Below, piece by piece: positions 1 to 64,000 of a stretch of 64,000 nt of DNA. The DNA is from a virus. Lineage: Duplodnaviria; Caudoviricetes. Where the stretch lies: IMG/VR virus record IMGVR_UViG_2926647115_000001; one strand, 5' to 3'. Under the pieces are notes generated by a model that searched no databases, was not told the DNA's origin, and worked only from the letters and a program-made list of their open reading frames with translations. Both the position numbers and the translations under genes were made by a program. Each line of letters begins with the position of its first letter. Position 1 is the first letter of the stretch.

Positions 1-1119
1 GTGGGCTATCGCGTCACCTGGCGCGACCCGGACACCAGAAGGAAGGACTCTCTCACCTTCGACGACCCCGAGGACGCGAAGCGGCTCAAGAAGCTCCTCG
101 ACGCCAACGGGCAGCGGCTCGTCGAAGCGCAGAAGGTGATGGCGTCGATCAAGAACCAGGTGCCCACCATCGCGGAACTCATCGAACACCACATCGAGCA
201 CCTGACCGGTGTGCAGCCCCGCACGAAACGGGATTACCGGCGCGACGCCAAGCGTCACATCAACCCCCACCTCGGTGCCATCCCGGTCGACGCTCTCGAC
301 CGGGACCGCGTGAAGCGCTGGGTGAACGACCTCACAGGCAAGATGTCGGGTAAGACGCTGGCGAACGTGCACTCCCTGTTGTCCGCTGCGCTCCAGGAGA
401 GCATCCCGAAGTGGCGCGAGGACAACCCGGCGAAGGGCATCCGCATGCCCCAGCACGTGCCCGAGGAAGCGGTCTTCCTGACCCCCGGCGAGTTCAACCT
501 CCTGCTCGCCAAGGTGCGAGCCCCATACCGGCTCTTCATCAAGTTCCTCGCCTCCACCGGCCTCCGTTGGGGTGAGGCCGTCGTGCTCACCCCGGACGAC
601 TTCAACCTCCTCAACCCCACGCCCACCGTGCGGGTCTCGAAGGCCCTCAAGGAGGATGCGAACGGCCGCGACGTCGTCGGCGTCCCGAAGAGCCGAAAGA
701 GCGTGCGGACCGTCTCACTACCGGCGTCGCTAGTCCCAGAGCTATCCCTGGAGATGATCGGCAAGGCCAGCGACGACCTGGTGTTCACCGGGCCGCAGGG
801 CGGCCAACTTCGCAACAACCACTTCTGGGAGCGGGTGTGGCTACCCGCCGTCAACGCGGCGAACGCCGACATCGACAAGCAAGGACGGCCGTTCCCCCGG
901 GAACTGCGGCTGAACAAGAACCCGCGGATCCACGACCTCCGGCACACGCACGCTTCCTGGATGATCGCGGCCGGTGTGGACCTTCCAACCCTGCAGCGCA
1001 GGCTTGGACACGAGTCCATCAAGACGACCGTGGACCGGTACGGGCACCTGCTGCCGGACCAGCTCAAGAAGGCCGCGGAAGCGGCCGAGGCCACGCTCAG
1101 CGGCGCGCTCGCGGGCTGA
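1..1119 (+). CDS. int: Tyrosine integrase
   Basis: TGLRWGE, HDLRHTHAS and LGHESIKTTVDRYGH catalytic R-H-R-H-Y motifs; N-terminal arm-binding-like YRVTWRDP; true start may lie left of the window. Confidence 0.95.
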   Translation: MGYRVTWRDPDTRRKDSLTFDDPEDAKRLKKLLDANGQRLVEAQKVMASIKNQVPTIAELIEHHIEHLTGVQPRTKRDYRRDAKRHINPHLGAIPVDALDRDRVKRWVNDLTGKMSGKTLANVHSLLSAALQESIPKWREDNPAKGIRMPQHVPEEAVFLTPGEFNLLLAKVRAPYRLFIKFLASTGLRWGEAVVLTPDDFNLLNPTPTVRVSKALKEDANGRDVVGVPKSRKSVRTVSLPASLVPELSLEMIGKASDDLVFTGPQGGQLRNNHFWERVWLPAVNAANADIDKQGRPFPRELRLNKNPRIHDLRHTHASWMIAAGVDLPTLQRRLGHESIKTTVDRYGHLLPDQLKKAAEAAEATLSGALAG

Positions 1120-1135
1120 CTGATCCCCACTGCCG

Positions 1136-1165
1136 AGAGCCCCTGCACACGGGTGCAGGGGCTCT
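1136..1165. terminator. Intrinsic terminator hairpin between convergent genes
   Basis: AGAGCCCCTGCAC-acgg-GTGCAGGGGCTCT, perfect 13-bp stem just after the int stop. Confidence 0.75.
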
Positions 1166-1179
1166 GGCGTCTTCGGGGG

Positions 1180-1437
1180 TCAGGCGTCGCCGCGCCACTG
1201 GCCGTCGTACCAGCCGGCATCCGGGTCCGGTGGCAGGTCCTCGTCGTAGGCCGAGGCGATCAGCGCGAGGCCGAGCGCGTAGCGCTGCACTGCTGGCATC
1301 GATCCAACGTCCTGGCCATCGATCTCAAGGTTCCCGCCGACGACGCGGGCCCAGCGTTCGCCGCGGATGACCCACAGCGGCGGCCAGCTGTCGGGCCGAC
1401 ACTCGGGCAGGGTGATAGTGATCTTCTTCTCAGACAT
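1180..1437 (-). CDS. Hypothetical protein
   Basis: 85 aa ORF with protein-like composition, downstream of the TetR gene. Confidence 0.55.
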   Translation of the reverse strand: MSEKKITITLPECRPDSWPPLWVIRGERWARVVGGNLEIDGQDVGSMPAVQRYALGLALIASAYDEDLPPDPDAGWYDGQWRGDA

Positions 1438-1467
1438 GGGTACGCACCCTACGGCGGTGCGGCGCCC

Positions 1468-2067
1468 CTACGCGGCCGCGTGCACCCCGTACTTAACCGC
1501 CGCCAAACGGGCCTCGAGCCCGTCGACCAGCAGCTGCACGCCTTCGCGGAACTGGGCCGTGCCGTCGACCTCGACGGACGCGACGTCGGCCACCGCCTCC
1601 TCCACGAGCACCAACGAGCAGAGCGAGCTGACAACCCGGCATGCCTGCCGCTCCGGCTCGCGGAACCCGGCCGCGTCGAGGACCCGGACGGCCGGGCCAC
1701 GGATGCCCTCCGGCAGGGATCCGCACGCGGCCTGGGCAGCGAGGTGGCGGGCGACGCCTCGGATGGGCACCAGCCGCTCCTCCAGCACCTCGGCCGCCTG
1801 CCGGATCCAGTCCTGCCACGAGTCGGCCTCCGCGGGGACGGGGATCTTGTCGACGATCGCTTCGACCACCTGGCGCACCACCTCAGCGCGGTCCCCGACG
1901 TGGTGGTAGATGACCGCCGGGTAGGCGCCGATGGCCTCCGCCAGGGCCCTGACCGTCCAGCGGTCCACCCCGCCGGAGTTGACCGTCAACTCGACGGCGG
2001 CCTCCACAATCCGGTCCGCGGATAGCCCCTTCTGGACGCGGGACTGTCCGAGCAGGTTGCTGGTCAT
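1468..2067 (-). CDS. TetR/AcrR-family regulator
   Basis: LSADRIVEAAVEL...WTVRALAEAIGAYPAVIYHHV TetR HTH; F..G..L..DG C-terminus; GGAAGGAAG RBS. Confidence 0.88.
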   Translation of the reverse strand: MTSNLLGQSRVQKGLSADRIVEAAVELTVNSGGVDRWTVRALAEAIGAYPAVIYHHVGDRAEVVRQVVEAIVDKIPVPAEADSWQDWIRQAAEVLEERLVPIRGVARHLAAQAACGSLPEGIRGPAVRVLDAAGFREPERQACRVVSSLCSLVLVEEAVADVASVEVDGTAQFREGVQLLVDGLEARLAAVKYGVHAAA

Positions 2068-2384
2068 GGCACTTCCTTCCAGGGGTTGTCGGCGCCTGCC
2101 GCCCCACGGGGTTGTTTCGGCCGGAGGTGTGGTTGCGCAAGACGTCGTTGAGTTCGTCGATCACCTGTTTCGCAACCAGGTGGCCGACCGCAACCTAAGT
2201 TGATCACCAGTGAGAAGGTTAGCTCGCCGCTCAGGGTGTTCACCTTGAGGTGGGTGACCTTCTCGCCGCGCGGGAGCAGCGCGTGGTAGTCGGCCAGGAA
2301 TTCGCTCTGGAGCCCGGGTTCGTTACGGATCAGGTCCACGGGGAGGTAGATCCGGGTTGTCCTGCGGGGCGCCACCGTCCCCAT
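2064..2384 (-). CDS. Hypothetical protein (doubtful 3' half)
   Basis: ATG with AGGA RBS; stop overlaps the TetR start (ATGA); 3' half overlaps GCAAC operator-like motifs. Confidence 0.3.
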   Translation of the reverse strand: MGTVAPRRTTRIYLPVDLIRNEPGLQSEFLADYHALLPRGEKVTHLKVNTLSGELTFSLVINLGCGRPPGCETGDRRTQRRLAQPHLRPKQPRGAAGADNPWKEVP

Positions 2385-2447
2385 CGTCCTGTTCCGGGTC
2401 GGCTGCGAGCCGCCCACCGCCCTGCACTGTAGGGTCCCCGGCCGGGT

Positions 2448-2723
2448 TCAGGGGCGACGGTCCGGCCGGGGACCCAACCCCTCGATCATGATGGGCGGAT
2501 CCACCCGGTCGGCGTGCACGTCCAGCTCCGCCGCGACCTCACGCAGCAGGTTCGACATCTCCCGCAGCTCGGCGGGCGGGAAGGTGCCGTGAGCCTCCTG
2601 GTGCCGCTGGAGCCGGTCCAGCACGTGCCCCATGCCATCCGCCATCGTGCGCAACATCGCGAGAAGCCGGAACTCCTCGACAGCGACGTCGTCCACCCCG
2701 CGCACGACCGGGTCTCGCCTCAC
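2448..2723 (-). CDS. Hypothetical helical protein
   Basis: GTG start overlapping the upstream stop (GTGA); amphipathic helical sequence. Confidence 0.5.
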   Translation of the reverse strand: MRRDPVVRGVDDVAVEEFRLLAMLRTMADGMGHVLDRLQRHQEAHGTFPPAELREMSNLLREVAAELDVHADRVDPPIMIEGLGPRPDRRP

Positions 2724-3046
2724 ACCGCGCCCACGAGTGCGCGCGGCAGCGTCCCGCTGTGCCCCAACCACACGACCTGCCGGCCCGGGGTGCGTTGGAC
2801 CGGTACGGGCTGGCTTTCCCACGACACACACCCCGGGCAGCGGTCGGTGTGCAGGCGCAGGAACGACAGGCGATAGCGCTCGTGCTCGATCGTGTAGCGC
2901 CACTCCTTGTCGGCGCACACGGGCGTCAGCACGGCGCATGCCGGGGTGGCCAGTTCAGCCCGCCGGTAGCGGTGGACAAGACCGTCTTCGTGGTAGCGGC
3001 GCAGCTCGGTGGCCGGCCCGTAGTCGATCTGGAGGCGCGCGCTCAC
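2720..3046 (-). CDS. Hypothetical protein with H/C and CPGC motif (possible zinc finger)
   Basis: GLVH...PAC...RCPGC pattern; divergent from the XRE regulator. Confidence 0.5.
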   Translation of the reverse strand: MSARLQIDYGPATELRRYHEDGLVHRYRRAELATPACAVLTPVCADKEWRYTIEHERYRLSFLRLHTDRCPGCVSWESQPVPVQRTPGRQVVWLGHSGTLPRALVGAV

Positions 3047-3149
3047 GACTCGCCCCGCAACGCTGCGACGGCTGGACGGCGGAACGTCCGGTTGATCTCC
3101 ACTCCCCCAGCTTTGAGGTGAGGGCCTCGCCGCTACAGGGCATCGAATC

Positions 3150-3190
3150 GGGATGTCAAGGGGAGCATTTGGGGAGGGTTGCGGGGAGGT
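3150..3190 (-). promoter_or_regulatory. Regulatory motif shared with 8039-8070, containing TTGACA on the - strand
   Basis: GGGATGTCAAGGGGAG and GGGGAGGGTTGCGGG occur at both sites. Confidence 0.55.
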
Positions 3191-3257
3191 TCCCGACTAC
3201 CGGCTGGCTACCAAGAGTGTCAAACTGCGTACAACCAACAGCCAGCCCGGAGTCTGC

Positions 3258-4580
3258 ATGACGACCGAACCGAACGACCGCCTCCGCCGAGCGCGGGAGA
3301 GCGTCGAGTCGCCCAACGCCACAGGTCAACCCCTGTCCCGGCAGGAGCTCGCCGACCTCATCAACGAGTGGATGCACGTCCACAAGAACCGCGTGGTGGA
3401 GCTGGACGCCAACTACATCGGCAAGCTGGAGAAGGGCACGATCCGCTGGCCGCAGGACCCGGACCGTCGCGAAGCGTTCCGCTCCGTGCTCGGAGCGTCC
3501 ACGGACGCCGAACTCGGGTTCCAACGCCCCCGCCGGTCCCGCTCTACCGTGACGGGCGTGGACCGACAGCAGTTCCTTCGCGCAGCAGTAGGCGTGACCG
3601 CCGGAGCCGCACTCTCCAGGATGCCCCTCGCCGATTTCCTCGCCCCCACGCAGCGGAGCATCGTGCCAGCCAGCATCGGCTTCGAGCACGTCGACGAAGT
3701 CCGAACCGCCGCGGCTGCCTTCGGATCCTGGGACGCCACCTACGGGGGAGGTCTCGTCCGCGAGGCCGTCACCGCGCAGCTCATCCACTGCGCCGAACTA
3801 CTCAACGCCCGCTGCGCGCCCGCGGTGCGCCGTGAGATCCACTCAGCGGTGGGGTACCTCGCGCATGTGTGCGGTTTCATGGCCTTCGATGCCTACGCCC
3901 ACGAGGACGCGCGCAAGATGTTCCGCTTCGCCCTGTGGTGCGCCGAGGAAGCCGGCGACTGGCACTTGCGCGCGAAGGTCTTGTCCTCGATGGCTCGGCA
4001 GGCGATCTGGTGCGGTGATCCCGATGAGGGCCTGACCCACACCGAGATGGCGCTCGTGCGCGCCGACCGGCTCACCCCAACCGAGCAGGCGATGCTGCAC
4101 ACCGCCCGCGCCCGCGCCCTGGCCAAGCTCGGCCGCGTCGAAGAGACCGCGGCCGCCGTCGGCGTTGCCGACGACGCGTTCTCCCGCAGCCAACCGGACA
4201 ACGACCCCCCGTGGATGGCCTACTACGACCACGCCCAGCACGCCGGGGACACCGGGCACGCGCTATGGGACACCGCGATCCGCGGCCACTTCGGCAGCGA
4301 GGCCCGCAACCGCCTCGCCCTCGCCGTGGCCGGCCACGACGACGGGCACGCCCGCTCGCGCGCGATCTCGCAGATCAAGTTGGCCTCGCTCGTGATGGCC
4401 ACCGGCGATCCCGCCGAAGCCGCGGCGCTCGGCTCGCAGGCGCTCGACTGGGCGGGACCGATCAAGTCCCGGCGGGCCGCGGATGACCTACGCGAACTCC
4501 GCCGGGTCGCCCACCGCCACCCAGGCGAGGAGGGCACGGCCGAGTTGGTGTCGAGGATCGGCCGAGCGGTGGCCGTGTGA
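3258..4580 (+). CDS. XRE-family HTH regulator with TPR-like helical C-terminus
   Basis: NDRLRRARE...LSRQELADLIN...YIGKLEKGTIRWP HTH; DRQQFL, YGGG and PPWMAYYD motifs typical of actinomycete XRE-TPR regulators. Confidence 0.85.
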   Translation: MTTEPNDRLRRARESVESPNATGQPLSRQELADLINEWMHVHKNRVVELDANYIGKLEKGTIRWPQDPDRREAFRSVLGASTDAELGFQRPRRSRSTVTGVDRQQFLRAAVGVTAGAALSRMPLADFLAPTQRSIVPASIGFEHVDEVRTAAAAFGSWDATYGGGLVREAVTAQLIHCAELLNARCAPAVRREIHSAVGYLAHVCGFMAFDAYAHEDARKMFRFALWCAEEAGDWHLRAKVLSSMARQAIWCGDPDEGLTHTEMALVRADRLTPTEQAMLHTARARALAKLGRVEETAAAVGVADDAFSRSQPDNDPPWMAYYDHAQHAGDTGHALWDTAIRGHFGSEARNRLALAVAGHDDGHARSRAISQIKLASLVMATGDPAEAAALGSQALDWAGPIKSRRAADDLRELRRVAHRHPGEEGTAELVSRIGRAVAV

Positions 4581-5470
4581 CTGGCCGCGAGGACACCAGC
4601 CGCGCGGTCCTCACCGCGGCAGTCGCCGCGGCCGGGCTTTCCGCAGCAGGCGCGGAGCCGATCCGGTTCGGGGAGAACGACCTGTGGCGGCTGCCGGGCG
4701 GGCTCGTCGCGCGGATCGCTCGAGCTGGCCAGGCCACCGCGGCCGCGAAGGAAGTCGCGGTGGCGCGCTGGCTTGAGGACAACGGGGTGGACGCGGTGCG
4801 CCTCGCGCCGGGCGTCGACCAGCCGGTATCTGTGGATGGCCGCGCTGTCACGTTCTGGCTGGAGCTTCCGCCGCACGAGGCCGGCACGGTCGCCGACGTC
4901 GCGGTCGCCCTGCGGCAGGTGCACAAACTGGCCCCGCCGACGGGGTTCCAGCTGCCGAGGCTGGACCCGTTCGTGCGGCTGGCGCAACGCATCGACGGCG
5001 CCACCACGGGGACGGACGACGACCGGGCCTGGTTGAACCGGCAGCTCGCGTCGCTTCGCGACCGCTTCACCACGCTGCCCGAAGGGTTGCCTCACGGGGT
5101 GGTGCACGGCGACGCCTGGCGCGGCAACATTGCCCGCACCCGGGATGGGCGGGTGATCCTGCTCGACCTCGAACGGTGCGCACTCGGGCCGCCGGAATGG
5201 GATCTCGTGTCGACGGCCGTGTCCCGGGTGACCACCGGCTGGCTGTCCGAGGCGGACTGGGCGGCCTACTGCGACGCGTACGGCCAGGACGTCACGCGGT
5301 GGGCGGGGTTCGAGACGCTACGGGACATCCGCGAGCTGCGCATGACGCTGATGGCCTGCCAGCTCGCGGCGGAGAACCCGCGGTACAGCGCCCAGGCCGC
5401 GCACCGTGTCGCCTGCCTCCGCGGGCTGCACGGTGCGCGGCCCTGGGCTGGATGGACAGCCGTTCCGTGA
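4577..5470 (+). CDS. APH/choline-kinase-like phosphotransferase
   Basis: HGDAWRGN catalytic loop, LLDLE Mg-binding motif, GPPEWDL; coupled to the XRE gene. Confidence 0.88.
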   Translation: MTGREDTSRAVLTAAVAAAGLSAAGAEPIRFGENDLWRLPGGLVARIARAGQATAAAKEVAVARWLEDNGVDAVRLAPGVDQPVSVDGRAVTFWLELPPHEAGTVADVAVALRQVHKLAPPTGFQLPRLDPFVRLAQRIDGATTGTDDDRAWLNRQLASLRDRFTTLPEGLPHGVVHGDAWRGNIARTRDGRVILLDLERCALGPPEWDLVSTAVSRVTTGWLSEADWAAYCDAYGQDVTRWAGFETLRDIRELRMTLMACQLAAENPRYSAQAAHRVACLRGLHGARPWAGWTAVP

Positions 5471-5473
5471 TGG

Positions 5474-6610
5474 TCAGGACGGCAGGGGCCAGCTCAGCGG
5501 GCCGTGCGGGTCGTCAATCCACAGTCGGTGCTCCCCGTCGCCCGTCACCGTGAGCCCGAGCCGGTCCCAGCCGGGCCGGTCCGCGTCGAGCCACAACCGG
5601 TAGGCGCGCTCGACCGGCCCCCATACGTCGGTGTCTCCGGCCTCGGTGACGGTGTCGCCGGACAGGTCGATCGACGCCCAGGACCCGTCCGGCGCGGTCA
5701 GGGTCGCCGCGGACGGTTCGCGCGTGTCCTGGTCGAGCACCATGCCGTACACCACGCCTCGGGGCAGTTCGAGCTGTGCCAGGAACCACACGACCGGGAT
5801 GTCCCGCCAGGGCTGCGCGGGTCCCGGCTGGCGGCGCCGCTCACGTCCGCCGTTCGCCCGGGCAACGGCCGGTTGAACCGCGTCGTCGTGGCGCATCTGC
5901 ATGAACGAGGCCCGCCGCGCGAGGAACCGGCCCTCCACCACGTCACCCATCTGTTGCAGGTGCACGAGGTTGCCGGCGCTGATCGCGAGCTTGAAATCGG
6001 TCAAGACCGTGCCATTCGCAGCGACCTGCTCGACCCACGCGCGCGGGATCGCCGGGACGGCGCAGGTGGCGATGATTCGATCGAACGGGGCGTGACTGGG
6101 AAGCCCGCCGTCCCCATCCGTCGCGGCCAGCGTCGGCCGGTAGCCGATCGATTCCAGACGGCCGCGCGCCCCGTCGACCAGGTCACGGTCGATGTCCACG
6201 CTGCACACGTTGCGGTCGCCCAACCGATGGCACATCAGGGCCGCGTTGTAGCCGGTGCCGGTGCCGACCTCCAGCACCCGGTCACCCGGCTGCGGGTCGA
6301 GGACGGCCAGCATCCGCATCATCAGCGTCGGGTTGGTGCTGGAGGACACCGGTTCCTGGTAGCCGCCGCGGTCTGCCAGCGCGGTGACGAGCGTGTTCGG
6401 CGAGTAGACGCGGGCCAGGTTGTCCGCGCCGTCCCAGGAGATCCACCGACCGGTGTGGTCCTGGTCGTACACGCGGGGGGTGAACACGTGTCGCGGCACC
6501 TCGACCATCGCCGCGTGCCATTCGGGCGAGTCGATGTCGCCGTGCTCCCACAGCAGGTCGGCCAGGCGCTGCGCGTGACCGCGCCAGTCGAGCTGTTCGG
6601 TCGTCGTCAC
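5474..6610 (-). CDS. tgmC: PIMT-like methyltransferase of an ATP-grasp RiPP system (aspartimide-forming type)
   Basis: VPRHVF, SSSTNP, VLEVGTGTGYNAA and FDRIIATC PIMT motifs plus extended C-terminal domain; GTGA overlap with the ATP-grasp gene. Confidence 0.9.
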   Translation of the reverse strand: MTTTEQLDWRGHAQRLADLLWEHGDIDSPEWHAAMVEVPRHVFTPRVYDQDHTGRWISWDGADNLARVYSPNTLVTALADRGGYQEPVSSSTNPTLMMRMLAVLDPQPGDRVLEVGTGTGYNAALMCHRLGDRNVCSVDIDRDLVDGARGRLESIGYRPTLAATDGDGGLPSHAPFDRIIATCAVPAIPRAWVEQVAANGTVLTDFKLAISAGNLVHLQQMGDVVEGRFLARRASFMQMRHDDAVQPAVARANGGRERRRQPGPAQPWRDIPVVWFLAQLELPRGVVYGMVLDQDTREPSAATLTAPDGSWASIDLSGDTVTEAGDTDVWGPVERAYRLWLDADRPGWDRLGLTVTGDGEHRLWIDDPHGPLSWPLPS

Positions 6611-7563
6611 TGGTGGGGCCCTTTCGTGAGGAGGTCGGCGAGCTGCGCGGTGATCGGCGCCCCGGTGGCGTCCTCGATCCAGCCATACTGGCCGCCCGCG
6701 TTCACCTCGAGGAAGGTCCATTCCCCGTCCGGCCCTATGACGAAGTCGAGCGCGCCGTAGACGAGGCCGAGTTCGCGCATCATGCAGAGGACCGCGCCGC
6801 GCACCGCGTCCGGGGGCTCGATCAGCTCGTAAGTGTTGGTGTCGTAGCCGTCCCGCCAGTCGATGTATGCGGCGGCGGTATGTGCATGAATGGCGGCTGT
6901 GGTGATCTGGTCGCCCACGACGAACATGCGCGCCTCGTGCCGCTTCGCCGCCCAGTGCTGGAACTGGTGCGCGGTGTGCTCCACACCGCGCAAATCCGCG
7001 AGGTGGGCTTCGGTGACCGGTTCGGTGCGCGCCACCTTCCGGATGCCGTCCTCCACGATGGACACCGCGCCGAGCATCTTCGTCACCGTGCGCGCTTCTC
7101 CGGCGAACTCGCGCACCGCATCAGGTTCGTTGGTGATCAGCGTGTCGGGCACGCGCACTCCGCAGCGCGCGGCCGCCGCCAGCTGCACCGGCTTGTACGC
7201 GGAGTCCGCGAGCCGCGCCGGGTGGTTGACCCACAGGACCGGCAACGCCATCAACACACCGGCGAGCCCGTACTTGGCCTCGACCTTGGCGTGCCCAAGC
7301 TCGACCTCGTTGAGGCCAGCGGGGAACCGGTAGGGCTTCGGGGAGCGGTACCAGACTGCGTCGATCGTGTCGAGTTCGACCGTGCGGTGCTCGGTGCGGA
7401 GCTGGCCGGCCCAGCGACCCCCACGCAGCCGGGCCGACAGACTCAGCTGCGTGGGGAAACGCTGGGTGTCCAGCCGATGCACCTCGACCCCGCGGTCACC
7501 CAGCTCGACGACCATCGCGTCGGCGCACGGGTCCCGCTCGTCGGCCAAGATCAGGATGGACAT
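6607..7563 (-). CDS. tgmB: ATP-grasp RiPP (graspetide) macrocyclase
   Basis: WVNHP...AYKPVQL, VPDTLITN, FQ...K..EAR, DWR, YGALDF and FLEVNAGGQYGW motifs. Confidence 0.93.
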   Translation of the reverse strand: MSILILADERDPCADAMVVELGDRGVEVHRLDTQRFPTQLSLSARLRGGRWAGQLRTEHRTVELDTIDAVWYRSPKPYRFPAGLNEVELGHAKVEAKYGLAGVLMALPVLWVNHPARLADSAYKPVQLAAAARCGVRVPDTLITNEPDAVREFAGEARTVTKMLGAVSIVEDGIRKVARTEPVTEAHLADLRGVEHTAHQFQHWAAKRHEARMFVVGDQITTAAIHAHTAAAYIDWRDGYDTNTYELIEPPDAVRGAVLCMMRELGLVYGALDFVIGPDGEWTFLEVNAGGQYGWIEDATGAPITAQLADLLTKGPHQ

Positions 7564-7565
7564 GG

Positions 7566-7892
7566 TCAGTCGTTGTGCCAGTCCTCGGAGGGGTCTCCCT
7601 CGTCGCCGTCCTGGCTGCCGGTGGTGATGGCGGTGGGCGGCCCCATCTCGATCAGCGGACGGCCTTCATACACCCGGACCTGCCGAACCGGGTCGTAGGT
7701 GCCGCCCGGCGACGCGGGCGTACTCGACGCAGGGACGGGGCTCATGCGTCGCAAGCCCCACGGCCGGAGATCGTCCTCCGACGGCTTGTCACGGGTGGTG
7801 AAGGAGCCGCGGGACAGGGGGAACTGGGCGCTGCTGCCGGCCATGGGGTCCTCGGTGAACCGCTCGTGCTCGGTGGTGCTGGCCAACTGCAT
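7566..7892 (-). CDS. tgmA: Graspetide precursor peptide (108 aa)
   Basis: GGAGG RBS; leader motifs RPWGLR and YDPVRQ; Thr/Asp-rich core PPTAITTGSQDGDEGDPSEDWHND; directly upstream of the ATP-grasp gene. Confidence 0.88.
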   Translation of the reverse strand: MQLASTTEHERFTEDPMAGSSAQFPLSRGSFTTRDKPSEDDLRPWGLRRMSPVPASSTPASPGGTYDPVRQVRVYEGRPLIEMGPPTAITTGSQDGDEGDPSEDWHND

Positions 7893-8038
7893 CTGTCCTC
7901 CAGGGGTGTGGTTGGAAGCCCGTGCTCGCGCATGGTTCGGGGCGACGCGCGAGCACGGGCAGCTCGGGGGCGTGGCAGGTGACCTGCCTACACCTCCACA
8001 CTGCTGGACCGGTGGTGGTTCGAGGAGGGAAGACACCT

Positions 8039-8070
8039 GGGATGTCAAGGGGAGGGTTGCGGGAGGGTTG
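8039..8070 (-). promoter_or_regulatory. Putative promoter/operator of the RiPP operon
   Basis: TTGACA on the - strand; GGGAGGGTTG direct repeats; near-identical to 3150-3190. Confidence 0.55.
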
Positions 8071-8152
8071 ACGACAACCACGAGAGGTAGAACGTCTGTT
8101 CGACGCGGTGTACGTTGTACCCCGAGAGAGCGTTGTCAAACCCTATTTGGGC

Positions 8153-8177
8153 ACTTTCGCACGATCGTGCCGAAAGT
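8153..8177. promoter_or_regulatory. Palindromic operator candidate
   Basis: ACTTTCGCACGATCGTGCCGAAAGT is a near-perfect dyad in an AT-richer divergent intergenic region. Confidence 0.4.
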
Positions 8178-8353
8178 CACCTGAAAGATAGTTAGGATAG
8201 CTACGCTCTTGGGTGATCCCTGGCCGGGCGCGATGTTGTCGCCCCACTTCGACCGCGCCCGGCTGGGGGTCCCGACACATGTCCGTGCCACCCTCCCCGA
8301 CGGATCGCTCACCAGCAGCGCCACTACACCAATCGGGTATAGTCACTGACACG

Positions 8354-8830
8354 ATGACAGAGATCGACCGCATCGAGCGCGAACTCGAACAACTCGGCGA
8401 GCTGCGACGCTCGCTCAAGGAGCGTGCCGACGAGCAGCTGGAAAAGCTGCACATGGTCGCCGACGAGGCCTTCTCGCTGGGCATGGACTACATGGAAGTC
8501 CACGAGAACACGAAGATCACGAAGGTCGCGGCCTGGCAGTGGGAGAAGGAGTTCAAGGCGCGGGGCATCAGTCTCCCGGCGATGCGCTCCCTACGGGAAG
8601 TCACCGACGAGCTGATCAGCGTCGGCGCGCTGTGGCGCGAGCTCGACGACCAGTTCGAGAAGGCCACCGCGAGCCTCAAGCAGGCCGTTGTTGAAGCCGC
8701 GCACCACGACTTGCCGAAGAAGAAGGTCGCCCGGCTCGCCCAGATCAACCGCGGCACCCAACGCGTGTGGGTCGAAGGCGGCGACTGGAACCCCGCCCGC
8801 GGGCGGAAAGCACCGGCCGGCGGGCAATAA
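8354..8830 (+). CDS. Protein with two tandem coiled-coil/HTH-like units
   Basis: Two similar halves (EAFSLGMDYMEVHENTKITKVAAWQW / EAAHHDLPKKKVARLAQINRGTQRVW); TATAGT -10-like box upstream. Confidence 0.7.
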   Translation: MTEIDRIERELEQLGELRRSLKERADEQLEKLHMVADEAFSLGMDYMEVHENTKITKVAAWQWEKEFKARGISLPAMRSLREVTDELISVGALWRELDDQFEKATASLKQAVVEAAHHDLPKKKVARLAQINRGTQRVWVEGGDWNPARGRKAPAGGQ

Positions 8831-8832
8831 AA

Positions 8833-8861
8833 GAGGCGGGCCCCGCAACAGGACCCGCCTC
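8833..8861 (+). terminator. Hairpin after the 8354-8830 gene
   Basis: GAGGCGGG...CCCGCCTC inverted repeat right after the stop. Confidence 0.55.
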
Positions 8862-9043
8862 TCCAACCACATCACCACGAACGCGGCGCCCCCGCACACG
8901 CGCACCGGTTGTCATCGTAGCAGCACAACAGCGCAACATGTGGCGCAACACCCGCCGAATGGCGTATTGCCCGCCGCAACACCTGTGGCATCCTAGATGC
9001 CGTTGCCGCAACTGATACCCCCTCAGGAGAGCAACAACCCCCG

Positions 9044-9078
9044 GAGCCCCCGGCGCGTCAGCGACGCGCCGGGGGTTC
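9044..9078 (-). terminator. Terminator of the late/lysis operon
   Basis: CCCCCGGCGCGTC-agc-GACGCGCCGGGGG perfect 13-bp stem just past the holin stop. Confidence 0.75.
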
Positions 9079-9093
9079 TCTCATGCCTGGGCC

Positions 9094-9324
9094 TCACTCG
9101 CCCAACGGGGCGTCCACCTGACCGGCGTTGGCCAGGTCCTCCGGCTTCTTGCCGTTGCGCACCCCGTACACACCGGCGACGGTGGCGATCGCGAACACCA
9201 GGGCGGCGATGACGCCGGACGTCTCGTCGAGGCCGATCACGTCGTCGGCCAGGACCGGCGAGAGCGCGGTCGCCAGCCCGCCGATCGCCGCGACCACGGC
9301 CTTCGCCTTGCCGCTGATCTTCAT
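9094..9324 (-). CDS. Holin
   Basis: 76 aa, two hydrophobic segments, KAKAVVAA N-terminus and GVYGVRN C-terminus; follows the endolysin. Confidence 0.8.
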   Translation of the reverse strand: MKISGKAKAVVAAIGGLATALSPVLADDVIGLDETSGVIAALVFAIATVAGVYGVRNGKKPEDLANAGQVDAPLGE

Positions 9325-9389
9325 GCACGTCCCCTTTCATTACCAGCCGCCGAATACACGCCGCGGCCGAACGAGTTGAAAACTGCTGG

Positions 9390-10262
9390 TCAGGCCGCCG
9401 TGGGGGCGTCGTCGAGCTTGGCGAGCACCTGGTCGAGCTTGTCCCGCAGCTCCCGGATGGCGGCCTTGTCCTCGAACTCCCACTTGGCCTGGTCGAACGC
9501 CAGGTCCACGACCTTGGTGATGTTGTTGTCCCCGGCGATGCGGGACTTCTGGTAGCCGAGCAGCGCAGTGAACACCTGGCGGAGCATGTCCACCAGGGAC
9601 AGGTTCACCGACTGGCCGTTGCCGAGGTCGATGCGCCAGCCCGGGAAGTTCCCGCCCTGCCACTTCATCTGCGCGTTGAACGACGGGTCGCCCTCCGGGT
9701 CACCGGTGAGCTGGTTGATGATCGTGCGCAGGGCCTGCTCCTGCCAGATCATGCGGTTGCGGTCGGTCGGCTCGAACATGTCATCCCCCTCGTCGTAGGA
9801 GCCGTTGGTGAGCTTGGCGAGCACCCGAGCGCAGTCCGCCTCGCCGCGGACGATCTCGAAGTGCATCGGGTCCTTCCTGCCGACGTAATCGCCGCCCCAC
9901 CGCACGCAGCCCTCGGTGAGCGCGACGATCTCGCGGATGGTGCGGATCTGGGCGGCGGAGAAGTTCGCCGACGGGTTGGTGCCCAGCGGATGCCGGGTTG
10001 CGTTCAGGTCGATCGCAGTGCCCGAGGCGTGGTTGGACAGCTCGGTGGAGCTGCCGCGGATGGTGCGCTCGGCGTAGCCCCAGTCGTCGAGCTGGCCCGG
10101 GTCGATGTCCTCGACCCGCTTGTCGAACTGGCTGGCCACCCACCGCAGCAGCTGGCCGGCCGGTCCCTTGCGCAACCGGACCTTGATGCTCGTGCCCGGG
10201 ATGAGCGCGCTCTCGGTCGCGTTGATGTCGTTGGCGCTGTAGCCGTTCTGACTGGTCGCCAT
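9390..10262 (-). CDS. Endolysin, M15-family Zn peptidase
   Basis: SQNG N-terminus, WGYAER, SNHASGTAIDLN, WGGDY and DPMHFE motifs. Confidence 0.9.
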   Translation of the reverse strand: MATSQNGYSANDINATESALIPGTSIKVRLRKGPAGQLLRWVASQFDKRVEDIDPGQLDDWGYAERTIRGSSTELSNHASGTAIDLNATRHPLGTNPSANFSAAQIRTIREIVALTEGCVRWGGDYVGRKDPMHFEIVRGEADCARVLAKLTNGSYDEGDDMFEPTDRNRMIWQEQALRTIINQLTGDPEGDPSFNAQMKWQGGNFPGWRIDLGNGQSVNLSLVDMLRQVFTALLGYQKSRIAGDNNITKVVDLAFDQAKWEFEDKAAIRELRDKLDQVLAKLDDAPTAA

Positions 10263-10289
10263 GGGTCCCCCTCCCCCGTGATCTACCGG

Positions 10290-11033
10290 TTACTCGTTGC
10301 TGCGCGCGGCCCGGCTGGACGGCGTGCTGGACTCCGTGGGCGGGTCGGTGCTCGGGGCCTGCGACGTCGCCGGGTCCACGCACGCCTTGCCCTGGTAGGT
10401 GGATCCGTCCGCGGCCTCGATCACCGCGTCCACCAGCTGGTAGCCCTCCGGGCACGCCGGACCGTCCCGCCCGGGCGCCCCCGCGGCGCCCCGGCACGGC
10501 TCGCTCGGCTGGGTGCAGTAGGCGACGAACGTGGCGTACATCTGGTCGTCCGTAATCGGCGGTGCGTCCTCGCCGTCGCGGCCGTCCTTCGGCACCGGCA
10601 CCTTCGCGACGACAAGGTCCACCAGGGCGTCGATGTTCGGCGACTCCCCGTTCGCCCCGCGGCACGGCTGTGATGCCTGGCCGCAGTAGTCCAGCACTGC
10701 CGACTTCGCCACCGCCCGCACCGTGTCCAGGTCCGGCCCCGCTGGTGCGTCCGGCACCGCGACCGGCGCTTCGGTGGACGCCGGAGGCTGCACCACCGGC
10801 TGCGCCCCGAGCTGCCGCACCTGCTCCACCAACAGCTGGGTGTCGACCGCCAAGGACTGGTAGGCACCCTGCAGCTGGTCCACCTTGGCGTCTGCGTTCT
10901 CTCCGCGCAGGAACGACGCCACGATCGACACCGCGGCCACCACCACGCCGACCCCCGCCACCCACCGGTGCGTGGTGGACTTCGCCGCCCTCGCGGGCGG
11001 CTTCACGAACTTCGTGCGCGCCGACTCATTCAT
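10290..11033 (-). CDS. Membrane-anchored protein with short collagen-like segments (lysis cassette)
   Basis: N-terminal TM helix, coiled coil LVEQVRQLG, two YC...CRG repeats, Gxx triplets. Confidence 0.7.
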   Translation of the reverse strand: MNESARTKFVKPPARAAKSTTHRWVAGVGVVVAAVSIVASFLRGENADAKVDQLQGAYQSLAVDTQLLVEQVRQLGAQPVVQPPASTEAPVAVPDAPAGPDLDTVRAVAKSAVLDYCGQASQPCRGANGESPNIDALVDLVVAKVPVPKDGRDGEDAPPITDDQMYATFVAYCTQPSEPCRGAAGAPGRDGPACPEGYQLVDAVIEAADGSTYQGKACVDPATSQAPSTDPPTESSTPSSRAARSNE

Positions 11034-11293
11034 CCCTCGTCCCCCTGGCGGTGCTTCCCGCGCCGCTTCCGATCCCGGAGTTCTTCGGCGAGCAGTTCGA
11101 GGATCGCCTCCAGGTCGTCGTCCTCGGGGTCGTCGCCGTCCTCCCGCTCTCCTCTGGCGATCTGTTTGACCGCAGACTCGGCCGCGGTCTCACGTTCCTT
11201 CTTCGAGCCCTTGACGACCGCCGCGACCGTGGTGATGAGCCCGGCCAGCGCGCCGACAAGCGTTGCGAGGCCGTTGAAATCAATGTCACCCAA
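11030..11293 (-). CDS. Small membrane protein (holin-like)
   Basis: TTG start with GAGGGGG RBS; single TM helix then a charged tail; ATGA overlap with the next gene. Confidence 0.6.
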   Translation of the reverse strand: MGDIDFNGLATLVGALAGLITTVAAVVKGSKKERETAAESAVKQIARGEREDGDDPEDDDLEAILELLAEELRDRKRRGKHRQGDEG

Positions 11294-11381
11294 CGGTCCC
11301 CCTCTTCCACAATGGACGCTCCCCCATGAGGTCGGGTGGCGTGGCCAACCCCCTCGACCAGCCACACCACCCGACTTCTAA

Positions 11382-12041
11382 TCAGGCCGGCGCGGGCAGC
11401 GAGCACGGCAGCGTCTCCGCCACCAGCTCCGCCATCCGGTCGTGCCCGGCGTCGGTCAGGTGCACGGACTGGCCCGGCGCGTACTCGTCCGGGATGTAGT
11501 AGCCCGCGCTGTTGTCACTGGTGGGCGGCATCGAACAGGACAGGTCCAGGTGGAAGCAGCCGTTGGCCGCGGCGGTGAGCGCTGCTGCTTTGCGGTACTC
11601 GATCTGGTCGAAACCCTGGCCCAGCTCGGGTGGGAAGTCGTACTCCGTGACCACGTAGATCCGAGTCGACACCTTCTCCCGGAGCTGGCTGATCAGCGAC
11701 CGGAGATTGCACCAGTAGGCGCGCCACGGGTCGATCCCCTGGAAGTACTCGTTTCCGCCGAGCAGAATGTAGACGCGGTTCGGGCGATTGGCGGCGATGT
11801 CCTCGATCGCGCCGACGGCCTCCGGCCACCGTCCGCCGGGAAAGAAGTCCGACACCATCGCGCCGTTGTGGCTGTAGTTGTCCCACACCGTGTCCGTGTA
11901 GGCGCGCGCCAGCTGGGCCACCCACCCGTGCTCTGTGGGCTGGTAGTCGTCGGCCGTTCCGGGGTAGCCGGTGCTGCCGTAGCCGGTGCACAGCGAGTGC
12001 CCCAGCACAGCGACACGGGCAAGCCCTCCACAGTAGGCCAT
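11382..12041 (-). CDS. SGNH/GDSL-family hydrolase
   Basis: Block I VLGHSL, block II NYSHNG, block III LGGNE, block V VHLTDAGH. Confidence 0.8.
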   Translation of the reverse strand: MAYCGGLARVAVLGHSLCTGYGSTGYPGTADDYQPTEHGWVAQLARAYTDTVWDNYSHNGAMVSDFFPGGRWPEAVGAIEDIAANRPNRVYILLGGNEYFQGIDPWRAYWCNLRSLISQLREKVSTRIYVVTEYDFPPELGQGFDQIEYRKAAALTAAANGCFHLDLSCSMPPTSDNSAGYYIPDEYAPGQSVHLTDAGHDRMAELVAETLPCSLPAPA

Positions 12042-12042
12042 G

Positions 12043-13677
12043 TCAGATGCTCCATCCTTCCGCGAACAGGACGAGGTCGGGCCGGTTCCAATGCGGCGCA
12101 CCGTCGTCAGCAGGGGTCAGGTCGGTCTCGAAGGAGGTCATCGCCACGCGGATCCGGACCCGTGTGGTGTCACCCGGCGGGATCGCGGCCTGGCCGGTGT
12201 AGATCGACATCGGCAACTTGGTGCTGTAGCCGGTGAAGCTGATCCGCATCCCGCCGACCGCCTGCGGCGAGTGCCGGTAGGCGTTGAGGTTGCCGCCGTT
12301 GAGCGGTGGAAAGGGTGGTTCCGTCCCGTCGGTGGTTGCCGTGAATCCCCACTGCAGCAGCCAGTAGTTCCCCGGCGACATGATGAACTCGACCGGGCTC
12401 GTGCCGAGTTGGAACGTCGCTCGCATCTCCCGGCAGTCGCTCGGGTTGGTCAACGCAAGCTCGAGGTCGTACACCTCGATCGTTGCGCCGGTGGCGGGCG
12501 GCGCCTGGTCCTGGGCACCGGGCAGGGACGCAACCGCCTGCACGTAGAGCTTGTCCGGCGCGGTGCGCAGCTGCCCGTTGGTGTCGCAGTAGATCGGGAC
12601 ACCGTTGGTGTCGTCGCAGGGGAACGGTAGTGCCGCGTCACCCCACGTTGCGGATGTGGCCACGGCCAGCGGGGCGGCGCTGGTTCCGGCCCCGTCCAGG
12701 CCGCAGCCGGGCGTGAGCGGCGGTACGAACAGGGCACCGTCCGAGCCCGCGGCGAGCTGGTTGCCCGCATCGGTCGACAGGATCGGCGCGCCGCTGATGG
12801 TCACCGACCCGTCCGCGTTCGGGGTAGCGGTGAGGTCCAGGGTCGGCGTGTCCGTCACCGTCACATCGGTGACGCCACCCGCCGCGGCTGCGGGGACGAA
12901 CAGACCATCCGAGTTGATCGTGAGCGCGTTCCCCGGAGCCGCCGACAGCTTCGTGTCCGCGGACACCGTGAAGGTGTCAGCAGGTCCCTCGGTGACCGTG
13001 ACGTCCACGCTCGCCGTGTCCTGGCCCTGTACCACGGTCGTGTCGGTGGGCGCGGGAACGAACAGGCCACCGTCCGGGCCGATGGACAGCTGGTTCCCCG
13101 CCTGCCCCGAGAGGTCAGCGTTGATGGTGACCGGGCCACCCGGGTTGATCGAGGTGAACTCGATCCCGTCACCGGCGACGTAGGTGGTGCCGGTGCCGCC
13201 GCCGGATGGGGCTGGCACCCACTGGCCCCCGGTGAACACCAGGGAGTCCCCCTCGTTCGGGGATGGGGCGTTGACGTTGCCCAGCGAGTCCAGGTCGCAG
13301 GCGGCCAGCTCCGAGCAGTCCCAGGGCGGCACGAACAGGCCACCGTCGCTCCCGGCTTGCAGCTGGTTGTCCGCGTCGGCGGAGACGTTCACCTCCGCGG
13401 TGACCACGAAGGGGTCCGCGGCCGTGCCGGTGCCGGTCACGGTGGTGTCGGCGGTTGGTGTCGTGCCGCCTTGCACCGCCGTGGCCGGACCGGTCGGTGC
13501 CGGGCCTGGCACCCACTGGCCGGCGCCGTTGCGGACGAGCACGTCGCCGGGCTGCGGCGGAGTGGTGCTGGTGTCGACGTCACCGAGCGCGTCGAGACTG
13601 CATGCGTTCAGGTCTGTGCACGCAAACGTCGTTCCGGTGCCGCCGCCCCCGCAGCCGTCATTTCCCTGATAGGCCAT
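12043..13677 (-). CDS. Tail fibre/appendage protein with repeats
   Basis: Four [GD]N[QA]L...DG.LFVP repeats, LDALGDV/LDSLGNV repeats, GDVL...GQWVP motifs; position in the tail module. Confidence 0.75.
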   Translation of the reverse strand: MAYQGNDGCGGGGTGTTFACTDLNACSLDALGDVDTSTTPPQPGDVLVRNGAGQWVPGPAPTGPATAVQGGTTPTADTTVTGTGTAADPFVVTAEVNVSADADNQLQAGSDGGLFVPPWDCSELAACDLDSLGNVNAPSPNEGDSLVFTGGQWVPAPSGGGTGTTYVAGDGIEFTSINPGGPVTINADLSGQAGNQLSIGPDGGLFVPAPTDTTVVQGQDTASVDVTVTEGPADTFTVSADTKLSAAPGNALTINSDGLFVPAAAAGGVTDVTVTDTPTLDLTATPNADGSVTISGAPILSTDAGNQLAAGSDGALFVPPLTPGCGLDGAGTSAAPLAVATSATWGDAALPFPCDDTNGVPIYCDTNGQLRTAPDKLYVQAVASLPGAQDQAPPATGATIEVYDLELALTNPSDCREMRATFQLGTSPVEFIMSPGNYWLLQWGFTATTDGTEPPFPPLNGGNLNAYRHSPQAVGGMRISFTGYSTKLPMSIYTGQAAIPPGDTTRVRIRVAMTSFETDLTPADDGAPHWNRPDLVLFAEGWSI

Positions 13678-13758
13678 CGGTTACCCCCTCCAGGTAGCCC
13701 AGTTCGTCCCGCCGTCTCCGCGCTTGCCCCCAGCGAGCGGGCCGTCGAATTCCCTGCC

Positions 13759-14241
13759 TCACGCGACTTTCCGGAAGCGGAGGAGCGTTCGACCGTTGGC
13801 ATCGGACGTCATGTGTGCACCAACGACGGTGCTGTAGCCGTCGGTGAACTTCACTTGCAGCCGCAACACCGTCGGCTTCGTGACGGCGTAGTCCACGACG
13901 AGCGGGGCACTCATGTTCGCGCCGATCCGGATCGACGTCGAGGTTGGTGAAACGGTGACCGACTGCTGGTTGATGAAGGTCTCGCTGTTCGGCACCACCA
14001 CACCGGCGGTCACGTCGAACAGACGTCCCACGATGTAGGTGCTCGCCGGGGATGTGCCTTCAACGTAGGAGCGCAGATTCCCATCGAGCTCGTAGGTGCC
14101 GGCCTCGGGAAGGGTGACCTGCAATGGGCAGTCGACCCACACGCCTGGGCGGCTGCCGACATCGGTCAACGCGGTGAGGACAGCGTTCCCGCGCACGGGC
14201 GCAGGAACCGGTGGTGCGATGCTCCCTGCCGTACCGCTCAC
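13759..14241 (-). CDS. Beta-rich minor tail protein
   Basis: LPEAGTYELD motif resembling C1q/BclA-like head domains; lies between fibre genes. Confidence 0.6.
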   Translation of the reverse strand: MSGTAGSIAPPVPAPVRGNAVLTALTDVGSRPGVWVDCPLQVTLPEAGTYELDGNLRSYVEGTSPASTYIVGRLFDVTAGVVVPNSETFINQQSVTVSPTSTSIRIGANMSAPLVVDYAVTKPTVLRLQVKFTDGYSTVVGAHMTSDANGRTLLRFRKVA

Positions 14242-14292
14242 GCCATCACTCCGTCCGCCCAGCTCTGCTCACTGCCCCGCCCCTTCGTCTGT

Positions 14293-17235
14293 TCAGGCCC
14301 GCTCGGTCCATGCGACCGTGACGGTGGATCCCGCGCCCGCGGCGACGGTGAGCGGGCCGCGCAACACCAGGTCGCTGTCCTTCTGCACGCTCCACGTGAT
14401 CGTCTGGGAGGGATGCAGGGTCGCGGCGCCGTCCACCGTGGTGACGGTCGATGCGGCCGAGGACACGTTGGTCAAGGTCACCGACTGCGCCAGTGGGTGT
14501 GCCGTGAGGTCCCAGGTACCGCCGTCGCTGATCTCCACGAGGCGCGCCTGCACCGCCGTCGCGGGCTGGGTCTGTGGGCACTGGACTGGCGCGACCGGCG
14601 TGTACTGGATCGACGGGTCGTCCTGGTAGGTCCACACCAGTTGCGGGGCGCTGCCGTCGCACGGCACCGACCACACCTCGGTGTAGGTGGTGTCGGCGTC
14701 GCCGTCTCCGTCGGTGTCGTCGCAGCGGCGCTGCTCAAACGTCGCCGCGACCGGGCACGGGGCGGGAACAGCGCTGCCGCTCCCGCTGCCGCAGGAACCG
14801 GCCTCGCCCTGCACCTGGTACGGCTGCCCGTCGAGAGTGGTGTCCGTCGTGGAGACGATGGCGCCGTTGCAGTCGCTGCACAGGTGCCGAAGGAACGGCA
14901 CCGGGTCAGGGGTGCCGGTCTCGATCAGGCCGACGAACCGGAACGGCACCGCACCCGATCCGCCTGGGGTGAGGGTCAAGGTGGTCAGCCGCGGGTGGGA
15001 GAACCGCGACACCTGTTCCGGATCGTTGTTCGAGGCGCCAGCGCCACCGCACACGGTGCGCGTGCCCGCGTCGTAGGTGTGAGCCGGGTGGAGGGCTTCC
15101 ACCACGGTGCCCTCGGGAAGCACCAGGCACGCGTTCGCGTTCAGCCGCACGGACCACGCGACCCGCACAGGCTGATCGAACGTCCACACCTGCGGGCCGG
15201 GCACGTCGACCGCCCACCACGGCTGGCCCACGACCGGGCTGGTAGCGCCTGTGGCGGTGTATCCGACGCCGTTGGCGAGAGTGCCCGTCGGGTTCCCGGA
15301 TCCCGGCGGCACCTGCGCCGCGCCAGCGGGGCCCGGGGTGATGTCGCAGAGAACGACCGACCGGCAATCCAGGCACGAGTCCGCGGTGTTGGCGCTGCAG
15401 GAATCCCGGTGCGGCTGGCACTGGGCGACCGGCTCAACCGGCGTGTACGGGTTCCCGGCGAGGTCGGTGTCGGTGGTGGTGACCTGGCCGGTGGTGCAGT
15501 CACGAACAAAGGCACGGACGAACTGGTTCCCGCAACCCGGCGCGGTCACCGTGGCCGACACCGTGAAGTCGTGAATGGTCCACTGTTTCGGCGTCCCTTG
15601 CGACGTCTCCAGCCCAAGCACGACACGCACCTGGCCGGCGACAACGTCCGCGAGGGGCAGGGTCGCGGTGACCGAGTAGGTGTTCGTCTGCCCGACCGGG
15701 GTGCTCGAGCTGCCGTCGTACATGACGCTGGTGGCGCCGTTGTAGAGCTGCAGCCCGCCGTCGCTCCCGTCACCACCGTTCGGCCCGTCGAGCGTGGCCT
15801 GAACGCTCACCGTCAGCGTCACGTCGCCGTCGTTGCCACACTGCGGGCATCCGCCGACGAGGCTGAGATCGCCAGCAAGCCAGCAGAATCGCCACGCCGA
15901 AGTGGTGGGCGCCGGGAACACTGCGGTGCCCCCGTCGAACAGGGCCTGTGCGTCTGTCAGCGGGATAGCGGTGTTCGCGACGGTCCCGAGGAAGTACGGC
16001 GTCGGGTCAATCGCCGAGGCCGCGAACGCCGCGTCCTGGGGGGCGGAGTCGCACAACACGAGGGTGCTGGTCGACGGGCATTCGGGCCCGTCGCTGTCGC
16101 ACAGCCCGATCTCGCCCGAAGCCGTGTACGCGTTGCCGTCCAGGGTGTAGTCGGTGTGGCTGACGATGGCGCCGTTTTCGTCGCGCCGGTAGTCCCGCAC
16201 GAACTGGGTCACCGACCCGTCCGGGGCGGTGTCGCACAACACCGTCGCGTCCTGCGAGGGCTGCTCCGCGCCGGCTGGGCACACGGTCAGCTCGCCCTGG
16301 AGCGTGTAGGTGCCGCCGGTGCTGGCGTCAACCAGCCGCACCGAGTCGATCGATCCGTCCGCGGCGTACTGGTATTCGACCAGCACGAGCCCCAGCACGT
16401 CCTGGGTGGAGGGGTCGACGTCGCAGAAGGTGCCGGACACCTGGATGGACTGTGCGGAGCCGCAGGCGCGGGCGCCGGCCGGTGGCTGCCCGGCGGTGAA
16501 CGCGCCGGTGAGCAGGTTGATCCATCCGGCCTGGGTGGTGACTCCGTCGCAGTCGCGGGTGGTGATGGTGGCGATCGGCGTGCCATCGGCCAGGCACAGC
16601 CCGGTGGTGGCGGCCGGGGTGGTCGGCGAGTCGCACGGGGCGATGTCGCCGCACGCGCCGACCGCACCGGCGGGGGTGTAGGGGTTCCCAGCGAGGGTGT
16701 AGTCCGCGAACCCGGTGACGGCGCCCGTGTCGTCGCGCTCGTAGTCGCGCACGAAGGCGGTGACCGTGCCGTCGGGGGCGGTGTCGCACAGCTGCACCAG
16801 CGACCGTCCGGCCGGTGGCACCGTGTCGCAGGCACCCAAGGTGCCCTGCAGTGTGTAGGGCCGGCCGTCCGGGGTGTAGAACGCGGCGCCAGTGATCTGG
16901 CCCGTGTCGTCGAACTCGTAGGCAACGACGACCGGGGCGAGGACAGCACCATCAGGGTTGAGGTCGCACCACGCCGCAACCTCCACCGGTTGCGTCTCCG
17001 CGGTCGCCGAGCACGGCAGGGCGGTTGCCGGTGGCGGCCCGGCGGTGAACGCGCCCGTGCCGAGGTCCAGCCATCCCGCGGTGGACACCGCGCCGGTGTC
17101 GTCGCGAACCGCAACCACCGCGATCGGTGTGCCGTCCGCGAGACAGAGCCCGGTCGCGGCGACGGGCCCGGCTTCGGCGGCCATGAGCTCGCCGTCGCCA
17201 TCCGCACCGCAGCCGTCGTTCCCCTGGAAAGCCAT
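14293..17235 (-). CDS. Large Cys-repeat virion fibre protein (980 aa)
   Basis: Tandem ~50-aa modules bounded by Cys (LCD...G.PY...G.C); tail module context. Confidence 0.75.
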   Translation of the reverse strand: MAFQGNDGCGADGDGELMAAEAGPVAATGLCLADGTPIAVVAVRDDTGAVSTAGWLDLGTGAFTAGPPPATALPCSATAETQPVEVAAWCDLNPDGAVLAPVVVAYEFDDTGQITGAAFYTPDGRPYTLQGTLGACDTVPPAGRSLVQLCDTAPDGTVTAFVRDYERDDTGAVTGFADYTLAGNPYTPAGAVGACGDIAPCDSPTTPAATTGLCLADGTPIATITTRDCDGVTTQAGWINLLTGAFTAGQPPAGARACGSAQSIQVSGTFCDVDPSTQDVLGLVLVEYQYAADGSIDSVRLVDASTGGTYTLQGELTVCPAGAEQPSQDATVLCDTAPDGSVTQFVRDYRRDENGAIVSHTDYTLDGNAYTASGEIGLCDSDGPECPSTSTLVLCDSAPQDAAFAASAIDPTPYFLGTVANTAIPLTDAQALFDGGTAVFPAPTTSAWRFCWLAGDLSLVGGCPQCGNDGDVTLTVSVQATLDGPNGGDGSDGGLQLYNGATSVMYDGSSSTPVGQTNTYSVTATLPLADVVAGQVRVVLGLETSQGTPKQWTIHDFTVSATVTAPGCGNQFVRAFVRDCTTGQVTTTDTDLAGNPYTPVEPVAQCQPHRDSCSANTADSCLDCRSVVLCDITPGPAGAAQVPPGSGNPTGTLANGVGYTATGATSPVVGQPWWAVDVPGPQVWTFDQPVRVAWSVRLNANACLVLPEGTVVEALHPAHTYDAGTRTVCGGAGASNNDPEQVSRFSHPRLTTLTLTPGGSGAVPFRFVGLIETGTPDPVPFLRHLCSDCNGAIVSTTDTTLDGQPYQVQGEAGSCGSGSGSAVPAPCPVAATFEQRRCDDTDGDGDADTTYTEVWSVPCDGSAPQLVWTYQDDPSIQYTPVAPVQCPQTQPATAVQARLVEISDGGTWDLTAHPLAQSVTLTNVSSAASTVTTVDGAATLHPSQTITWSVQKDSDLVLRGPLTVAAGAGSTVTVAWTERA

Positions 17236-17474
17236 GAGCGCTCTTTCGGTCCGTGTTCCCCCACACGAGGCCGCTCCCTAGCTTCCGGCTCGGATCCTAC
17301 CTGGCCGTTATGGGCTGCTGGATCAAAACGGTTGCGACACTTTCGCCGTGTCTCGCATCCGGACGACCTGCGGCCGCGGTCCGGCCGGTGTGACGGCGAG
17401 TGCGTTGCAGGTCGCGGGGTCGATGCGGAGTGGCGGTTCGATACTTCCGTCGGTCCCGGTCATCGGTCATCTCC

Positions 17475-18032
17475 TCACGACGTCACGGGCAGCGCCACGT
17501 AGCGCAACACGTTCCACGGGATCTTGATCAGGTTGATGGCGTGCGGGGCGAACTCGTCCGGGAACCACCACCACATGTTGCGCATCCACAGGGTCTGGCC
17601 CGGGTTCACCAGCTGGGAGTAGGTGGGGCCCTTGAACGTCCACGCGAAGTCGTTGATCGACCCGGCCGGCATCAGCCCGTGGTGGTTGGTGCGCAGGTAG
17701 GCGTGATCATCGGACGGGCGGACCGCGGCGGGGTCGCCCGCGGTGGACAGGGCCATGGTGATGCCGAAGTTCCAGTCGTTGCCCGGCGCCATCCGGGTGT
17801 AGACGTGCGGCCCCTCGGTCCAGCACCACACCCGCCGCGGCTGGCAGGTGTCGTTGGTGTAGGCGAGCATCGTGGTCGTCAGCCACAGCCAGTCGTCCGG
17901 CACGCCGACGGGGTTCACCACCCACCCGCCGACCCGGCTGGTGCCCTGGTCGGAGCCGACAGCGTTCCAGTCCAGCGCAAGCGAACCCTGGTCGACCTTG
18001 AGCCCGCAGTCGTCAACGCAGATCCGTGGCAT
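17475..18032 (-). CDS. Minor tail/hypothetical protein
   Basis: 185 aa Trp-rich beta-type ORF in the tail operon. Confidence 0.6.
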   Translation of the reverse strand: MPRICVDDCGLKVDQGSLALDWNAVGSDQGTSRVGGWVVNPVGVPDDWLWLTTTMLAYTNDTCQPRRVWCWTEGPHVYTRMAPGNDWNFGITMALSTAGDPAAVRPSDDHAYLRTNHHGLMPAGSINDFAWTFKGPTYSQLVNPGQTLWMRNMWWWFPDEFAPHAINLIKIPWNVLRYVALPVTS

Positions 18033-18432
18033 CGGCCTGCACCTCCAGGTTGATCTCGTCGTCCGGCAGTGGCGTCGACGGCGGCTCCGGAGTCGGCTCC
18101 GGTTCAGGCTCGGTGGATGGCGGGTCCGCCAGGTCCAGGCCGGGGATGAGCACCTCCAGCAGCTCCGGCGGGATCCCGAGGTCCACCACCTTCTGCGCGA
18201 GCTGCTTGCGGGCGGCGTCGGCTTCGGCCTGGTACTTGGCCAGCGCTTCGTTGGACTGTCGCTCGACGACGAGGTTGGCCTGGTGGTGGGCTTCCATCCC
18301 GGCCCGGTACACGGGCTCGTCGATGATCTCGGCCCCGTAGGGGAGGGTGACCGGCTTGTCGTCCGGCTGTGTCATAGAGGCGTAGAACGCGCGCCCAAGC
18401 GCGTCCAGCCCGCGGTAGTAGATCGTGGCCAC
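18013..18432 (-). CDS. Hypothetical tail-associated protein
   Basis: 139 aa, coiled coil then KVVDLGIPPE and a Pro/Glu tail; AGGGGG RBS. Confidence 0.6.
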   Translation of the reverse strand: MATIYYRGLDALGRAFYASMTQPDDKPVTLPYGAEIIDEPVYRAGMEAHHQANLVVERQSNEALAKYQAEADAARKQLAQKVVDLGIPPELLEVLIPGLDLADPPSTEPEPEPTPEPPSTPLPDDEINLEVQADATDLR

Positions 18433-18443
18433 GTCCTGCCCCC

Positions 18444-19187
18444 TCAGTGGTTCGGCCCGAGATACGTCACCGAGAGCCGGGTCGCTCGGTTGTCGCTGAT
18501 CGTCGAGCGGATGCCGCCAGACACTTGGTTCGCGATCACCCGGACCCGCTGCCCCGCGGCCAGCTCCAGCGGCTCGCCGAAGGTGATGCCGGGGTTGAGA
18601 TCAGCGGTGGGGAATTCGGCGAGCGCCGTGCCGGACAGCCGCACCGGCGGGGTGGTCGTGTCGCCGATGTAGGAGAACAGCCGCCGCACCGCCACCTGCG
18701 CGGTGATGCGCCAGAACACGTGGAAGTCGTAGATCCCCGCGTAGGGGGCTTCGAAGAAGTCCACGCCGCCCGCGCCGATGGTGCCCGGGTAGTTGTAGGC
18801 CGCGTGCCAGATCAGCGGCGTCTCCTGCCCGTTCTGCAGCTGTTGCGGCGCGGTCTGGTACAGCTGCATGAACCGCAGCGGTTGGATCGCGTTCGCGCCG
18901 AGCACGTAGAGGCCGCCGTCGTCGCCCTGCTGCAGCGCGTTCCCGGCCTGCGCGGAGATTCGAGCGTCCGCGGACACGACGTAGTTCCCGGCCGGCGCTT
19001 CGTTGACGTGCATGTCGATGGTGCCGGTGTCCAGCTCCGACACCGTGGTCTTCACCCCGGGCGCGAGGGCGAGCGCGTACGGCGACGTTGCGGTGCCCGA
19101 CCCGGACACGGTGATGTCCGGGGTGGAGGTGAACGCGCAGAAGCACTCCCCGGCCTGCTCGTTACCGCACCCGCATGGTGATGTCAT
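18444..19187 (-). CDS. Minor tail protein with C1q-like C-terminal head
   Basis: MTSPCGCG start, VSGSGTATSPY, GNALQQGDDGGLYV repeat, APYAGIYDF motif. Confidence 0.7.
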   Translation of the reverse strand: MTSPCGCGNEQAGECFCAFTSTPDITVSGSGTATSPYALALAPGVKTTVSELDTGTIDMHVNEAPAGNYVVSADARISAQAGNALQQGDDGGLYVLGANAIQPLRFMQLYQTAPQQLQNGQETPLIWHAAYNYPGTIGAGGVDFFEAPYAGIYDFHVFWRITAQVAVRRLFSYIGDTTTPPVRLSGTALAEFPTADLNPGITFGEPLELAAGQRVRVIANQVSGGIRSTISDNRATRLSVTYLGPNH

Positions 19188-19393
19188 GCTGTCCCCCCAG
19201 CCTGTGGTTCGGCCAGAACCACGGTCGTGCCGGACGCGGCGTGCACGGCCACGATCCGGCCCTGTTCGTCCTGCTTGATCCCCCATCCGCCGACCCGAAC
19301 CGAGGCGGCGTTCTCCAGCGCCTCCAAGCGGTCGCGGATCTCGCGGAACATCTCCTCCGGCGTGCGTGGCCGGTTGCTAGGCGAGTACGCCAC
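19184..19393 (-). CDS. Small minor tail protein
   Basis: 69 aa, RDRLEALE coiled coil plus VRVGGW; coupled to both neighbours. Confidence 0.6.
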   Translation of the reverse strand: MAYSPSNRPRTPEEMFREIRDRLEALENAASVRVGGWGIKQDEQGRIVAVHAASGTTVVLAEPQAGGTA

Positions 19394-20453
19394 TGATCGC
19401 CTCCACGCTCGTCTCGAGGTTGGCCAGCCCGACTGACACGGTTTCGCCGCCGCCGTCCTCGTCTGTCTCCTCCACGACGGTGAGTCGGTCGAGCACCATG
19501 TCCTGGTAAACCTGGTAACAGGTGGCCTCTGTCCACACCGGAAGCACGACGCCGGGCACCAGTTCGCGGATCGTCACCGGGGCGGTGTCGGACAGGCGGG
19601 CCTCGTTCCCGAAGGAGATGTAGAGCGGCGGAGGCATCCCCATCTCCACCTGCCTGCGGGCGACCTCCAAGGCGGTCGTCTGGTCGGCGATGGTCGAGTC
19701 GTTGATCACGCGCTCGATCAGCCCGTAGTAGGGGTCGGTGCCGCCGTATTCGGCGCGGATGCCGTCTTTGCCGAGCACGATCGCCCGCGACACTGCGGCG
19801 TTGCCGTCGTGGGTGACCTTCAACCCGTTGAGGAAGTCCTTGTCCTGCAACAAGTCCGTCTTGCCCAACGGCTGGGGGCCCCAGAGGATGAGCCGCTTCC
19901 CGAGGAACGTGACGTTGAGCGCCGACCCCGTCATCTGCCGCAGCGACGCACCCACGCTCGATTGGTAGGCGTGGAACTCCCGCTCGGTGTGCACCTCGGT
20001 GGGGTAGATCAACGGGGCGGACAGGATCCCGGTCTCGTCCCCGGCGCCGTCCGGGTGGTTGAGCCCGGCCTTTATCAGGGTCAGTGCGGCGGCGGTCACC
20101 TCGTCGGAGACTGTCATGTCGGCGCGGGGGTAGCGCACGTCCAGCCAGGCCCACCCGTCCTCGGCGTACAGGGTGGCGACGTCGGACTCGGCGTCGATCG
20201 GCACGATGGGGCCCTGCCACACCGGCTCGTAGGGGCCGCCCTCGGTGCGGTAGATCACCAGCTCGTGTCGCCACGGCCGCACGTTCGTCAACTCGTCACA
20301 GCAGGCCCCGGACGGCACCCGAACCTCCGCGTGGGAGGTGTTGTTGCGGACCCGGGTCCACTCCACCCGCAGCGGCTTCGCGACCTCCAGCACCTTGTGC
20401 CCGGTGTCCCGGTCCACCACGATCGCCTTGTGCTTCCCGCACCCGAGCGCCAT
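19377..20453 (-). CDS. Minor tail (hub/Tal-like) protein
   Basis: WTRVRNNTS, RPWRHELVIYR...VWQGPI and YYGLIE motifs; second gene after the tape measure. Confidence 0.75.
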   Translation of the reverse strand: MALGCGKHKAIVVDRDTGHKVLEVAKPLRVEWTRVRNNTSHAEVRVPSGACCDELTNVRPWRHELVIYRTEGGPYEPVWQGPIVPIDAESDVATLYAEDGWAWLDVRYPRADMTVSDEVTAAALTLIKAGLNHPDGAGDETGILSAPLIYPTEVHTEREFHAYQSSVGASLRQMTGSALNVTFLGKRLILWGPQPLGKTDLLQDKDFLNGLKVTHDGNAAVSRAIVLGKDGIRAEYGGTDPYYGLIERVINDSTIADQTTALEVARRQVEMGMPPPLYISFGNEARLSDTAPVTIRELVPGVVLPVWTEATCYQVYQDMVLDRLTVVEETDEDGGGETVSVGLANLETSVEAISGVLA

Positions 20454-21736
20454 CACATCTCCCGCGTGACGGTCTCGAGCGACAGGGTGGCCAGCGGCGA
20501 GAACGACTCGACGTCCATGTCCGCGCAGACCGTGTAGTGCATCCCGCATTGCAACTGGATGTGCTGCGCCGGGCCGCCGCCGTCGCCGAACAGCACCGTG
20601 TCCCCGCGGGTGTTGACCCCGCCGGGGCACAGCATCCGCGCGCTGCTGGTGGTGCCGTCGATCACCAGCGTCGAGTCCGGCGGCACGTACTCCACGTAGT
20701 AGGTGCCGCAGGCCCGGCACTCGTCCAGCTCCTCCGCCGGGAGCTGCCGCGGGTTCTGGTAGACGGTGATGGACAGGTTCCGGATCGGGTCGTCGCCTGC
20801 GTAGAGCCGCATCCGCAGCGCGGACACGAACTGCGGGGCGAGCGCGGTGGCGGGGATGTCGGCGCACTGCCGCACCACGTACAGCGGGATGCACACGCAC
20901 CCGGTCGTCGCCGACGGCACCCGCGGTGGCGGTGGGGGTGGCGGGCAGAGCGGGTTCGCGGTGCACCCGCGCAGCGGCGAGTTGACGCCGGGGATGCAGT
21001 CGGGGTTGTCCGGGTCGCAGTCTCCGGAGGTGTCCCAGATGATGTTGCACAGCTGTGTGTCGGGGTCCGGCTCGGGCCACACCAGCTCGTCGATCACCGT
21101 GATGGGCTGCCGCCAAAACGCCGGGTCGGCGGAGATCTGGAACGTCACCTGGAACGCCGGCCGCGTCTTGCCCTCGCACACCGCGTCCGGCAGCGGGGCG
21201 CGCCCGATGACCTCCGGCGCGGTGATCAGCTGCGCGTTCTTGAGCGTCCGCAGCTGCCGCTGCACGTCGTCGGCGTCGTCCGGGCAGCACCGCAACAGGC
21301 ACAGGTCGGCGCCTTCACAGGAGGCGCAGCCGAGGAGGCGGGCGGTGAGCCACCGCAGCCCCCAGTCTGCCGAGCACATGTCGGTGGCGAACAGCCATCC
21401 GGTGACGGTGAGCACGCGGTCCCTGTGGCGTCGTGGGGGCACGATCGCCCCGTCCCCGAGCCGCTGCACCGGGGAGATGTTGAACGCGCCGTTGTGGAGC
21501 CCGTCGATGGTTTCGATCCACAGCCCGCCGAACCCGGCGGACTCCGGCTCGTTCGGGTCGTACCACGGTGCCGGGTCGGCGGCCGGCGTGGTGTAGGGCT
21601 GGTGCCCCAGGGCTTCGGCGAACCCGGGGCACGCGCACCCGTTCAGCGACCGGGACAGGCCGGGCTGCATGTAAGCCTCGACGCGGGCGTTGTTCCCGAT
21701 CTCCAGGCCGCCCAGGCTGAAATAGGTCTCCAGCAT
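20453..21736 (-). CDS. Minor tail (distal-tail-like) protein
   Basis: First gene after the tape measure; LEIGNNARVEAY and PAPWYDP motifs; Cys-rich. Confidence 0.75.
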   Translation of the reverse strand: MLETYFSLGGLEIGNNARVEAYMQPGLSRSLNGCACPGFAEALGHQPYTTPAADPAPWYDPNEPESAGFGGLWIETIDGLHNGAFNISPVQRLGDGAIVPPRRHRDRVLTVTGWLFATDMCSADWGLRWLTARLLGCASCEGADLCLLRCCPDDADDVQRQLRTLKNAQLITAPEVIGRAPLPDAVCEGKTRPAFQVTFQISADPAFWRQPITVIDELVWPEPDPDTQLCNIIWDTSGDCDPDNPDCIPGVNSPLRGCTANPLCPPPPPPPRVPSATTGCVCIPLYVVRQCADIPATALAPQFVSALRMRLYAGDDPIRNLSITVYQNPRQLPAEELDECRACGTYYVEYVPPDSTLVIDGTTSSARMLCPGGVNTRGDTVLFGDGGGPAQHIQLQCGMHYTVCADMDVESFSPLATLSLETVTREM

Positions 21737-21745
21737 CCCGCCCCC

Positions 21746-24700
21746 TCAGAACCTCGACACGATCGACCGCCACCGCGCGTCCACGGCCGCCGCGGTGGCG
21801 CGCGCGTCGTGCGCCTCGGTGATGTGGAAGACCGGGCTGTTCGTCGTCACCCGCGACACCCCTCCGGCCGCTGGTGCCGCGCTGCTCGCCTGGTACAGCG
21901 GTGGGATGCCGTCCAGCACCCCGGCGCGCCCGTAACCGCCCAGTGGGGCACCGCCCGCGACTCCGCGGAGGAACCGTTCGATGGCGTTCGCGTCGAACAC
22001 CCCGCCCTGCCCGTAGAACTGGTCGGCGAGGACATCGTTGAACTGCTTGGCCAGCGCGCTCGCGCCGCGGAACGAGAAGTCCTCGAAGAACGTGGCCCCG
22101 CTGGTGAGCGCGGTCAGCATCTCCTGCGCAGCCTGCTGCATTGGTGACGTCTTCGCCGCCCGAGTCGCCGCCTCGCCCACGGACGCGGCGACCTGCTCGG
22201 CAGCCCGCACTACCGCGCCCTGCCGGTTCTCCATGCCGACGATCAGGCCGTCCATCACGAACTGCCCGATGCGGATGAACACCTTGGACGGCGACGCCAC
22301 CTGCAGCACACCAGCGGCGGCAGCCGCGACCGCCGCCGCCGCGGCCCGAGCCTTGGCCGCCGCATAGGCCGCCCGAGCCTCGATACCGGCGGCGAGACCG
22401 TCCATCAACGCCGCACCGACACCCCGCAGGTTGATCCCGTTGAACGCGCCCGCGATCCCGGAACCCACCCCGCGGGCGGCGGCGATCACCTCAGCCCCCT
22501 TGGCCTGGGTGGTGGACACCATGCCCGCCCAGCCAGCGAGGTTCGCGCCCTGCATCTGGGCGAGACCGGACCCGACCGCGCCGACCATCCCGCCGAATCC
22601 ACCCGCCACCGCGCCCTGCATCTGCGCAAGCCCGGACCCGACCGTGCCGACCATTCCGGCGACCCCAGCTCCGACGGTGCCCTGCATTTGCGCGACACCC
22701 GCACCGACGGTGCCGTTGATGCCCATCCAGGCGCCGAGCGTGCCGGCCTGCATCTGCGCCCACCCGGCCAGCGCGGAGGCCGCCACGCCAGCGATCCCGG
22801 CGCCAACCGTGACGCCGAGTGCGGTGATCCCCGTGGACACTGCGGCGGTCGTTTCGGCCCAGCTGAACAGGGCGTCATCCCGCAACCCGGTCCACCCGGC
22901 GAGCGCCTTTTCACGCACGCCGACGAAGCCGATGTCGGCGATGCTCCGGAGGTTCGCGACGCCGGACCCGACCGCGTCACCGATCTGCATCCAGGAACCG
23001 AGGGTGTCTTGGTGGATGTTGCCCCACCCCTGGTCGAAGACGCCCCGCACACCCTCGAGGCCCTGCCCGATGGTCGTCTTCCACCGACCCACGGCGTCGT
23101 CGATGCCCTTGTTGAAGTCGCCGAATATCAGGCTCTCAAGGTTGGAACCGGTCAATCGGGAGATGAACTTGATCGGGTCCGAGTCGCCGGTGAAGATCTT
23201 CCCGAACTCTTTGCCTATGAGCCCGATGCCGTTGAGGGCGACCTCGATGCCGCCCGCATCCGACGACAGCCCCAGCTGTTTCAGGTCCTTCTCGCTGATG
23301 CCGAGGTTCTTGGCGCTGAACAGTTCGTCGGCGATCGATAACCCGACACCCGCCCACCCGGCGCCCTTGAGAACGCCGGTGAGGGTGCGGGCCCACCGCT
23401 TGCCGCCGCTGGCGACCTTCCGGTCGCCGCTGTCGAACGCGGCCCCAAGCCCCGCGCTGAACGACTTGCCGAGGCTCTTGCCGAGGTCGAGCAACCCGAA
23501 CTTCTTCAGCACGGCGTAGGCGATCGCGGCTTTCGCGGTGACCTCAACCAGCCCGGAGGGCAGGATGTCGATCAGCTTCGCCGCCCAGCCGACCACCGTG
23601 CCGATCGCGGAGGCGATGTCCCCGAACGCGGACGCGATCGCGGGAAGCTTCGGGCCGACCGCGGCGAGAAGGTCACCGAGCCCGTTGATCAGGTCCCGCA
23701 GCCCCTGCTGCACCTCCGGGCTGGACACCGCATCCGCCAGGCCCTGCGCGAAGGTCTGGATGTCGGGGGCGATCTCCCGCAGCGAGTCGGCGAGGGTCCG
23801 GATCACCGGCTGCAGCGCTGGGAACAGCGTCTCGGCGAGGTTCGCCACGATCGGCGCGATCGCCCCGAGCGCCTGCACCAGCTCCCCGACCACAGGCAGC
23901 AGCGCCGCCGTGATGCGCTGCATCGCGTCGAAGAAGCTCATCAGCGACTTCTGGCCCTGCGCGCTCTCGGTCCATGCCCGGAACTGCTCCGCAACACCTT
24001 GGAGGGTGTTGAGCAGCCCGCCGCCCTGCTGGTTCGCGATCTTGAACACGTTCCCGAGCCCGACGGCGAAGTCCCGCACGGTGACGCCGAGTTCCCGCAG
24101 CGTGTCGAGCGAGGCGGTGAAGAACTTGTCCAGCTCACCGGTGGCGGCGGCGTTGCGGATGAAGTCGGCGAACCGCTCGGAGAGCCGCGACACCCCGGCG
24201 GCCATGTCTGGCAGGAACTTGGACCCGACCTCGGAGATGTCCAGGAACGCCGACAGTGCCGGCTTCACCGCGGGCACCAGGTTGTGAGTCGAGTCGATCA
24301 GGTTCTCGACCAGGTTCTTCGTCTGCCCCAGCACCTCGGAGTCGTTGGCGAACCGCAACGCCTCCTTCGCGGCGGCGTTCAAGTTGTCCGCGGTCGCGCC
24401 GAACAGCCGGTTCGCGACCGGCAGGTACCGCGCCGCGAGACGGGACACGCTGTTCGCGAGCCCGTCGAACAGCCGTTGTTGCACGCCGAGCTGCATCCGG
24501 TCGAACGCGGGCTTCGCCCCGGCGACCGCACGCACGAACGCTTGCGCCGACGGGGCCAGCTCCTTCATGGCCTCGTTCAGCGCCTTCGCGTCGCCCTCGG
24601 CGACCGCGCCCAACGCGTCCTCGAGCCCCTGCGTGCCGAGCTTGATCGTCCCGACGACCGACTGGACGCCGAGCAGCGCGGCGGGTAGCAGACCGGCCGC

Positions 24701-25513
24701 GCCGGCTGCCTGTCCCAGCGCCGCGCCGAGCGCGACCACGCCGCCGGTCAGGGAAGTCACCCCTGCCACCGCGGCACCAGCGCCAGCACCGACCAGGGTG
24801 AGCTTCGCTCCCGTGGTGACCACACTGGTGAGCGCGGACCCGGCGTTGCGGGCGACGGTGGTGAGCGCGGACAGGTCCCGCTCGACATCGCGCACACCGC
24901 GGGCGTCCGCGTCGACCTGCAACCGCAACAGGTTGCCGCGCGCAGTCAGGCCCTGGATACGGTTCTGGGCGCGCCGGATGTCGGCGTCGACGTCGATCTC
25001 CGCGGTCTCCCGCTGGGCGCGCAGGCTGCGCAACCGGGCCTCGTACTTGCGGATGTCGGCGTCGACCTCGATCGAGGTGCCGCGCTGCCCCTCCAACTCC
25101 GCCAGCTTCTTCTGGACCCGGGAAATGTCGGCGTCGATGTCCAACCGGGCGGTGCCGCGCTGCTGCACCAGCTCCGCGATCTCCCGCTGCGCCTTCCGCA
25201 CGTCGGCGTCGACCGACAGCAGCGATTCCACCCGCGTGGCGCGCTCCACCTGCTCCCGCGCCTGGGCCAGCGAGGATTCATCGACGGAGACACCGACCTC
25301 GGCCTGCACAGCGCGCATCCGGCCGCGCATCCCGACGCGGAACCGGTCTGCCCACTTACGGCCGGCACGGTCGCCGGACTGGCCGAAGGAATCCTCGAAG
25401 TCCTCGCCCGCCCGTTCGGCCGGGCGACGCAAGGCACGGCGAAGCCGAGGCTCGATGTCGGCGACGTTCAGCTCGACATCGACCTCGACGGACCCGAGAT
25501 TCGGGCTCGTCAC
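21746..25513 (-). CDS. Tape measure protein
   Basis: 1255 aa Ala/Gly-rich helical ORF with 11-residue periodic repeats, SPSKVF motif near the C-terminus; follows the chaperones. Confidence 0.93.
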   Translation of the reverse strand: MTSPNLGSVEVDVELNVADIEPRLRRALRRPAERAGEDFEDSFGQSGDRAGRKWADRFRVGMRGRMRAVQAEVGVSVDESSLAQAREQVERATRVESLLSVDADVRKAQREIAELVQQRGTARLDIDADISRVQKKLAELEGQRGTSIEVDADIRKYEARLRSLRAQRETAEIDVDADIRRAQNRIQGLTARGNLLRLQVDADARGVRDVERDLSALTTVARNAGSALTSVVTTGAKLTLVGAGAGAAVAGVTSLTGGVVALGAALGQAAGAAGLLPAALLGVQSVVGTIKLGTQGLEDALGAVAEGDAKALNEAMKELAPSAQAFVRAVAGAKPAFDRMQLGVQQRLFDGLANSVSRLAARYLPVANRLFGATADNLNAAAKEALRFANDSEVLGQTKNLVENLIDSTHNLVPAVKPALSAFLDISEVGSKFLPDMAAGVSRLSERFADFIRNAAATGELDKFFTASLDTLRELGVTVRDFAVGLGNVFKIANQQGGGLLNTLQGVAEQFRAWTESAQGQKSLMSFFDAMQRITAALLPVVGELVQALGAIAPIVANLAETLFPALQPVIRTLADSLREIAPDIQTFAQGLADAVSSPEVQQGLRDLINGLGDLLAAVGPKLPAIASAFGDIASAIGTVVGWAAKLIDILPSGLVEVTAKAAIAYAVLKKFGLLDLGKSLGKSFSAGLGAAFDSGDRKVASGGKRWARTLTGVLKGAGWAGVGLSIADELFSAKNLGISEKDLKQLGLSSDAGGIEVALNGIGLIGKEFGKIFTGDSDPIKFISRLTGSNLESLIFGDFNKGIDDAVGRWKTTIGQGLEGVRGVFDQGWGNIHQDTLGSWMQIGDAVGSGVANLRSIADIGFVGVREKALAGWTGLRDDALFSWAETTAAVSTGITALGVTVGAGIAGVAASALAGWAQMQAGTLGAWMGINGTVGAGVAQMQGTVGAGVAGMVGTVGSGLAQMQGAVAGGFGGMVGAVGSGLAQMQGANLAGWAGMVSTTQAKGAEVIAAARGVGSGIAGAFNGINLRGVGAALMDGLAAGIEARAAYAAAKARAAAAAVAAAAAGVLQVASPSKVFIRIGQFVMDGLIVGMENRQGAVVRAAEQVAASVGEAATRAAKTSPMQQAAQEMLTALTSGATFFEDFSFRGASALAKQFNDVLADQFYGQGGVFDANAIERFLRGVAGGAPLGGYGRAGVLDGIPPLYQASSAAPAAGGVSRVTTNSPVFHITEAHDARATAAAVDARWRSIVSRF

Positions 25514-25585
25514 AACCCAGCCCCCCCAGCTGGTTCCCCCGCCGATAACTGTATCGGCTCGGTGCGCAACAGTTGCGCTACTGCG

Positions 25586-25920
25586 TCACGCGCGCGGCGC
25601 GCGACCCCCCAACATCGAGTTGCCCTGCCCCATCGCCGCGAGGAACGCGGCACCATCGGACTCCGCGCCGGCCCAAAAGTCGTCCCGCCTGTCCCCCGCG
25701 GTCTCGATGGGCAACGGCTTGTTCAACGCGGATTCGAGCTTGAACCGGTCCTTTTCCTCGACCGCGGTGGACATCAGCAGCGCGTGCACCACGTTGAGGG
25801 CCCGGTCCAACGGCACCTCCAGCAGATCGATCCCCTTCGGGAGCAGGGTGCCGTCGAGCTGGTCCCACTCCCGCGCGATCACGCCTATGAGGCGGATCGC
25901 GACCCGGTAGGGCGGCCGGT
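25586..25920 (-). CDS. Tail assembly chaperone C-terminal extension (-1 frame)
   Basis: Open -1 frame overlapping the end of the chaperone gene, directly before the tape measure; no good RBS of its own. Confidence 0.65.
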
Positions 25921-26244
25921 GAGCTGTTCCACAGCCCACATCAGCGGCTCGTTCAGGTCCTTGAATCGGATCTCGCCCTGCGTCAACCGGGCCATGAGCC
26001 GGTTGTAGGTGTCCTCGGTGAACACCGCCTTCATCTGCGCGACCATCGCCTTGATGAGGTCACCGGCCTTGCCGCTGTCGTCGGCCTCGATGAACTCCAT
26101 GGACAGCGCCACCAACGCGTCCTCCGGGAGGTTCGCGTTGACGTGGTAGGTCTCGCTGTCCCCCTCGAACAGCTTGAACGGGATCGGCTTGCGGTTGCCC
26201 TTCTTCCGCCCGGCCGCAACCGCGAACGTCTTCACCCCTGCCAT
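25885..26244 (-). CDS. Tail assembly chaperone
   Basis: 119 aa, GAGGGGG RBS, ends ...TGRPT; position upstream of the tape measure. Confidence 0.8.
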   Translation of the reverse strand: MAGVKTFAVAAGRKKGNRKPIPFKLFEGDSETYHVNANLPEDALVALSMEFIEADDSGKAGDLIKAMVAQMKAVFTEDTYNRLMARLTQGEIRFKDLNEPLMWAVEQLTGRPTGSRSAS

Positions 26245-26267
26245 GTGGTTCCCCCCTCGTTGTAGCG

Positions 26268-26681
26268 CTAGTACTTCGTTGGCACGCCGGTGGATTTCCC
26301 CGTCACCAGCTGCACGGCCCTGGTCAGGAACGGCCTCCCCTTCGCCGGACCGACCCGTTTCCGGAACACCATCGGCCCGCCCCGCTTCCGCCAGGCCAGC
26401 ACCTTCCCCGGCTTGGCCTCAAACCCGCGCCGCCCCTGGTGCGCCCAGAACGCGTGCCGGGCGTAGAACCCGATCCGCACCGCCATCCGCGGAAACCCGG
26501 GGCGCATCGTGACGTCCCCGGACTGCCGCAGGCGTCCGGTGTCGACCGGGGCAAGCTGGACCGCGGTGGAGTGCACCGCGACCCCGATGCGCCGCATCTG
26601 CCGGTACGTCGTGGTGCTCGGGTTGGTGCCCAGCTGCCGCAACCCGGCCTGGTTGATCGTGATCCGCCGTACCCTCGCCAC
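26268..26681 (-). CDS. HK97-gp10-like neck/tail-completion protein
   Basis: APVDTGRLRQS, YA...HQG and RPFL motifs; very basic. Confidence 0.8.
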   Translation of the reverse strand: MARVRRITINQAGLRQLGTNPSTTTYRQMRRIGVAVHSTAVQLAPVDTGRLRQSGDVTMRPGFPRMAVRIGFYARHAFWAHQGRRGFEAKPGKVLAWRKRGGPMVFRKRVGPAKGRPFLTRAVQLVTGKSTGVPTKY

Positions 26682-26691
26682 ACTCGCCCCC

Positions 26692-27246
26692 TCAGCCGTT
26701 GCACACGCAGGCGTTGACGTGGACGGTGACGGTCATGACGCCGCCCTGGCAGCCGCCGCCGGAGGCCGGGGTCCACGGGCCGACGAGGAACCGCTGGTCG
26801 CTGTTCTCGAGCCAGTCGCAGCAGAACAGTGCCCGTCGCATCGCGTGAGCGTCTTGCGCGGCCTTCTCCGCCGCCGCGGTGTTCGCGTCGCAACCGGGCA
26901 GCTGTCCCTGCGGCCCGAGAGCCGGCGCGCAGCGCATCGCGCCGAGCTCCAACGTCACGACCCACCCGTCCTGAGCGCCACACGCCGTTGCGGTGGCGGC
27001 CTGGGCGGGGAACCGGTCGGTCGGGTAGACGCCGGTGATGCGCACCCACGCCATGCCCTCCCGGCCGCCGTCGGCGGAGCAGTCGTCCCAGGGCACCTCG
27101 GCGCCGTAGAAGATGCAGCAGCACTTGACGGGGCGGTGGTCTTCGAGGATCCCGCATAAGCAGTCCAGCAGCCGTTGCGCCACAGGCCACGCCACCGGGT
27201 CCCCCACTGGCTGCGGCGCGGCGAGCGCGCGTTTCGTCAGGGCCAC
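26692..27246 (-). CDS. Tail terminator-like protein
   Basis: Position between adaptor and neck genes; PWDDC...AWVR and GGC.GG motifs. Confidence 0.55.
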   Translation of the reverse strand: MALTKRALAAPQPVGDPVAWPVAQRLLDCLCGILEDHRPVKCCCIFYGAEVPWDDCSADGGREGMAWVRITGVYPTDRFPAQAATATACGAQDGWVVTLELGAMRCAPALGPQGQLPGCDANTAAAEKAAQDAHAMRRALFCCDWLENSDQRFLVGPWTPASGGGCQGGVMTVTVHVNACVCNG

Positions 27247-28046
27247 GTGGTCACCACCGGGGACACGACGTCGGGCGAGTAGATCTGCGGCGGTGCGACC
27301 AGCCCGTACGGGTTGACCGCCTTCACCCACTGGTTGATGGAGAACACCCCGAAGTCACCGGACGCGGCGGCGTCGAACTCGTACTCGACGTTCTCGCGGG
27401 TGACCCGCTTGACATTGTCCGGCAACCGGCACTGGTCGGCCATCCCCGGGGTGCACGCCTTGAGCAGTTCACACGCCAGCTCCCCCGCGATCTCCTCCCC
27501 GCCCGGGGGCACCGGCAGCCCGTGCTTGTACGTGACCGCCCAAGTGCCCGGCTGCCCCAGCGGCTTGCTCAGGTCCTGGCACAGCGGGAAACAGGCCCCG
27601 TCCGGGTTGGCCTCCCACACCAGGCGGCGGCCGTCGTCCACGCGGAACTGCACCAACGGAACGTCCTGCCCGTCGACGTGGACGCGCACGGGTTCCGGGA
27701 GCCAGCCGGGGAGCTCGATCTCGCACACCTCGGTGCACGAGCACCGGTGCTGGTTGCAGCCGCATTCGATGTTGAACCACTGTCCGTCCTGCAACAGCGG
27801 CGTCCACCGGTTGCCCTGCCACACCCCGCGCACCTCGGTGAACGCGGTGCAGCCGCGGCGGCACGGTCGGATGGTGACTTCGCAGCGGCCGTACTGGCGG
27901 CCGGTGGCGGCCCACAGCAGGAACACCGCCAGCTTGGAGGCTCGCTCCCGCTCGGCGGGCTCGGCTTCCTCCCAGCCCGGGCAGCATGGATCAGCGACGA
28001 CTCCCCAGTCGCACGCGAACGCGAAAGCCCCCCCAGGCGTTGTCAC
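27237..28046 (-). CDS. Head-to-tail adaptor
   Basis: LWAATGRQYG.C..TIRP, LACEL.KAC, CRLP..V..VTR and VNPYGL motifs. Confidence 0.7.
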   Translation of the reverse strand: MTTPGGAFAFACDWGVVADPCCPGWEEAEPAERERASKLAVFLLWAATGRQYGRCEVTIRPCRRGCTAFTEVRGVWQGNRWTPLLQDGQWFNIECGCNQHRCSCTEVCEIELPGWLPEPVRVHVDGQDVPLVQFRVDDGRRLVWEANPDGACFPLCQDLSKPLGQPGTWAVTYKHGLPVPPGGEEIAGELACELLKACTPGMADQCRLPDNVKRVTRENVEYEFDAAASGDFGVFSINQWVKAVNPYGLVAPPQIYSPDVVSPVVTTWP

Positions 28047-28140
28047 GGTTGCGATCCTACCCGTCTTGTTGCGCAACCCATGCGCAACTGCCCGCGCCGC
28101 GAGTCGGGGTCGCGGCGCGGGCAGTCCGTTCTGGTGTGCC

Positions 28141-28824
28141 TTACGGGCCAGGAGCAACCAACGGCTGGCAGCCGCAGCTCGGTTCGGGCGGCGCGACCGT
28201 GGTCAGGATCATCCGGCCGAACCGATCAGGCGCCAGCGGCGGCGTGAGCGGCGACGGCCCCGCAGCGAGGTTCTGGACGTTGTAGGGACCCGCGCCCCAT
28301 CCAGAGCCGGAGCGGGCGGTGGCGGTGACACCGAAGGACACCGCCCCATCCTCGATGGTGAAGTCCGCCAGGACACCGCTGGACAGCCACGGCAGCACCA
28401 GGTAGCCGTACTGCTCGGTGCCGGCCACACCGCAGGGCTGGTCGGAGTGCACACCGGTCCACAGCTCCAGGGCGAAGCCTTCGTTGCAGGGGATGTCAGC
28501 GATGTCGAAGCCGATTCCCTCGCCGTCCTCGCCGAGGATCGGGTCCTGCCCGGTCATCAGCGAGAACAGGTCGGTGTCCACGTTGCAGAACGTGATCGTG
28601 GTTTCGATGCCGGTCATGCTGGTGCAGGCCGGGATCGACACGCAGATCTCGCCGTTGGCGTTGCGGACGGTGATCTCTTCGCCCTCGTCGGTCTGCGGCG
28701 AGAACTCCACCGACACGAACCCCGACGTGACGACCTGCGAGCAGTCCCCGTAGATGGGGGCGCCACACTCGTTGACCTTGGTGATGCGCATCCGGCGCCC
28801 GCGGACGGGCGTGAAGCAAGTCAT
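28141..28824 (-). CDS. Major tail protein
   Basis: RGRRMRITKVNECG, NANGEIC, FALELW, YGYLVLPW and WGAGPY; acidic, 227 aa. Confidence 0.8.
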   Translation of the reverse strand: MTCFTPVRGRRMRITKVNECGAPIYGDCSQVVTSGFVSVEFSPQTDEGEEITVRNANGEICVSIPACTSMTGIETTITFCNVDTDLFSLMTGQDPILGEDGEGIGFDIADIPCNEGFALELWTGVHSDQPCGVAGTEQYGYLVLPWLSSGVLADFTIEDGAVSFGVTATARSGSGWGAGPYNVQNLAAGPSPLTPPLAPDRFGRMILTTVAPPEPSCGCQPLVAPGP

Positions 28825-28839
28825 GGGTATCCTCCCCAG

Positions 28840-29682
28840 TTACCCGCAGCAGCACGCCGGGGTGAACTGCACCGCGGCGGCGAGGCAGTCCCAACCGACG
28901 ACGTACTGCCGCTCCGCAAGAGCGGTGAAGTCGTTGTTGCTGCGGTTCAGCCCCGCCTCAGGAGGGTTCGGAACCGCGGTGATGGGGCCACGCCGCACCA
29001 CGACGGGCCCGGTCGCGTACACCCAGAAACTCCCCGCCGGCGCCGCAACACCACCGGGGCCGACGTTCGCTTCGCTGTACCCGGCGCCGGCCACCACCGG
29101 CGTCCCGAGTGTGGTGACGAGCCGCCCCGCTTCGCGGGCCAGGTGGTCCTTGAGCCACGGGGCCGCGGCCCTGGGCACGTGCAGCACCGGTTCGCCGGTG
29201 AACTCGGCGTCGGCGTGCTCGTACAGCAGCGACAGCAGTTCCTCGGCGCAGGTCGCGGTGCCGAGGTTGACGGTGTCGGCGTCGGCCAGGAATGGCAGGT
29301 TCCCGCCTTCGCCGCTCATCACCGCGTATTCGACGGCCTGCTGTTCCCCGGCCTCCAGGTGCTCACGCGCCCGCCGCTGGGCCTCCTCCAGGCTGTAGCC
29401 GAGCAGGCGACACCGGAACGACCCGTACACCGTGATCGGGCTGGCCTCGACGGTGCCGGGCTGGTCGGCGAAGTCCTTCTCGGTGGTGGCGGGAACGTCC
29501 GGGTTGCCGCCCCCGGTTGGGAGACAGTCCTCGACGAACAGGCCGGGCCGCCCGCACGGGAGCGGCTGCCACTGCACACCCATCAACTCGTGCATATCGG
29601 TGGCGTCCACGATGGACGCCGCCGAGAACAGGCCGTACCGGTGCGGTGTGCGCACCGGCGCGGCGACAGTCACACCCGCCAT
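28840..29682 (-). CDS. Second capsid protein (pentamer-type by analogy with cluster-B actinophages)
   Basis: 280 aa directly after the main capsid gene; YGLFS, EQQAVE, TLGTPVVAGAGY and N...ALAER motifs. Confidence 0.6.
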   Translation of the reverse strand: MAGVTVAAPVRTPHRYGLFSAASIVDATDMHELMGVQWQPLPCGRPGLFVEDCLPTGGGNPDVPATTEKDFADQPGTVEASPITVYGSFRCRLLGYSLEEAQRRAREHLEAGEQQAVEYAVMSGEGGNLPFLADADTVNLGTATCAEELLSLLYEHADAEFTGEPVLHVPRAAAPWLKDHLAREAGRLVTTLGTPVVAGAGYSEANVGPGGVAAPAGSFWVYATGPVVVRRGPITAVPNPPEAGLNRSNNDFTALAERQYVVGWDCLAAAVQFTPACCCG

Positions 29683-29784
29683 GCAGACCCTCTCCCAAAA
29701 CCGTTACCTGACAACGAGGTGCGGCCCGGTGGGGGCTGTGGGGGAACCACGAGCGGCTGCCCCCACCGGACCACGATTTCGGGG

Positions 29785-31650
29785 CTACGGGTTGTCCGGG
29801 TCCTCCGGCGCGACGGTGCCGCCGGTGTCCGGAGGGGTCGTCGCGCAGCTGTTGAAGCAGGAGATGACGTTGCCGCAGTGCGTCGCACCCGACGGGCACA
29901 CCGGGATCGTGACGAGCCGGGAGTCGGTGCACAGATCGGCGACCAGGAAACCCTGCTCGGTGAACAGCCGGGTCATCTTGTTCTGCGCCAGCAGCGCCGA
30001 GTCGTACAGCGTCTCGATGTCGATGATCGGCTCCAGGCCGCGCACGAACGTGCCCTCGCGGTACAGCAGGAACTTCACCGTGCACGGCCACGCGAGCTGG
30101 GTGCCCGGCGCGCCGACGGTCTCGGTCTGCCAGCCCTTGACCCACTGGATCCGGCCGACACCGCGGTCGGTGAACAGCGAGTCGATGTAGGCGTCGGTGA
30201 CCTTGAGCAGGTCCACGCCGAGCCGGTTCGCCAGGTCGGCGCGGATGATGCTGCGCACCCACCGCGGCAGGACGACGACGGGGCGGTCACCCACGCCGAG
30301 GAAGTAGTCCGCGCGCAGGTCCTCGATCTGGAACTCGAGCGTGTTGAGCAGGGTGGCGGTGAACCCGCTGCCCTGCAGCATCGGCGCGGTGTCCGGGTAG
30401 TTCACCGCGATGGACAGCGCCTCCATCCGCGCGATGGTGGCCGCGGAGATCCGGACGGCGTGGGCGACCATCACGCCGCGCACGTACCGCTCCACCCACT
30501 CCGGGAACGCCTTGGCCTGCAGCAACCCCACGTTGAGGCACGCGCCCTCGACACAGGCCCGGACCTCTTCCGGCTCGGGGCAGGGGACCTCGGCGCACGG
30601 CTTGGTGACGCCGGTGATCAACTCCGGCTCGCAGAACCCCCACAGCGCCGAGTTGAAGTCGGAGATGTTGGGGGACTTGAAGTACTGGATACCGCCCCGC
30701 GTGATCGGGATCTCCGGCAGCGAGATGAGCTGGTCGGCGACCTCCGGCTCACACATGTCGTACAACGTCTCTGAGGGAGCACACCAGCCACCGGCGGCGG
30801 TGAGCACGTCCCGCTGCTCGTCGCGCGAGATGTAGTCGCGGACAGCTTCCAGCATGCGGGTGGTGACGGCGCTGCCGGACTCCGACCGGGTCACCGGCTC
30901 GTTGAACGCGTCGATGTGCGCCCGCGCGACCATGGCCTGCCGCTCGCCGCTGTGGACGGCGATCGCCTCGGTCCGGCGCACGACGGCCTCGCCCAGCTCG
31001 CTGCCGGACTGGAACGTCGCCCCCGCCGACGTGCCGGGGATCTCCGCTCCCGCGGTGAGCACGCTGTACCAGGCGGCGCGCGGCTTCGTGGTGGCCGGCG
31101 GGGTCGGGGCCGGGGCACGGTTGGCGATGTCGGCCACCGACGGACGCCCAGCGGACGCGGCCATAGCCAGCTCCTGCCCGGCCTCCTGCCCGGCGGTGTC
31201 CGGCGCGGCCGGGGTGTCCACCTGCGCGGCGGCTTCCTGCCGCGCGGCCTCGGCGGCCTGCTCCGCGGCGGCCCGCTCGGCCTCCACACGCGCCGCCTCG
31301 GCGCGGGCGGTCTCCTCGGCCTCACGCTGCGCGGCCTCCGCGGCTTCCCGCTCGGCACGCTCCGCGGCCTCACGCTCCGCGCGTTCCGCGGCTTCGGCGC
31401 GGCGCCGCTCGGCGGCCTGCGCGGCGGCCTCGGCCTCCGCGCGCTGAGCGGCGGCGGCGTCGATCGCGTCGACGCGCTCACCGATCTGCGGCAGCGCCGC
31501 GGCGATCTGGCCCATCTCGGCGGTCACCTCGTCGGTGGCCTCCGCATCACGCAGCTCGTTGAACCGGGCCAGCAACTGGCCTTCCAGCTCGACGAGCTGT
31601 TCACGATTGAGCTGAGTGATGTCCTCGGGAATCTCGGGACGGTCAGGCAT
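29785..31650 (-). CDS. Major capsid protein with N-terminal coiled-coil scaffold (hexamer-type)
   Basis: Ala/Glu/Arg coiled-coil N-terminus; AAGGWCAPSETLYD, LPEIPITRGG, IRADLA and YDS.LL..N...LFTE motifs. Confidence 0.85.
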   Translation of the reverse strand: MPDRPEIPEDITQLNREQLVELEGQLLARFNELRDAEATDEVTAEMGQIAAALPQIGERVDAIDAAAAQRAEAEAAAQAAERRRAEAAERAEREAAERAEREAAEAAQREAEETARAEAARVEAERAAAEQAAEAARQEAAAQVDTPAAPDTAGQEAGQELAMAASAGRPSVADIANRAPAPTPPATTKPRAAWYSVLTAGAEIPGTSAGATFQSGSELGEAVVRRTEAIAVHSGERQAMVARAHIDAFNEPVTRSESGSAVTTRMLEAVRDYISRDEQRDVLTAAGGWCAPSETLYDMCEPEVADQLISLPEIPITRGGIQYFKSPNISDFNSALWGFCEPELITGVTKPCAEVPCPEPEEVRACVEGACLNVGLLQAKAFPEWVERYVRGVMVAHAVRISAATIARMEALSIAVNYPDTAPMLQGSGFTATLLNTLEFQIEDLRADYFLGVGDRPVVVLPRWVRSIIRADLANRLGVDLLKVTDAYIDSLFTDRGVGRIQWVKGWQTETVGAPGTQLAWPCTVKFLLYREGTFVRGLEPIIDIETLYDSALLAQNKMTRLFTEQGFLVADLCTDSRLVTIPVCPSGATHCGNVISCFNSCATTPPDTGGTVAPEDPDNP

Positions 31651-31707
31651 GTCGAAGCCCCCCAGACATGCTCGGGCGCATCCCCTCGCCCTTCCCGTGC
31701 GCATAAG

Positions 31708-31768
31708 AAAAGGGACCGGGGACACGCAAAGAAACAAGAGGTCTTTGCGATGTGCCCGGTCCCCTTTG
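31708..31768. promoter_or_regulatory. Long imperfect hairpin upstream of the major capsid gene
   Basis: AAAGGGACCGGG..GCAAAGA pairs with TCTTTGC..CCCGGTCCCCTTT. Confidence 0.45.
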
Positions 31769-31877
31769 AGACCAGCAGCACGGTCACGCCAGAACGCAAT
31801 CGTGCGTCCCGGGAACGTTCACCGGCAGCATATCACCCTGGTTGCGCAACACCAGCGCAACCGGGCCACGGAGCGTG

Positions 31878-32060
31878 TCAGCCGCGGGTGCGGATCGTCG
31901 CGCCCGGCAGCGCGGCCTTCTTCGACTCCGCGGCGGCCTTGTCGTGGGTGCGGTACTTGACCACCCCGTTCTGCAGCACCTCGTAGGTGGTGCCGCCGGA
32001 CGCCGCTCGCGCCGCCGCCGTGGCCGTCGAGCCCTTCCCCTTGCTGCAGTTGCACCCCAT
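31878..32060 (-). CDS. Small basic MGCNC protein
   Basis: 60 aa with GAGGGGG RBS, between the protease and capsid genes. Confidence 0.7.
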   Translation of the reverse strand: MGCNCSKGKGSTATAAARAASGGTTYEVLQNGVVKYRTHDKAAAESKKAALPGATIRTRG

Positions 32061-34798
32061 CAGTTGCTCCCCCTCTTCGTGTATCGGTTGATCTCCCGGG
32101 CAGTCGCGGCCACCTGGGCCTGCGCCACCACAGCCGTCGCGGCCTCCAACGCCTGGGCGCGCTGCTGCCGCGCCTCCAACGCCTCAACCGCCTTCTCGGC
32201 GGCCCGCTCGGCGGCGCGCTCCACGATGTGCAGCGGATCCACCGGCCGGCGCGGGATGTGCGCCACCATCGCGCGCGCCAGGTCCGCCGAGGCCGTCACC
32301 GCAACGGTTTCGGCGTCCAGCGGCGCCACCGGGAACCCGGGGTTGTCCACCCCGACGGCGGCCATGAGCTCCAGCGACACCGTGCGCCATTCCCCGGAGA
32401 TGTGGCGCAGCTTCGCCACGTCCTCCACCGTCAGCCCCGGCACCAGCGACCCGGCCGCGACGATGCCGTGCTCGTCCTCGTAGAACCGCACGTTCGCCGC
32501 CGGGGTGCACATGGCCTCGTGGTACTCCCGCGCGTCGCGGTACGGGGCGTTGTCGGCGGCGTGCGGGCAGCCCACGATCAGCTGCCCGGCCCGGATCTGT
32601 GTCCCGTCCGCGGTGACGACGTCCTTGTGGTGCGCCAGTTCGTAGTCGATCGTGGAGCTGGGCGGCGGCGGCACGCACTCGCCCTCGAACCCGCGGTGGC
32701 ACGAGTTCCACAGCGCGATGTGCCCGAACACCTGCCCCTCGGGCGTGACCGTGATCGGCGTGGCCGCGGTCAGGTGCTGGTCCTCGAACCACTCGGCTGG
32801 CGGCGCCTCGGGCGCGTTCTCCACTGCCTGCGCCACGATCGCCACCGCATCCACCGCGGCCGCCGTCACGACCGGCGCCGCGGTCTCCGTGCTCGTTCCC
32901 ACGGGCTCACCCCCAGTGTCATCGGCTCGCGCCGTAACGGTCTTCCCGGCGTCCCCCGCGGACGCCTCCAACAGGTCCTCGACGGTGTCGACTTCGTCCA
33001 GCTCGTCACGGTCCTCGTCGTCGATCTCCGGCGCGAGCTGGCCCACCAGCGGGTAGTCGACGTACTCGCCACCGAACGCGACGCGGATCCGGTCCAGCGT
33101 GATCGGCCCGACCCGCTCCACCAGCCGCGCCACGTCGCTGGTGCGGTACGTGGCGGTGCAGTGCGGGATCCACGGGTTGTGTTGCTCCGGCAGCGGCACG
33201 TCCCCCAGCTCGTGCACCCGTTCGCACACGGACTCGTGCATCGCGGACAGGGTGCCGGTGTTGTCCCCCACCAGGTACACCACGCACTCGTCGTCCGTGC
33301 CCGGGTTGAACGCCGCCGCGGCCCACGCGTTCCCCTCGATCACCGGACCGATCGCCGCGATGTCCGCGGCGAGCTGGTGCACCGCGGCCTGCTGCTCGCT
33401 GCCCCACTGCGCCGCCTCACCGAGGAACAGCAACGTCACGTGCAGCTCCTCCAGCGGCATCGGGGTGCCGTCGTCCTGCACCGCGTCCTCGAGCGCAAGC
33501 CGCTGCACGTCGGCCTCCGATGGGATGAGCGCGATCATCCCGCTGGTGTGCTCGGCCGTCACCACCTCGGCCGGCTCGGTGTCGTCGGTAGCCTCCACGG
33601 CCTCGCACGGGCACGCCATGCTGTCCCCCATCTCCCCGTCCGCGGCCATGCCGCGCTCGTTCGGCCACTTCCCGGTGGTGAGCTTGTGGAGGCGCGCACA
33701 GGCCCCCTTGCGTTCCGAGTCGTCGTGGATGTACTCGGCCAAGTACCGGTCGCACCTGGTGAAGTCACCCGGGGAGCCCCACGCGATCTTCGCCGCGCCT
33801 TCCCCAGCGGTCCAGTACTGCAACAGCTGCGGCGGCATCACCGCCTCCAGACTCGGCTGCGCCTCGTCGACATCGGCGGCCACCGACGCGCCGCGGAACT
33901 CTCGCTCCATCGCCTCCCGCTCCCGTTCGATCAACTCCGGAGACAGCCCGATCACCAGGTCCTCCGCAACGGCTACGGCCACGCAGCGGCAGTTGATCAC
34001 CTCGTCAGCGGGCCCGAGCGGATCGCCCGGGTACCGCAGCGGGAACCCTCCGACCCGGAACGGCTCCCCGGACTCCACGATCTGCCGGTGCGCGCGACGG
34101 TGGGTCGGCCGTGTGCGGTTGTCCTGCGTGGCGATCCACATGCGCCGAAGCCGCTCGCCCAGCTCGGTCTCCGCGGCGTCGAGCGCGCGGGCCTGCGCGT
34201 AGTTGAACGCCCCAGTCGTCTCGGTGCGGGCAATCCGTTCGGCCTCCGGCGCCCACTCCTGGGTGTCGAGCTGTTGCGCCACCCGCTCACGCAGCTCTTG
34301 CGGCGTCTCCCCGCGCTCGAACCCCTCGGCCAGCTGGTGCTGGACCTGCTCCCACACCTGGTCCGGCACGTTCACCAGCCGGTTGCCGGCCTCGCGCACG
34401 TAGTCCGCGGCCATCTCGTCCACCCGCGCGCGGGTGCCGTCGGGCAGCGGGCGCGGGCCCGGGACCTCCGGCACCCCGGGGACGACCGAATCCGGGTCCC
34501 GTGGGCCGGGCGTTGGTGACGTGCGGGGAAGCCTCTCCAACCGGCCGGTGATCAGCCGCGTAATCGCCCTGCGCAGCCACGCAAGGATCGCCTGCACGGC
34601 GCTGTCCCAAGCCTGCCGGGCCGCGGCCCGGATGCTCTCCGCGTTCGGGGTGCCGCCGCCGTTCGCGGCTGCACGGGCGGCGGCCACCATCTGCTCGACA
34701 GCGTCACGGACAACGTTCTCCGCCTCGACCTGCAGGGCCTCAACCTCACGGTGGGCCTGCTCGAACGCGCGCTCGACGTCGCGGTCACTCGGCGCCAT
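32060..34798 (-). CDS. MuF-like / 2H-phosphoesterase / capsid maturation protease fusion
   Basis: MuF motifs AERIARTET, W.AT.D.RTRPTH, PGDP...EVINCRC; 2H motifs LHVTL and PHCT; protease-like GHIALW..CH, EDEHGI, SGEWR and PGFP. Confidence 0.82.
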   Translation of the reverse strand: MAPSDRDVERAFEQAHREVEALQVEAENVVRDAVEQMVAAARAAANGGGTPNAESIRAAARQAWDSAVQAILAWLRRAITRLITGRLERLPRTSPTPGPRDPDSVVPGVPEVPGPRPLPDGTRARVDEMAADYVREAGNRLVNVPDQVWEQVQHQLAEGFERGETPQELRERVAQQLDTQEWAPEAERIARTETTGAFNYAQARALDAAETELGERLRRMWIATQDNRTRPTHRRAHRQIVESGEPFRVGGFPLRYPGDPLGPADEVINCRCVAVAVAEDLVIGLSPELIEREREAMEREFRGASVAADVDEAQPSLEAVMPPQLLQYWTAGEGAAKIAWGSPGDFTRCDRYLAEYIHDDSERKGACARLHKLTTGKWPNERGMAADGEMGDSMACPCEAVEATDDTEPAEVVTAEHTSGMIALIPSEADVQRLALEDAVQDDGTPMPLEELHVTLLFLGEAAQWGSEQQAAVHQLAADIAAIGPVIEGNAWAAAAFNPGTDDECVVYLVGDNTGTLSAMHESVCERVHELGDVPLPEQHNPWIPHCTATYRTSDVARLVERVGPITLDRIRVAFGGEYVDYPLVGQLAPEIDDEDRDELDEVDTVEDLLEASAGDAGKTVTARADDTGGEPVGTSTETAAPVVTAAAVDAVAIVAQAVENAPEAPPAEWFEDQHLTAATPITVTPEGQVFGHIALWNSCHRGFEGECVPPPPSSTIDYELAHHKDVVTADGTQIRAGQLIVGCPHAADNAPYRDAREYHEAMCTPAANVRFYEDEHGIVAAGSLVPGLTVEDVAKLRHISGEWRTVSLELMAAVGVDNPGFPVAPLDAETVAVTASADLARAMVAHIPRRPVDPLHIVERAAERAAEKAVEALEARQQRAQALEAATAVVAQAQVAATAREINRYTKRGSN

Positions 34799-36758
34799 CG
34801 ACGCAGCCCTCCACGACGTGGGTCAGCCGGTCGAGGTCGTGGGGGCGGCGGTCCACGATCAGCTCCGACACGTACCCGGCGAGGCTGGCTTGCAGGCATT
34901 CCGGGTTCGCGCCGTGCTTGGCCGCGATCCCCGGGACCTGCGGGAAGCTGCCGCCGAACATCGCCTCGGCGTGCTCGCGCGGCGTCTCGTGCGGTTCCCG
35001 GTCCGCGGTGAGGGAGTGCACCAGGTAGATGGCCTGGGTGTCCACGTCCCGGCATGCCGCCACCCGGGACCGCTTCCGCTTCCGCCATGCCGCGCCCGCG
35101 CGTCCAAGTGCGGAGCACACCACGACGTCGCACGCCGCCACCAGCGGCCGCACGTCCGGCCTAGCCGAGGCCGTCGCCGCCGGAGTAGCCGGTGGCTGCG
35201 GCGCGGCGGGAGCGGGTTCGCCGGGGTCGGCTGGCGCCTCGGTGGTGGTGTCGCTGGGCGCGGCAGGACCCTGCTCGCCCTGCCCGTCCTCGAGCTGCCG
35301 CGGTTCGTCCCGCTGTGTGGTGGACTCGACCCGGATGGTGTCCTTCAACCCGAGCAGCGGCGCCAGCTGGCCCCACAAGTCCGGGTGGTTCTTGAGCGCC
35401 TGGAACGCGAGGATCTTGACTCGCTCTGGCCCGTCCGGGGCCTCGCCGTCGCGCAGGCCGGTGAAGGTGCGCAGCCCGTCGCCGTTCAGCTCGCCCCGGT
35501 CATACAGCTGGATCGCGGCCTCAGTGCGGTCCGGCTTGATCTCCAGGTCCGAGAGGTCCCACCGCACCACGTGCGTGTCGTCCAGGGCGGGCACGATGAG
35601 GCCCTTGGTGAGTGCTGAGGCGATCGCCGCCACCCGCCGGACGACGTGGGTGCGGATGGACTCGGACTGGATGAACTCCGCGTTGGAGTACTTGACACCG
35701 GAAAAGCCGGTCATCGTCTCCGGGGCCATGTCCATCGACATCGCGACCCGCCGGAGGTTCATCTCCCGGAACTCGTTGACGATGCCGGTCAGCTCATAGT
35801 CGAGCTTGAGGTGTTCCAGCCGCGTGTCGGCCGGCATCTTCAGCAGCACCGGGAGGATCGCCGCGGCGGTGCCCGGGTTGGCGATGTTCGCTTGCCCGAC
35901 GGTGGCCAGCATGTGCATCAGCGGGTCCATGCCCTCCGGCACATTCGCACCAGGGGGCGCGATCGGCGCGGCCTCGGCCGGCACCTGGAGGATGCCCGCG
36001 ACGGCGATTCGGGAGAGCAGGGTGGCCTGCACGTACTGGTCCAGGCGGCACAGCTCCCGCAGGTACGGGATCGCGGGTCGAGTGGAGGAGTCGACCTGCC
36101 AGGCACGGCCGGGGTGCCGGTCCCACATGTGGATCACCAGCGTGCCCTTGGGGAGTCGTTCCTTGCGCGCCCCACCTCGGTCCACAAGGTACGGGGAGCC
36201 ACCCTTGTCGTTAGCCCGCTTCAGCTCTTGCTTGTCGAGCTTGAAGTCCTGGTCCGACCAGACGGCCCAGCCGTCGTCGTCGGACACGGTGATCAACGAC
36301 TGGCCGCTGATCATGCCCTGCACGCCGAGCGCCCACTTCAACTCCGCGGACATGGTTTCGCCGCCGAGCAGGTCCCGGGACAGCGCGGCCGCGTCTCCGG
36401 TCTCCACCTCGCGTGGCACACCGTCGTCGTCGTACTTCGCGACGAACAGGCGGGCCTGGGCCACCGAGCGGCCGTTCTGCCCGGCGACGTAATGCAGTTC
36501 ACCGACGCTGTCGTAGTACTGCCAACACTCCGTTTCCCAGCCCTCGGCGTTGTTGGGCCGGATCAGCCGGCCGGTCGGCGGGTCACCGATCCGGTAGGAC
36601 TCGGCGGTAGCGATGAGCGCGGGCGCGGCAGCCTTCTCCCACATCGCCCGCACCCGCTGCTGGGTCGCTTCGTCGGCGCCCATCTCCTGCGCCTTCTGGC
36701 CGGCGCGCTGAAGCTCCTCATCCACCCACCCGCTCACGGGTGGCCGCTTACCGCCCAC
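34785..36758 (-). CDS. Portal protein
   Basis: 657 aa after the terminase; W.YYDSVGEL.Y, W..HP, ATLLSRIAVAGIL.VP and A...DM.PE motifs. Confidence 0.85.
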   Translation of the reverse strand: MGGKRPPVSGWVDEELQRAGQKAQEMGADEATQQRVRAMWEKAAAPALIATAESYRIGDPPTGRLIRPNNAEGWETECWQYYDSVGELHYVAGQNGRSVAQARLFVAKYDDDGVPREVETGDAAALSRDLLGGETMSAELKWALGVQGMISGQSLITVSDDDGWAVWSDQDFKLDKQELKRANDKGGSPYLVDRGGARKERLPKGTLVIHMWDRHPGRAWQVDSSTRPAIPYLRELCRLDQYVQATLLSRIAVAGILQVPAEAAPIAPPGANVPEGMDPLMHMLATVGQANIANPGTAAAILPVLLKMPADTRLEHLKLDYELTGIVNEFREMNLRRVAMSMDMAPETMTGFSGVKYSNAEFIQSESIRTHVVRRVAAIASALTKGLIVPALDDTHVVRWDLSDLEIKPDRTEAAIQLYDRGELNGDGLRTFTGLRDGEAPDGPERVKILAFQALKNHPDLWGQLAPLLGLKDTIRVESTTQRDEPRQLEDGQGEQGPAAPSDTTTEAPADPGEPAPAAPQPPATPAATASARPDVRPLVAACDVVVCSALGRAGAAWRKRKRSRVAACRDVDTQAIYLVHSLTADREPHETPREHAEAMFGGSFPQVPGIAAKHGANPECLQASLAGYVSELIVDRRPHDLDRLTHVVEGCVDGAE

Positions 36759-36788
36759 ACGCTCACCTCCCCCCGGTTCGCTTCCTGG

Positions 36789-37118
36789 TTAGGCGTGCAC
36801 GACCGCGGTGGACACGGCGAACGAGGAGGCCCACACCCCCGCGACGTACTGCCACCAGCGCTTCTCGCCCCACAGGTGCGCGCTGGTGACGGTGGCGGCG
36901 GTGATCCAGAACCCGATACACCACGGGCAGTTCACCAGCTGTGTGGCCCAGTGCGGGTCGTGCTCGGCATCGTCGGCTGTGTACTCCTCGCCGTGCTTGC
37001 GCACGTTGGCCCAGTGTTCGAGCTTCGCGCGCGGCACGTCCGTGATGGAGTCGCGCGTCACCAGCCGTGTGAGACGCGCCGCCGCACCGATCGCGAGCAG
37101 CGCCGTTCCCGGCCTCAT
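36789..37118 (-). CDS. DUF1360-like membrane protein
   Basis: ARLTRLVTRDSIT and LVNCPWCIGFW motifs. Confidence 0.75.
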   Translation of the reverse strand: MRPGTALLAIGAAARLTRLVTRDSITDVPRAKLEHWANVRKHGEEYTADDAEHDPHWATQLVNCPWCIGFWITAATVTSAHLWGEKRWWQYVAGVWASSFAVSTAVVHA

Positions 37119-37191
37119 CCCCCAGTTCACCCCCCAGTGAAGAACCAGCCGCGGCCGGTTCGCCTTGATCGTACCGCTCCTGTTGCGCAAT

Positions 37192-38781
37192 TCATCCGAA
37201 CGGACGCCCGCCGGGTTGCGGACCGAAACCGCCACCGAAGCCGGGCAGCGTGCCGTACGGGTTGACCGCGCTGTACGGGTTGACCAGCTGTGACCCGCCC
37301 ATCGCCGGGTGCGCCACCACTTCCGCCGGCTCGTTGCGAATCGGGAGCAGCTCGTAGGCGAGGTACACGCTGGCGTCGATCCGGCCCGGCGATTCGGTGT
37401 CGCTGGGCCGCCACGAGTACCACTCGGACTCCAGCTCGGGCAGTTTCGCCCCGAGCCGCAACCGGTCCTCCACGAACTGTTGCGCGATCGGTTCGGCCCT
37501 CAACTGCTTGCCCTTGCGGGCCCGGACCGGCTTGACCTTCGGCGCGAGCCGCTGGAATCGCTCGTCGTCGGGCCGCTCACGTTGCAACGCCTCCCACGAC
37601 GACTTGATCACCACCTCGGCCTGGTCGCCGCCGAAGTTGTGCTCGTAGAGGACCACGTCGGCGTCGATGTCCGCCGCGAGCAGCGCTGCCGCCCGGCCCC
37701 ACTCGCGGGACGGGCCGGTGATGCTGGCGTCGTGGGTGATGTAGACCCGGTCGTCGGTGCCGAGGAAACCGCCGATGATGCCGGCCAGGTCCCGGCCGCC
37801 GCCGGACGGGTCGATCGCCACCGCGCTGCGACGCGGCGCGGCCGGGGGCGGCAGGTGCCACCGCTCCCGCAGCTGGTCCGCGGTGACGAGCGCGCCCGTC
37901 ATGGGCTTGGGGTCGCACATGTAGAGCGACACCCAGTCCCGGGCGGTGATCGAACGGCGCCGCCGTTCCCAGAACTCGCGCAGCGCCTCGACGTCGTCGC
38001 TCGGGATCTTCGGGTGCGTCAACGGCTCCCCAGGGGCCCGGCCGAGCTGGTCGTTGACGTCGGCGAACGCCGGGAGCTTCACGACCCGCCAGGTGCCGCC
38101 GTCCTCGACGCGTCCGTCTTGCTGGAGCACGCGGTGGGCGAGGTCGTCCGGGTGCCAGAGGGTCATGATCAGGATGACCGGTGCGCCCGGAGCGAGCCTG
38201 GACAGCATGTCGGCGGAGTACCAGTCCCACACCGCGTCCCGGTAGGCCTTCGACTCGGCCTCGGCTCGGGACTTATGCGGGTCGTCGATTATTAGCAGGT
38301 CGCCTGGAAGTCCGGTAACTCCTGCACCAACGCCGCGGCTGGCGCAACCACCTCCAGCAGTCAGCTGCCAGTCGTTGACCTGCCCGGAGCCCCACTCGAC
38401 GGCGATGTTGTACCGCCACCCCTGCGTCGCGACCAGCTTGCGCACCTGCTTCCCTCGCGCGGTGGCGAGGTTGCTCGAGTACGAGCCGATGATGATCCGC
38501 TCGGACGGCTGCCGGGCGAGCCACCAGAACGGCGTCCACACCGCCGCGAGCGTGGTTTTCCCGGTCTGCGGCGGCACCGCGATCAGGAGGCGGTCCCCGT
38601 CGCCGTTCCCAATCCGCGCGACCTCGCGGGAGATCAGATCGAGGTGCGGTCTCCTGTCGTAGCCGGGCGAGCAGAACTGGGCGAGCGCGGCCGGCTCGGC
38701 GAGCGCGGCCTGCGCCGCGCGCCGGTGCTGCTCGGCCAGTTCCGCCAGCGCCGACGGCGGCAGGTCGGCGACCGCGGTCAC
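37192..38781 (-). CDS. terL: Terminase large subunit
   Basis: Walker A PPQTGKT, Walker B LLIIDDP, nuclease motifs AIDPS, E.NFGG and SPGRIDA. Confidence 0.95.
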   Translation of the reverse strand: MTAVADLPPSALAELAEQHRRAAQAALAEPAALAQFCSPGYDRRPHLDLISREVARIGNGDGDRLLIAVPPQTGKTTLAAVWTPFWWLARQPSERIIIGSYSSNLATARGKQVRKLVATQGWRYNIAVEWGSGQVNDWQLTAGGGCASRGVGAGVTGLPGDLLIIDDPHKSRAEAESKAYRDAVWDWYSADMLSRLAPGAPVILIMTLWHPDDLAHRVLQQDGRVEDGGTWRVVKLPAFADVNDQLGRAPGEPLTHPKIPSDDVEALREFWERRRRSITARDWVSLYMCDPKPMTGALVTADQLRERWHLPPPAAPRRSAVAIDPSGGGRDLAGIIGGFLGTDDRVYITHDASITGPSREWGRAAALLAADIDADVVLYEHNFGGDQAEVVIKSSWEALQRERPDDERFQRLAPKVKPVRARKGKQLRAEPIAQQFVEDRLRLGAKLPELESEWYSWRPSDTESPGRIDASVYLAYELLPIRNEPAEVVAHPAMGGSQLVNPYSAVNPYGTLPGFGGGFGPQPGGRPFG

Positions 38782-39350
38782 GACGCCTTGCCGCCCTCGA
38801 CCACCCGCAGCACCGACCGCGCCATCTCCGCCGCCCGGTCACGCACCTGCTCGGGCGACAGGTCCTTGAACTCCTCCACCTGGATCGGGCCGCGGTCGGC
38901 GCCGGTCAGCTCGATGACCTGGTCCGGCTTGTCCAACGCCATCCGCCGGAACACCTCGACCATGCGCGCCCACCCCGGCATGTCCTTCGGGTCGAGCACG
39001 GTCTTGCGGTCGATGTGTTGCCGCACGCTGTGCGACAGCACCGCGGTGGCGGCGGTGGCGAGCATCATCTGGCGTTCGGCCAGCGAGATCTCCTGCTGCA
39101 TGATCGCGGCGCGCCGCTCGCGGGTGCGGTGCCCGTCCCACTGGGCGACCCGTTCCCGCCACCGGTACTTCTCCGCCGCGTCCGCCACCGTGGAGCGGTC
39201 CAGCCCGTACTTCTCCGCCACCGCGGCGAATGACCGCTTCCCCGGCTCCATCTCCAGGTAGTCGTTGAACCGCGCGAACTGCCGGTCGGACTCGCCGGGC
39301 TGTCGGTCCCACGGATCGCCCTGGTACGGGCCGTTGAGACGCTCCACCAT
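38778..39350 (-). CDS. terS: Terminase small subunit
   Basis: PWDRQPGES...F..Y, HTH, W.ERV..WD and ELTGADRGPI; coupled to terL. Confidence 0.8.
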   Translation of the reverse strand: MVERLNGPYQGDPWDRQPGESDRQFARFNDYLEMEPGKRSFAAVAEKYGLDRSTVADAAEKYRWRERVAQWDGHRTRERRAAIMQQEISLAERQMMLATAATAVLSHSVRQHIDRKTVLDPKDMPGWARMVEVFRRMALDKPDQVIELTGADRGPIQVEEFKDLSPEQVRDRAAEMARSVLRVVEGGKAS

Positions 39351-39378
39351 CCACCCCCCAGTGGTTTCGCGTGCCGCC

Positions 39379-39966
39379 CTATCGGGCGGCGTCGAGGAAT
39401 TCCGCGCGCGCCGCGGGCTCGGTGAGCAGCACCCCCCGCAGCGCCGTCGTGGTCATCTGCGCGCCCGGCTTCCGCACCCCCCGCACGGCCATGCACGAGT
39501 GCGTGGAGGTCACCTTCACCCCGACCCCGACCGGGGACAGGTGGGTGGCGATCGCGTCGGCGATCTGCTCGGTCAGCCGTTCCTGCACCTGTAAGCGGCG
39601 GGCGAAGTGGTCGACCAGCCGCGGCAGCTTCGAGAGCCCAACAACGTCCTGCCCGGCCGGGATGTAGGCGACCCAGGCGCGGCCGGTGAACGGCAACAGG
39701 TGGTGCTCGCACACGGAGTCGAACGGGATCGGCCCCACGGTGATCATCTGCCCCGAGCCGGTGCCCTCGCCGAACACCCGCGCCAGCAGCGCGGCCGGGT
39801 CTCCCGGCCGATCGGTCATGTCGATCAGCGCGTCGATCACCCGCCGGGGCGTGTCCTCGAGCCCGGCCCGGTCCGGGTCGTCCCCGGTGAGCGCGATCAT
39901 GGCGCGCACGCCCTCGGTGGCGATCTTCCGCAGCCGCGCGGTCTCCGCGGCGTCGGTGGCGTTCAT
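39379..39966 (-). CDS. folE: GTP cyclohydrolase I
   Basis: GLEDTPRRV, SVCEHHLLPF, GLSKLPR, RRLQVQERLT and HSCM..RG motifs. Confidence 0.95.
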   Translation of the reverse strand: MNATDAAETARLRKIATEGVRAMIALTGDDPDRAGLEDTPRRVIDALIDMTDRPGDPAALLARVFGEGTGSGQMITVGPIPFDSVCEHHLLPFTGRAWVAYIPAGQDVVGLSKLPRLVDHFARRLQVQERLTEQIADAIATHLSPVGVGVKVTSTHSCMAVRGVRKPGAQMTTTALRGVLLTEPAARAEFLDAAR

Positions 39967-40712
39967 CGGCCCCGTTCCTCTCCCCACAGCAGCGTGTGCA
40001 AACGGCTGGTGGTGTTCCAGCCGCGCGCGATGACGCCGTCGACCAGGGCGCGGTGGGTGGTGAGCACCTGCTCGGGTGTGACGCCTTCCGGCATCACCCA
40101 CACCGCCCCGGCCGGCACCTGGTGCTCGTCCACCACGGCGGCGATCTCGTCCAGGTCCTCCCGGGTCGTGGCCACGAACTTGAAGCACGCCCGGCCGGTG
40201 GCGGCGATCTCCGCGAACCGGGCGAGCGCCTTGGGGCGGATGCGGCGCTTGGCCGTGTCGGCGCCGTTGTTCGCCAGCTTCGGCGACACCGTGAAGTGCG
40301 CGACCAGCTCGACCACCGACCCGGACGGCGGGATGGTCCCGTTGGTCTCGACGTGCACCTCACCGGCCGCGGTCAACCCGGCCAAGAGGGCGTCCATCGC
40401 GGGTTTGCGCTGGTGCATCAACGGTTCCCCGCCGGTGAGCACGAACAGCGGCACACCAAAGCTCGTGGCCTGCTCGACGATCGCGGCGACCTGGGTGTCC
40501 GGGATCTCCTCCGCAAGGTCGAACCGGGACGCGTCCCACGTGAACGCGCTGTCGCACCACCGACAGGCGAGGTTGCACAGACCGAGCCGCACGAACACCG
40601 CCTGCCGCCCGGTCGCCGGCCCTTCACCCTGGATCGTGCGGAAGCACTCGGCGAACGGCAGTTGCATCGACCGCTGCCCCAGCAGCCGCCCGAGGTGCAG
40701 CCCGGCCGTCAC
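39963..40712 (-). CDS. queE: 7-carboxy-7-deazaguanine synthase (radical SAM)
   Basis: TIQGEG, CNLACRWCD, LTGGEP, ETNG and VSPKL motifs. Confidence 0.95.
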   Translation of the reverse strand: MTAGLHLGRLLGQRSMQLPFAECFRTIQGEGPATGRQAVFVRLGLCNLACRWCDSAFTWDASRFDLAEEIPDTQVAAIVEQATSFGVPLFVLTGGEPLMHQRKPAMDALLAGLTAAGEVHVETNGTIPPSGSVVELVAHFTVSPKLANNGADTAKRRIRPKALARFAEIAATGRACFKFVATTREDLDEIAAVVDEHQVPAGAVWVMPEGVTPEQVLTTHRALVDGVIARGWNTTSRLHTLLWGEERGR

Positions 40713-41149
40713 GGGGCCACCTCGGCGCGGTTGTTCTCGGTCTCCTGCACCACGACACGCGCCACCCGCAGCGGCGTGGTGTAGCCGCCGACGATCTCCG
40801 CCGCCACCCGGGACAGCAGCTCGGCGACCGCCTCCACCGTGGGCCACGACAGGTCGCGCGCCAGGCGGTGCTCGCCGAACCGGAACACCTTCAACCCGCC
40901 ATCGACGAGCCGGGCCGCCCACTCGTCTTCGGCGCCGAGCAGCATGCCGTGGTCGAGGTTCTGGTCAACCCACCGTTGCAGCGCGGCTTTCAGCTCCCCG
41001 AAGTCGACCACCACGTCCTGGTCGTTCATCGTCCCGGCGACGGTGATCCACCCCTGCCACGAGTGGCCGTGCAGGTTGTGGCACTTCCCGGGCAGCTGCG
41101 GGAGCCGGTGACCGGCCTCGAACCTGACCCGGATGGACACGTTCGTCAC
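40709..41149 (-). CDS. queD: 6-carboxytetrahydropterin synthase
   Basis: FEAGHRL, C.NLHGHS, VDFGELK, LDH, PTVE and ET motifs. Confidence 0.93.
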   Translation of the reverse strand: MTNVSIRVRFEAGHRLPQLPGKCHNLHGHSWQGWITVAGTMNDQDVVVDFGELKAALQRWVDQNLDHGMLLGAEDEWAARLVDGGLKVFRFGEHRLARDLSWPTVEAVAELLSRVAAEIVGGYTTPLRVARVVVQETENNRAEVAP

Positions 41150-41817
41150 GCGGCCACCTCGTACACGGTCGGGTCCGCCACCCCGGAGTCGGCGAACGCT
41201 TCGCGCCGCTCCACGCAGGTGCCGCACTGTCCGCAGTGGACCTCGCGGCCCTCGTAGCAGGACCACGTCAGGCCCACCGGCACGGCGAGGTCCCCAGCGC
41301 GGGCGGCGATCGCGGTCTTGGAGATGTGCACGAACGGCGCGTCGAGGGTGACGGCACCGTCGGTGCCCAGCTCGATGGTGCGGCGTGCGGCGTCGACGAA
41401 CTCGGGCCGGCAGTCCGGGTAGATGGGGTGGTCCCCGGCGTGCATCGCCGCCACGACGTGGGTGCAGCCGGTGGACAGCGCGACACCGGCGGCCGCCATG
41501 AGAAGGGTGGCGTTGCGGTTCGGCACGACCGTGGCGGCCATCGACGGCGCCGCGTAGTGCCCGTGCGGTACCGCCACGTCGGTGTCGGTGAGCGCGGACC
41601 CGGACAGGTGGGTGCCCCAGGAGGTCAGGTCCAGGACGCGGTGCTCGACACCGTAGTGCGCAGCGACCTCCGCGGCGGAGCGCAGCTCGCGGGCGTGCCG
41701 CTGCCCGTAGTTCACCGACAGCGCCACCCGGGCGGTGCCTTCGGCGTGCCGCAACCCGAGCGCGGTGGCGGAGTCCAGCCCGCCGGAGAGCAGGACAAGG
41801 TCGCGACGTTCGGTCAT
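41146..41817 (-). CDS. queC: 7-cyano-7-deazaguanine (preQ0) synthase
   Basis: LSGGLDS, YGQRH, VPNRN, YPDCRPEF and TWSCY...HCGQCGTC motifs. Confidence 0.96.
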   Translation of the reverse strand: MTERRDLVLLSGGLDSATALGLRHAEGTARVALSVNYGQRHARELRSAAEVAAHYGVEHRVLDLTSWGTHLSGSALTDTDVAVPHGHYAAPSMAATVVPNRNATLLMAAAGVALSTGCTHVVAAMHAGDHPIYPDCRPEFVDAARRTIELGTDGAVTLDAPFVHISKTAIAARAGDLAVPVGLTWSCYEGREVHCGQCGTCVERREAFADSGVADPTVYEVAA

Positions 41818-42719
41818 CGGGTGGTCTCCTTCGCTAGAACGGTGTCGCGGATGAGGGTGATGTCGGCGAGGTTCCCGGCGGCGAGGTAAACCTTGAGGCC
41901 GTCGCCGGTGGTGCTTCCCGACCGCGGGGCCGGCACGGTGCCGCGCCAGCCGCGGACGTGCGCCTCGTACCGGCGGAACGACTCGATCGTGGCGCGGTTC
42001 AGCCATTCGCGGTCCCTGCTGCCGCGCGGGCCGACCTCGCGCACGAGCGCGAACCCGGGTGTGGACACGTGCGTCGGGTTGCCGCCGTAGGCGCGGATGA
42101 GGTTGGCGTGCTGGGCCGCGCGTCGGTCACCGACGCGGAAGGTCTGGAAATGCCTGCCGTTCCACAGTGTCAAGGTGCCGGTGCGGGAAGCCGAGTTCCA
42201 GTAGGACGAGTCCACCGAGTACCACGGCAGGATGTGCGGGTACGGCGGCCGGGTCAGCCCGAACCCGTGCAGCCGGGTGTTGTAGTCGCGGGCGATCTGG
42301 TGGGCCTTGATCAGCCACCGCATCATCGCCATCTCCCGTTTCGCGAGGTGCACGGCGCCGCCGAGCGCCACATACGGGTGCTCCGCGCACAGCCGGTGCA
42401 GCTCAGGCCACGGGCTCCCGACGTGGAACGCGGGCATGATCGTGACCCGGCCGCCAGTGCGGGCCAGCAGCCGCTCGGTGTTGCGGGCCGTCGCCACCGG
42501 GTCGCCGATAACGTCGAGCGTGGCCGCGCAGTTGATCACCGCGGCGTGCTGGGTGAGCCAGTCGCCGTACTCGTCGATGTCCACCGATCCGCCTGTGGTG
42601 AAAGCGCTGAACGCGCCGCTGTCGGCGAAGAAGTCGACCCCGGGTCGCTTCTTCAGCTCCGCGGTGAGGTCGAGCTTGCGCAGGTAGAAGTACGACCCGA
42701 GGACGTGAACCGCGGTCAC
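41814..42719 (-). CDS. dpdA: DpdA-like (TGT-fold) deazaguanine DNA transglycosylase
   Basis: FFADSGAFS, LDVIGD, P.FH, YVALGG, LHGFG and SVDSS TGT-fold motifs; coupled to queC. Confidence 0.8.
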   Translation of the reverse strand: MTAVHVLGSYFYLRKLDLTAELKKRPGVDFFADSGAFSAFTTGGSVDIDEYGDWLTQHAAVINCAATLDVIGDPVATARNTERLLARTGGRVTIMPAFHVGSPWPELHRLCAEHPYVALGGAVHLAKREMAMMRWLIKAHQIARDYNTRLHGFGLTRPPYPHILPWYSVDSSYWNSASRTGTLTLWNGRHFQTFRVGDRRAAQHANLIRAYGGNPTHVSTPGFALVREVGPRGSRDREWLNRATIESFRRYEAHVRGWRGTVPAPRSGSTTGDGLKVYLAAGNLADITLIRDTVLAKETTR

Positions 42720-43330
42720 AGCTCGGCCCGGTCGATGCCGAGCGCGGCGGCGAACGCCGCCACCTCGTCCCCAGTGTGCGTGTCGACGTGCGCCTTCCAC
42801 GCCGCCATCAGCATCGGCGGGATCGACAGCCGCAGCACCGGCCACAGCTCCGGGTCCGCCCCGTCGTCGTCGCTGGACCCGTACTCCTCCGCCAGCGAGT
42901 CCAGATCCGCGGGCTCGCCGAGCTGCTTGGACAGTTGCTCGAGGTCGGACTCGTCGTAGCCGGTGCCAGCCAGGTCCGGCAGCTCGGCCAACAGTTCGGC
43001 CAGCAGCCGATCGTCGTACCCGCTGCCCACCTCCGCGGTGCGGTTGTCCGCAAGCACGATGCGGCGGGCGCGTTCGTCATCGCAGGTGATCACGTCGCAC
43101 CGGATCGTCAGCCACCCCTCCTCGCGGGCCGCCAGGTAGGTGTGGTTCCCGGCCAGCACAGTGCCGCCGGCGCGCGGGTTGTCCGGGTCGTCGGCGCGGA
43201 CCACGATCGACCGGTACTGCTTGTTCTCCCGCAGCGACTCGCGGATGACCGCGAGGTTGCCCTGTCGCGGGTTGCCCGGGAACGGGCTGAGTGTGTCGAT
43301 CGGCAGCTCGAACGTGCCCAAGTAGTCCAA
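42716..43330 (-). CDS. ParB/Srx N-terminal-domain protein
   Basis: L.P.PGNPR, I..SL, VLAGNHT..AA and LADNRT motifs; GTGA overlap with dpdA. Confidence 0.85.
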   Translation of the reverse strand: MDYLGTFELPIDTLSPFPGNPRQGNLAVIRESLRENKQYRSIVVRADDPDNPRAGGTVLAGNHTYLAAREEGWLTIRCDVITCDDERARRIVLADNRTAEVGSGYDDRLLAELLAELPDLAGTGYDESDLEQLSKQLGEPADLDSLAEEYGSSDDDGADPELWPVLRLSIPPMLMAAWKAHVDTHTGDEVAAFAAALGIDRAEL

Positions 43331-43589
43331 CGGATCCCCCCAGATACCCCCGGTCTTGCTGGTCGCGATTCTGCCACAGCTGTTGCGCAACTGTTTCGAT
43401 GACGCGCGGCGCGGGTACCCGCGGGAAAGAGGCGGCGGGGGCGTCCTGCGACCCCCCTCGATCCGCAGGACACCCCCGACAGTGGGGACCCGGAAAGCCG
43501 GGACAAGCAGCCGAAACGGTGCGTCACACGCGACTGTCGGGACCCCGTCTCCCCCCTCGTGGCGACATCCTAACCCCGTGATCGCTCCG

Positions 43590-43620
43590 GACCGCAACAC
43601 CTGGCGTTAGTGTTGCGGTC
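43590..43620. promoter_or_regulatory. Inverted-repeat operator upstream of the IHF-like gene
   Basis: GACCGCAACAC-N9-GTGTTGCGGTC, perfect 11-bp arms. Confidence 0.6.
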
Positions 43621-43656
43621 GCGCCGGTGAGGAGTCCGTTCTGAGGGGGTAGCTCG

Positions 43657-44010
43657 ATGCCGTCCACGCCTGTCCCGCAACGCAGCCCGGAGCAACGCCG
43701 TAGGGCTATCGAGGCCGCGTTGGCGTGCCGGCGTGAACGGGCCCGGCTGCGTCGCGCACTGCACACCGGGGAGATCACGCTCGCGGACTGGTTCACGCTG
43801 GCCGACCGCGACCCGGACGGTGTGGCGGCCAGGACACGACCGATCGACCTGGTACGGGCATGGCCCGGGCATCGGCGCACCGAGCGCGCCCAGGCGGTGC
43901 TGGACGCCCTCGGCATCGCGAAGGCCCGCCGCGTGCGCGGGCTCGGGAAACGACAGCGCGCCGCCCTCATCCGAGAGATGGACACCCGGATGGGACGGCG
44001 CGATGCCTAA
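43657..44010 (+). CDS. mihF: Actinobacterial integration host factor homologue (mIHF/sIHF)
   Basis: PEQRRRAIEAA...RRERARL...L.TG, P......RA..V...LGIA..RRVRGLG.RQR.AL; matches the mIHF pattern as I remember it. Confidence 0.85.
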   Translation: MPSTPVPQRSPEQRRRAIEAALACRRERARLRRALHTGEITLADWFTLADRDPDGVAARTRPIDLVRAWPGHRRTERAQAVLDALGIAKARRVRGLGKRQRAALIREMDTRMGRRDA

Positions 44011-44168
44011 GAGGTCCCAATCAGGGCAGGCGAAACCCGCAGAACGGGTAGCGTCGAGCACGTCGACGCCTCCATCCTCGGAAGACCTCGCCGTCTATCC
44101 CGGGACCGACGGAGCTTAACCCACCGCAGGATGTTGGCGTCGCTTTCGGGGCTCGCGGCTGGTAGGGC

Positions 44169-45020
44169 TCAGGGCTGGATGCCGACGAGCGGGGCAGTTG
44201 TCTGCCAGAAGCGGTCGATGAGCGCTTCGTCGTGGACTTGCTTGTTGGTCTGCCGCGGTTTGGCGGGCTTCTGCTGGGAGTAGAAGCGGCCGGGTTCCCA
44301 GTCGATCCCAGGGGTGCCGGTGAGGAAGTGGGCGAGGTTCGATCCGCCCTTCTCGGGTGAGATCAACGCGACTCGTGACAAGGGGGTCCGGTACATCAGC
44401 CGGGTCATGATGTTGTTGTTCTCTGCGCCGAAGGCGGTCCGTACGTTGCCTGGATCGAACGCGACGGCGTTGATTCCGGCATCGTGGTAGCGGGCGTGAA
44501 GGCCCTGGGCGAACAGGATGTTCGCTAGCTTCGCATCGCCGTAGGCCCGCATCGGCGTGTAGCTCTTCTCGTGGTTCAGATCATCGACCTCGACCCGGCC
44601 GATGAGCCGGGCTGAGGCGCTCGAGGTGTTGATTACAACACCGTCCCCGGCCTGCAACCGGTCCAGGAGTAGGTGTGTGAGGAGAAACGGCGCGAGCAGG
44701 TTGACCTGGAACGTCTTCTCGTTGCCGTCGACGGTCACGGTGCGTTCGCCGAAAATGGCGCCGGCGTTGTTCGCGAGGGCGTCGACGCGGTCGAACGACT
44801 CCCGGATCTGCGATGCCAGACGTCGCACATCGTCAAGTCGGGTGTAGTCCGCGACGAAGTGTGCAGCGGCTCCGACCTCGCGGGCGGTGGCCGCCGTCTT
44901 CTCGACCGACCGACCCACGATCACCAACCGGCTTGCGGGCTGTGCCTGTGCGACCTGTCGCGCTGCCTCGGCACCGATCCCATCAGATCCGCCGGTGATG
45001 ACAACTACTCGTCCAGCCAT
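44169..45020 (-). CDS. Short-chain dehydrogenase/reductase
   Basis: TGGSDGIG, NNAG, YGDAK (YxxxK) and PG.V.T motifs. Confidence 0.92.
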   Translation of the reverse strand: MAGRVVVITGGSDGIGAEAARQVAQAQPASRLVIVGRSVEKTAATAREVGAAAHFVADYTRLDDVRRLASQIRESFDRVDALANNAGAIFGERTVTVDGNEKTFQVNLLAPFLLTHLLLDRLQAGDGVVINTSSASARLIGRVEVDDLNHEKSYTPMRAYGDAKLANILFAQGLHARYHDAGINAVAFDPGNVRTAFGAENNNIMTRLMYRTPLSRVALISPEKGGSNLAHFLTGTPGIDWEPGRFYSQQKPAKPRQTNKQVHDEALIDRFWQTTAPLVGIQP

Positions 45021-45053
45021 ATTCTCGCCTCTCTGTGACATCTATGCGTCGAG

Positions 45054-45073
45054 ACTGACACTACAGTGCCAGT
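45054..45073. promoter_or_regulatory. TetR operator between divergent SDR and TetR genes
   Basis: ACTGACACT-AC-AGTGCCAGT dyad with one mismatch. Confidence 0.6.
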
Positions 45074-45100
45074 GGTGTCTCAGGATGCTAGCCTGACGTC

Positions 45101-45712
45101 ATGGGTGCTGACCTGACGCTTCGACAGAGGACGCGGCGTGCGGTGCGCGCGGAGATCGTCGACGCTGCGATGAGCTTGTTCCTCAGCCAGGGTTTCGAGG
45201 CAACCACGATTGAGGAGATCGCCCGCGCTGCCGGGATCTCTCGGCGCAGCTACTTCCGTTACTTCGCAAACAAGGACGAGGCCCTCGCGGAGGCACTCGC
45301 TTCCATCGGCCAGACGATCGCTCAGGCACTCACCGAACGCCCCAAGGAAGAGGCACCATGGGATGCACTCCGGTTTGCCTTCGACCCTCTCGTCGAGCAG
45401 GCTAGCGCCCAGCCCAACGCTGAAGCCCTGGCCAAGCTCATGCTCGAACGCCCGTGCCTCCAGCAGGGCAAGAACACTGCTTGGCTGGCCGAAATCACCG
45501 CCGTGCTCGCACAGCGCCTCCCCGCCGATGAGGGCTCGCTTCGTGCGCGCGCTCTTGCTGCCGCAGCGATCACGTGCCTCCACACGGCACAGGAACAGTG
45601 GCTCGAACCAGGCGACAGCCGAGACCTCGGAGCGCTGCTCACCATCACCATGAGCGCCGTCCACCCATTCGCGGCAACCATCATCTCCACTCCCGCGATG
45701 ACCGACAGCTAA
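45101..45712 (+). CDS. TetR-family regulator
   Basis: LF..QGFEATTIEEIARAAGISRRSYFRYF.NK. Confidence 0.93.
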   Translation: MGADLTLRQRTRRAVRAEIVDAAMSLFLSQGFEATTIEEIARAAGISRRSYFRYFANKDEALAEALASIGQTIAQALTERPKEEAPWDALRFAFDPLVEQASAQPNAEALAKLMLERPCLQQGKNTAWLAEITAVLAQRLPADEGSLRARALAAAAITCLHTAQEQWLEPGDSRDLGALLTITMSAVHPFAATIISTPAMTDS

Positions 45713-45827
45713 CTCACGCCGCGTGCGGGGCGGAAGAATCAACTCCCTACAGATGCCATCGCTACACCCTCGATTGGGATGAGCCGCCAAAGCACTCGAC
45801 CGCGTCGTTGAACATGGTGGATCCGTC

Positions 45828-46076
45828 CTAACGGGCGGGGTTCTCGTCGTTGGGGATGATCATGGTGGCGTCGGGGTCGCCCTGTTCCCACGCCTTCGTC
45901 GCCGCCCACCGCCGTTGCGCCTGGCTCGGCCGATACAGCACGATGGGCCGGGGCTGGTTCACCCGGGCCGCCCGCACCCACAACGCCATCAGCGCGGCGA
46001 CGAGCACGAGCACGAGCATCCCCGCCGCTGCGGCGAGACCAACCCACAGGAAGCTCACTCCGGGTTCACCAGGCAT
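45828..46076 (-). CDS. Small membrane protein
   Basis: Single long hydrophobic segment. Confidence 0.55.
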   Translation of the reverse strand: MPGEPGVSFLWVGLAAAAGMLVLVLVAALMALWVRAARVNQPRPIVLYRPSQAQRRWAATKAWEQGDPDATMIIPNDENPAR

Positions 46077-46216
46077 CGCACCCCCTCACACCTCGGACAG
46101 CGCAGCCCGGCGATGTAGACCCCGCACCCGGTGCACGAGTAGGTGCCCGCCTTCGGGTAGGTCCACACCGCCGGGAGCCGCGGCGGCCGCGGCTCCCGGC
46201 GGTCTGGTTCGGTCAC
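46055..46216 (-). CDS. Small zinc-ribbon protein
   Basis: CTGC...CPRC; GTGA overlap with the upstream gene. Confidence 0.45.
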   Translation of the reverse strand: MTEPDRREPRPPRLPAVWTYPKAGTYSCTGCGVYIAGLRCPRCEGVRCLVNPE

Positions 46217-46722
46217 TCTTCCCCCGACGCGTCGATCACCAGCGAAGGAACAGCCCACTCCGGACTGGTCACATCCGGCACGCACTCGCACCCGTCCACG
46301 CCGCACTCCAACTGGCTGTCCCGCGTCCGCACGTGCAGGATTTGCGGGTGGCGGCAGGTGCCACAGCGTGGCTTCTGGATCGCCGCCGCCTCGAACGCGG
46401 ACCGCGCCGCGAGCACCTTCTCCAAGGGGCCTTCGAGGTCGATCCGCCCGGTCGGCAGGTAGGCCGTCAGCTGGATCGTCTCTCCCTGCACCGGCTGCGC
46501 CACGCCCTCCCGCCGCCAACGGACGAGGTTCCGGCCGTACACCGCCCCGTAGACCCCCGCCGAGGCGATGAACCCCCACTGGCGGGTGGCGATCGCGTAC
46601 CCGATCCACAGCGCCTGCGCGGCGAGCCCGATCGCCCAGCCCGACGACGACTTCCGGCCGGCGAGCCACATCCCCGTGACCCCGACCGCCGTGAGAAGCC
46701 AAGACCACCACTCCGGGGCCAT
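46213..46722 (-). CDS. PnuC-like small membrane protein with C-terminal Cys/His domain
   Basis: WSWLL...G.WLAGRK...GW.IG...Q.LW..Y...T.QWGF three-TM pattern; CGTCRH...H...C....C.C tail. Confidence 0.6.
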   Translation of the reverse strand: MAPEWWSWLLTAVGVTGMWLAGRKSSSGWAIGLAAQALWIGYAIATRQWGFIASAGVYGAVYGRNLVRWRREGVAQPVQGETIQLTAYLPTGRIDLEGPLEKVLAARSAFEAAAIQKPRCGTCRHPQILHVRTRDSQLECGVDGCECVPDVTSPEWAVPSLVIDASGEE

Positions 46723-47090
46723 CAGACCGGTCCTCCCGGTTGCGCGTCGGCCAGGGGCTCCACCGGCGCGGGCAGGTGGTCGAGCTGGTGCAGCAGCCCG
46801 GACCCGCTGCACTCGCGGCAGAGCACCAGGACGCCGGGCTCGCCGCCGTCGACGACCCTGTCCCCCGCCCGCGGCGCGCGTGGGTGGGTGTTGCGCTCGA
46901 GAGTGTCGGCGGCGTCGGAGAGCAGGTACACCCACTCGGCGTCGCCCATCTCCACCGCGCGCTGCCGCAGCGCGCGCACAGCGGCGATGGCCCCGCCCCG
47001 CGCGACCGCGTTCGGCTCGGTCCCGTCAGGGAGCCGGTCTGCGGCGCGGTCGGCGGCGTGGGCGATACCGAGGGCCAGTTCCACCGTCAC
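46722..47090 (-). CDS. Hypothetical protein
   Basis: Coupled ORF with a CRECSGSG motif. Confidence 0.5.
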   Translation of the reverse strand: MTVELALGIAHAADRAADRLPDGTEPNAVARGGAIAAVRALRQRAVEMGDAEWVYLLSDAADTLERNTHPRAPRAGDRVVDGGEPGVLVLCRECSGSGLLHQLDHLPAPVEPLADAQPGGPV

Positions 47091-47491
47091 TGGGCCACCG
47101 CCTTGTCGACGGAGAAGCGCAGGGTGCGGGTCGGGTCGTCGGTCAGGGTGTAGGTCTTGCCGCCGTCGGTGCTGAACGCGGCCGGGTTGCGGCGGGACTG
47201 GTACAGGCCGGGCTGCCCGGCCACGGCCTCGTCGTGCTCGAACCACTCGGCCGGGTCGGTGGTGAGCGGCGACAGCGGCTGGAAACGCGCGAGCGTGCTG
47301 AACACCTCCACGGTGTGCTCGGCACTGAATCCGGAGTGCCCACCGCCCGCGAACACGCGGATCAGGTCGAGGAGGTGGCCGCGCATCGGGTCTTCCTCGC
47401 CGATCAGGTCCAGCTCGCGGATCGCGTGCTGCACCAACGGGGACTCCGCCGTCGTGTCCTCGGGGTGGGTGGGCTGCTGAGGGTTGGTCAC
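47087..47491 (-). CDS. Conserved phage hypothetical protein
   Basis: LV.HA.REL, F...GHSGFSA, PLSPLT.DP.EW, QS.R....FS.DGG..Y; GGGAG RBS. Confidence 0.7.
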   Translation of the reverse strand: MTNPQQPTHPEDTTAESPLVQHAIRELDLIGEEDPMRGHLLDLIRVFAGGGHSGFSAEHTVEVFSTLARFQPLSPLTTDPAEWFEHDEAVAGQPGLYQSRRNPAAFSTDGGKTYTLTDDPTRTLRFSVDKAVAQ

Positions 47492-47565
47492 TTGTTCTCC
47501 CGTCGCAGGGGTTCGGTACCAGAGAGGGCGCGGCACCGCGCGGACTGGCGGAGCTGCGCGGGTAG

Positions 47566-47901
47566 TCACAGGAATTTGGTGCCGCCGCCGGACAGGCCGG
47601 GCGCGGTCTTGGACAGCTCGGCCTGGAGCTGCTTGACGATTCCGGCCGCGGTCTCGGGATCGAGGTCCGGGGTGTTGACGATGAACACGGCGGGTCGATC
47701 GATTCGCTCAGCCACGGCGAGTTGGGCGTAGCCCTGCCCGATCCGGGCTGCGGCATCCAGCAGCGCCGGCTGGTTGCCCGTGTGGTTCGCCAGCTGGTCG
47801 TGCAGCTCCGCTGCCTTGTCGAGGTACAGGCGGGCCGCGGTCATGCTGTCCAGTGGCTCGGCGTCGCTGGTGTCGACGGCTTCGGTGTTTTCGTTCTCCA
47901 T
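47566..47901 (-). CDS. Hypothetical protein
   Basis: 111 aa with AAGGGGG RBS. Confidence 0.6.
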   Translation of the reverse strand: MENENTEAVDTSDAEPLDSMTAARLYLDKAAELHDQLANHTGNQPALLDAAARIGQGYAQLAVAERIDRPAVFIVNTPDLDPETAAGIVKQLQAELSKTAPGLSGGGTKFL

Positions 47902-47944
47902 CAGGTGTTTCCCCCTTCTCGTTGTCGCAGGTGCGCTGGGCAGC

Positions 47945-48811
47945 TCACCCAGCTGGCCGTGCCCGTTCGATGGGCACGACCTGCATCACTGGGCCGGTAC
48001 GCTCGTCCTCAGACAGCTCGAACCCCAGGCTGGTCAACGCTTCGGCGATGCGGTGCGCCGCGAACACCGACGTCGACGACCGTCCGCCGGCGCGGAGCGG
48101 CACGGGAGCGGACGCCTCCAGGCCGGGGCCAGTGACGGTGACGGTGGTGTCTTCGGTGAGCTTCCCGCCGGCCAGGCCGTGCAAGGTGGCGATGTGGCCG
48201 CGCAAGACCTCCACAGTGGCGCTGCCGACAGACACGGCGCCCCAACCGCTGTACTTGCCGTCCGGCCACACCTTGCTGTGCTCGACGCGCCCGCTCGGGT
48301 ACGTCACGCGCACCCGGTGGCCCGGCGCCGGTGCCGCCGCGGTTGCTGGGACCTCGTTGGTCTCCCAGGGCGCGCGGTAGTCCGGGTGGTACTGGCTTCC
48401 GGGCTGGCCGGGTTCGTTGCTGCCGGTGCAGTCCCGGGTGTGGGAGGTGGCGTGCGGGCAGCGTTTGTTGCCGCAGTCCGGGCACACCACCATGTGTGTC
48501 TCGAACTCACCCCAGCTCGGGGCCAGGCACTCGTAGCACTGGCCGCACCCGCGATCCGGCGCCGAGGTGGCGCGGAGGCGCTGTTCGGCTTCCATCGCCA
48601 GGGTCAGGGCGGTGTGGTCACCGGTGACCGGCTCACCCTCGCCGCCCGGGTAGTCGGGGCCGCCAACGGGGTAGCCGAGCGCTAGCCCGAGGCGGTGTTC
48701 GATCTCGGCCAGCTCGGCGAGCGCGCCGCGTAGCTTGTGCTCCAGCGACTCGCGCGGCAGCCGCGCGATCCAGTCCGGTTCGGTAGCGAGCAGCTCGTCC
48801 TGGGCGGTCAT
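47945..48811 (-). CDS. Hypothetical mosaic protein with a Cys/His cluster
   Basis: CGQCYEC...CPDCGNKRCPHA..H...C motif; ATGA overlap with the upstream gene. Confidence 0.6.
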   Translation of the reverse strand: MTAQDELLATEPDWIARLPRESLEHKLRGALAELAEIEHRLGLALGYPVGGPDYPGGEGEPVTGDHTALTLAMEAEQRLRATSAPDRGCGQCYECLAPSWGEFETHMVVCPDCGNKRCPHATSHTRDCTGSNEPGQPGSQYHPDYRAPWETNEVPATAAAPAPGHRVRVTYPSGRVEHSKVWPDGKYSGWGAVSVGSATVEVLRGHIATLHGLAGGKLTEDTTVTVTGPGLEASAPVPLRAGGRSSTSVFAAHRIAEALTSLGFELSEDERTGPVMQVVPIERARPAG

Positions 48812-49086
48812 CGCGTGCAGGTGGGGTCGTTTGGGACCACGCTGATCGACCCATACGAGGCGTCGCCGTGGTAGGCGACGGTGTAGCGGTTGCCGCGCAC
48901 GCACTTGGTGGCGAGGTTGGAGAACCCGTCGGGCATGGTGATGATGTCGGCCGGGCTGCTGTCGGTGAACTGGCTGCGCGGCGCGTCGTTGAACGGCTCG
49001 GTGATCTTGTCGGTGAAGTCGCACGCGGTGGTGGTGGCCACGACCGCGGCGAGCGCGGCGGCCAGCGCGAGGGTGCGTTTCTTCAA
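48808..49086 (-). CDS. Lipoprotein
   Basis: KKR + hydrophobic signal + TTAC lipobox-like site; MPDGFSN.ATKC. Confidence 0.7.
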   Translation of the reverse strand: MKKRTLALAAALAAVVATTTACDFTDKITEPFNDAPRSQFTDSSPADIITMPDGFSNLATKCVRGNRYTVAYHGDASYGSISVVPNDPTCTR

Positions 49087-49101
49087 GGGTGTCTCCTGTG
49101 G

Positions 49102-49389
49102 TCAGTGTTGGCGTTTCTTGAGCTTGCGGCGTTCGCGTTCGGACAGGCCGCCCCAGATGCCGAACCGCTCGTCGTTGTCGAGCGCGTATTGCAGGCATTC
49201 GCCCCTGACTTCGCAGCTGTGGCAGATGCGTTTGGCCTCCCGGGTGGAGCCACCCTTGTCCGGGAAGAACGCCTCGGGGTCGGTCTCCTTGCAGAGGGCG
49301 CGGTCCTGCCATGCGGGCTGTTCGTCTGCGTCGAAGGGTGCGACGAGATCGGCCAGGGTCAGGTTCTCGCTGGCGGTTGTGCGGGTCAC
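49102..49389 (-). CDS. whiB: WhiB-family regulator (WhiB2-like)
   Basis: WQDRALC.ETDPEAFFP.KGGSTREAKRIC..C.VR..CL.YAL..DERFGIWGGLSERERR. Confidence 0.95.
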   Translation of the reverse strand: MTRTTASENLTLADLVAPFDADEQPAWQDRALCKETDPEAFFPDKGGSTREAKRICHSCEVRGECLQYALDNDERFGIWGGLSERERRKLKKRQH

Positions 49390-49467
49390 GGTGGTGGCCT
49401 CCTCCCCGGTGTCGTGGTCCGGAAATGGGTCCGCCGCGCCGGTATCGGGAACCGGCGCGGCGGGTGG

Positions 49468-49725
49468 CTACACGGGTGTGAGGTTGCGGCTCGCGGCCTG
49501 GCGGCGGGCGCTCCGGCGCTCGGCCGGGGTGGTGCCGCCGTAGATGCCGTTGTCGTCGCTCATGCCGTAGGCCAGGCACTCGGCCTGGACGGGGCAGTGG
49601 TGGCACACGGCCTTGGCGCGGGCGGCCTGCCGGTCGTAGCCGGGGGTGCCGGGCTCGCCGACCGGGAAGAACGTCTCGGGGTCCTCGGCCCGGCAGACGG
49701 CTCGGGTCTTCCAGTCGGCGGACAT
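49468..49725 (-). CDS. whiB: WhiB-family regulator (WhiB1-like)
   Basis: DW..RAVCR.EDPE.FFPVG...AKAVC..CPV...CL...GIYGG; GAAAGGAGG RBS. Confidence 0.92.
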   Translation of the reverse strand: MSADWKTRAVCRAEDPETFFPVGEPGTPGYDRQAARAKAVCHHCPVQAECLAYGMSDDNGIYGGTTPAERRSARRQAASRNLTPV

Positions 49726-49936
49726 GGTGGGGTCCCTCCTTTCGAGGCGGTTGCGGTGTGTTTGTGACTATACCCCGCAGTGTTGCGGTGACGCCACCCT
49801 AAATCAGACCCGGAAAGCACAAGGCCCCCGTGCCAGTGACCTGCTCGATCTCCAGGTCCCAGACGCGGGGGCCACCCCCAGTTCCCGGCCACCCTAACCG
49901 CAACACCCCGCCACCGGAGCGCAACACGCGTACACG

Positions 49937-49978
49937 AAAAAGGGCGGGGGCCGTCCCGTCGCGGGACGGCCCCCGCCC
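49937..49978 (-). terminator. Intrinsic terminator after traB
   Basis: 17-bp perfect stem GGGCGGGGGCCGTCCCG/CGGGACGGCCCCCGCCC followed by a U-tract on the - strand. Confidence 0.85.
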
Positions 49979-49997
49979 AGGGGCTCCAGCAGTGGGG

Positions 49998-52565
49998 CTA
50001 CACGGTCACCCCTGCCGCACGGCGCAGCGCGCCGACGTTCACCGCGTTCCCGCTCGCCGTGCGCTTGAACGCGGTGTCCGGCAGGTTCCACGGCGCCTGC
50101 CGCAGCGACGTGCCGAACCGGCCCGCCTCCAACCGGGCCTGGGCCGCGTCCTCCGCAGTCACCGCCCCGGCCTCCCGGCCCAGCTCCCCGACCAGCTTCC
50201 ACTCGTCGTCGCCCAGCTCGTCGATCGCGGCGATCACCGGCGCCATCACCGCGATGTCGGCGCGGTCCGTCTCACGCGGAGCCGGGACACTGTCGCCGGC
50301 CTCCTCCCGCATGACCTGCCGGATGCGGGACTCAAGCACGTCACGCTGCCAACCCAGCTCGTCGCCGCGCCGCTCCGGCACCAGCTCGTACGGCTCGGCG
50401 GTGAAGTACGCGACCAGCTCGTCCCCGGCGGCGTCGATGTCGGCCCGCGGCGCGTCCCGGGCCACCAGGTGCGCGGCCAGGGCGAGCTTCCAGGCAGCGC
50501 AGAACGCGGGCGCGTTGCTGGCCTTGATCGCGCTGATCACCCCGGAGCGGATCGCCGACCGGCGCTTCCGCTCGGCCGCCATCCGCTCCAGGGCAGCCTC
50601 CATCGCGGCCGCCTCGCTGTTGAAGTCCAGGCTCCTGGTCATCGTCTCCTCCTGGGGTGTGTCCATGCCGTTGTTGGGCGTGGCCCATACCCCCTCGGGG
50701 TCTAGTGTCCCGTGATCAGGGGAAACAATCAACTCGCTTGGCGTTTCCGCTGGTCGCGGGTTGAGGTGTACCGCGCCCGTCACCTCGGGGGAAATCCGCG
50801 GGTACGGCAGGCCCTGGCTTTCCAGGAAGTCGGCCAAGTCCTTCTGCCGCTCCGGGTTCCACCGCTCGGTGTAGGACTCGCCCATCTCCCCCACCAGCCA
50901 CGCAGGCAGGGTCGGCCGGTGCGGCGTGTAGGCCACGGCCATCGCGCTGATCGCTCCCAGGTCCAGTTCCCCGTCGCGCACCAGCGAGTACGCCTTGGAC
51001 GGGATGACGCGCGCCTGCTCCCGGTTGGGCTGGACCATGAAGGTGTTGTTCCGCAGCTTGGTGGTGTCCACCGACTTGATGCCGTTCAGCGTCGCGGAAC
51101 CGTCGTGGTAGCTGTTGGTGCGGCCGGCGATGCGCACGTTGATGTTGCGCAGAGTGTTGGTGCCGTGGGGACCGAGGGCGTCGACCAATCCGAACTGGGT
51201 CAGGAAGAACACGCCGTAGCCCGCGGAGCGGGCCATGGAGCAGATCTCGTCGAGTAGTGCGGACGCGGTCCACACCCGGCCGTCGAACGTCTCGATCTTC
51301 GGTTCGGTGATCTTCGCCAGGGAGGTGGCCTCGTCGATGATCAGCACGAGGGCTGGGTCTTCGGGGGTGGGTTTGCGCTTGTCGACGAACCCGAGCCGCT
51401 TGTTCTGCAGGCTCGCGGCCATGTAGAAGTCCGCGAGCATCAGAAGGACTTCGTCGATGTTTTCGCCACCGATGCGCTGGATCACCGGACGGTCGGTGAG
51501 CCCGGTAAGCCACGGGTGCAGCCACGGCCCGACCAGCGGCATCATCTTCTTCACGCCGCAGCACCACAGCTCGAGGTCGTGGCGGCGCACGAACTCGGCG
51601 ATGAAGTTGTGCGCCAGGATCGACTTGCCCGACCCGGTACCGCCGACCACGACGGTGTGCTCACCGAGCATCGAGATCTCAATGGGCTCGCCGTCCTCAT
51701 AGATGCCGGGGTTGACCGGCTCCTTGATCGTGGTGACCGGCCGGATTCCGGGGTGGGGCACATCCTTCTTGAGCGGCTGCTTCGTGGAGACGTGCAGCAG
51801 CCACACGTGAGCCATGCTGGTTTCCTCGGCGCGGATGTCGTTGACGCCCAGCTCGATGCCTTGCTTGGCGTAGTGCTTCGAGGCGAGCACCGCCAGCGTG
51901 GGGATCGCATCGGTCAGGGCGGTGAACGTGGCCACCTGCCCGTCGGTGGGGTCGTCCGCGAGGGTGAGGGTGTACCCGGCTTTGGTGTCGGTGAAGTCGT
52001 CGACCACGACGCCGCCGAGCCTTTCGCACTTGGCCAGCCACGGTCCCCAGAGCTGCTGATAGGTGGAGGCGCGGAGGTGGCGTTCGTGCTCGGCGCGGCG
52101 TTCGGCGATCTCTTCCTTCTGCTCGGCGCGCTCGGCTTGGCGCTGGGGTTCCTTGGAGCGCCAGAGGGCGTAGGCGATACCGAAGGTGACGGTCCACAGC
52201 ACGAGCAGCCCGAGGGCGGTGGGGTTGGTGGGGTCACCGTCGGCGAACACCAGCCACCCGGTGGCCGCGAGGCCGGCGGCGATGGTGAGGCGTTTCGCGT
52301 GGGTCTCGTGCTTGGCGCCGAAGGTGTCCTCGTCCACCCACACGCGGGCGGTGATGACCGCGGCCGCGGTGAACGCGAGCCCGGTGGGGGCCATGACCCA
52401 GCCGGGGAGGTGCATCCAGTGGGGCAGGAACGCGAGCGCGTAGAGGGCGAGCGCGGCGAGCAACGGGTGGAACCACCGCTTGTCGGGGTCCCAGTCAGTT
52501 GGGATGGGGTCGAGGGTCGCGTCGACCACGGGGGGCGTGGTCTCCGCCTTCTCGGTCGTGGTCAC
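49998..52565 (-). CDS. traB: TraB-like FtsK/SpoIIIE DNA translocase
   Basis: N-terminal TM helices, Walker A GGTGSGKS, Walker B LIIDE, ARSAG...TQ arginine-finger region, C-terminal helical repeats. Confidence 0.8.
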   Translation of the reverse strand: MTTTEKAETTPPVVDATLDPIPTDWDPDKRWFHPLLAALALYALAFLPHWMHLPGWVMAPTGLAFTAAAVITARVWVDEDTFGAKHETHAKRLTIAAGLAATGWLVFADGDPTNPTALGLLVLWTVTFGIAYALWRSKEPQRQAERAEQKEEIAERRAEHERHLRASTYQQLWGPWLAKCERLGGVVVDDFTDTKAGYTLTLADDPTDGQVATFTALTDAIPTLAVLASKHYAKQGIELGVNDIRAEETSMAHVWLLHVSTKQPLKKDVPHPGIRPVTTIKEPVNPGIYEDGEPIEISMLGEHTVVVGGTGSGKSILAHNFIAEFVRRHDLELWCCGVKKMMPLVGPWLHPWLTGLTDRPVIQRIGGENIDEVLLMLADFYMAASLQNKRLGFVDKRKPTPEDPALVLIIDEATSLAKITEPKIETFDGRVWTASALLDEICSMARSAGYGVFFLTQFGLVDALGPHGTNTLRNINVRIAGRTNSYHDGSATLNGIKSVDTTKLRNNTFMVQPNREQARVIPSKAYSLVRDGELDLGAISAMAVAYTPHRPTLPAWLVGEMGESYTERWNPERQKDLADFLESQGLPYPRISPEVTGAVHLNPRPAETPSELIVSPDHGTLDPEGVWATPNNGMDTPQEETMTRSLDFNSEAAAMEAALERMAAERKRRSAIRSGVISAIKASNAPAFCAAWKLALAAHLVARDAPRADIDAAGDELVAYFTAEPYELVPERRGDELGWQRDVLESRIRQVMREEAGDSVPAPRETDRADIAVMAPVIAAIDELGDDEWKLVGELGREAGAVTAEDAAQARLEAGRFGTSLRQAPWNLPDTAFKRTASGNAVNVGALRRAAGVTV

Positions 52566-52831
52566 GGGTCCTCCGGGGGAATGCCGAGTCGGTGGGCTTG
52601 GTCGCGGGTGAGGATCACGTACCCGGCGTTGCGCAACAGCGCGACGAGGGCGTGGGGGTCGAGGTGGTCCAGCGGGTCAGGCTCGGCGACGTCGACGACG
52701 ATCGACCCGGATGGCAGCCGCCGGGCGTGGACGCCTTCGGGCAGCTTGTCCTGCTGGAACCAGCGGTAGGCCGTGGTCGGCGCAATGCCGTGCTGTCGGG
52801 CCCACTGTTTGAGGTAGATCGTCGTCGGCAT
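52562..52831 (-). CDS. Small MerR/Xis-like HTH protein
   Basis: LKQWARQHGI...TAYRWF....LP....R.PSG.I.V; GTGA overlap with traB. Confidence 0.75.
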   Translation of the reverse strand: MPTTIYLKQWARQHGIAPTTAYRWFQQDKLPEGVHARRLPSGSIVVDVAEPDPLDHLDPHALVALLRNAGYVILTRDQAHRLGIPPEDP

Positions 52832-52921
52832 GGCGCTGATAGTGCCAGGTGTACCGCTGTGGCCGGTCTAGCTGCGGGTTTCGTGGCGGGTGGTCGGGTT
52901 GTCGCTCATCGCGGTCCTCCT

Positions 52922-52984
52922 GTTGCGAACGGTTGCGGTACCGATAGTCCCAACAGTACCGCAACCGCTAGACTGTTGTGCAAC
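52922..52984. promoter_or_regulatory. Operator cluster in the divergent traB / spd promoter region
   Basis: CGGTTGCGGTAC-N14-GTACCGCAACCG perfect 12-bp inverted repeat plus GTTGTGCAAC. Confidence 0.65.
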
Positions 52985-53018
52985 ACACCACCGGCCACAC
53001 CGCCCCCGAGGGAACACC

Positions 53019-54359
53019 GTGAACGACATCCCGCCCGCCACGTACAGCTGGTGGCACCGCTGGCGCCTCGGCTCGATCGAGGTCACCCGCGCCAAGCACG
53101 CCGCCGACGCCGAACGCAAGGCCGCCCAGGAACGCGACCGCAAGACCAAGCAGCGCGACACCGCCGCCGAGCGGCGAGCCCGCCGCATCCGCCGCCGCGA
53201 CTGGCTCGTCGAGCACCGCGCCCTGATCGCCACGGTCTCCGCCGTCACCGTCTCGGTCGCCGTCGCGATCCCCGCCCAGGCGCTCTGGTTCGTCCACGTC
53301 CTCGCCAGCGGCCAGCTCGGGCTCAACCCCGAAAGCCTCATCGCGCTCGCCTCCCCCGTGCTCATCGAGGGGCTGTGCTGGCTCGGCGCGTTCCTCTACG
53401 CCGACAGCCTCGGCCGCGACACGCCCGTGCGTGCCTACCGGCTCACCACGTTCCTGTTCGCCGGCATCGCCGCAGCGATCAACTTCGCCCACGGCTGCGG
53501 CATCAACCCGATCGTCGGCGTTGTGTTCGCGATCGCGTCCCTGATGGGCGTCGCGTCGTGGGAGCTCTACATGCACCGCACGCGGCACATCGCCACCGGG
53601 ATGACCGCGGACGAGATCCGGCTGTGGTTCAAGCGGCGTGTGTTCGACCGCAAGGTCTACCGGGAGATGCAGCGTCTCCGGCGCACGTTCGGGGCGCAGG
53701 TGCCGCTGGAGTCCGCGTGGCGCATGGGGTACCTCCGGGTGCACGGGGCGCCCACGGTTCCGGTTCCGGTTCCGCGGGACCTGCTGGACTGGTTCCGCAA
53801 GGACGGTTCCGCACGTGGTTCCGCGGACGGTTCCGACGGTTCCGGCACCGGTTCCACGCCCAGTTCCGAGGGCGGTTCCGGCTCGGGTTCCGTCGCGGTG
53901 CTCGACCGGTCCAAGGACGGTTCCACGGTGGAGGTCCCGGTGAACTGGGACCAGTTCCGCGACGTCGACTCCATCATCGCGGCGCACTGGCCGGAGCTGG
54001 ACCCCGCGAACCACCCGGACCCGTCACTGCACCAGGACGACGCCAAGCGCCGGCATCCCGCGTCCGGCCTGCACGTCGAGGAACCTGCCCCGGCGTCCAC
54101 CAGCGGCCCCGCCACCAGCGCGGCCCCGGAACAGGAACCCGAGCCGCGACCGCTGCCGGGACTCAACCGGGAGGAGCGGAACCTCGGCGTGACCGGCGGC
54201 GCCACCGCGGCGCTGCACCGGTACTTCGACCGGATCGCGTCCGAGGGGCACGACCCGGACGACGTGAACCGGCAGGAACTCGCCCGGGAGCTCGGGTGCT
54301 CGGCGCGGAACGTCGGCAAGGCGCTGGCGAAGTGGGCGAAGAACCGGAACCACGCGTGA
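53019..54359 (+). CDS. DUF2637/SpdB-like multi-TM protein with C-terminal HTH
   Basis: Coiled coil, four TM helices (P.LIEG, AAAINF.H), low-complexity linker, RQELARELGCS..NV HTH. Confidence 0.75.
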   Translation: MNDIPPATYSWWHRWRLGSIEVTRAKHAADAERKAAQERDRKTKQRDTAAERRARRIRRRDWLVEHRALIATVSAVTVSVAVAIPAQALWFVHVLASGQLGLNPESLIALASPVLIEGLCWLGAFLYADSLGRDTPVRAYRLTTFLFAGIAAAINFAHGCGINPIVGVVFAIASLMGVASWELYMHRTRHIATGMTADEIRLWFKRRVFDRKVYREMQRLRRTFGAQVPLESAWRMGYLRVHGAPTVPVPVPRDLLDWFRKDGSARGSADGSDGSGTGSTPSSEGGSGSGSVAVLDRSKDGSTVEVPVNWDQFRDVDSIIAAHWPELDPANHPDPSLHQDDAKRRHPASGLHVEEPAPASTSGPATSAAPEQEPEPRPLPGLNREERNLGVTGGATAALHRYFDRIASEGHDPDDVNRQELARELGCSARNVGKALAKWAKNRNHA

Positions 54360-54456
54360 CCTGGGGCGGGAACCACCGGAACCGGTCGGGAACCGCCGAG
54401 GAACCGGGGACGAACCGCCCCCGGTCCGCCACGGAACCGGCCACGGAACTGGTTCC
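53756..54456. repeat. Polar hexamer array: GGTTCC x12 followed by GGAACC x9
   Basis: 12 GGTTCC counted in 53756-53924 and 9 GGAACC in 54080-54438, plus variants. Confidence 0.85.
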
Positions 54457-54480
54457 GGACCACCACCGAAGGAGAACCGC

Positions 54481-54822
54481 TTGGCCCCAACCCGCACCTC
54501 CGCCGCGCCCGTGCCGGCGACCGACGAGGACCGATCCCCCCGACCTGGCGACCGCGTCCTCGTCGCGATGCGGAACCAGGGCATCGTCGCGTCAGGCGGC
54601 GGCGTGTTCCACGTCGACGAGAACGGCGACTTCCCGAACAAGGACCTCGTCGCACGCGGCGAGGCCACCGTGCACGTGCTGCCGCCCGAGGTCCGCACGC
54701 TTCCGGTAACCCGGGAGGCGCTGGCCGAGTTCTTCGGCCCGATCCGGCTGCCCAACGGCGCGAACGTCACCGGCCACTTCGTGCAGCTCGCCCTGGCCCT
54801 GCACCGCGAAGCGCAGCGGTAG
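54481..54822 (+). CDS. Hypothetical protein
   Basis: TTG start with GAAGGAG RBS; followed by a hairpin. Confidence 0.65.
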   Translation: MAPTRTSAAPVPATDEDRSPRPGDRVLVAMRNQGIVASGGGVFHVDENGDFPNKDLVARGEATVHVLPPEVRTLPVTREALAEFFGPIRLPNGANVTGHFVQLALALHREAQR

Positions 54823-54848
54823 CGGCGTCGCGGACTGCCGGTTGCAGC

Positions 54849-54885
54849 AAGGGCCCGTCATCGACGAGATCGGTGACGGGCCCTT
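54849..54885 (+). terminator. Terminator hairpin
   Basis: AAGGGCCCGTCA...TGACGGGCCCTT. Confidence 0.75.
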
Positions 54886-54892
54886 CGTCGTC

Positions 54893-55203
54893 CCTTGGCC
54901 AGTGGAACCCCTTGTGCTACCTCTGACCTGCGAAAACTCCGCGGGTGGAACGGGTGTGGAACGTCGGTGCGGCGGCTGGTTCCACTGGCCAAGGTCCGCC
55001 CTGGTCGGTGTGGAACAGGTGTGGAACCCGCACCGCGGATGCCCGTGCTACCGGTGAGCTGCTGCGATGCGCCGCCAGGCCGGCATGTGGAACGGTGTGG
55101 AACCGCTCCGCGCCGGAGGGGGGTGGGTGATCGTTTCCGCAGGTCATGATCGCGTACCCCATGTCGTGTCGTGTGTGGAACCTCGGGGTTCCACTGGTTC
55201 CAC
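54893..55203. repeat. Non-coding GTGGAAC iteron-like array with nested inverted repeats
   Basis: 8 GTGGAAC plus 3 GTTCCAC; 17-bp perfect IR 54893-54909/54978-54994; 14-bp IR 54924-54937/55133-55146. Confidence 0.85.
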
Positions 55204-55218
55204 CGCATGGATATGGGA

Positions 55219-55248
55219 AGGCCCCGACACCGCGAGGTGTCGGGGCCT
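55219..55248 (-). terminator. Terminator hairpin
   Basis: AGGCCCCGACACC-gcga-GGTGTCGGGGCCT, perfect 13-bp stem. Confidence 0.8.
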
Positions 55249-55260
55249 CGGCGTGCAGTT

Positions 55261-55860
55261 TCAGTCGCGGGTGCGTCGGGTGACGTCGACGGCGCCGAGC
55301 CGGTCGAGCAGGTTGCGCAGCTGGTCGAGAGTGCGGGGCTGCTCGGCCGCGAGCGCGGCGAACAACTCGGGCACGTCGGTGAACGCGGCGAACGCGTCGT
55401 CGAACAGCGACACCTGCAGCGCGGGCCTCCCGGCGAGGTGGTGTTCCTGGACGGTGAAGTCCCATTTCACGCCGTCGCGGCCGGTGTCCGCGCTTGCGGA
55501 GATGTTGATGGCCGGTACCTCGCCCGCGTAGGCGGCGTCGGCGAACCACGCCTCCTGCTGCACGAAGTAGGTGAGCAGGCAGTCGTCGCCGATCCGGCGC
55601 GGCACCGCGGCAATCCCAGCGGGCGCGGGCCCGGTGTTCTTCCCGACCTGGCTCTCGTGCCAGGCCGCGGCCTCTCGCCACTTCCGGGTGCCTGTGGGGT
55701 GGTGCACGGTTCCGCGGGCCTCGTGGTCGTTGGCCCTACGGGCCAGTTCCCGGGCGGCCCACAGGTTGTAGGCGTCCCAGTCGGCTGGGGTGTACTCGGT
55801 GAACGGCTTGTTGCGGTGCTCGGCGGTGTTCCCGTAGGCGGTGAGGGCGGCGGTGTCCAT
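55261..55860 (-). CDS. Hypothetical phage protein
   Basis: 199 aa with AGGAG RBS; F.DAFAAF...PELF..L motif. Confidence 0.7.
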   Translation of the reverse strand: MDTAALTAYGNTAEHRNKPFTEYTPADWDAYNLWAARELARRANDHEARGTVHHPTGTRKWREAAAWHESQVGKNTGPAPAGIAAVPRRIGDDCLLTYFVQQEAWFADAAYAGEVPAINISASADTGRDGVKWDFTVQEHHLAGRPALQVSLFDDAFAAFTDVPELFAALAAEQPRTLDQLRNLLDRLGAVDVTRRTRD

Positions 55861-55923
55861 GGCGTACTCCTGTTCTCGGTGGGGGTGGTGCCGCCTCGCG
55901 TGGTGGCGGGGCGGCCGGGCGGG

Positions 55924-56793
55924 TCACTTCGCGGCGGCGGTCTCGCGGTCGTACTTGGCCTGGGCCTTGGCGAGGATCGCGTCCTGCTCGGTCTCGGGGG
56001 TGGTGCCGCGCTTGTGGGCGAGCGCGGCGGCGCACAGGCGGATCGTTTCGCGCATGGCGTCGGCGTAGCTCGAGTTCGGGTACAAGAGCAGATCTCCGGC
56101 GGCCTGGAGTGCGGCGCGGTGGGCGGCGGTCTCGGTCTTGAGGGTGCGGGTGCCGACGTAGTCGGGGATGACCAGCGGGGTGCCGTCGGGGTTGCTGATG
56201 GCCTTGGCGGCTGCTGCGGCGGCTTTCGCGGCCTTGGCGGCGGCCGCGGCTTCGCGCTCCTCGCGGGTCTTGCGTTGGTTGGGGCTTTGGATGCGGGAGG
56301 GGCGGCCGGACTCGATGATGGCGCGCTGGTCGGGGAAGCAGGTGAGGCAGGACAGCGACCCGGCGGCGTCGACGGCCTCGGCCGCGGTGGCGCCGGACAG
56401 CTCGGTGACCCAGTACCACTGGGTGCTGGCGTAGGTGTTGCGGCACCGCTGGGTGGTGTGGAGGTGGCCGTTGGTGTTGTCCACCAGGTAGTAGCGGGTC
56501 CAGCCGCCGCGGCGGTCGAACTCGTCGAGGAGGGGCCTGAGGTCACGGGCGCTGAGTTGCGCGGCATCGTCGTAGGCGCGGTCAATCCGGTGCTGCAACT
56601 CGGCGATGTTCTCCCGCTGGCGGGCGAGGGTGTCCGGGGTGACGAACTGGGCGCCGGCGTTCATGTGCTCGATGGCGCGTGCCTTCTCGCGCTGCGTCTG
56701 CTCGGCCTTGGCGTGGTGGGCGTAGATGGCGGCCGTGACGCGGGCGATCTCGGTGTCGATCTCGGCGGGGGTCTTGGTGGCGAGGCTGGTCAT
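55924..56793 (-). CDS. Conserved actinophage early protein with His/Cys motif
   Basis: TP.EID, W.RY.LV....GH.H....C..T...T...W..ELSG, C..CFP; GAGG RBS. Confidence 0.7.
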   Translation of the reverse strand: MTSLATKTPAEIDTEIARVTAAIYAHHAKAEQTQREKARAIEHMNAGAQFVTPDTLARQRENIAELQHRIDRAYDDAAQLSARDLRPLLDEFDRRGGWTRYYLVDNTNGHLHTTQRCRNTYASTQWYWVTELSGATAAEAVDAAGSLSCLTCFPDQRAIIESGRPSRIQSPNQRKTREEREAAAAAKAAKAAAAAAKAISNPDGTPLVIPDYVGTRTLKTETAAHRAALQAAGDLLLYPNSSYADAMRETIRLCAAALAHKRGTTPETEQDAILAKAQAKYDRETAAAK

Positions 56794-56811
56794 CGCGGTT
56801 CCTCTCGTCTC

Positions 56812-56855
56812 CCTGTTGCGCTTAACCTTACACAAGTTGCGCAACTTTCACAACT
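56812..56855. promoter_or_regulatory. GTTGCGCAAC operator at an early promoter
   Basis: AAGTTGCGCAACTT perfect palindrome plus CCTGTTGCG in an AT-richer intergenic gap. Confidence 0.7.
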
Positions 56856-56894
56856 GGGCGGAGGTGCGGTCCAGCACACCCCCGCCCCGGACCG

Positions 56895-58100
56895 CTACTC
56901 CTCGATCGCCTTGCAGCGGGTCAGCTGGGTCTCCTTCTGGCCGTTCCACTCCTTGTGCGCCTTGATCCAGCACTTGCGGAGGGTGAACCAGGTGTCGCCG
57001 GGCTCGTCGCCGAGCGCGTCCTTGGAGGCGAACCACTTGAACAGGTAGCCGTCGTCGGACACCAGGGTGTACACGGTGCTCGTGCCATAGGCGTTCTGGC
57101 TCCAGGACACGTTGCGCACCTGCACCCGCACCTCGACGTCCCGCTGCCCGACCGTGCCGTAGAACTCGTCCCGGACCTCGGCGCGCTCCCGCTGCCGGAT
57201 CAGGGTCTGCTCGTTGTGGCGTGCCCACGCCTGCGGCGCCGACACCGCCAGCCCCAGGTTCCAGGGGGACACGGCGTCGGCGGCGGCGATCGCCTTGAGG
57301 TTGCGCACGTACTCGCTGTCCCCGGGGAAGTCGTCGGACAGGATGAACTCGCGGATCTTGGCACCCATCCCGGCGGCCTCGGCGATCTCGGCCGCCATCT
57401 CCGCGGCCAGCTGGCGGGCGTTCTTGTTGCGCGGGTCGAGCAAGTCCCCGACCACAACCTTGGTGGGGACCCCGTTCCAGTCGTTGGCGCGGACGTAGCC
57501 GTACCGCTTGATCGCAGCCCACGCGGCGGCAAACACGGTGTCGGTGGTGAACTCGCGCGGGCAGTACCCACCGTCGCCCAGGAGCCCGTCGATCTCGTCG
57601 CGCAGGTCGTCGGCATAGACGAACACCGGGGTTGCGGTCCAGCCGAGGAAGTCCTTGATGCAGGTGGAGCCGACCTGGATCTGCTCGCCGGCTTCGTTGC
57701 GGAGCAGGTAGGTGGCCTTGCGGTGGCGGTGGGTGCGGCAGTGGCCGCACCAGCCTTCGTGCAGGCCGTCGCGATTGACGGTGTCGATGCCGGGGGCGGT
57801 GCGCACGATCAGTCCGGCGTTGGGGTCCCAGTCCAGGGTGGCGAGGAAGGTCCAGCCGTTGTAGCGCGGGGCGTCGCCGGTGATGCGGGTGTCGTAGACG
57901 ATCTCGGTGACCTGGAGCCCGCCGACCTCGCGAGTGGTTTCGCGGCGGGTGGCGTGGACCTCGATGCGGCCGGTGAAGCCGCGCTTTGCGGCGCGGGTGT
58001 TGATCTTGGCGATCTTGTTGCGGGTGGCCTCCAGCTCGTCGGCGGTGAGGTGCCAGGTGTGGGCCTGGGTCTCGGTGGTGGTGTCGAGCGTGGCGGTCAT
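56895..58100 (-). CDS. Conserved phage protein with Zn-binding motif and probable C-terminal OB fold
   Basis: C.HC...R.R...Y....QVGSTC..DFLG; C-terminal G.VG.R...YG......DG..FKW...IK.H..W.G...T.LTR. Confidence 0.7.
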   Translation of the reverse strand: MTATLDTTTETQAHTWHLTADELEATRNKIAKINTRAAKRGFTGRIEVHATRRETTREVGGLQVTEIVYDTRITGDAPRYNGWTFLATLDWDPNAGLIVRTAPGIDTVNRDGLHEGWCGHCRTHRHRKATYLLRNEAGEQIQVGSTCIKDFLGWTATPVFVYADDLRDEIDGLLGDGGYCPREFTTDTVFAAAWAAIKRYGYVRANDWNGVPTKVVVGDLLDPRNKNARQLAAEMAAEIAEAAGMGAKIREFILSDDFPGDSEYVRNLKAIAAADAVSPWNLGLAVSAPQAWARHNEQTLIRQRERAEVRDEFYGTVGQRDVEVRVQVRNVSWSQNAYGTSTVYTLVSDDGYLFKWFASKDALGDEPGDTWFTLRKCWIKAHKEWNGQKETQLTRCKAIEE

Positions 58101-58139
58101 CGGTGCCCCCTGGGGTCGGTCTCTCCGTACCCCACGAAA

Positions 58140-58200
58140 CTAACACAAGTTGTCTAACTTGCGCAACTGTTGCGACAGCTGTTACGGTCGATCCCGCAAC
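58140..58200. promoter_or_regulatory. Divergent early promoter region with multiple GCAAC operators
   Basis: CTTGCGCAACTGTTGCGAC and CCGCAACC; AT-rich; the strand of transcription switches here. Confidence 0.65.
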
Positions 58201-58226
58201 CACACACCGCACCCGGGGGTATCACC

Positions 58227-58460
58227 GTGGACCTCGCTGAACAGCTCACGAGCACCTACCCCATCAGCCTCGGCGTCGCCGCCGCCCTCATCGACGAGGT
58301 CACCAGGGCACTCACCAGCACCGCAAACCCCGCACCAGAGCTGGAAGAGATCACCGCCGAGATGCGCTGGGCCGTCGGCCACGACATCGACTGGCCGTCC
58401 GCCATCCGCGACATCGCGACCGCGTTCGGAACCACCCTCCCCGACACCGCACAGCTGTAA
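58227..58460 (+). CDS. Hypothetical protein
   Basis: GTG start with GGGGGT RBS. Confidence 0.55.
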   Translation: MDLAEQLTSTYPISLGVAAALIDEVTRALTSTANPAPELEEITAEMRWAVGHDIDWPSAIRDIATAFGTTLPDTAQL

Positions 58461-58486
58461 CCCCGCAACCGCAACAGGACACCGGC

Positions 58487-58663
58487 ATGCACATCGACTG
58501 GAAACGGCTCGCCTGGATCGCGCTGCTGATCGGCCTGGTCCTCTACGTGATCAGCCACCCCCAGCGCTCCGCCGACCTCGTGGGCGACGCCGTGAGCTGG
58601 CTCCGCCAGGCCGCGGAAGCGGTCATCACGTTCATCACCTCCGTGTTCAACCGGATCGTCTAG
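58487..58663 (+). CDS. Small membrane protein (58 aa, not in the ORF track)
   Basis: MHIDWKRLAWIALLIGLVLYVISHPQRSADLVGDAVSWLRQAAEAVITFITSVFNRIV; AGGA RBS. Confidence 0.7.
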   Translation: MHIDWKRLAWIALLIGLVLYVISHPQRSADLVGDAVSWLRQAAEAVITFITSVFNRIV

Positions 58664-58677
58664 GGACTCCGCACACC

Positions 58678-58995
58678 ATGACCACCACCGCAACCCCCAC
58701 GCCGAACGCTACGCGCGCTTCCCGCAACGGCTACTGGACCGACGAACGCCTCGCCATCTGGCGGCGGCTCACCCCGCAGCAGCGGGACTACGACCGCTTC
58801 CAGGGCTGGTACCCGCCCGGCCAGGGCACGTGCGAGACCGAAGGCGGCCGCCGCGCGATCGAGGAACGCGACGAAGCACGAGACGCCGCCACCGAGGACG
58901 AGCTGCACGTCTGCACCTGCCACGTCAACCCGCCCTGCACCCACTGCGTGGAGTGCACCGACTGCCCGGAGGCGCGCAGTGATCAGCGCGACTGA
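58678..58995 (+). CDS. Hypothetical protein with a CTCH..PPC..C motif
   Basis: C-terminal CTCHVNPPCTHCVEC. Confidence 0.6.
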   Translation: MTTTATPTPNATRASRNGYWTDERLAIWRRLTPQQRDYDRFQGWYPPGQGTCETEGGRRAIEERDEARDAATEDELHVCTCHVNPPCTHCVECTDCPEARSDQRD

Positions 58996-59935
58996 CCTGT
59001 TCGGTGGTGGCGGCGGTGCATCCGAGGGGTTGCGCCAGGCCGGCCTGCATGTGGCGGTCGCCGCGAACCACCTGCCGATCGCGATCGCAACACACAAGCT
59101 CAACCACCCGGAGACGGAGCACCGCACCGAGAATCTGCTCGAGGTGGACTGGCGCACCTTCCCCTGGACCGAGGTGCTGTGGGCATCACCGTCGTGCGTG
59201 TGGCACGCCCGCTCCGGTGGCCGCAAACGCCCCCCGGCCGAGGTCGAGTTGAAGCGCGCCGACCCGGGAGCGATCGACCGGGCGACCGCGTTCGCCGTGA
59301 TCGCGGCGGCCGAGGTGCACCGCTACCCCGTGATCGTGGTCGAGAACGTCACCGAGTTCCTGGCCTGGTCGCTGTACCGGTGGTGGCTGGATGGGCTCCG
59401 CGCGCTGGGCTACACGGTGGAAACGCTCGTGCTGGACGCCGCGGACTTCGGGCACGCGCAGAACCGGCCGCGGCTGTTCATCGTCGCCACCCGCGGTATC
59501 AAGCTGGACCTCACTCTGCCGGACATCGCGCCGGTGACGGCCGCGGACATCCTCGACCCCGACCTGGGCCGCCCGGTCACCCGCCGCCTGTACGTGTCGG
59601 ACCAGATCGAGCAGATCGACACCGAGGGCGTGACGCACCTGGTCACGTACCGGCGCAACGCGAAACCCCTGCGCGCGGACCGGCACCAGCTCGCCACCAT
59701 CACCGCCGGGGGCAATCACCACGCGATCGCCACGATCGTCGACGGCGTCCCGCACCACCGGATGCTGTCCAACCGGGAATGCGCACGTGCCCAGGGTTTC
59801 CCCGACACGTACCAGTTCCTCGGCAACAGCAAGGACGTGAAGAAGCTGATCGGGAACGCCGTCCCGGTCGGTATCGCCCGGTGGTTCGGCGAACGCGCCG
59901 CCGCCGCGCTTGACCCGTACGACCTGGCCGCGTGA
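58979..59935 (+). CDS. DNA (cytosine-5)-methyltransferase
   Basis: DLFGGGGG (I), ASPSC (IV), VENV (VI), Q.R.RLF (VIII), RECARAQGFP (IX), IGNAV (X). Confidence 0.92.
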   Translation: MISATDLFGGGGGASEGLRQAGLHVAVAANHLPIAIATHKLNHPETEHRTENLLEVDWRTFPWTEVLWASPSCVWHARSGGRKRPPAEVELKRADPGAIDRATAFAVIAAAEVHRYPVIVVENVTEFLAWSLYRWWLDGLRALGYTVETLVLDAADFGHAQNRPRLFIVATRGIKLDLTLPDIAPVTAADILDPDLGRPVTRRLYVSDQIEQIDTEGVTHLVTYRRNAKPLRADRHQLATITAGGNHHAIATIVDGVPHHRMLSNRECARAQGFPDTYQFLGNSKDVKKLIGNAVPVGIARWFGERAAAALDPYDLAA

Positions 59936-59970
59936 CGGCCAAACCACCACCAACGAAGGGAAGTGCCCCC

Positions 59971-60273
59971 GTGCTCAAGATCTACGGCGCAAGCGACGAC
60001 CTGATCGAGGTCGAGGGAGACGTGCGCGAGGAGTTCGACGCCCTTGCCACGCACAGGCTCGTGGCCGTGTCCAACGGCGTGCTGCTGCGCGTCGAGTACG
60101 ACCAGGACGGGGTGTGGCGGATCAAGCCGCTCGCCGGCGCGGACCGCGTCCACGTCGTCCAGGCCCCGGCGGGCGACGAGGACAACTACAGCGACGTCGC
60201 CACGATCGACGAGGACGTCGAGTGGGTTGCGTGCGGCGGCCAGTGGGCGGCCCGGAAGGACGGCCGCCGGTGA
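59971..60273 (+). CDS. Conserved phage hypothetical protein
   Basis: IYGASDDLIEVEG...EEF motif. Confidence 0.7.
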   Translation: MLKIYGASDDLIEVEGDVREEFDALATHRLVAVSNGVLLRVEYDQDGVWRIKPLAGADRVHVVQAPAGDEDNYSDVATIDEDVEWVACGGQWAARKDGRR

Positions 60274-60683
60274 ACCGGACGTTCCCGAACCTCGCGAGCA
60301 CCGTCGAGGAGATGCGCAAGTCCATGCAGGAGCACTACGGCGTGTGGGTGTGCTTCGTCGGCGACGACGGCGACTTGGTGGCTCTCGGCCACCACGAGCC
60401 GAAGCGTGTGCTCGCGGCTTTCAACCGCTACTGCCGGATCGAGCTGAGCATGCGAAACGTCGCGGACGACCGGGACGTGTCCTACAAGGAAGCCGCGGAG
60501 ATCCTGCGGTGGCGGCACGGGCGGTTGATCACCGCGTGTGAGTCACCTGACCACGACGATGAAATCCGGATGGGTCACAGCTGCCACCAGTGCGCACTGC
60601 TCGGCGGCGGCGGCGAGTGGTGGCTCGACTGGTCGAACCCGGAGCACCCGGACGCGTTCCCCATCACGATGTGGCAGGTGTGA
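60270..60683 (+). CDS. Hypothetical protein
   Basis: Coupled ORF (GTGA); DGD.VALGH motif. Confidence 0.65.
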   Translation: MNRTFPNLASTVEEMRKSMQEHYGVWVCFVGDDGDLVALGHHEPKRVLAAFNRYCRIELSMRNVADDRDVSYKEAAEILRWRHGRLITACESPDHDDEIRMGHSCHQCALLGGGGEWWLDWSNPEHPDAFPITMWQV

Positions 60684-61192
60684 TCGTGGTCGATCCCGAG
60701 AAGACGCGGGCTGCGGTGGACACGGTTGCCCGCCGGGTGCTGGCCGACGCTGCGCGGACCGCGCTGGAGTCCGGGCGCGTCGGCTGGGAGGACTACCCGG
60801 AGCTGGACGAACGGGACTGGATCGCTGTCACCGAACGGGCCCGGAAGCTCGCCGCCACGCTGCAGCACTCCGAGGCCATGTACGCCGAGGCGTACCGGTA
60901 CCTCGCTGCGCAGGCCGAGCCCGACGGGCATGTCACCAGGCCCGACCCGGGGGATTTCCGGGACCGGTTCATCTACGCCGTGCAGCTCGTGACCTCGCGT
61001 CAGTTCGGCGCGAAGTCGATGGTGGCGCGGAAGTTGGGCACGGGGTGGAACGAGACGGTGCGGCTGTTCGAGCTTCTGGAGGGTTGGGGCGTGGTCGCGC
61101 CGACCGTCGGGTCGATGGCCCACAAGGTGTTGATGTCCGAGGCTGACGGGCGGGCGCTCGTCGCCGAGTTGCAGAAGGGGGAACGGGCGTGA
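60680..61192 (+). CDS. Protein with a stand-alone FtsK gamma (winged-helix) domain
   Basis: YAVQLVTSRQFGAKSMVARKLGTGWNETVRLFELLEGWGVVAPTVGSMAHKVL resembles the actinobacterial FtsK-gamma pattern QFGS.SMLQRKL..G...A.RL...LE..G.VGP..GS..R.VL. Confidence 0.75.
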   Translation: MIVVDPEKTRAAVDTVARRVLADAARTALESGRVGWEDYPELDERDWIAVTERARKLAATLQHSEAMYAEAYRYLAAQAEPDGHVTRPDPGDFRDRFIYAVQLVTSRQFGAKSMVARKLGTGWNETVRLFELLEGWGVVAPTVGSMAHKVLMSEADGRALVAELQKGERA

Positions 61193-61776
61193 CGGAGGAC
61201 CGGCCGTACGTCGTGGCGGAGGTCCACGAGGGGCCGATGGACTACGCCGTGCGCCACGGGGACCGGGACGTGAAGCAGTTCCATGGCCCGAGCGCGTGGA
61301 TGCGGGCGACGACGTTGGCGAACCTGCTCAACGACGAGCTCGCCGCGCGGGCGGAGCGCACCTACGAGGACTGGGGTGTCCGGCACCGCAGCGAGGGCGC
61401 CGAGACCGTCGAGGTGCGCGACGACCGCCAGCACGCCCAGGAGTGGATCGTCGGCGGGTTCTTCGGTCCGTCGGCGGAGCTGGTGTGCCGCACCGTGTTC
61501 GTGGGGCCCTGGCGCCCCGCGCCGCCCGACACCGCGGCCGCGCCGGCCGAGGGGAAGCCACAGCCTTGCGCGGACGGATTCCACTGGGTCGGCCAGTCCT
61601 TCGACACCTGCGAACGGTGCGGCCTGCCCGCGTGGGAGCACGCGGGCGAAGCTCGGCTCGCCGACGGATCTCCGTTCACGGACGGCGGGTTTGTGCTGCG
61701 GCCGTGGGAGCCGGGCGAGGCCGACGCGATCCGCCGCAAGTGGGACCCGAGCTACGAGGGGGAACGGAACCAGTGA
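61189..61776 (+). CDS. Hypothetical protein
   Basis: Coupled ORF; WIGQ-like WVGQSF..C..CG.P.WEH motif. Confidence 0.6.
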   Translation: MTEDRPYVVAEVHEGPMDYAVRHGDRDVKQFHGPSAWMRATTLANLLNDELAARAERTYEDWGVRHRSEGAETVEVRDDRQHAQEWIVGGFFGPSAELVCRTVFVGPWRPAPPDTAAAPAEGKPQPCADGFHWVGQSFDTCERCGLPAWEHAGEARLADGSPFTDGGFVLRPWEPGEADAIRRKWDPSYEGERNQ

Positions 61777-62216
61777 ACGAGCAAACGGCACCCGAACTGC
61801 TGCACCGGTTGCGTGCCCAGCTGAACGGCTTGCTGGGGGCGCTGATCGGCCAGGGCAACCGGGTGTGCGACGAGATGCGGGACGCGATCGCCTACCTGGA
61901 CACCGAGGTACGGCCCGCGGTGGTCGCAGCGGCCCGGGCCCGCGCCGAGTTGGAGTTCGTGGCCGAGCGGTACCGGCGCGACGGCTCCGGGGTCCGGTTC
62001 TCCAAGGACCGGTGCACCGGGGTGTCCTCCGACGCGCTGGCCTGGTTCGCGGCCGGCGCGCGGCCGGAGCCGGAGCGGCACGAGTACCCAGCGGACCGCA
62101 GCGACCTCGCCGCGTGCGAGCGGACCTTCCACATGGCGCCGCCCCACCTGCAGGAGCGCATGTTGCCGGTGCTCGAGCGGTACCGCGCGGCGGTCGCCAA
62201 GGAGATCGGCCAGTGA
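61773..62216 (+). CDS. Hypothetical protein
   Basis: Coupled ORF; TG.SS..L...P.D..DL..C motif. Confidence 0.6.
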   Translation: MNEQTAPELLHRLRAQLNGLLGALIGQGNRVCDEMRDAIAYLDTEVRPAVVAAARARAELEFVAERYRRDGSGVRFSKDRCTGVSSDALAWFAAGARPEPERHEYPADRSDLAACERTFHMAPPHLQERMLPVLERYRAAVAKEIGQ

Positions 62217-62695
62217 CGGCGCGGGCGACGGTGATCCAGTCCGCGCATCCGGCGGACACGCTCAAGATGATCCGGGAGACGCTGTGCGTGGCGCAGGCCG
62301 CGCTGACCCACGGCGCGCGCGCCGCCGGGCAGCGGGCGGCCGAGCACTCCGCGCGGCTGGGGCGCCTGATCGACGACATCGACCGGCAGCGCCCGCTGGG
62401 CCCGGACGGCAAGCACGGCAACCGGCACACCGGGACCTGCGGATGCGAAGACGTCGAACCCCCACGGCACAACGAGGTCACCACCTACGACGAGGTGCGG
62501 CTCACCGGGTGCCCGGGCGCCCCGTTCCCGCACTACGACTTCACCGCCCGCACCGAGGAGCACGTGCAGGCCCTGTACCGGCTCTACGCGCACGCGCTCG
62601 GCGAGGGGAACTGGACGAACCCGCAGCTGAAGCGCCGCACTGTCACGGTGATCGGCACCCCGTGGGTGGATGACGCCCCGGAGAGAGGCGACTGA
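62213..62695 (+). CDS. Hypothetical protein
   Basis: Coupled ORF; RPLGPDGKHG.RHT..CGC motif. Confidence 0.6.
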   Translation: MTARATVIQSAHPADTLKMIRETLCVAQAALTHGARAAGQRAAEHSARLGRLIDDIDRQRPLGPDGKHGNRHTGTCGCEDVEPPRHNEVTTYDEVRLTGCPGAPFPHYDFTARTEEHVQALYRLYAHALGEGNWTNPQLKRRTVTVIGTPWVDDAPERGD

Positions 62696-63126
62696 TGGAC
62701 AGCCGATGGATGGGGCGGGGTCCGGCGCTCGGGTACGTGTCCGCGGTTGCGGCACTGTTCCTGGCTGGTTGTGACGCCGCCCCGCCGCCGGACGCCCAGT
62801 ACGGGGCCGTGTGCGTCGATCAAGCGACTGGGAACCGGCTCGACGACGACGCGTGCGGCGACTGGGACGACACCGGTCACACCAGCCACCCGGGCATGTT
62901 CTTCCTGTGGGTGCCGATGTCCAACGGCGCCACGGTGATCCCGCCGGTCGGGCAGCGGGTACCGGGCAACGTGGGCATCCGCCGTGTGCCGTCCGGGGCG
63001 CCTGTTGCGAAGGGGATGCCGAAGACCGGCGGCACCGTTTCGCAGATCCAGCGCGGTGGTTTCGGCGTGAAGTCCGGTGTGTCGGGTGGGGCCGGTGCGA
63101 AGGCCGGCGGGAGCGCTGGGTCATGA
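62695..63126 (+). CDS. Lipoprotein with Gly-rich RGGFG tail (DUF1190-like)
   Basis: LAGC lipobox; CVD..T..R.DD..C; RGGFG tail. Confidence 0.7.
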   Translation: MDSRWMGRGPALGYVSAVAALFLAGCDAAPPPDAQYGAVCVDQATGNRLDDDACGDWDDTGHTSHPGMFFLWVPMSNGATVIPPVGQRVPGNVGIRRVPSGAPVAKGMPKTGGTVSQIQRGGFGVKSGVSGGAGAKAGGSAGS

Positions 63127-63152
63127 TCGAGGTTCGTAACAAGGGGGAACGG

Positions 63153-63614
63153 ATGGACAACGTGGACATCATCGAGCGGATCGACCACGCGATCGGCTGC
63201 CACTACTGCGGCGGCCCGCTCGGCGACAGCCCGTCCGAGGATTTCTGCACCTACGGGCACCAGCGGCGGTGGAACGACCTGTACCGGCGGTTGGGCAGTG
63301 TGGAGGCGGTGGCGGAGGAGTTGCGCGAGGAGCAGCGCCGCCACCGGGAGGCCGCCGAGCATGCGGCCGCGATGCAGCGGAAGATCACCGCGACGATGTC
63401 CGAACTGGAGACGGCATTCGGGCGCATCATCGCCGCGTTCCGCCCGTTCGCGCTGGCCGCCGCGACGACGTCGCAGGTGCTCGCCGAGGCCGGTCTCCTG
63501 CCAGACCGCGCGCCCGAGGATCCGGCGCGGCGAGCGCTGTGGTTGCGCCGCCACCGCAACACCGGACCGAAACCGGGACGGCCGCGTCCCCCGCGCACCC
63601 TGAACAGGCGGTGA
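63153..63614 (+). CDS. Hypothetical protein with an N-terminal zinc finger
   Basis: CHYCGGPL..SPS.DFC...Q..W; RNTGP C-terminus. Confidence 0.65.
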   Translation: MDNVDIIERIDHAIGCHYCGGPLGDSPSEDFCTYGHQRRWNDLYRRLGSVEAVAEELREEQRRHREAAEHAAAMQRKITATMSELETAFGRIIAAFRPFALAAATTSQVLAEAGLLPDRAPEDPARRALWLRRHRNTGPKPGRPRPPRTLNRR

Positions 63615-63904
63615 CCGACATGCGTTCGATCTGGAAGTTCCCGCTGGACATCACCGACCGTCAACCCGTCAACATGCCAGCGGGCTCGGACATCCTCGAC
63701 GCCCAGTTCCAGCACGGCGTGCTGTGCGTGTGGGCCGCCGTCGAGCGGGAGAACCCTGTGGAGCCGCGGACGCTCGTGATCGTCGGCACCGGCAACCCGA
63801 TGCCGGACGGGAAGCTGCAGCACATCGCCACCGTGCAGCACCCGGACCTGGGGCTGGTGTGGCACGTGTTCGAGGACCAGACCCCAGCGGAGGTGAAGGT
63901 GTGA
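63611..63904 (+). CDS. Conserved small phage protein
   Basis: IWKFPL...MP....L...Q......WA.V...GTG......VWHVFE. Confidence 0.7.
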   Translation: MTDMRSIWKFPLDITDRQPVNMPAGSDILDAQFQHGVLCVWAAVERENPVEPRTLVIVGTGNPMPDGKLQHIATVQHPDLGLVWHVFEDQTPAEVKV

Positions 63905-64000
63905 TGGACCCGCTGGGCTGGTTCATCGCGATCATGGTCGTGCTGTGGATCGCGGTGCTTGTGTGGGCGCTGTTCACCCGCGACCGCGGGAACAACGAGC
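63904..64000 (+). CDS. Membrane protein (truncated by the window edge)
   Basis: MDPLGWFIAIMVVLWIAVLVWALF... Confidence 0.5.
   Translation, partial: MDPLGWFIAIMVVLWIAVLVWALFTRDRGNNE

Follow-up and report, generated by a model that had tools for sequence, protein, structure and literature searches.

What is a prophage that encodes its own virion doing with a membrane-anchored ATPase of the FtsK/SpoIIIE type, a second membrane protein and dense arrays of short repeats? These lie at positions 49998-55248 of the window, a 64,000-nucleotide stretch of viral DNA (Duplodnaviria; Caudoviricetes; IMG/VR record IMGVR_UViG_2926647115_000001). The best reading, to which a probability of about 0.5 is given, is that of a phage-owned dsDNA translocation module of the Tra/Spd/clt type, which would work independently of the virion. 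The conserved set of pump, membrane protein and repeat sites suggests that the phage may also be able to spread without making virions.

The prophage, its host and its nearest relative

The module is carried by a ~121-kb prophage integrated in tRNA-Gly. Its ends are marked by a direct repeat of 26 bp that matches the 3′ end of the tRNA gene, with copies at genome positions 500287 and 621459. It is syntenic with the isolated temperate Saccharomonospora phage PIS 136 (JX006077) in the order terminase, WhiB, arrays. A tyrosine integrase occupies window positions 1-1119, and terminase, MuF/portal region, tape measure and lysin are all encoded in the prophage. The apparently intact siphophage context described in the sequence-only reading is thereby borne out. 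With att boundaries, integrase, virion genes and synteny to an isolated phage, the element is classed as a temperate tailed phage of the PIS 136 type. The prophage WhiB genes lie in the same block as the module, and a separate FtsK-gamma-domain protein as well as Tad3 and 7-deazaguanine (counter-defence) genes are encoded nearby.

All the parts listed in that reading (the ATPase, a coupled HTH gene, a divergent four-TM DUF2637-like gene and two arrays) were found in place, and PIS 136 has them in the same order. This nearest sequenced phage has in common with the prophage the syntenic virion module, WhiB, the HTH gene and both arrays with identical motifs. Protein identity is ~46% for the ATPase and ~58% for the DUF2637 protein, and DNA identity is 68% over aligned stretches that make up 52% of the 5.25-kb query. 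PIS 136 is smaller (94.9 kb, where the prophage has ~121 kb), encodes an additional partial paralogue of the ATPase (PIS_039) and differs in the genes to the right of the arrays. Its record does not annotate the ATPase, DUF2637 gene and arrays as a transfer module.

The host is a filamentous actinomycete of the soil, and its genome encodes four SsgA-like genes, the mark of a sporulating mycelial organism. It also holds several AICE-like elements and two further pairs of DUF2637 and FtsK-like genes, both adjoining integrases.

The ATPase operon and the family of its product

The minus-strand half of the locus comprises the following features, together with the control region from which it diverges.

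49942..49978, minus: intrinsic terminator, a 17-bp G+C stem with a T tail (inverted repeat), closing the HTH-ATPase operon
49998..52565, minus: P0001, membrane-anchored FtsK-like ATPase of the Tra/TraB clade, 855 aa (family, motif and tree evidence)
50001..50567, minus: predicted tandem winged-helix domains at the P0001 C-terminus, aa 667-758 and 770-855, candidate repeat readers (AF2 model, VIA matches)
50886..51728, minus: P-loop motor domain of P0001, aa ~280-560 (motif and family matches)
52161..52478, minus: three to four hydrophobic helices near the N-terminus of P0001 (aa ~30-135), its predicted membrane anchor (hydropathy)
52562..52831, minus: P0003, Xis/MerR-like HTH gene, 89 aa (weak HTH matches, conserved in PIS 136)
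52832..53018: control region between the divergent genes; its inverted repeat CGGTTGCGGTAC-N14-GTACCGCAACCG at 52930-52967 is a copy of the prophage-wide ACCGCAAC motif

The TGA stop of the HTH gene overlaps the GTG start of the ATPase gene (GTGA), an arrangement of translational coupling. The HTH assignment itself comes from weak matches to HTH_17 and HTH_Tnp_1 (E 0.01-0.15). The prophage has 44 copies of the ACCGCAAC motif, a density 5.4 times that of the genome, and many of these are intergenic; PIS 136 has a related repeat, GGTTGCG...CGCAACC, in the same place. The suggestion, drawn from GCAAC operators, that the module is under phage control and not a separate insertion gains support from the inverted repeat common to the divergent promoter and the prophage.

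The N-terminus of the ATPase is predicted to be membrane-associated on the basis of Kyte-Doolittle hydropathy, with peaks at aa 35-53, 55-75 and 116-134. The motor domain has a Walker A motif GGTGSGKS (aa 308-315) and a Walker B motif LIIDE (E412), both invariant across the family. It matches PHROG 31069 ‘FtsK/SpoIIIE-like’ at 6.6e-19, while Pfam FtsK_SpoIIIE (PF01580) scores 18.7 bits, under its cut-off of 24. The PHROGs category of the family is ‘moron / host takeover’. For the C-terminus a pair of winged helices is predicted: two H-b-H-H-b-b units are seen in the AF2 model, whose mean pLDDT is 86.7, and the top VIA matches are the winged helices of Rex, MarR, Scc1 and Cdt1 (Z 5-7.5, best 7.5). 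Foldseek returned no significant match for the same model. This layout resembles TraB/Tra of pSVH1, pSG5 and pIJ101, where one FtsK-like P-loop motor, associated with the membrane, likewise ends in a winged helix (PMC4170104). In pIJ101 Tra, FtsK_SpoIIIE is followed by one MarR-like winged helix, whereas that of the prophage protein is doubled.

Was the name ‘TraB’, given in the sequence-only reading, justified? BLASTP of the ATPase against TraB-like proteins gave 1e-16 to 1e-7, against E = 0.24 for the host chromosomal FtsK. In two trees it fell inside the plasmid and AICE Tra/TraB clade (SH-aLRT 96 and 86), apart from FtsK and EccC; these were quick searches with SH-aLRT as the sole support and several long branches. 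The phylogenetic check that had been proposed thus came out on the Tra side, and membership of the actinomycete Tra/TraB clade is supported at the level of sequence. The narrower sense of the name did not stand. NCBIfam TraB (NF041214) scored 32.4 bits against a curated cut-off of 800 and matched only aa 265-348 around Walker A, and an identity as canonical TraB was rejected. Chromosomal FtsK was rejected as well, the protein lying outside the FtsK branch in both trees. A profile search for FtsK_gamma (PF09397) found no match in it, a further difference from chromosomal FtsK. There is nevertheless a likeness to FtsK and SpoIIIE with their KOPS/SRS sites in the predicted role of the protein as a membrane-anchored dsDNA pump that would read polar short repeats through winged helices. 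The sister clade of the ATPase is phage-borne (SH-aLRT 93) and includes pZL12.71c, Hiyaa gp102, P1312_063 and a 90-kb Streptomyces phage-plasmid.

The membrane protein and the repeat arrays

The plus-strand half of the locus contains the membrane protein gene, both arrays and a small ORF.

53019..54359, plus: P0002, DUF2637-like, 446 aa, with a basic N-terminus, four TM helices, a Gly/Ser linker and a C-terminal HTH-like tail (hydropathy, homology)
53755..53925, plus: GGTTCC array within the P0002 coding sequence, in two reading frames (GTT CCG, GGT TCC) and against codon bias (repeat counts)
54346..54460, plus: intergenic GGAACC array, of opposite polarity to the coding array (PIS 136 equivalent at 39757-39890)
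54481..54822, plus: 113-aa ORF between the two arrays (GC3 gene call)
54849..54885: hairpin with 16-bp arms, left border of the GTGGAAC array (inverted repeat)
54893..55203: clt-like array in which GTGGAAC/GTTCCAC stands 11 times, often as pairs spaced by 10-11 bp; it includes the inverted pair TGACCTGCGAAAAC / GTTTCCGCAGGTCA
55219..55248: hairpin with 13-bp perfect arms, right border of the GTGGAAC array (inverted repeat)

The true start of the membrane protein is most likely the GTG at 53019, and not 52890, as judged from alignment to PIS_045. Its four hydrophobic helices were located by hydropathy. In a six-frame genome search the region scored 28.6 bits on PF10935 (DUF2637; cut-off 22.8), and hmmscan gave no match even at E = 10; plasmid homologues annotated as DUF2637 reach only 18.5-21.3 bits on this profile. 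The protein is 36-40% identical (E 1e-15 to 4e-18) to products of actinomycete-plasmid genes annotated ‘DUF2637 domain-containing protein’. Its homologues include ~480-aa DUF2637 proteins in GntR-controlled operons of pFP1 and pSROS01, the latter operon also including an FtsK-like gene. Homology to DUF2637 proteins located in tra/spd operons of actinomycete plasmids is therefore supported by sequence comparison. A DUF2637-like gene is also paired with the ATPase gene in phage Hiyaa (gp98), near its FtsK-like gene, and in an IMG/VR contig (L015); most of the non-phage relatives inspected have none beside the ATPase.

Spd proteins are defined functionally, by a loss that reduces pock size or intramycelial spread, and their sequences are highly diverse. 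The label ‘Spd-like’ had been attached to the membrane protein, and its kinship with plasmid tra/spd-operon proteins stood up. The likeness to Spd itself is one of gene context only. As pIJ101 SpdB has no Pfam match, it offers no tie to DUF2637.

Both repeat families are enriched. The window has 27 copies of GTGGAAC where shuffles have 9.75 ± 3.05, and 11 of the copies fall within 54902-55203 (302 bp); for GGAACC the figures are 86 and 41.8 ± 6.7. The polarity of GGAACC flips: 12 copies lie on the minus strand at 53756-53924, in coding sequence, and nine on the plus strand at 54080-54438. The coding sequence retains GGTTCC through two reading frames and a rare glycine codon, GGT, of which 8/8 fall in the linker; the GGT share of glycine codons elsewhere is 12%. 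In PIS 136 the motif, order and TGACCTGCG[T/G]AAAC element of the arrays are identical to those of the prophage. Profile searches with the 113-aa ORF gave no family match.

It had been proposed that the repeats are clt-like, and the wider family is in keeping with this. In two loci (L008, L013) the 3′ side of the ATPase gene adjoins a homologous array whose motif has shifted to GTGGCAG or GTGGCA; in two others (L009, L011) such an array comes one gene later. In these four loci the other neighbours of the ATPase differ and the DUF2637 gene and 113-aa ORF are absent. The relatives from other contexts include an AICE-like locus with a GntR regulator; one related phage contig (L010) has no array within reach. 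Conserved and linked to the ATPase gene across contexts, the arrays behave like clt and are putative binding sites of the ATPase. They recall the clt/TRS of Streptomyces plasmids, clusters of short (7-8 bp) repeats in cis with lineage-specific motifs that travel with the gene. The usual position of clt is the 3′ end of the ATPase gene, whereas in the prophage and PIS 136 the arrays lie ~2 kb upstream, on the far side of the divergent gene. They also reach into coding sequence, and their polarity flips. Unlike the Streptomyces plasmids, the prophage module has no adjacent repressor of the GntR KorA/TraR type.

Transfer, segregation and other explanations

The anatomy, homologies and conservation of the module, and the linkage of array to ATPase gene, were computed here; what we infer is that the protein binds DNA, where and in which direction it pumps, and when the module is expressed. 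The divergent promoter, with its GCAAC-type inverted repeat, would serve two units, the HTH-ATPase operon and the DUF2637 gene. The N-terminal helices would anchor the ATPase in the membrane, and its two C-terminal winged helices would recognise the GTGGAAC/GGAAC repeats of the phage genome when this is excised or replicating. Assembled at the repeats, with the four-TM DUF2637 protein as its membrane partner, the motor could move phage DNA in double-stranded form through a membrane or septum, to reach the next compartment of the hypha or another hypha that touches it. In plasmids, TraB hexamers form on 8-bp clt repeats and translocate dsDNA, and the membrane protein SpdB2 binds both DNA and TraB (PMC4170104). 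The prophage and the Streptomyces conjugative plasmids both have mycelial hosts, and their ATPases fall in one tree clade; the carrier here is a 121-kb virion-encoding prophage, whereas those of TraB/Tra are conjugative plasmids. Vertical inheritance in a lineage of large temperate Pseudonocardiaceae siphophages (PIS 136-like) best explains the module, whose ultimate origin would be the one from which AICEs and plasmids of actinomycetes have their transfer modules. Counted against the transfer reading are the sub-threshold NCBIfam TraB and Pfam FtsK_SpoIIIE scores, the borderline DUF2637 match, the array position, the contig L010, the non-phage relatives that mostly have no DUF2637 gene beside the ATPase, and the quick trees with their long branches.

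A motor that clears septa within one mycelium, as SpoIIIE, SftA and FtsK do, is a possible though rather unlikely alternative. Phage genomes, replicating or excised, would be moved through vegetative or sporulation septa as these close, such that every compartment or spore inherits the phage, with no transfer to other individuals and the polar GGAAC repeats as KOPS-like direction signals. The flip from GGTTCC to GGAACC, kept in PIS 136, is reminiscent of KOPS polarity, and the FtsK-gamma-domain protein and WhiB genes fit this explanation, as does the plasmid SpdA2/sps pair, which acts on segregational stability and not on transfer (PMC4170104). The clustering of the ATPase with conjugative Tra/TraB, away from chromosomal FtsK, and a partner gene typical of plasmid transfer operons speak against it; its mechanism overlaps with intramycelial ‘spread’ and is hard to tell from transfer by sequence alone. 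The Peebs-type Streptomyces phages (131-134 kb) also carry FtsK-like genes. If these phages are strictly lytic, conjugation-like spread would be less sensible there and the family role may differ; on the septum-clearing alternative such phages could profit from reaching more compartments.

It is improbable that the arrays are a phage replication origin or partition site, with iterons for another protein (such as the product of the 113-aa ORF, or the DUF2637 protein through its C-terminal HTH) and accidental proximity to the ATPase. Repeats that run both ways at a spacing of 10-11 bp, with a hairpin on either side, do look like an iteron set, and they come immediately after a gene with an HTH-like tail, ~2 kb from the ATPase gene. 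However, in the four loci without either candidate binder the homologous array still follows the ATPase gene, and the phage replication genes (DnaB-like and others) lie ~50 kb off. That the prophage expresses these genes to exclude superinfection or to defend its host against phages is very improbable. The ATPase core has a PADLOC mad8 match (38.8 bits), the counter-defence genes are close by and the PHROGs class would suit; that match is nevertheless confined to the generic P-loop core, a search for other MADS components found none, and a cis-acting array travelling with the gene is unexpected for a defence ATPase. Least probable, and largely refuted, is a nested AICE or plasmid remnant, decaying or a passenger. 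AICE-like elements in the host and the GntR-associated loci of ATPase relatives favour it. An AICE unites Int, Rep and Tra modules in a short att-bounded element (PMC3218068), a combination that the module does not form. No second integrase was found in the prophage, and the virion module separates the sole one from the ATPase gene, 50 kb away; no att-like repeats were found flanking the module, and profile searches of its neighbours returned no Rep family. Because integrase, rep gene and att repeats are all absent from it, the module is very probably not a nested AICE, as the sequence-only reading had anticipated. Its ORFs are all intact, its G+C content is that of the flanks, its promoter carries the prophage-wide motif and its order is identical in PIS 136, in support of its belonging to the phage genome.

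The preferred reading, a phage-owned transfer module, was less novel than first claimed. At least 45 records of phages from mycelial actinomycetes annotate FtsK-like genes, and the virion-forming Streptomyces plasmid-phage pZL12 (phage ZL12, GQ919031) has been reported with a tra locus (PMC3583192), presumably gene 71c; the pairing of phage and transfer genes was thus already known. pZL12 is an extrachromosomal plasmid, whereas the prophage is integrated; the identity to P0001 is only ~26%, and a DUF2637-like profile found no such gene over a 12.9-kb pZL12 stretch. Actinophage FtsK-like genes have been listed without tested function (bioRxiv 10.1101/2024.02.16.580700; PMC11536984), and the searchable literature offers no proposal that they work with clt-like sites. 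The ‘FtsK-like DNA translocase’ of the Hiyaa-type, Peebs-type and Thermobifida P1312 phages has its superfamily in common with P0001. Actinophage FtsK-like proteins are shorter, at 600-700 aa against 855, and that of Peebs clusters in the tree with plasmid Tra, not with the P0001 family. In P1312 a dense 7-mer array comes after the FtsK-like gene, and in the ~90-kb Streptomyces phage-plasmids the ATPase gene lies directly upstream of the terminase.

The module and the element that carries it

The window lies at G000:C1:500631-564630 in a complete 7.3-Mb genome of ~70% G+C. Spurious open reading frames are plentiful at this composition, and genes in the window were therefore called by third-position G+C bias. 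A tRNA-Gly(tcc) gene stands immediately to the left, and the final 26 bases of its 3′ end are repeated at genome position 621459, bounding an element of ~121 kb. Its virion and lysis genes encode an M15 lysin, a 1255-aa tape-measure-sized protein, a MuF-type head protein and the large terminase; also present are QueC/QueD 7-deazaguanine genes, a Tad3 anti-Thoeris protein, WhiB and a C5 methylase. The nearest sequenced phage is PIS 136 (JX006077; 94.9 kb), an isolated temperate Saccharomonospora phage. By tblastx it is syntenic with the element across the tail, head and terminase genes, mIHF, WhiB, the module region and DnaB. The host genome holds four SsgA-like genes. Proteins of this type are a mark of sporulating mycelial actinomycetes. 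The features concerned are as follows (window positions).

1-1119, tyrosine integrase
49998-52565 (-), ATPase of 855 aa: N-terminal hydrophobic helices, Walker A GGTGSGKS, Walker B LIIDE
52562-52831 (-), small HTH gene of 89 aa
53019-54359 (+), divergent DUF2637-like gene of 446 aa
53755-53925 and 54346-54460, GGAACC arrays, coding and intergenic
54893-55203, GTGGAAC array

The module is real and phage-owned. The sequence-only reading had suggested phage control and proposed a look for it in related prophages; it is present as a syntenic block in PIS 136. A nested actinomycete integrative and conjugative element (AICE) is largely refuted by this synteny, by the lone tyrosine integrase of the prophage, 50 kb away, and by the lack of att-like repeats flanking the module, around which all direct repeats are short, imperfect and at chance level for 70% G+C DNA. 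The G+C content is flat across the region, as befits a module that is not a separate insertion. The operators proposed as shared with other phage genes are also borne out. In the divergent promoter, ACCGCAAC is present as an inverted pair. The prophage has 44 copies of this motif, often between genes, which is a density 5.4 times that of the genome. A related GGTTGCG...CGCAACC repeat lies at the matching place in PIS 136.

The attL-side cargo (1468-7563) comprises a TetR regulator, a 475-aa XRE/TPR regulator, an APH-type kinase, a PCMT-type methyltransferase and an MvdD-like ATP-grasp protein. The XRE/TPR protein (3153-4580) seems an ordinary regulator; its homologues adjoin a Tra-like ATPase in four MAG loci (L007, L008, L012, L013).

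The ATPase and its partner genes

The ATPase matches PHROG 31069, "FtsK/SpoIIIE-like", in line with its first description as a membrane-anchored member of that group, and its gene is followed by a strong terminator. The 89-aa HTH gene lies upstream, is coupled to the ATPase start through a GTGA overlap and is kept in PIS 136. The name "TraB" holds for the clade and fails for the canonical family, for which the score is only 32 bits against a cut-off of 800. The protein matches the host's own FtsK at E = 0.24, as against 1e-16 to 1e-7 for TraB-like proteins. Two maximum-likelihood trees place it inside the plasmid/AICE Tra/TraB clade, apart from FtsK and EccC; both are quick trees with long branches and are therefore used for placement only. 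The sister clade of its family (SH-aLRT 93) contains pZL12.71c from the Streptomyces plasmid-phage pZL12, gp102 of the Streptomyces phage Hiyaa, gp063 of the Thermobifida phage P1312, and an FtsK-like gene from a Streptomyces plasmid of 90 kb on which a terminase and a capsid protein are encoded as well. A related-locus search seeded with a single protein found none. A profile search recovers 161 representatives at E <= 1e-30, and the wider family is therefore large.

The C-terminal 214 residues are predicted with high confidence to fold into two winged-helix units (mean pLDDT 86.7). The closest structural matches of these units are the winged helices of Rex, MarR, Scc1 and Cdt1 (Z 5-7.5); Foldseek against the PDB gave only weak winged-helix rows, at E > 0.1. 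The Tra protein of pIJ101 has a similar general plan, but with a single C-terminal MarR-like helix.

In seven of the compared loci (L007, L008, L009, L012, L014, L015, L028), the slot of the HTH gene, directly upstream of the ATPase, is occupied by another conserved protein. It has an N-terminal TM helix, a long Gly/Arg-rich stretch and a C-terminal domain of ~130 aa (MPNPF...EDKWDVS.NR), and no family match was found for it. PIS 136 also encodes a partial paralogue of the ATPase core, PIS_039 (33968-35002; 42% identity by tblastx).

GTG 53019 is the most likely start of the divergent gene, whose product has the four hydrophobic helices first described. The gene scores 28.6 bits for DUF2637 against a cut-off of 22.8 in a six-frame genome search, although hmmscan lists nothing. 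Its TM core is 36-40% identical to DUF2637 proteins of ~480 aa from actinomycete plasmids. In pFP1 and pSROS01 these are encoded in operons downstream of GntR regulators, and the pSROS01 operon includes an FtsK-like gene. A DUF2637-like gene is likewise paired with the ATPase in the IMG/VR contig L015 and in phage Hiyaa (gp98). Two further DUF2637 and FtsK-like pairs are found in the host chromosome, each within a few kb of an integrase. The label "Spd-like" survives as a statement of context and not of family, because the DUF2637 evidence comes from plasmid operons and pairings; pIJ101 SpdB has no Pfam match, and hence nothing links DUF2637 to SpdB. The two host pairs belong to AICE-like elements with an integrase (G000:C1 4363181-4368404 and 2598925-2610149); in the latter, an SsgA-like gene adjoins DUF2637, as in pSROS01.

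The repeat arrays

Both dense arrays noted at the outset are confirmed. GTGGAAC is clustered 11-fold (11 copies) in 54902-55203, and its total in the window is reached by no shuffle. In the coding linker GGAACC is found 12 times on the minus strand; nine plus-strand copies come next and run into the intergenic array. The arrays are found in PIS 136 in the same order and with the same motifs, and the inverted pair TGACCTGCG[T/G]AAAC is common to both phages. The aligned stretches of the module region (52% of the query) are just 68% identical in DNA. Within the DUF2637 gene, the GGTTCC hexamer is kept in two reading frames and depends on GGT: all eight GGT codons of the gene fall in the linker, whereas 12% of the glycine codons in the rest of the window are GGT. 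This suggests that selection acts on the hexamer as DNA.

ATPase relatives in other contexts have a homologous array whose layout is the same and whose centre is a CTGCG(A/G)AAA-like core, but whose motif is GTGGCAG (GTGGCA in L013). In L008 and L013 it stands immediately 3′ of the ATPase gene, and in L009 and L011 it is one gene further away; all four loci are without the DUF2637 and HTH genes. In the Saccharothrix locus L011 there is a divergent GntR/UTRA regulator with an HTH_36/DUF2786 protein; none of the genes called in its 10-kb flanks matches any protein of this prophage, and its layout is of the plasmid or AICE transfer operon type. As the arrays follow the ATPase gene in differing contexts, it is the motor gene, and not the phage backbone, that they travel with. 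They behave like a putative clt, as was first suggested. In L010, the ATPase gene is followed by a low-G+C insert and no array. The second winged helix differs in its residues between the GTGGAAC and GTGGCAG groups, which is not counted as covariation because the groups are the two phylogenetic branches.

In P1312 (L047), the FtsK-like gene is directly followed by a very dense CCGGTCC/CCGGACC array (5600-6800; as many as 13 copies in 300 bp), which lies within two overlapping "hypothetical" ORFs. Two copies of a low-G+C element of ~300 bp follow the GTGGAAC array of PIS 136 (40500-40960).

Proposed role and neighbouring genes

TraB is known to form hexamers on the 8-bp repeats of clt and to move dsDNA, and SpdB2 is known as a DNA-binding membrane protein contacting TraB (PMC4170104). 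AICEs join Int, Rep and Tra modules (PMC3218068, PMC2440964). Published accounts mention FtsK-like genes in many actinophages but give no functional tests (bioRxiv 10.1101/2024.02.16.580700; PMC11536984), and at least 45 phage records contain one. For their role, the locus offers a concrete hypothesis whose parts can be named. The motor belongs to the Tra clade and has its winged helix doubled, a DUF2637 protein would be its membrane partner, and a conserved repeat site accompanies the motor gene in phages and AICE-like elements alike.

Judged by its sequence, the module is homologous to the Tra/DUF2637/clt transfer apparatus of actinomycetes. The best reading, with a probability of about 0.5, is that it would translocate phage dsDNA across septa or between hyphae independently of virions. 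Its main rival is a purely internal segregation role. PADLOC reports a mad8 match that would suggest defence, but this match is a generic ATPase one and the partner genes are absent; the defence reading is therefore dropped. If virion-independent translocation is correct, temperate phages whose hosts are filamentous antibiotic producers could move as DNA via hyphal contacts, which would change the view of host range, resistance and prophage spread in these bacteria.

A bolder and rather doubtful extension takes in a whole clade of tailed phages whose hosts are mycelial actinomycetes (PIS 136-like, pZL12-like, Hiyaa-like and P1312). With a motor of the TraB type and a clt-like site, they would have a second route of infection through hyphae that needs no virions, with GGAAC-type polar loading or direction signals placed in coding sequence against codon bias. 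One genome would then combine phage and conjugative element as two modes of transmission, and receptor-based resistance would be no barrier to spread inside a mycelium or from one to another. The module differs from that of pZL12 in residing in an integrating element and not on a plasmid, and translocation, if it takes place, would blur the boundary between phage and conjugative element beyond that single plasmid-phage case. Its distinctive features are the doubled winged helix, the polar repeats in coding sequence and conservation across a Pseudonocardiaceae phage lineage.

Several neighbouring genes deserve mention. The 912-aa head protein (32060-34798, -) fuses a Phage_Mu_F domain with a 2′-5′ RNA ligase superfamily domain. 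QueD (PTPS), QueC and two further ORFs (40709-43600, -) stand ~2 kb upstream of the terminase gene, a few genes away from it, and resemble a 7-deazaguanine DNA-modification set. The Tad3 domain (a type I Thoeris inhibitor; 102.6 bits) is found in a 160-aa protein (47087-47569, -) with a homologue in L010. An imperfect 57-nt repeat (74%; 49260-49316 and 49662-49718) ties the WhiB gene to a second ORF 400 bp off, which may be a tandem WhiB-like duplicate. A 200-aa protein (60590-61192, +) has a C-terminal FtsK_gamma winged helix (31.5 bits, cut-off 30.6), and a weak DUF2742 match; it lacks a motor domain and may serve as a second protein that reads short polar repeats.
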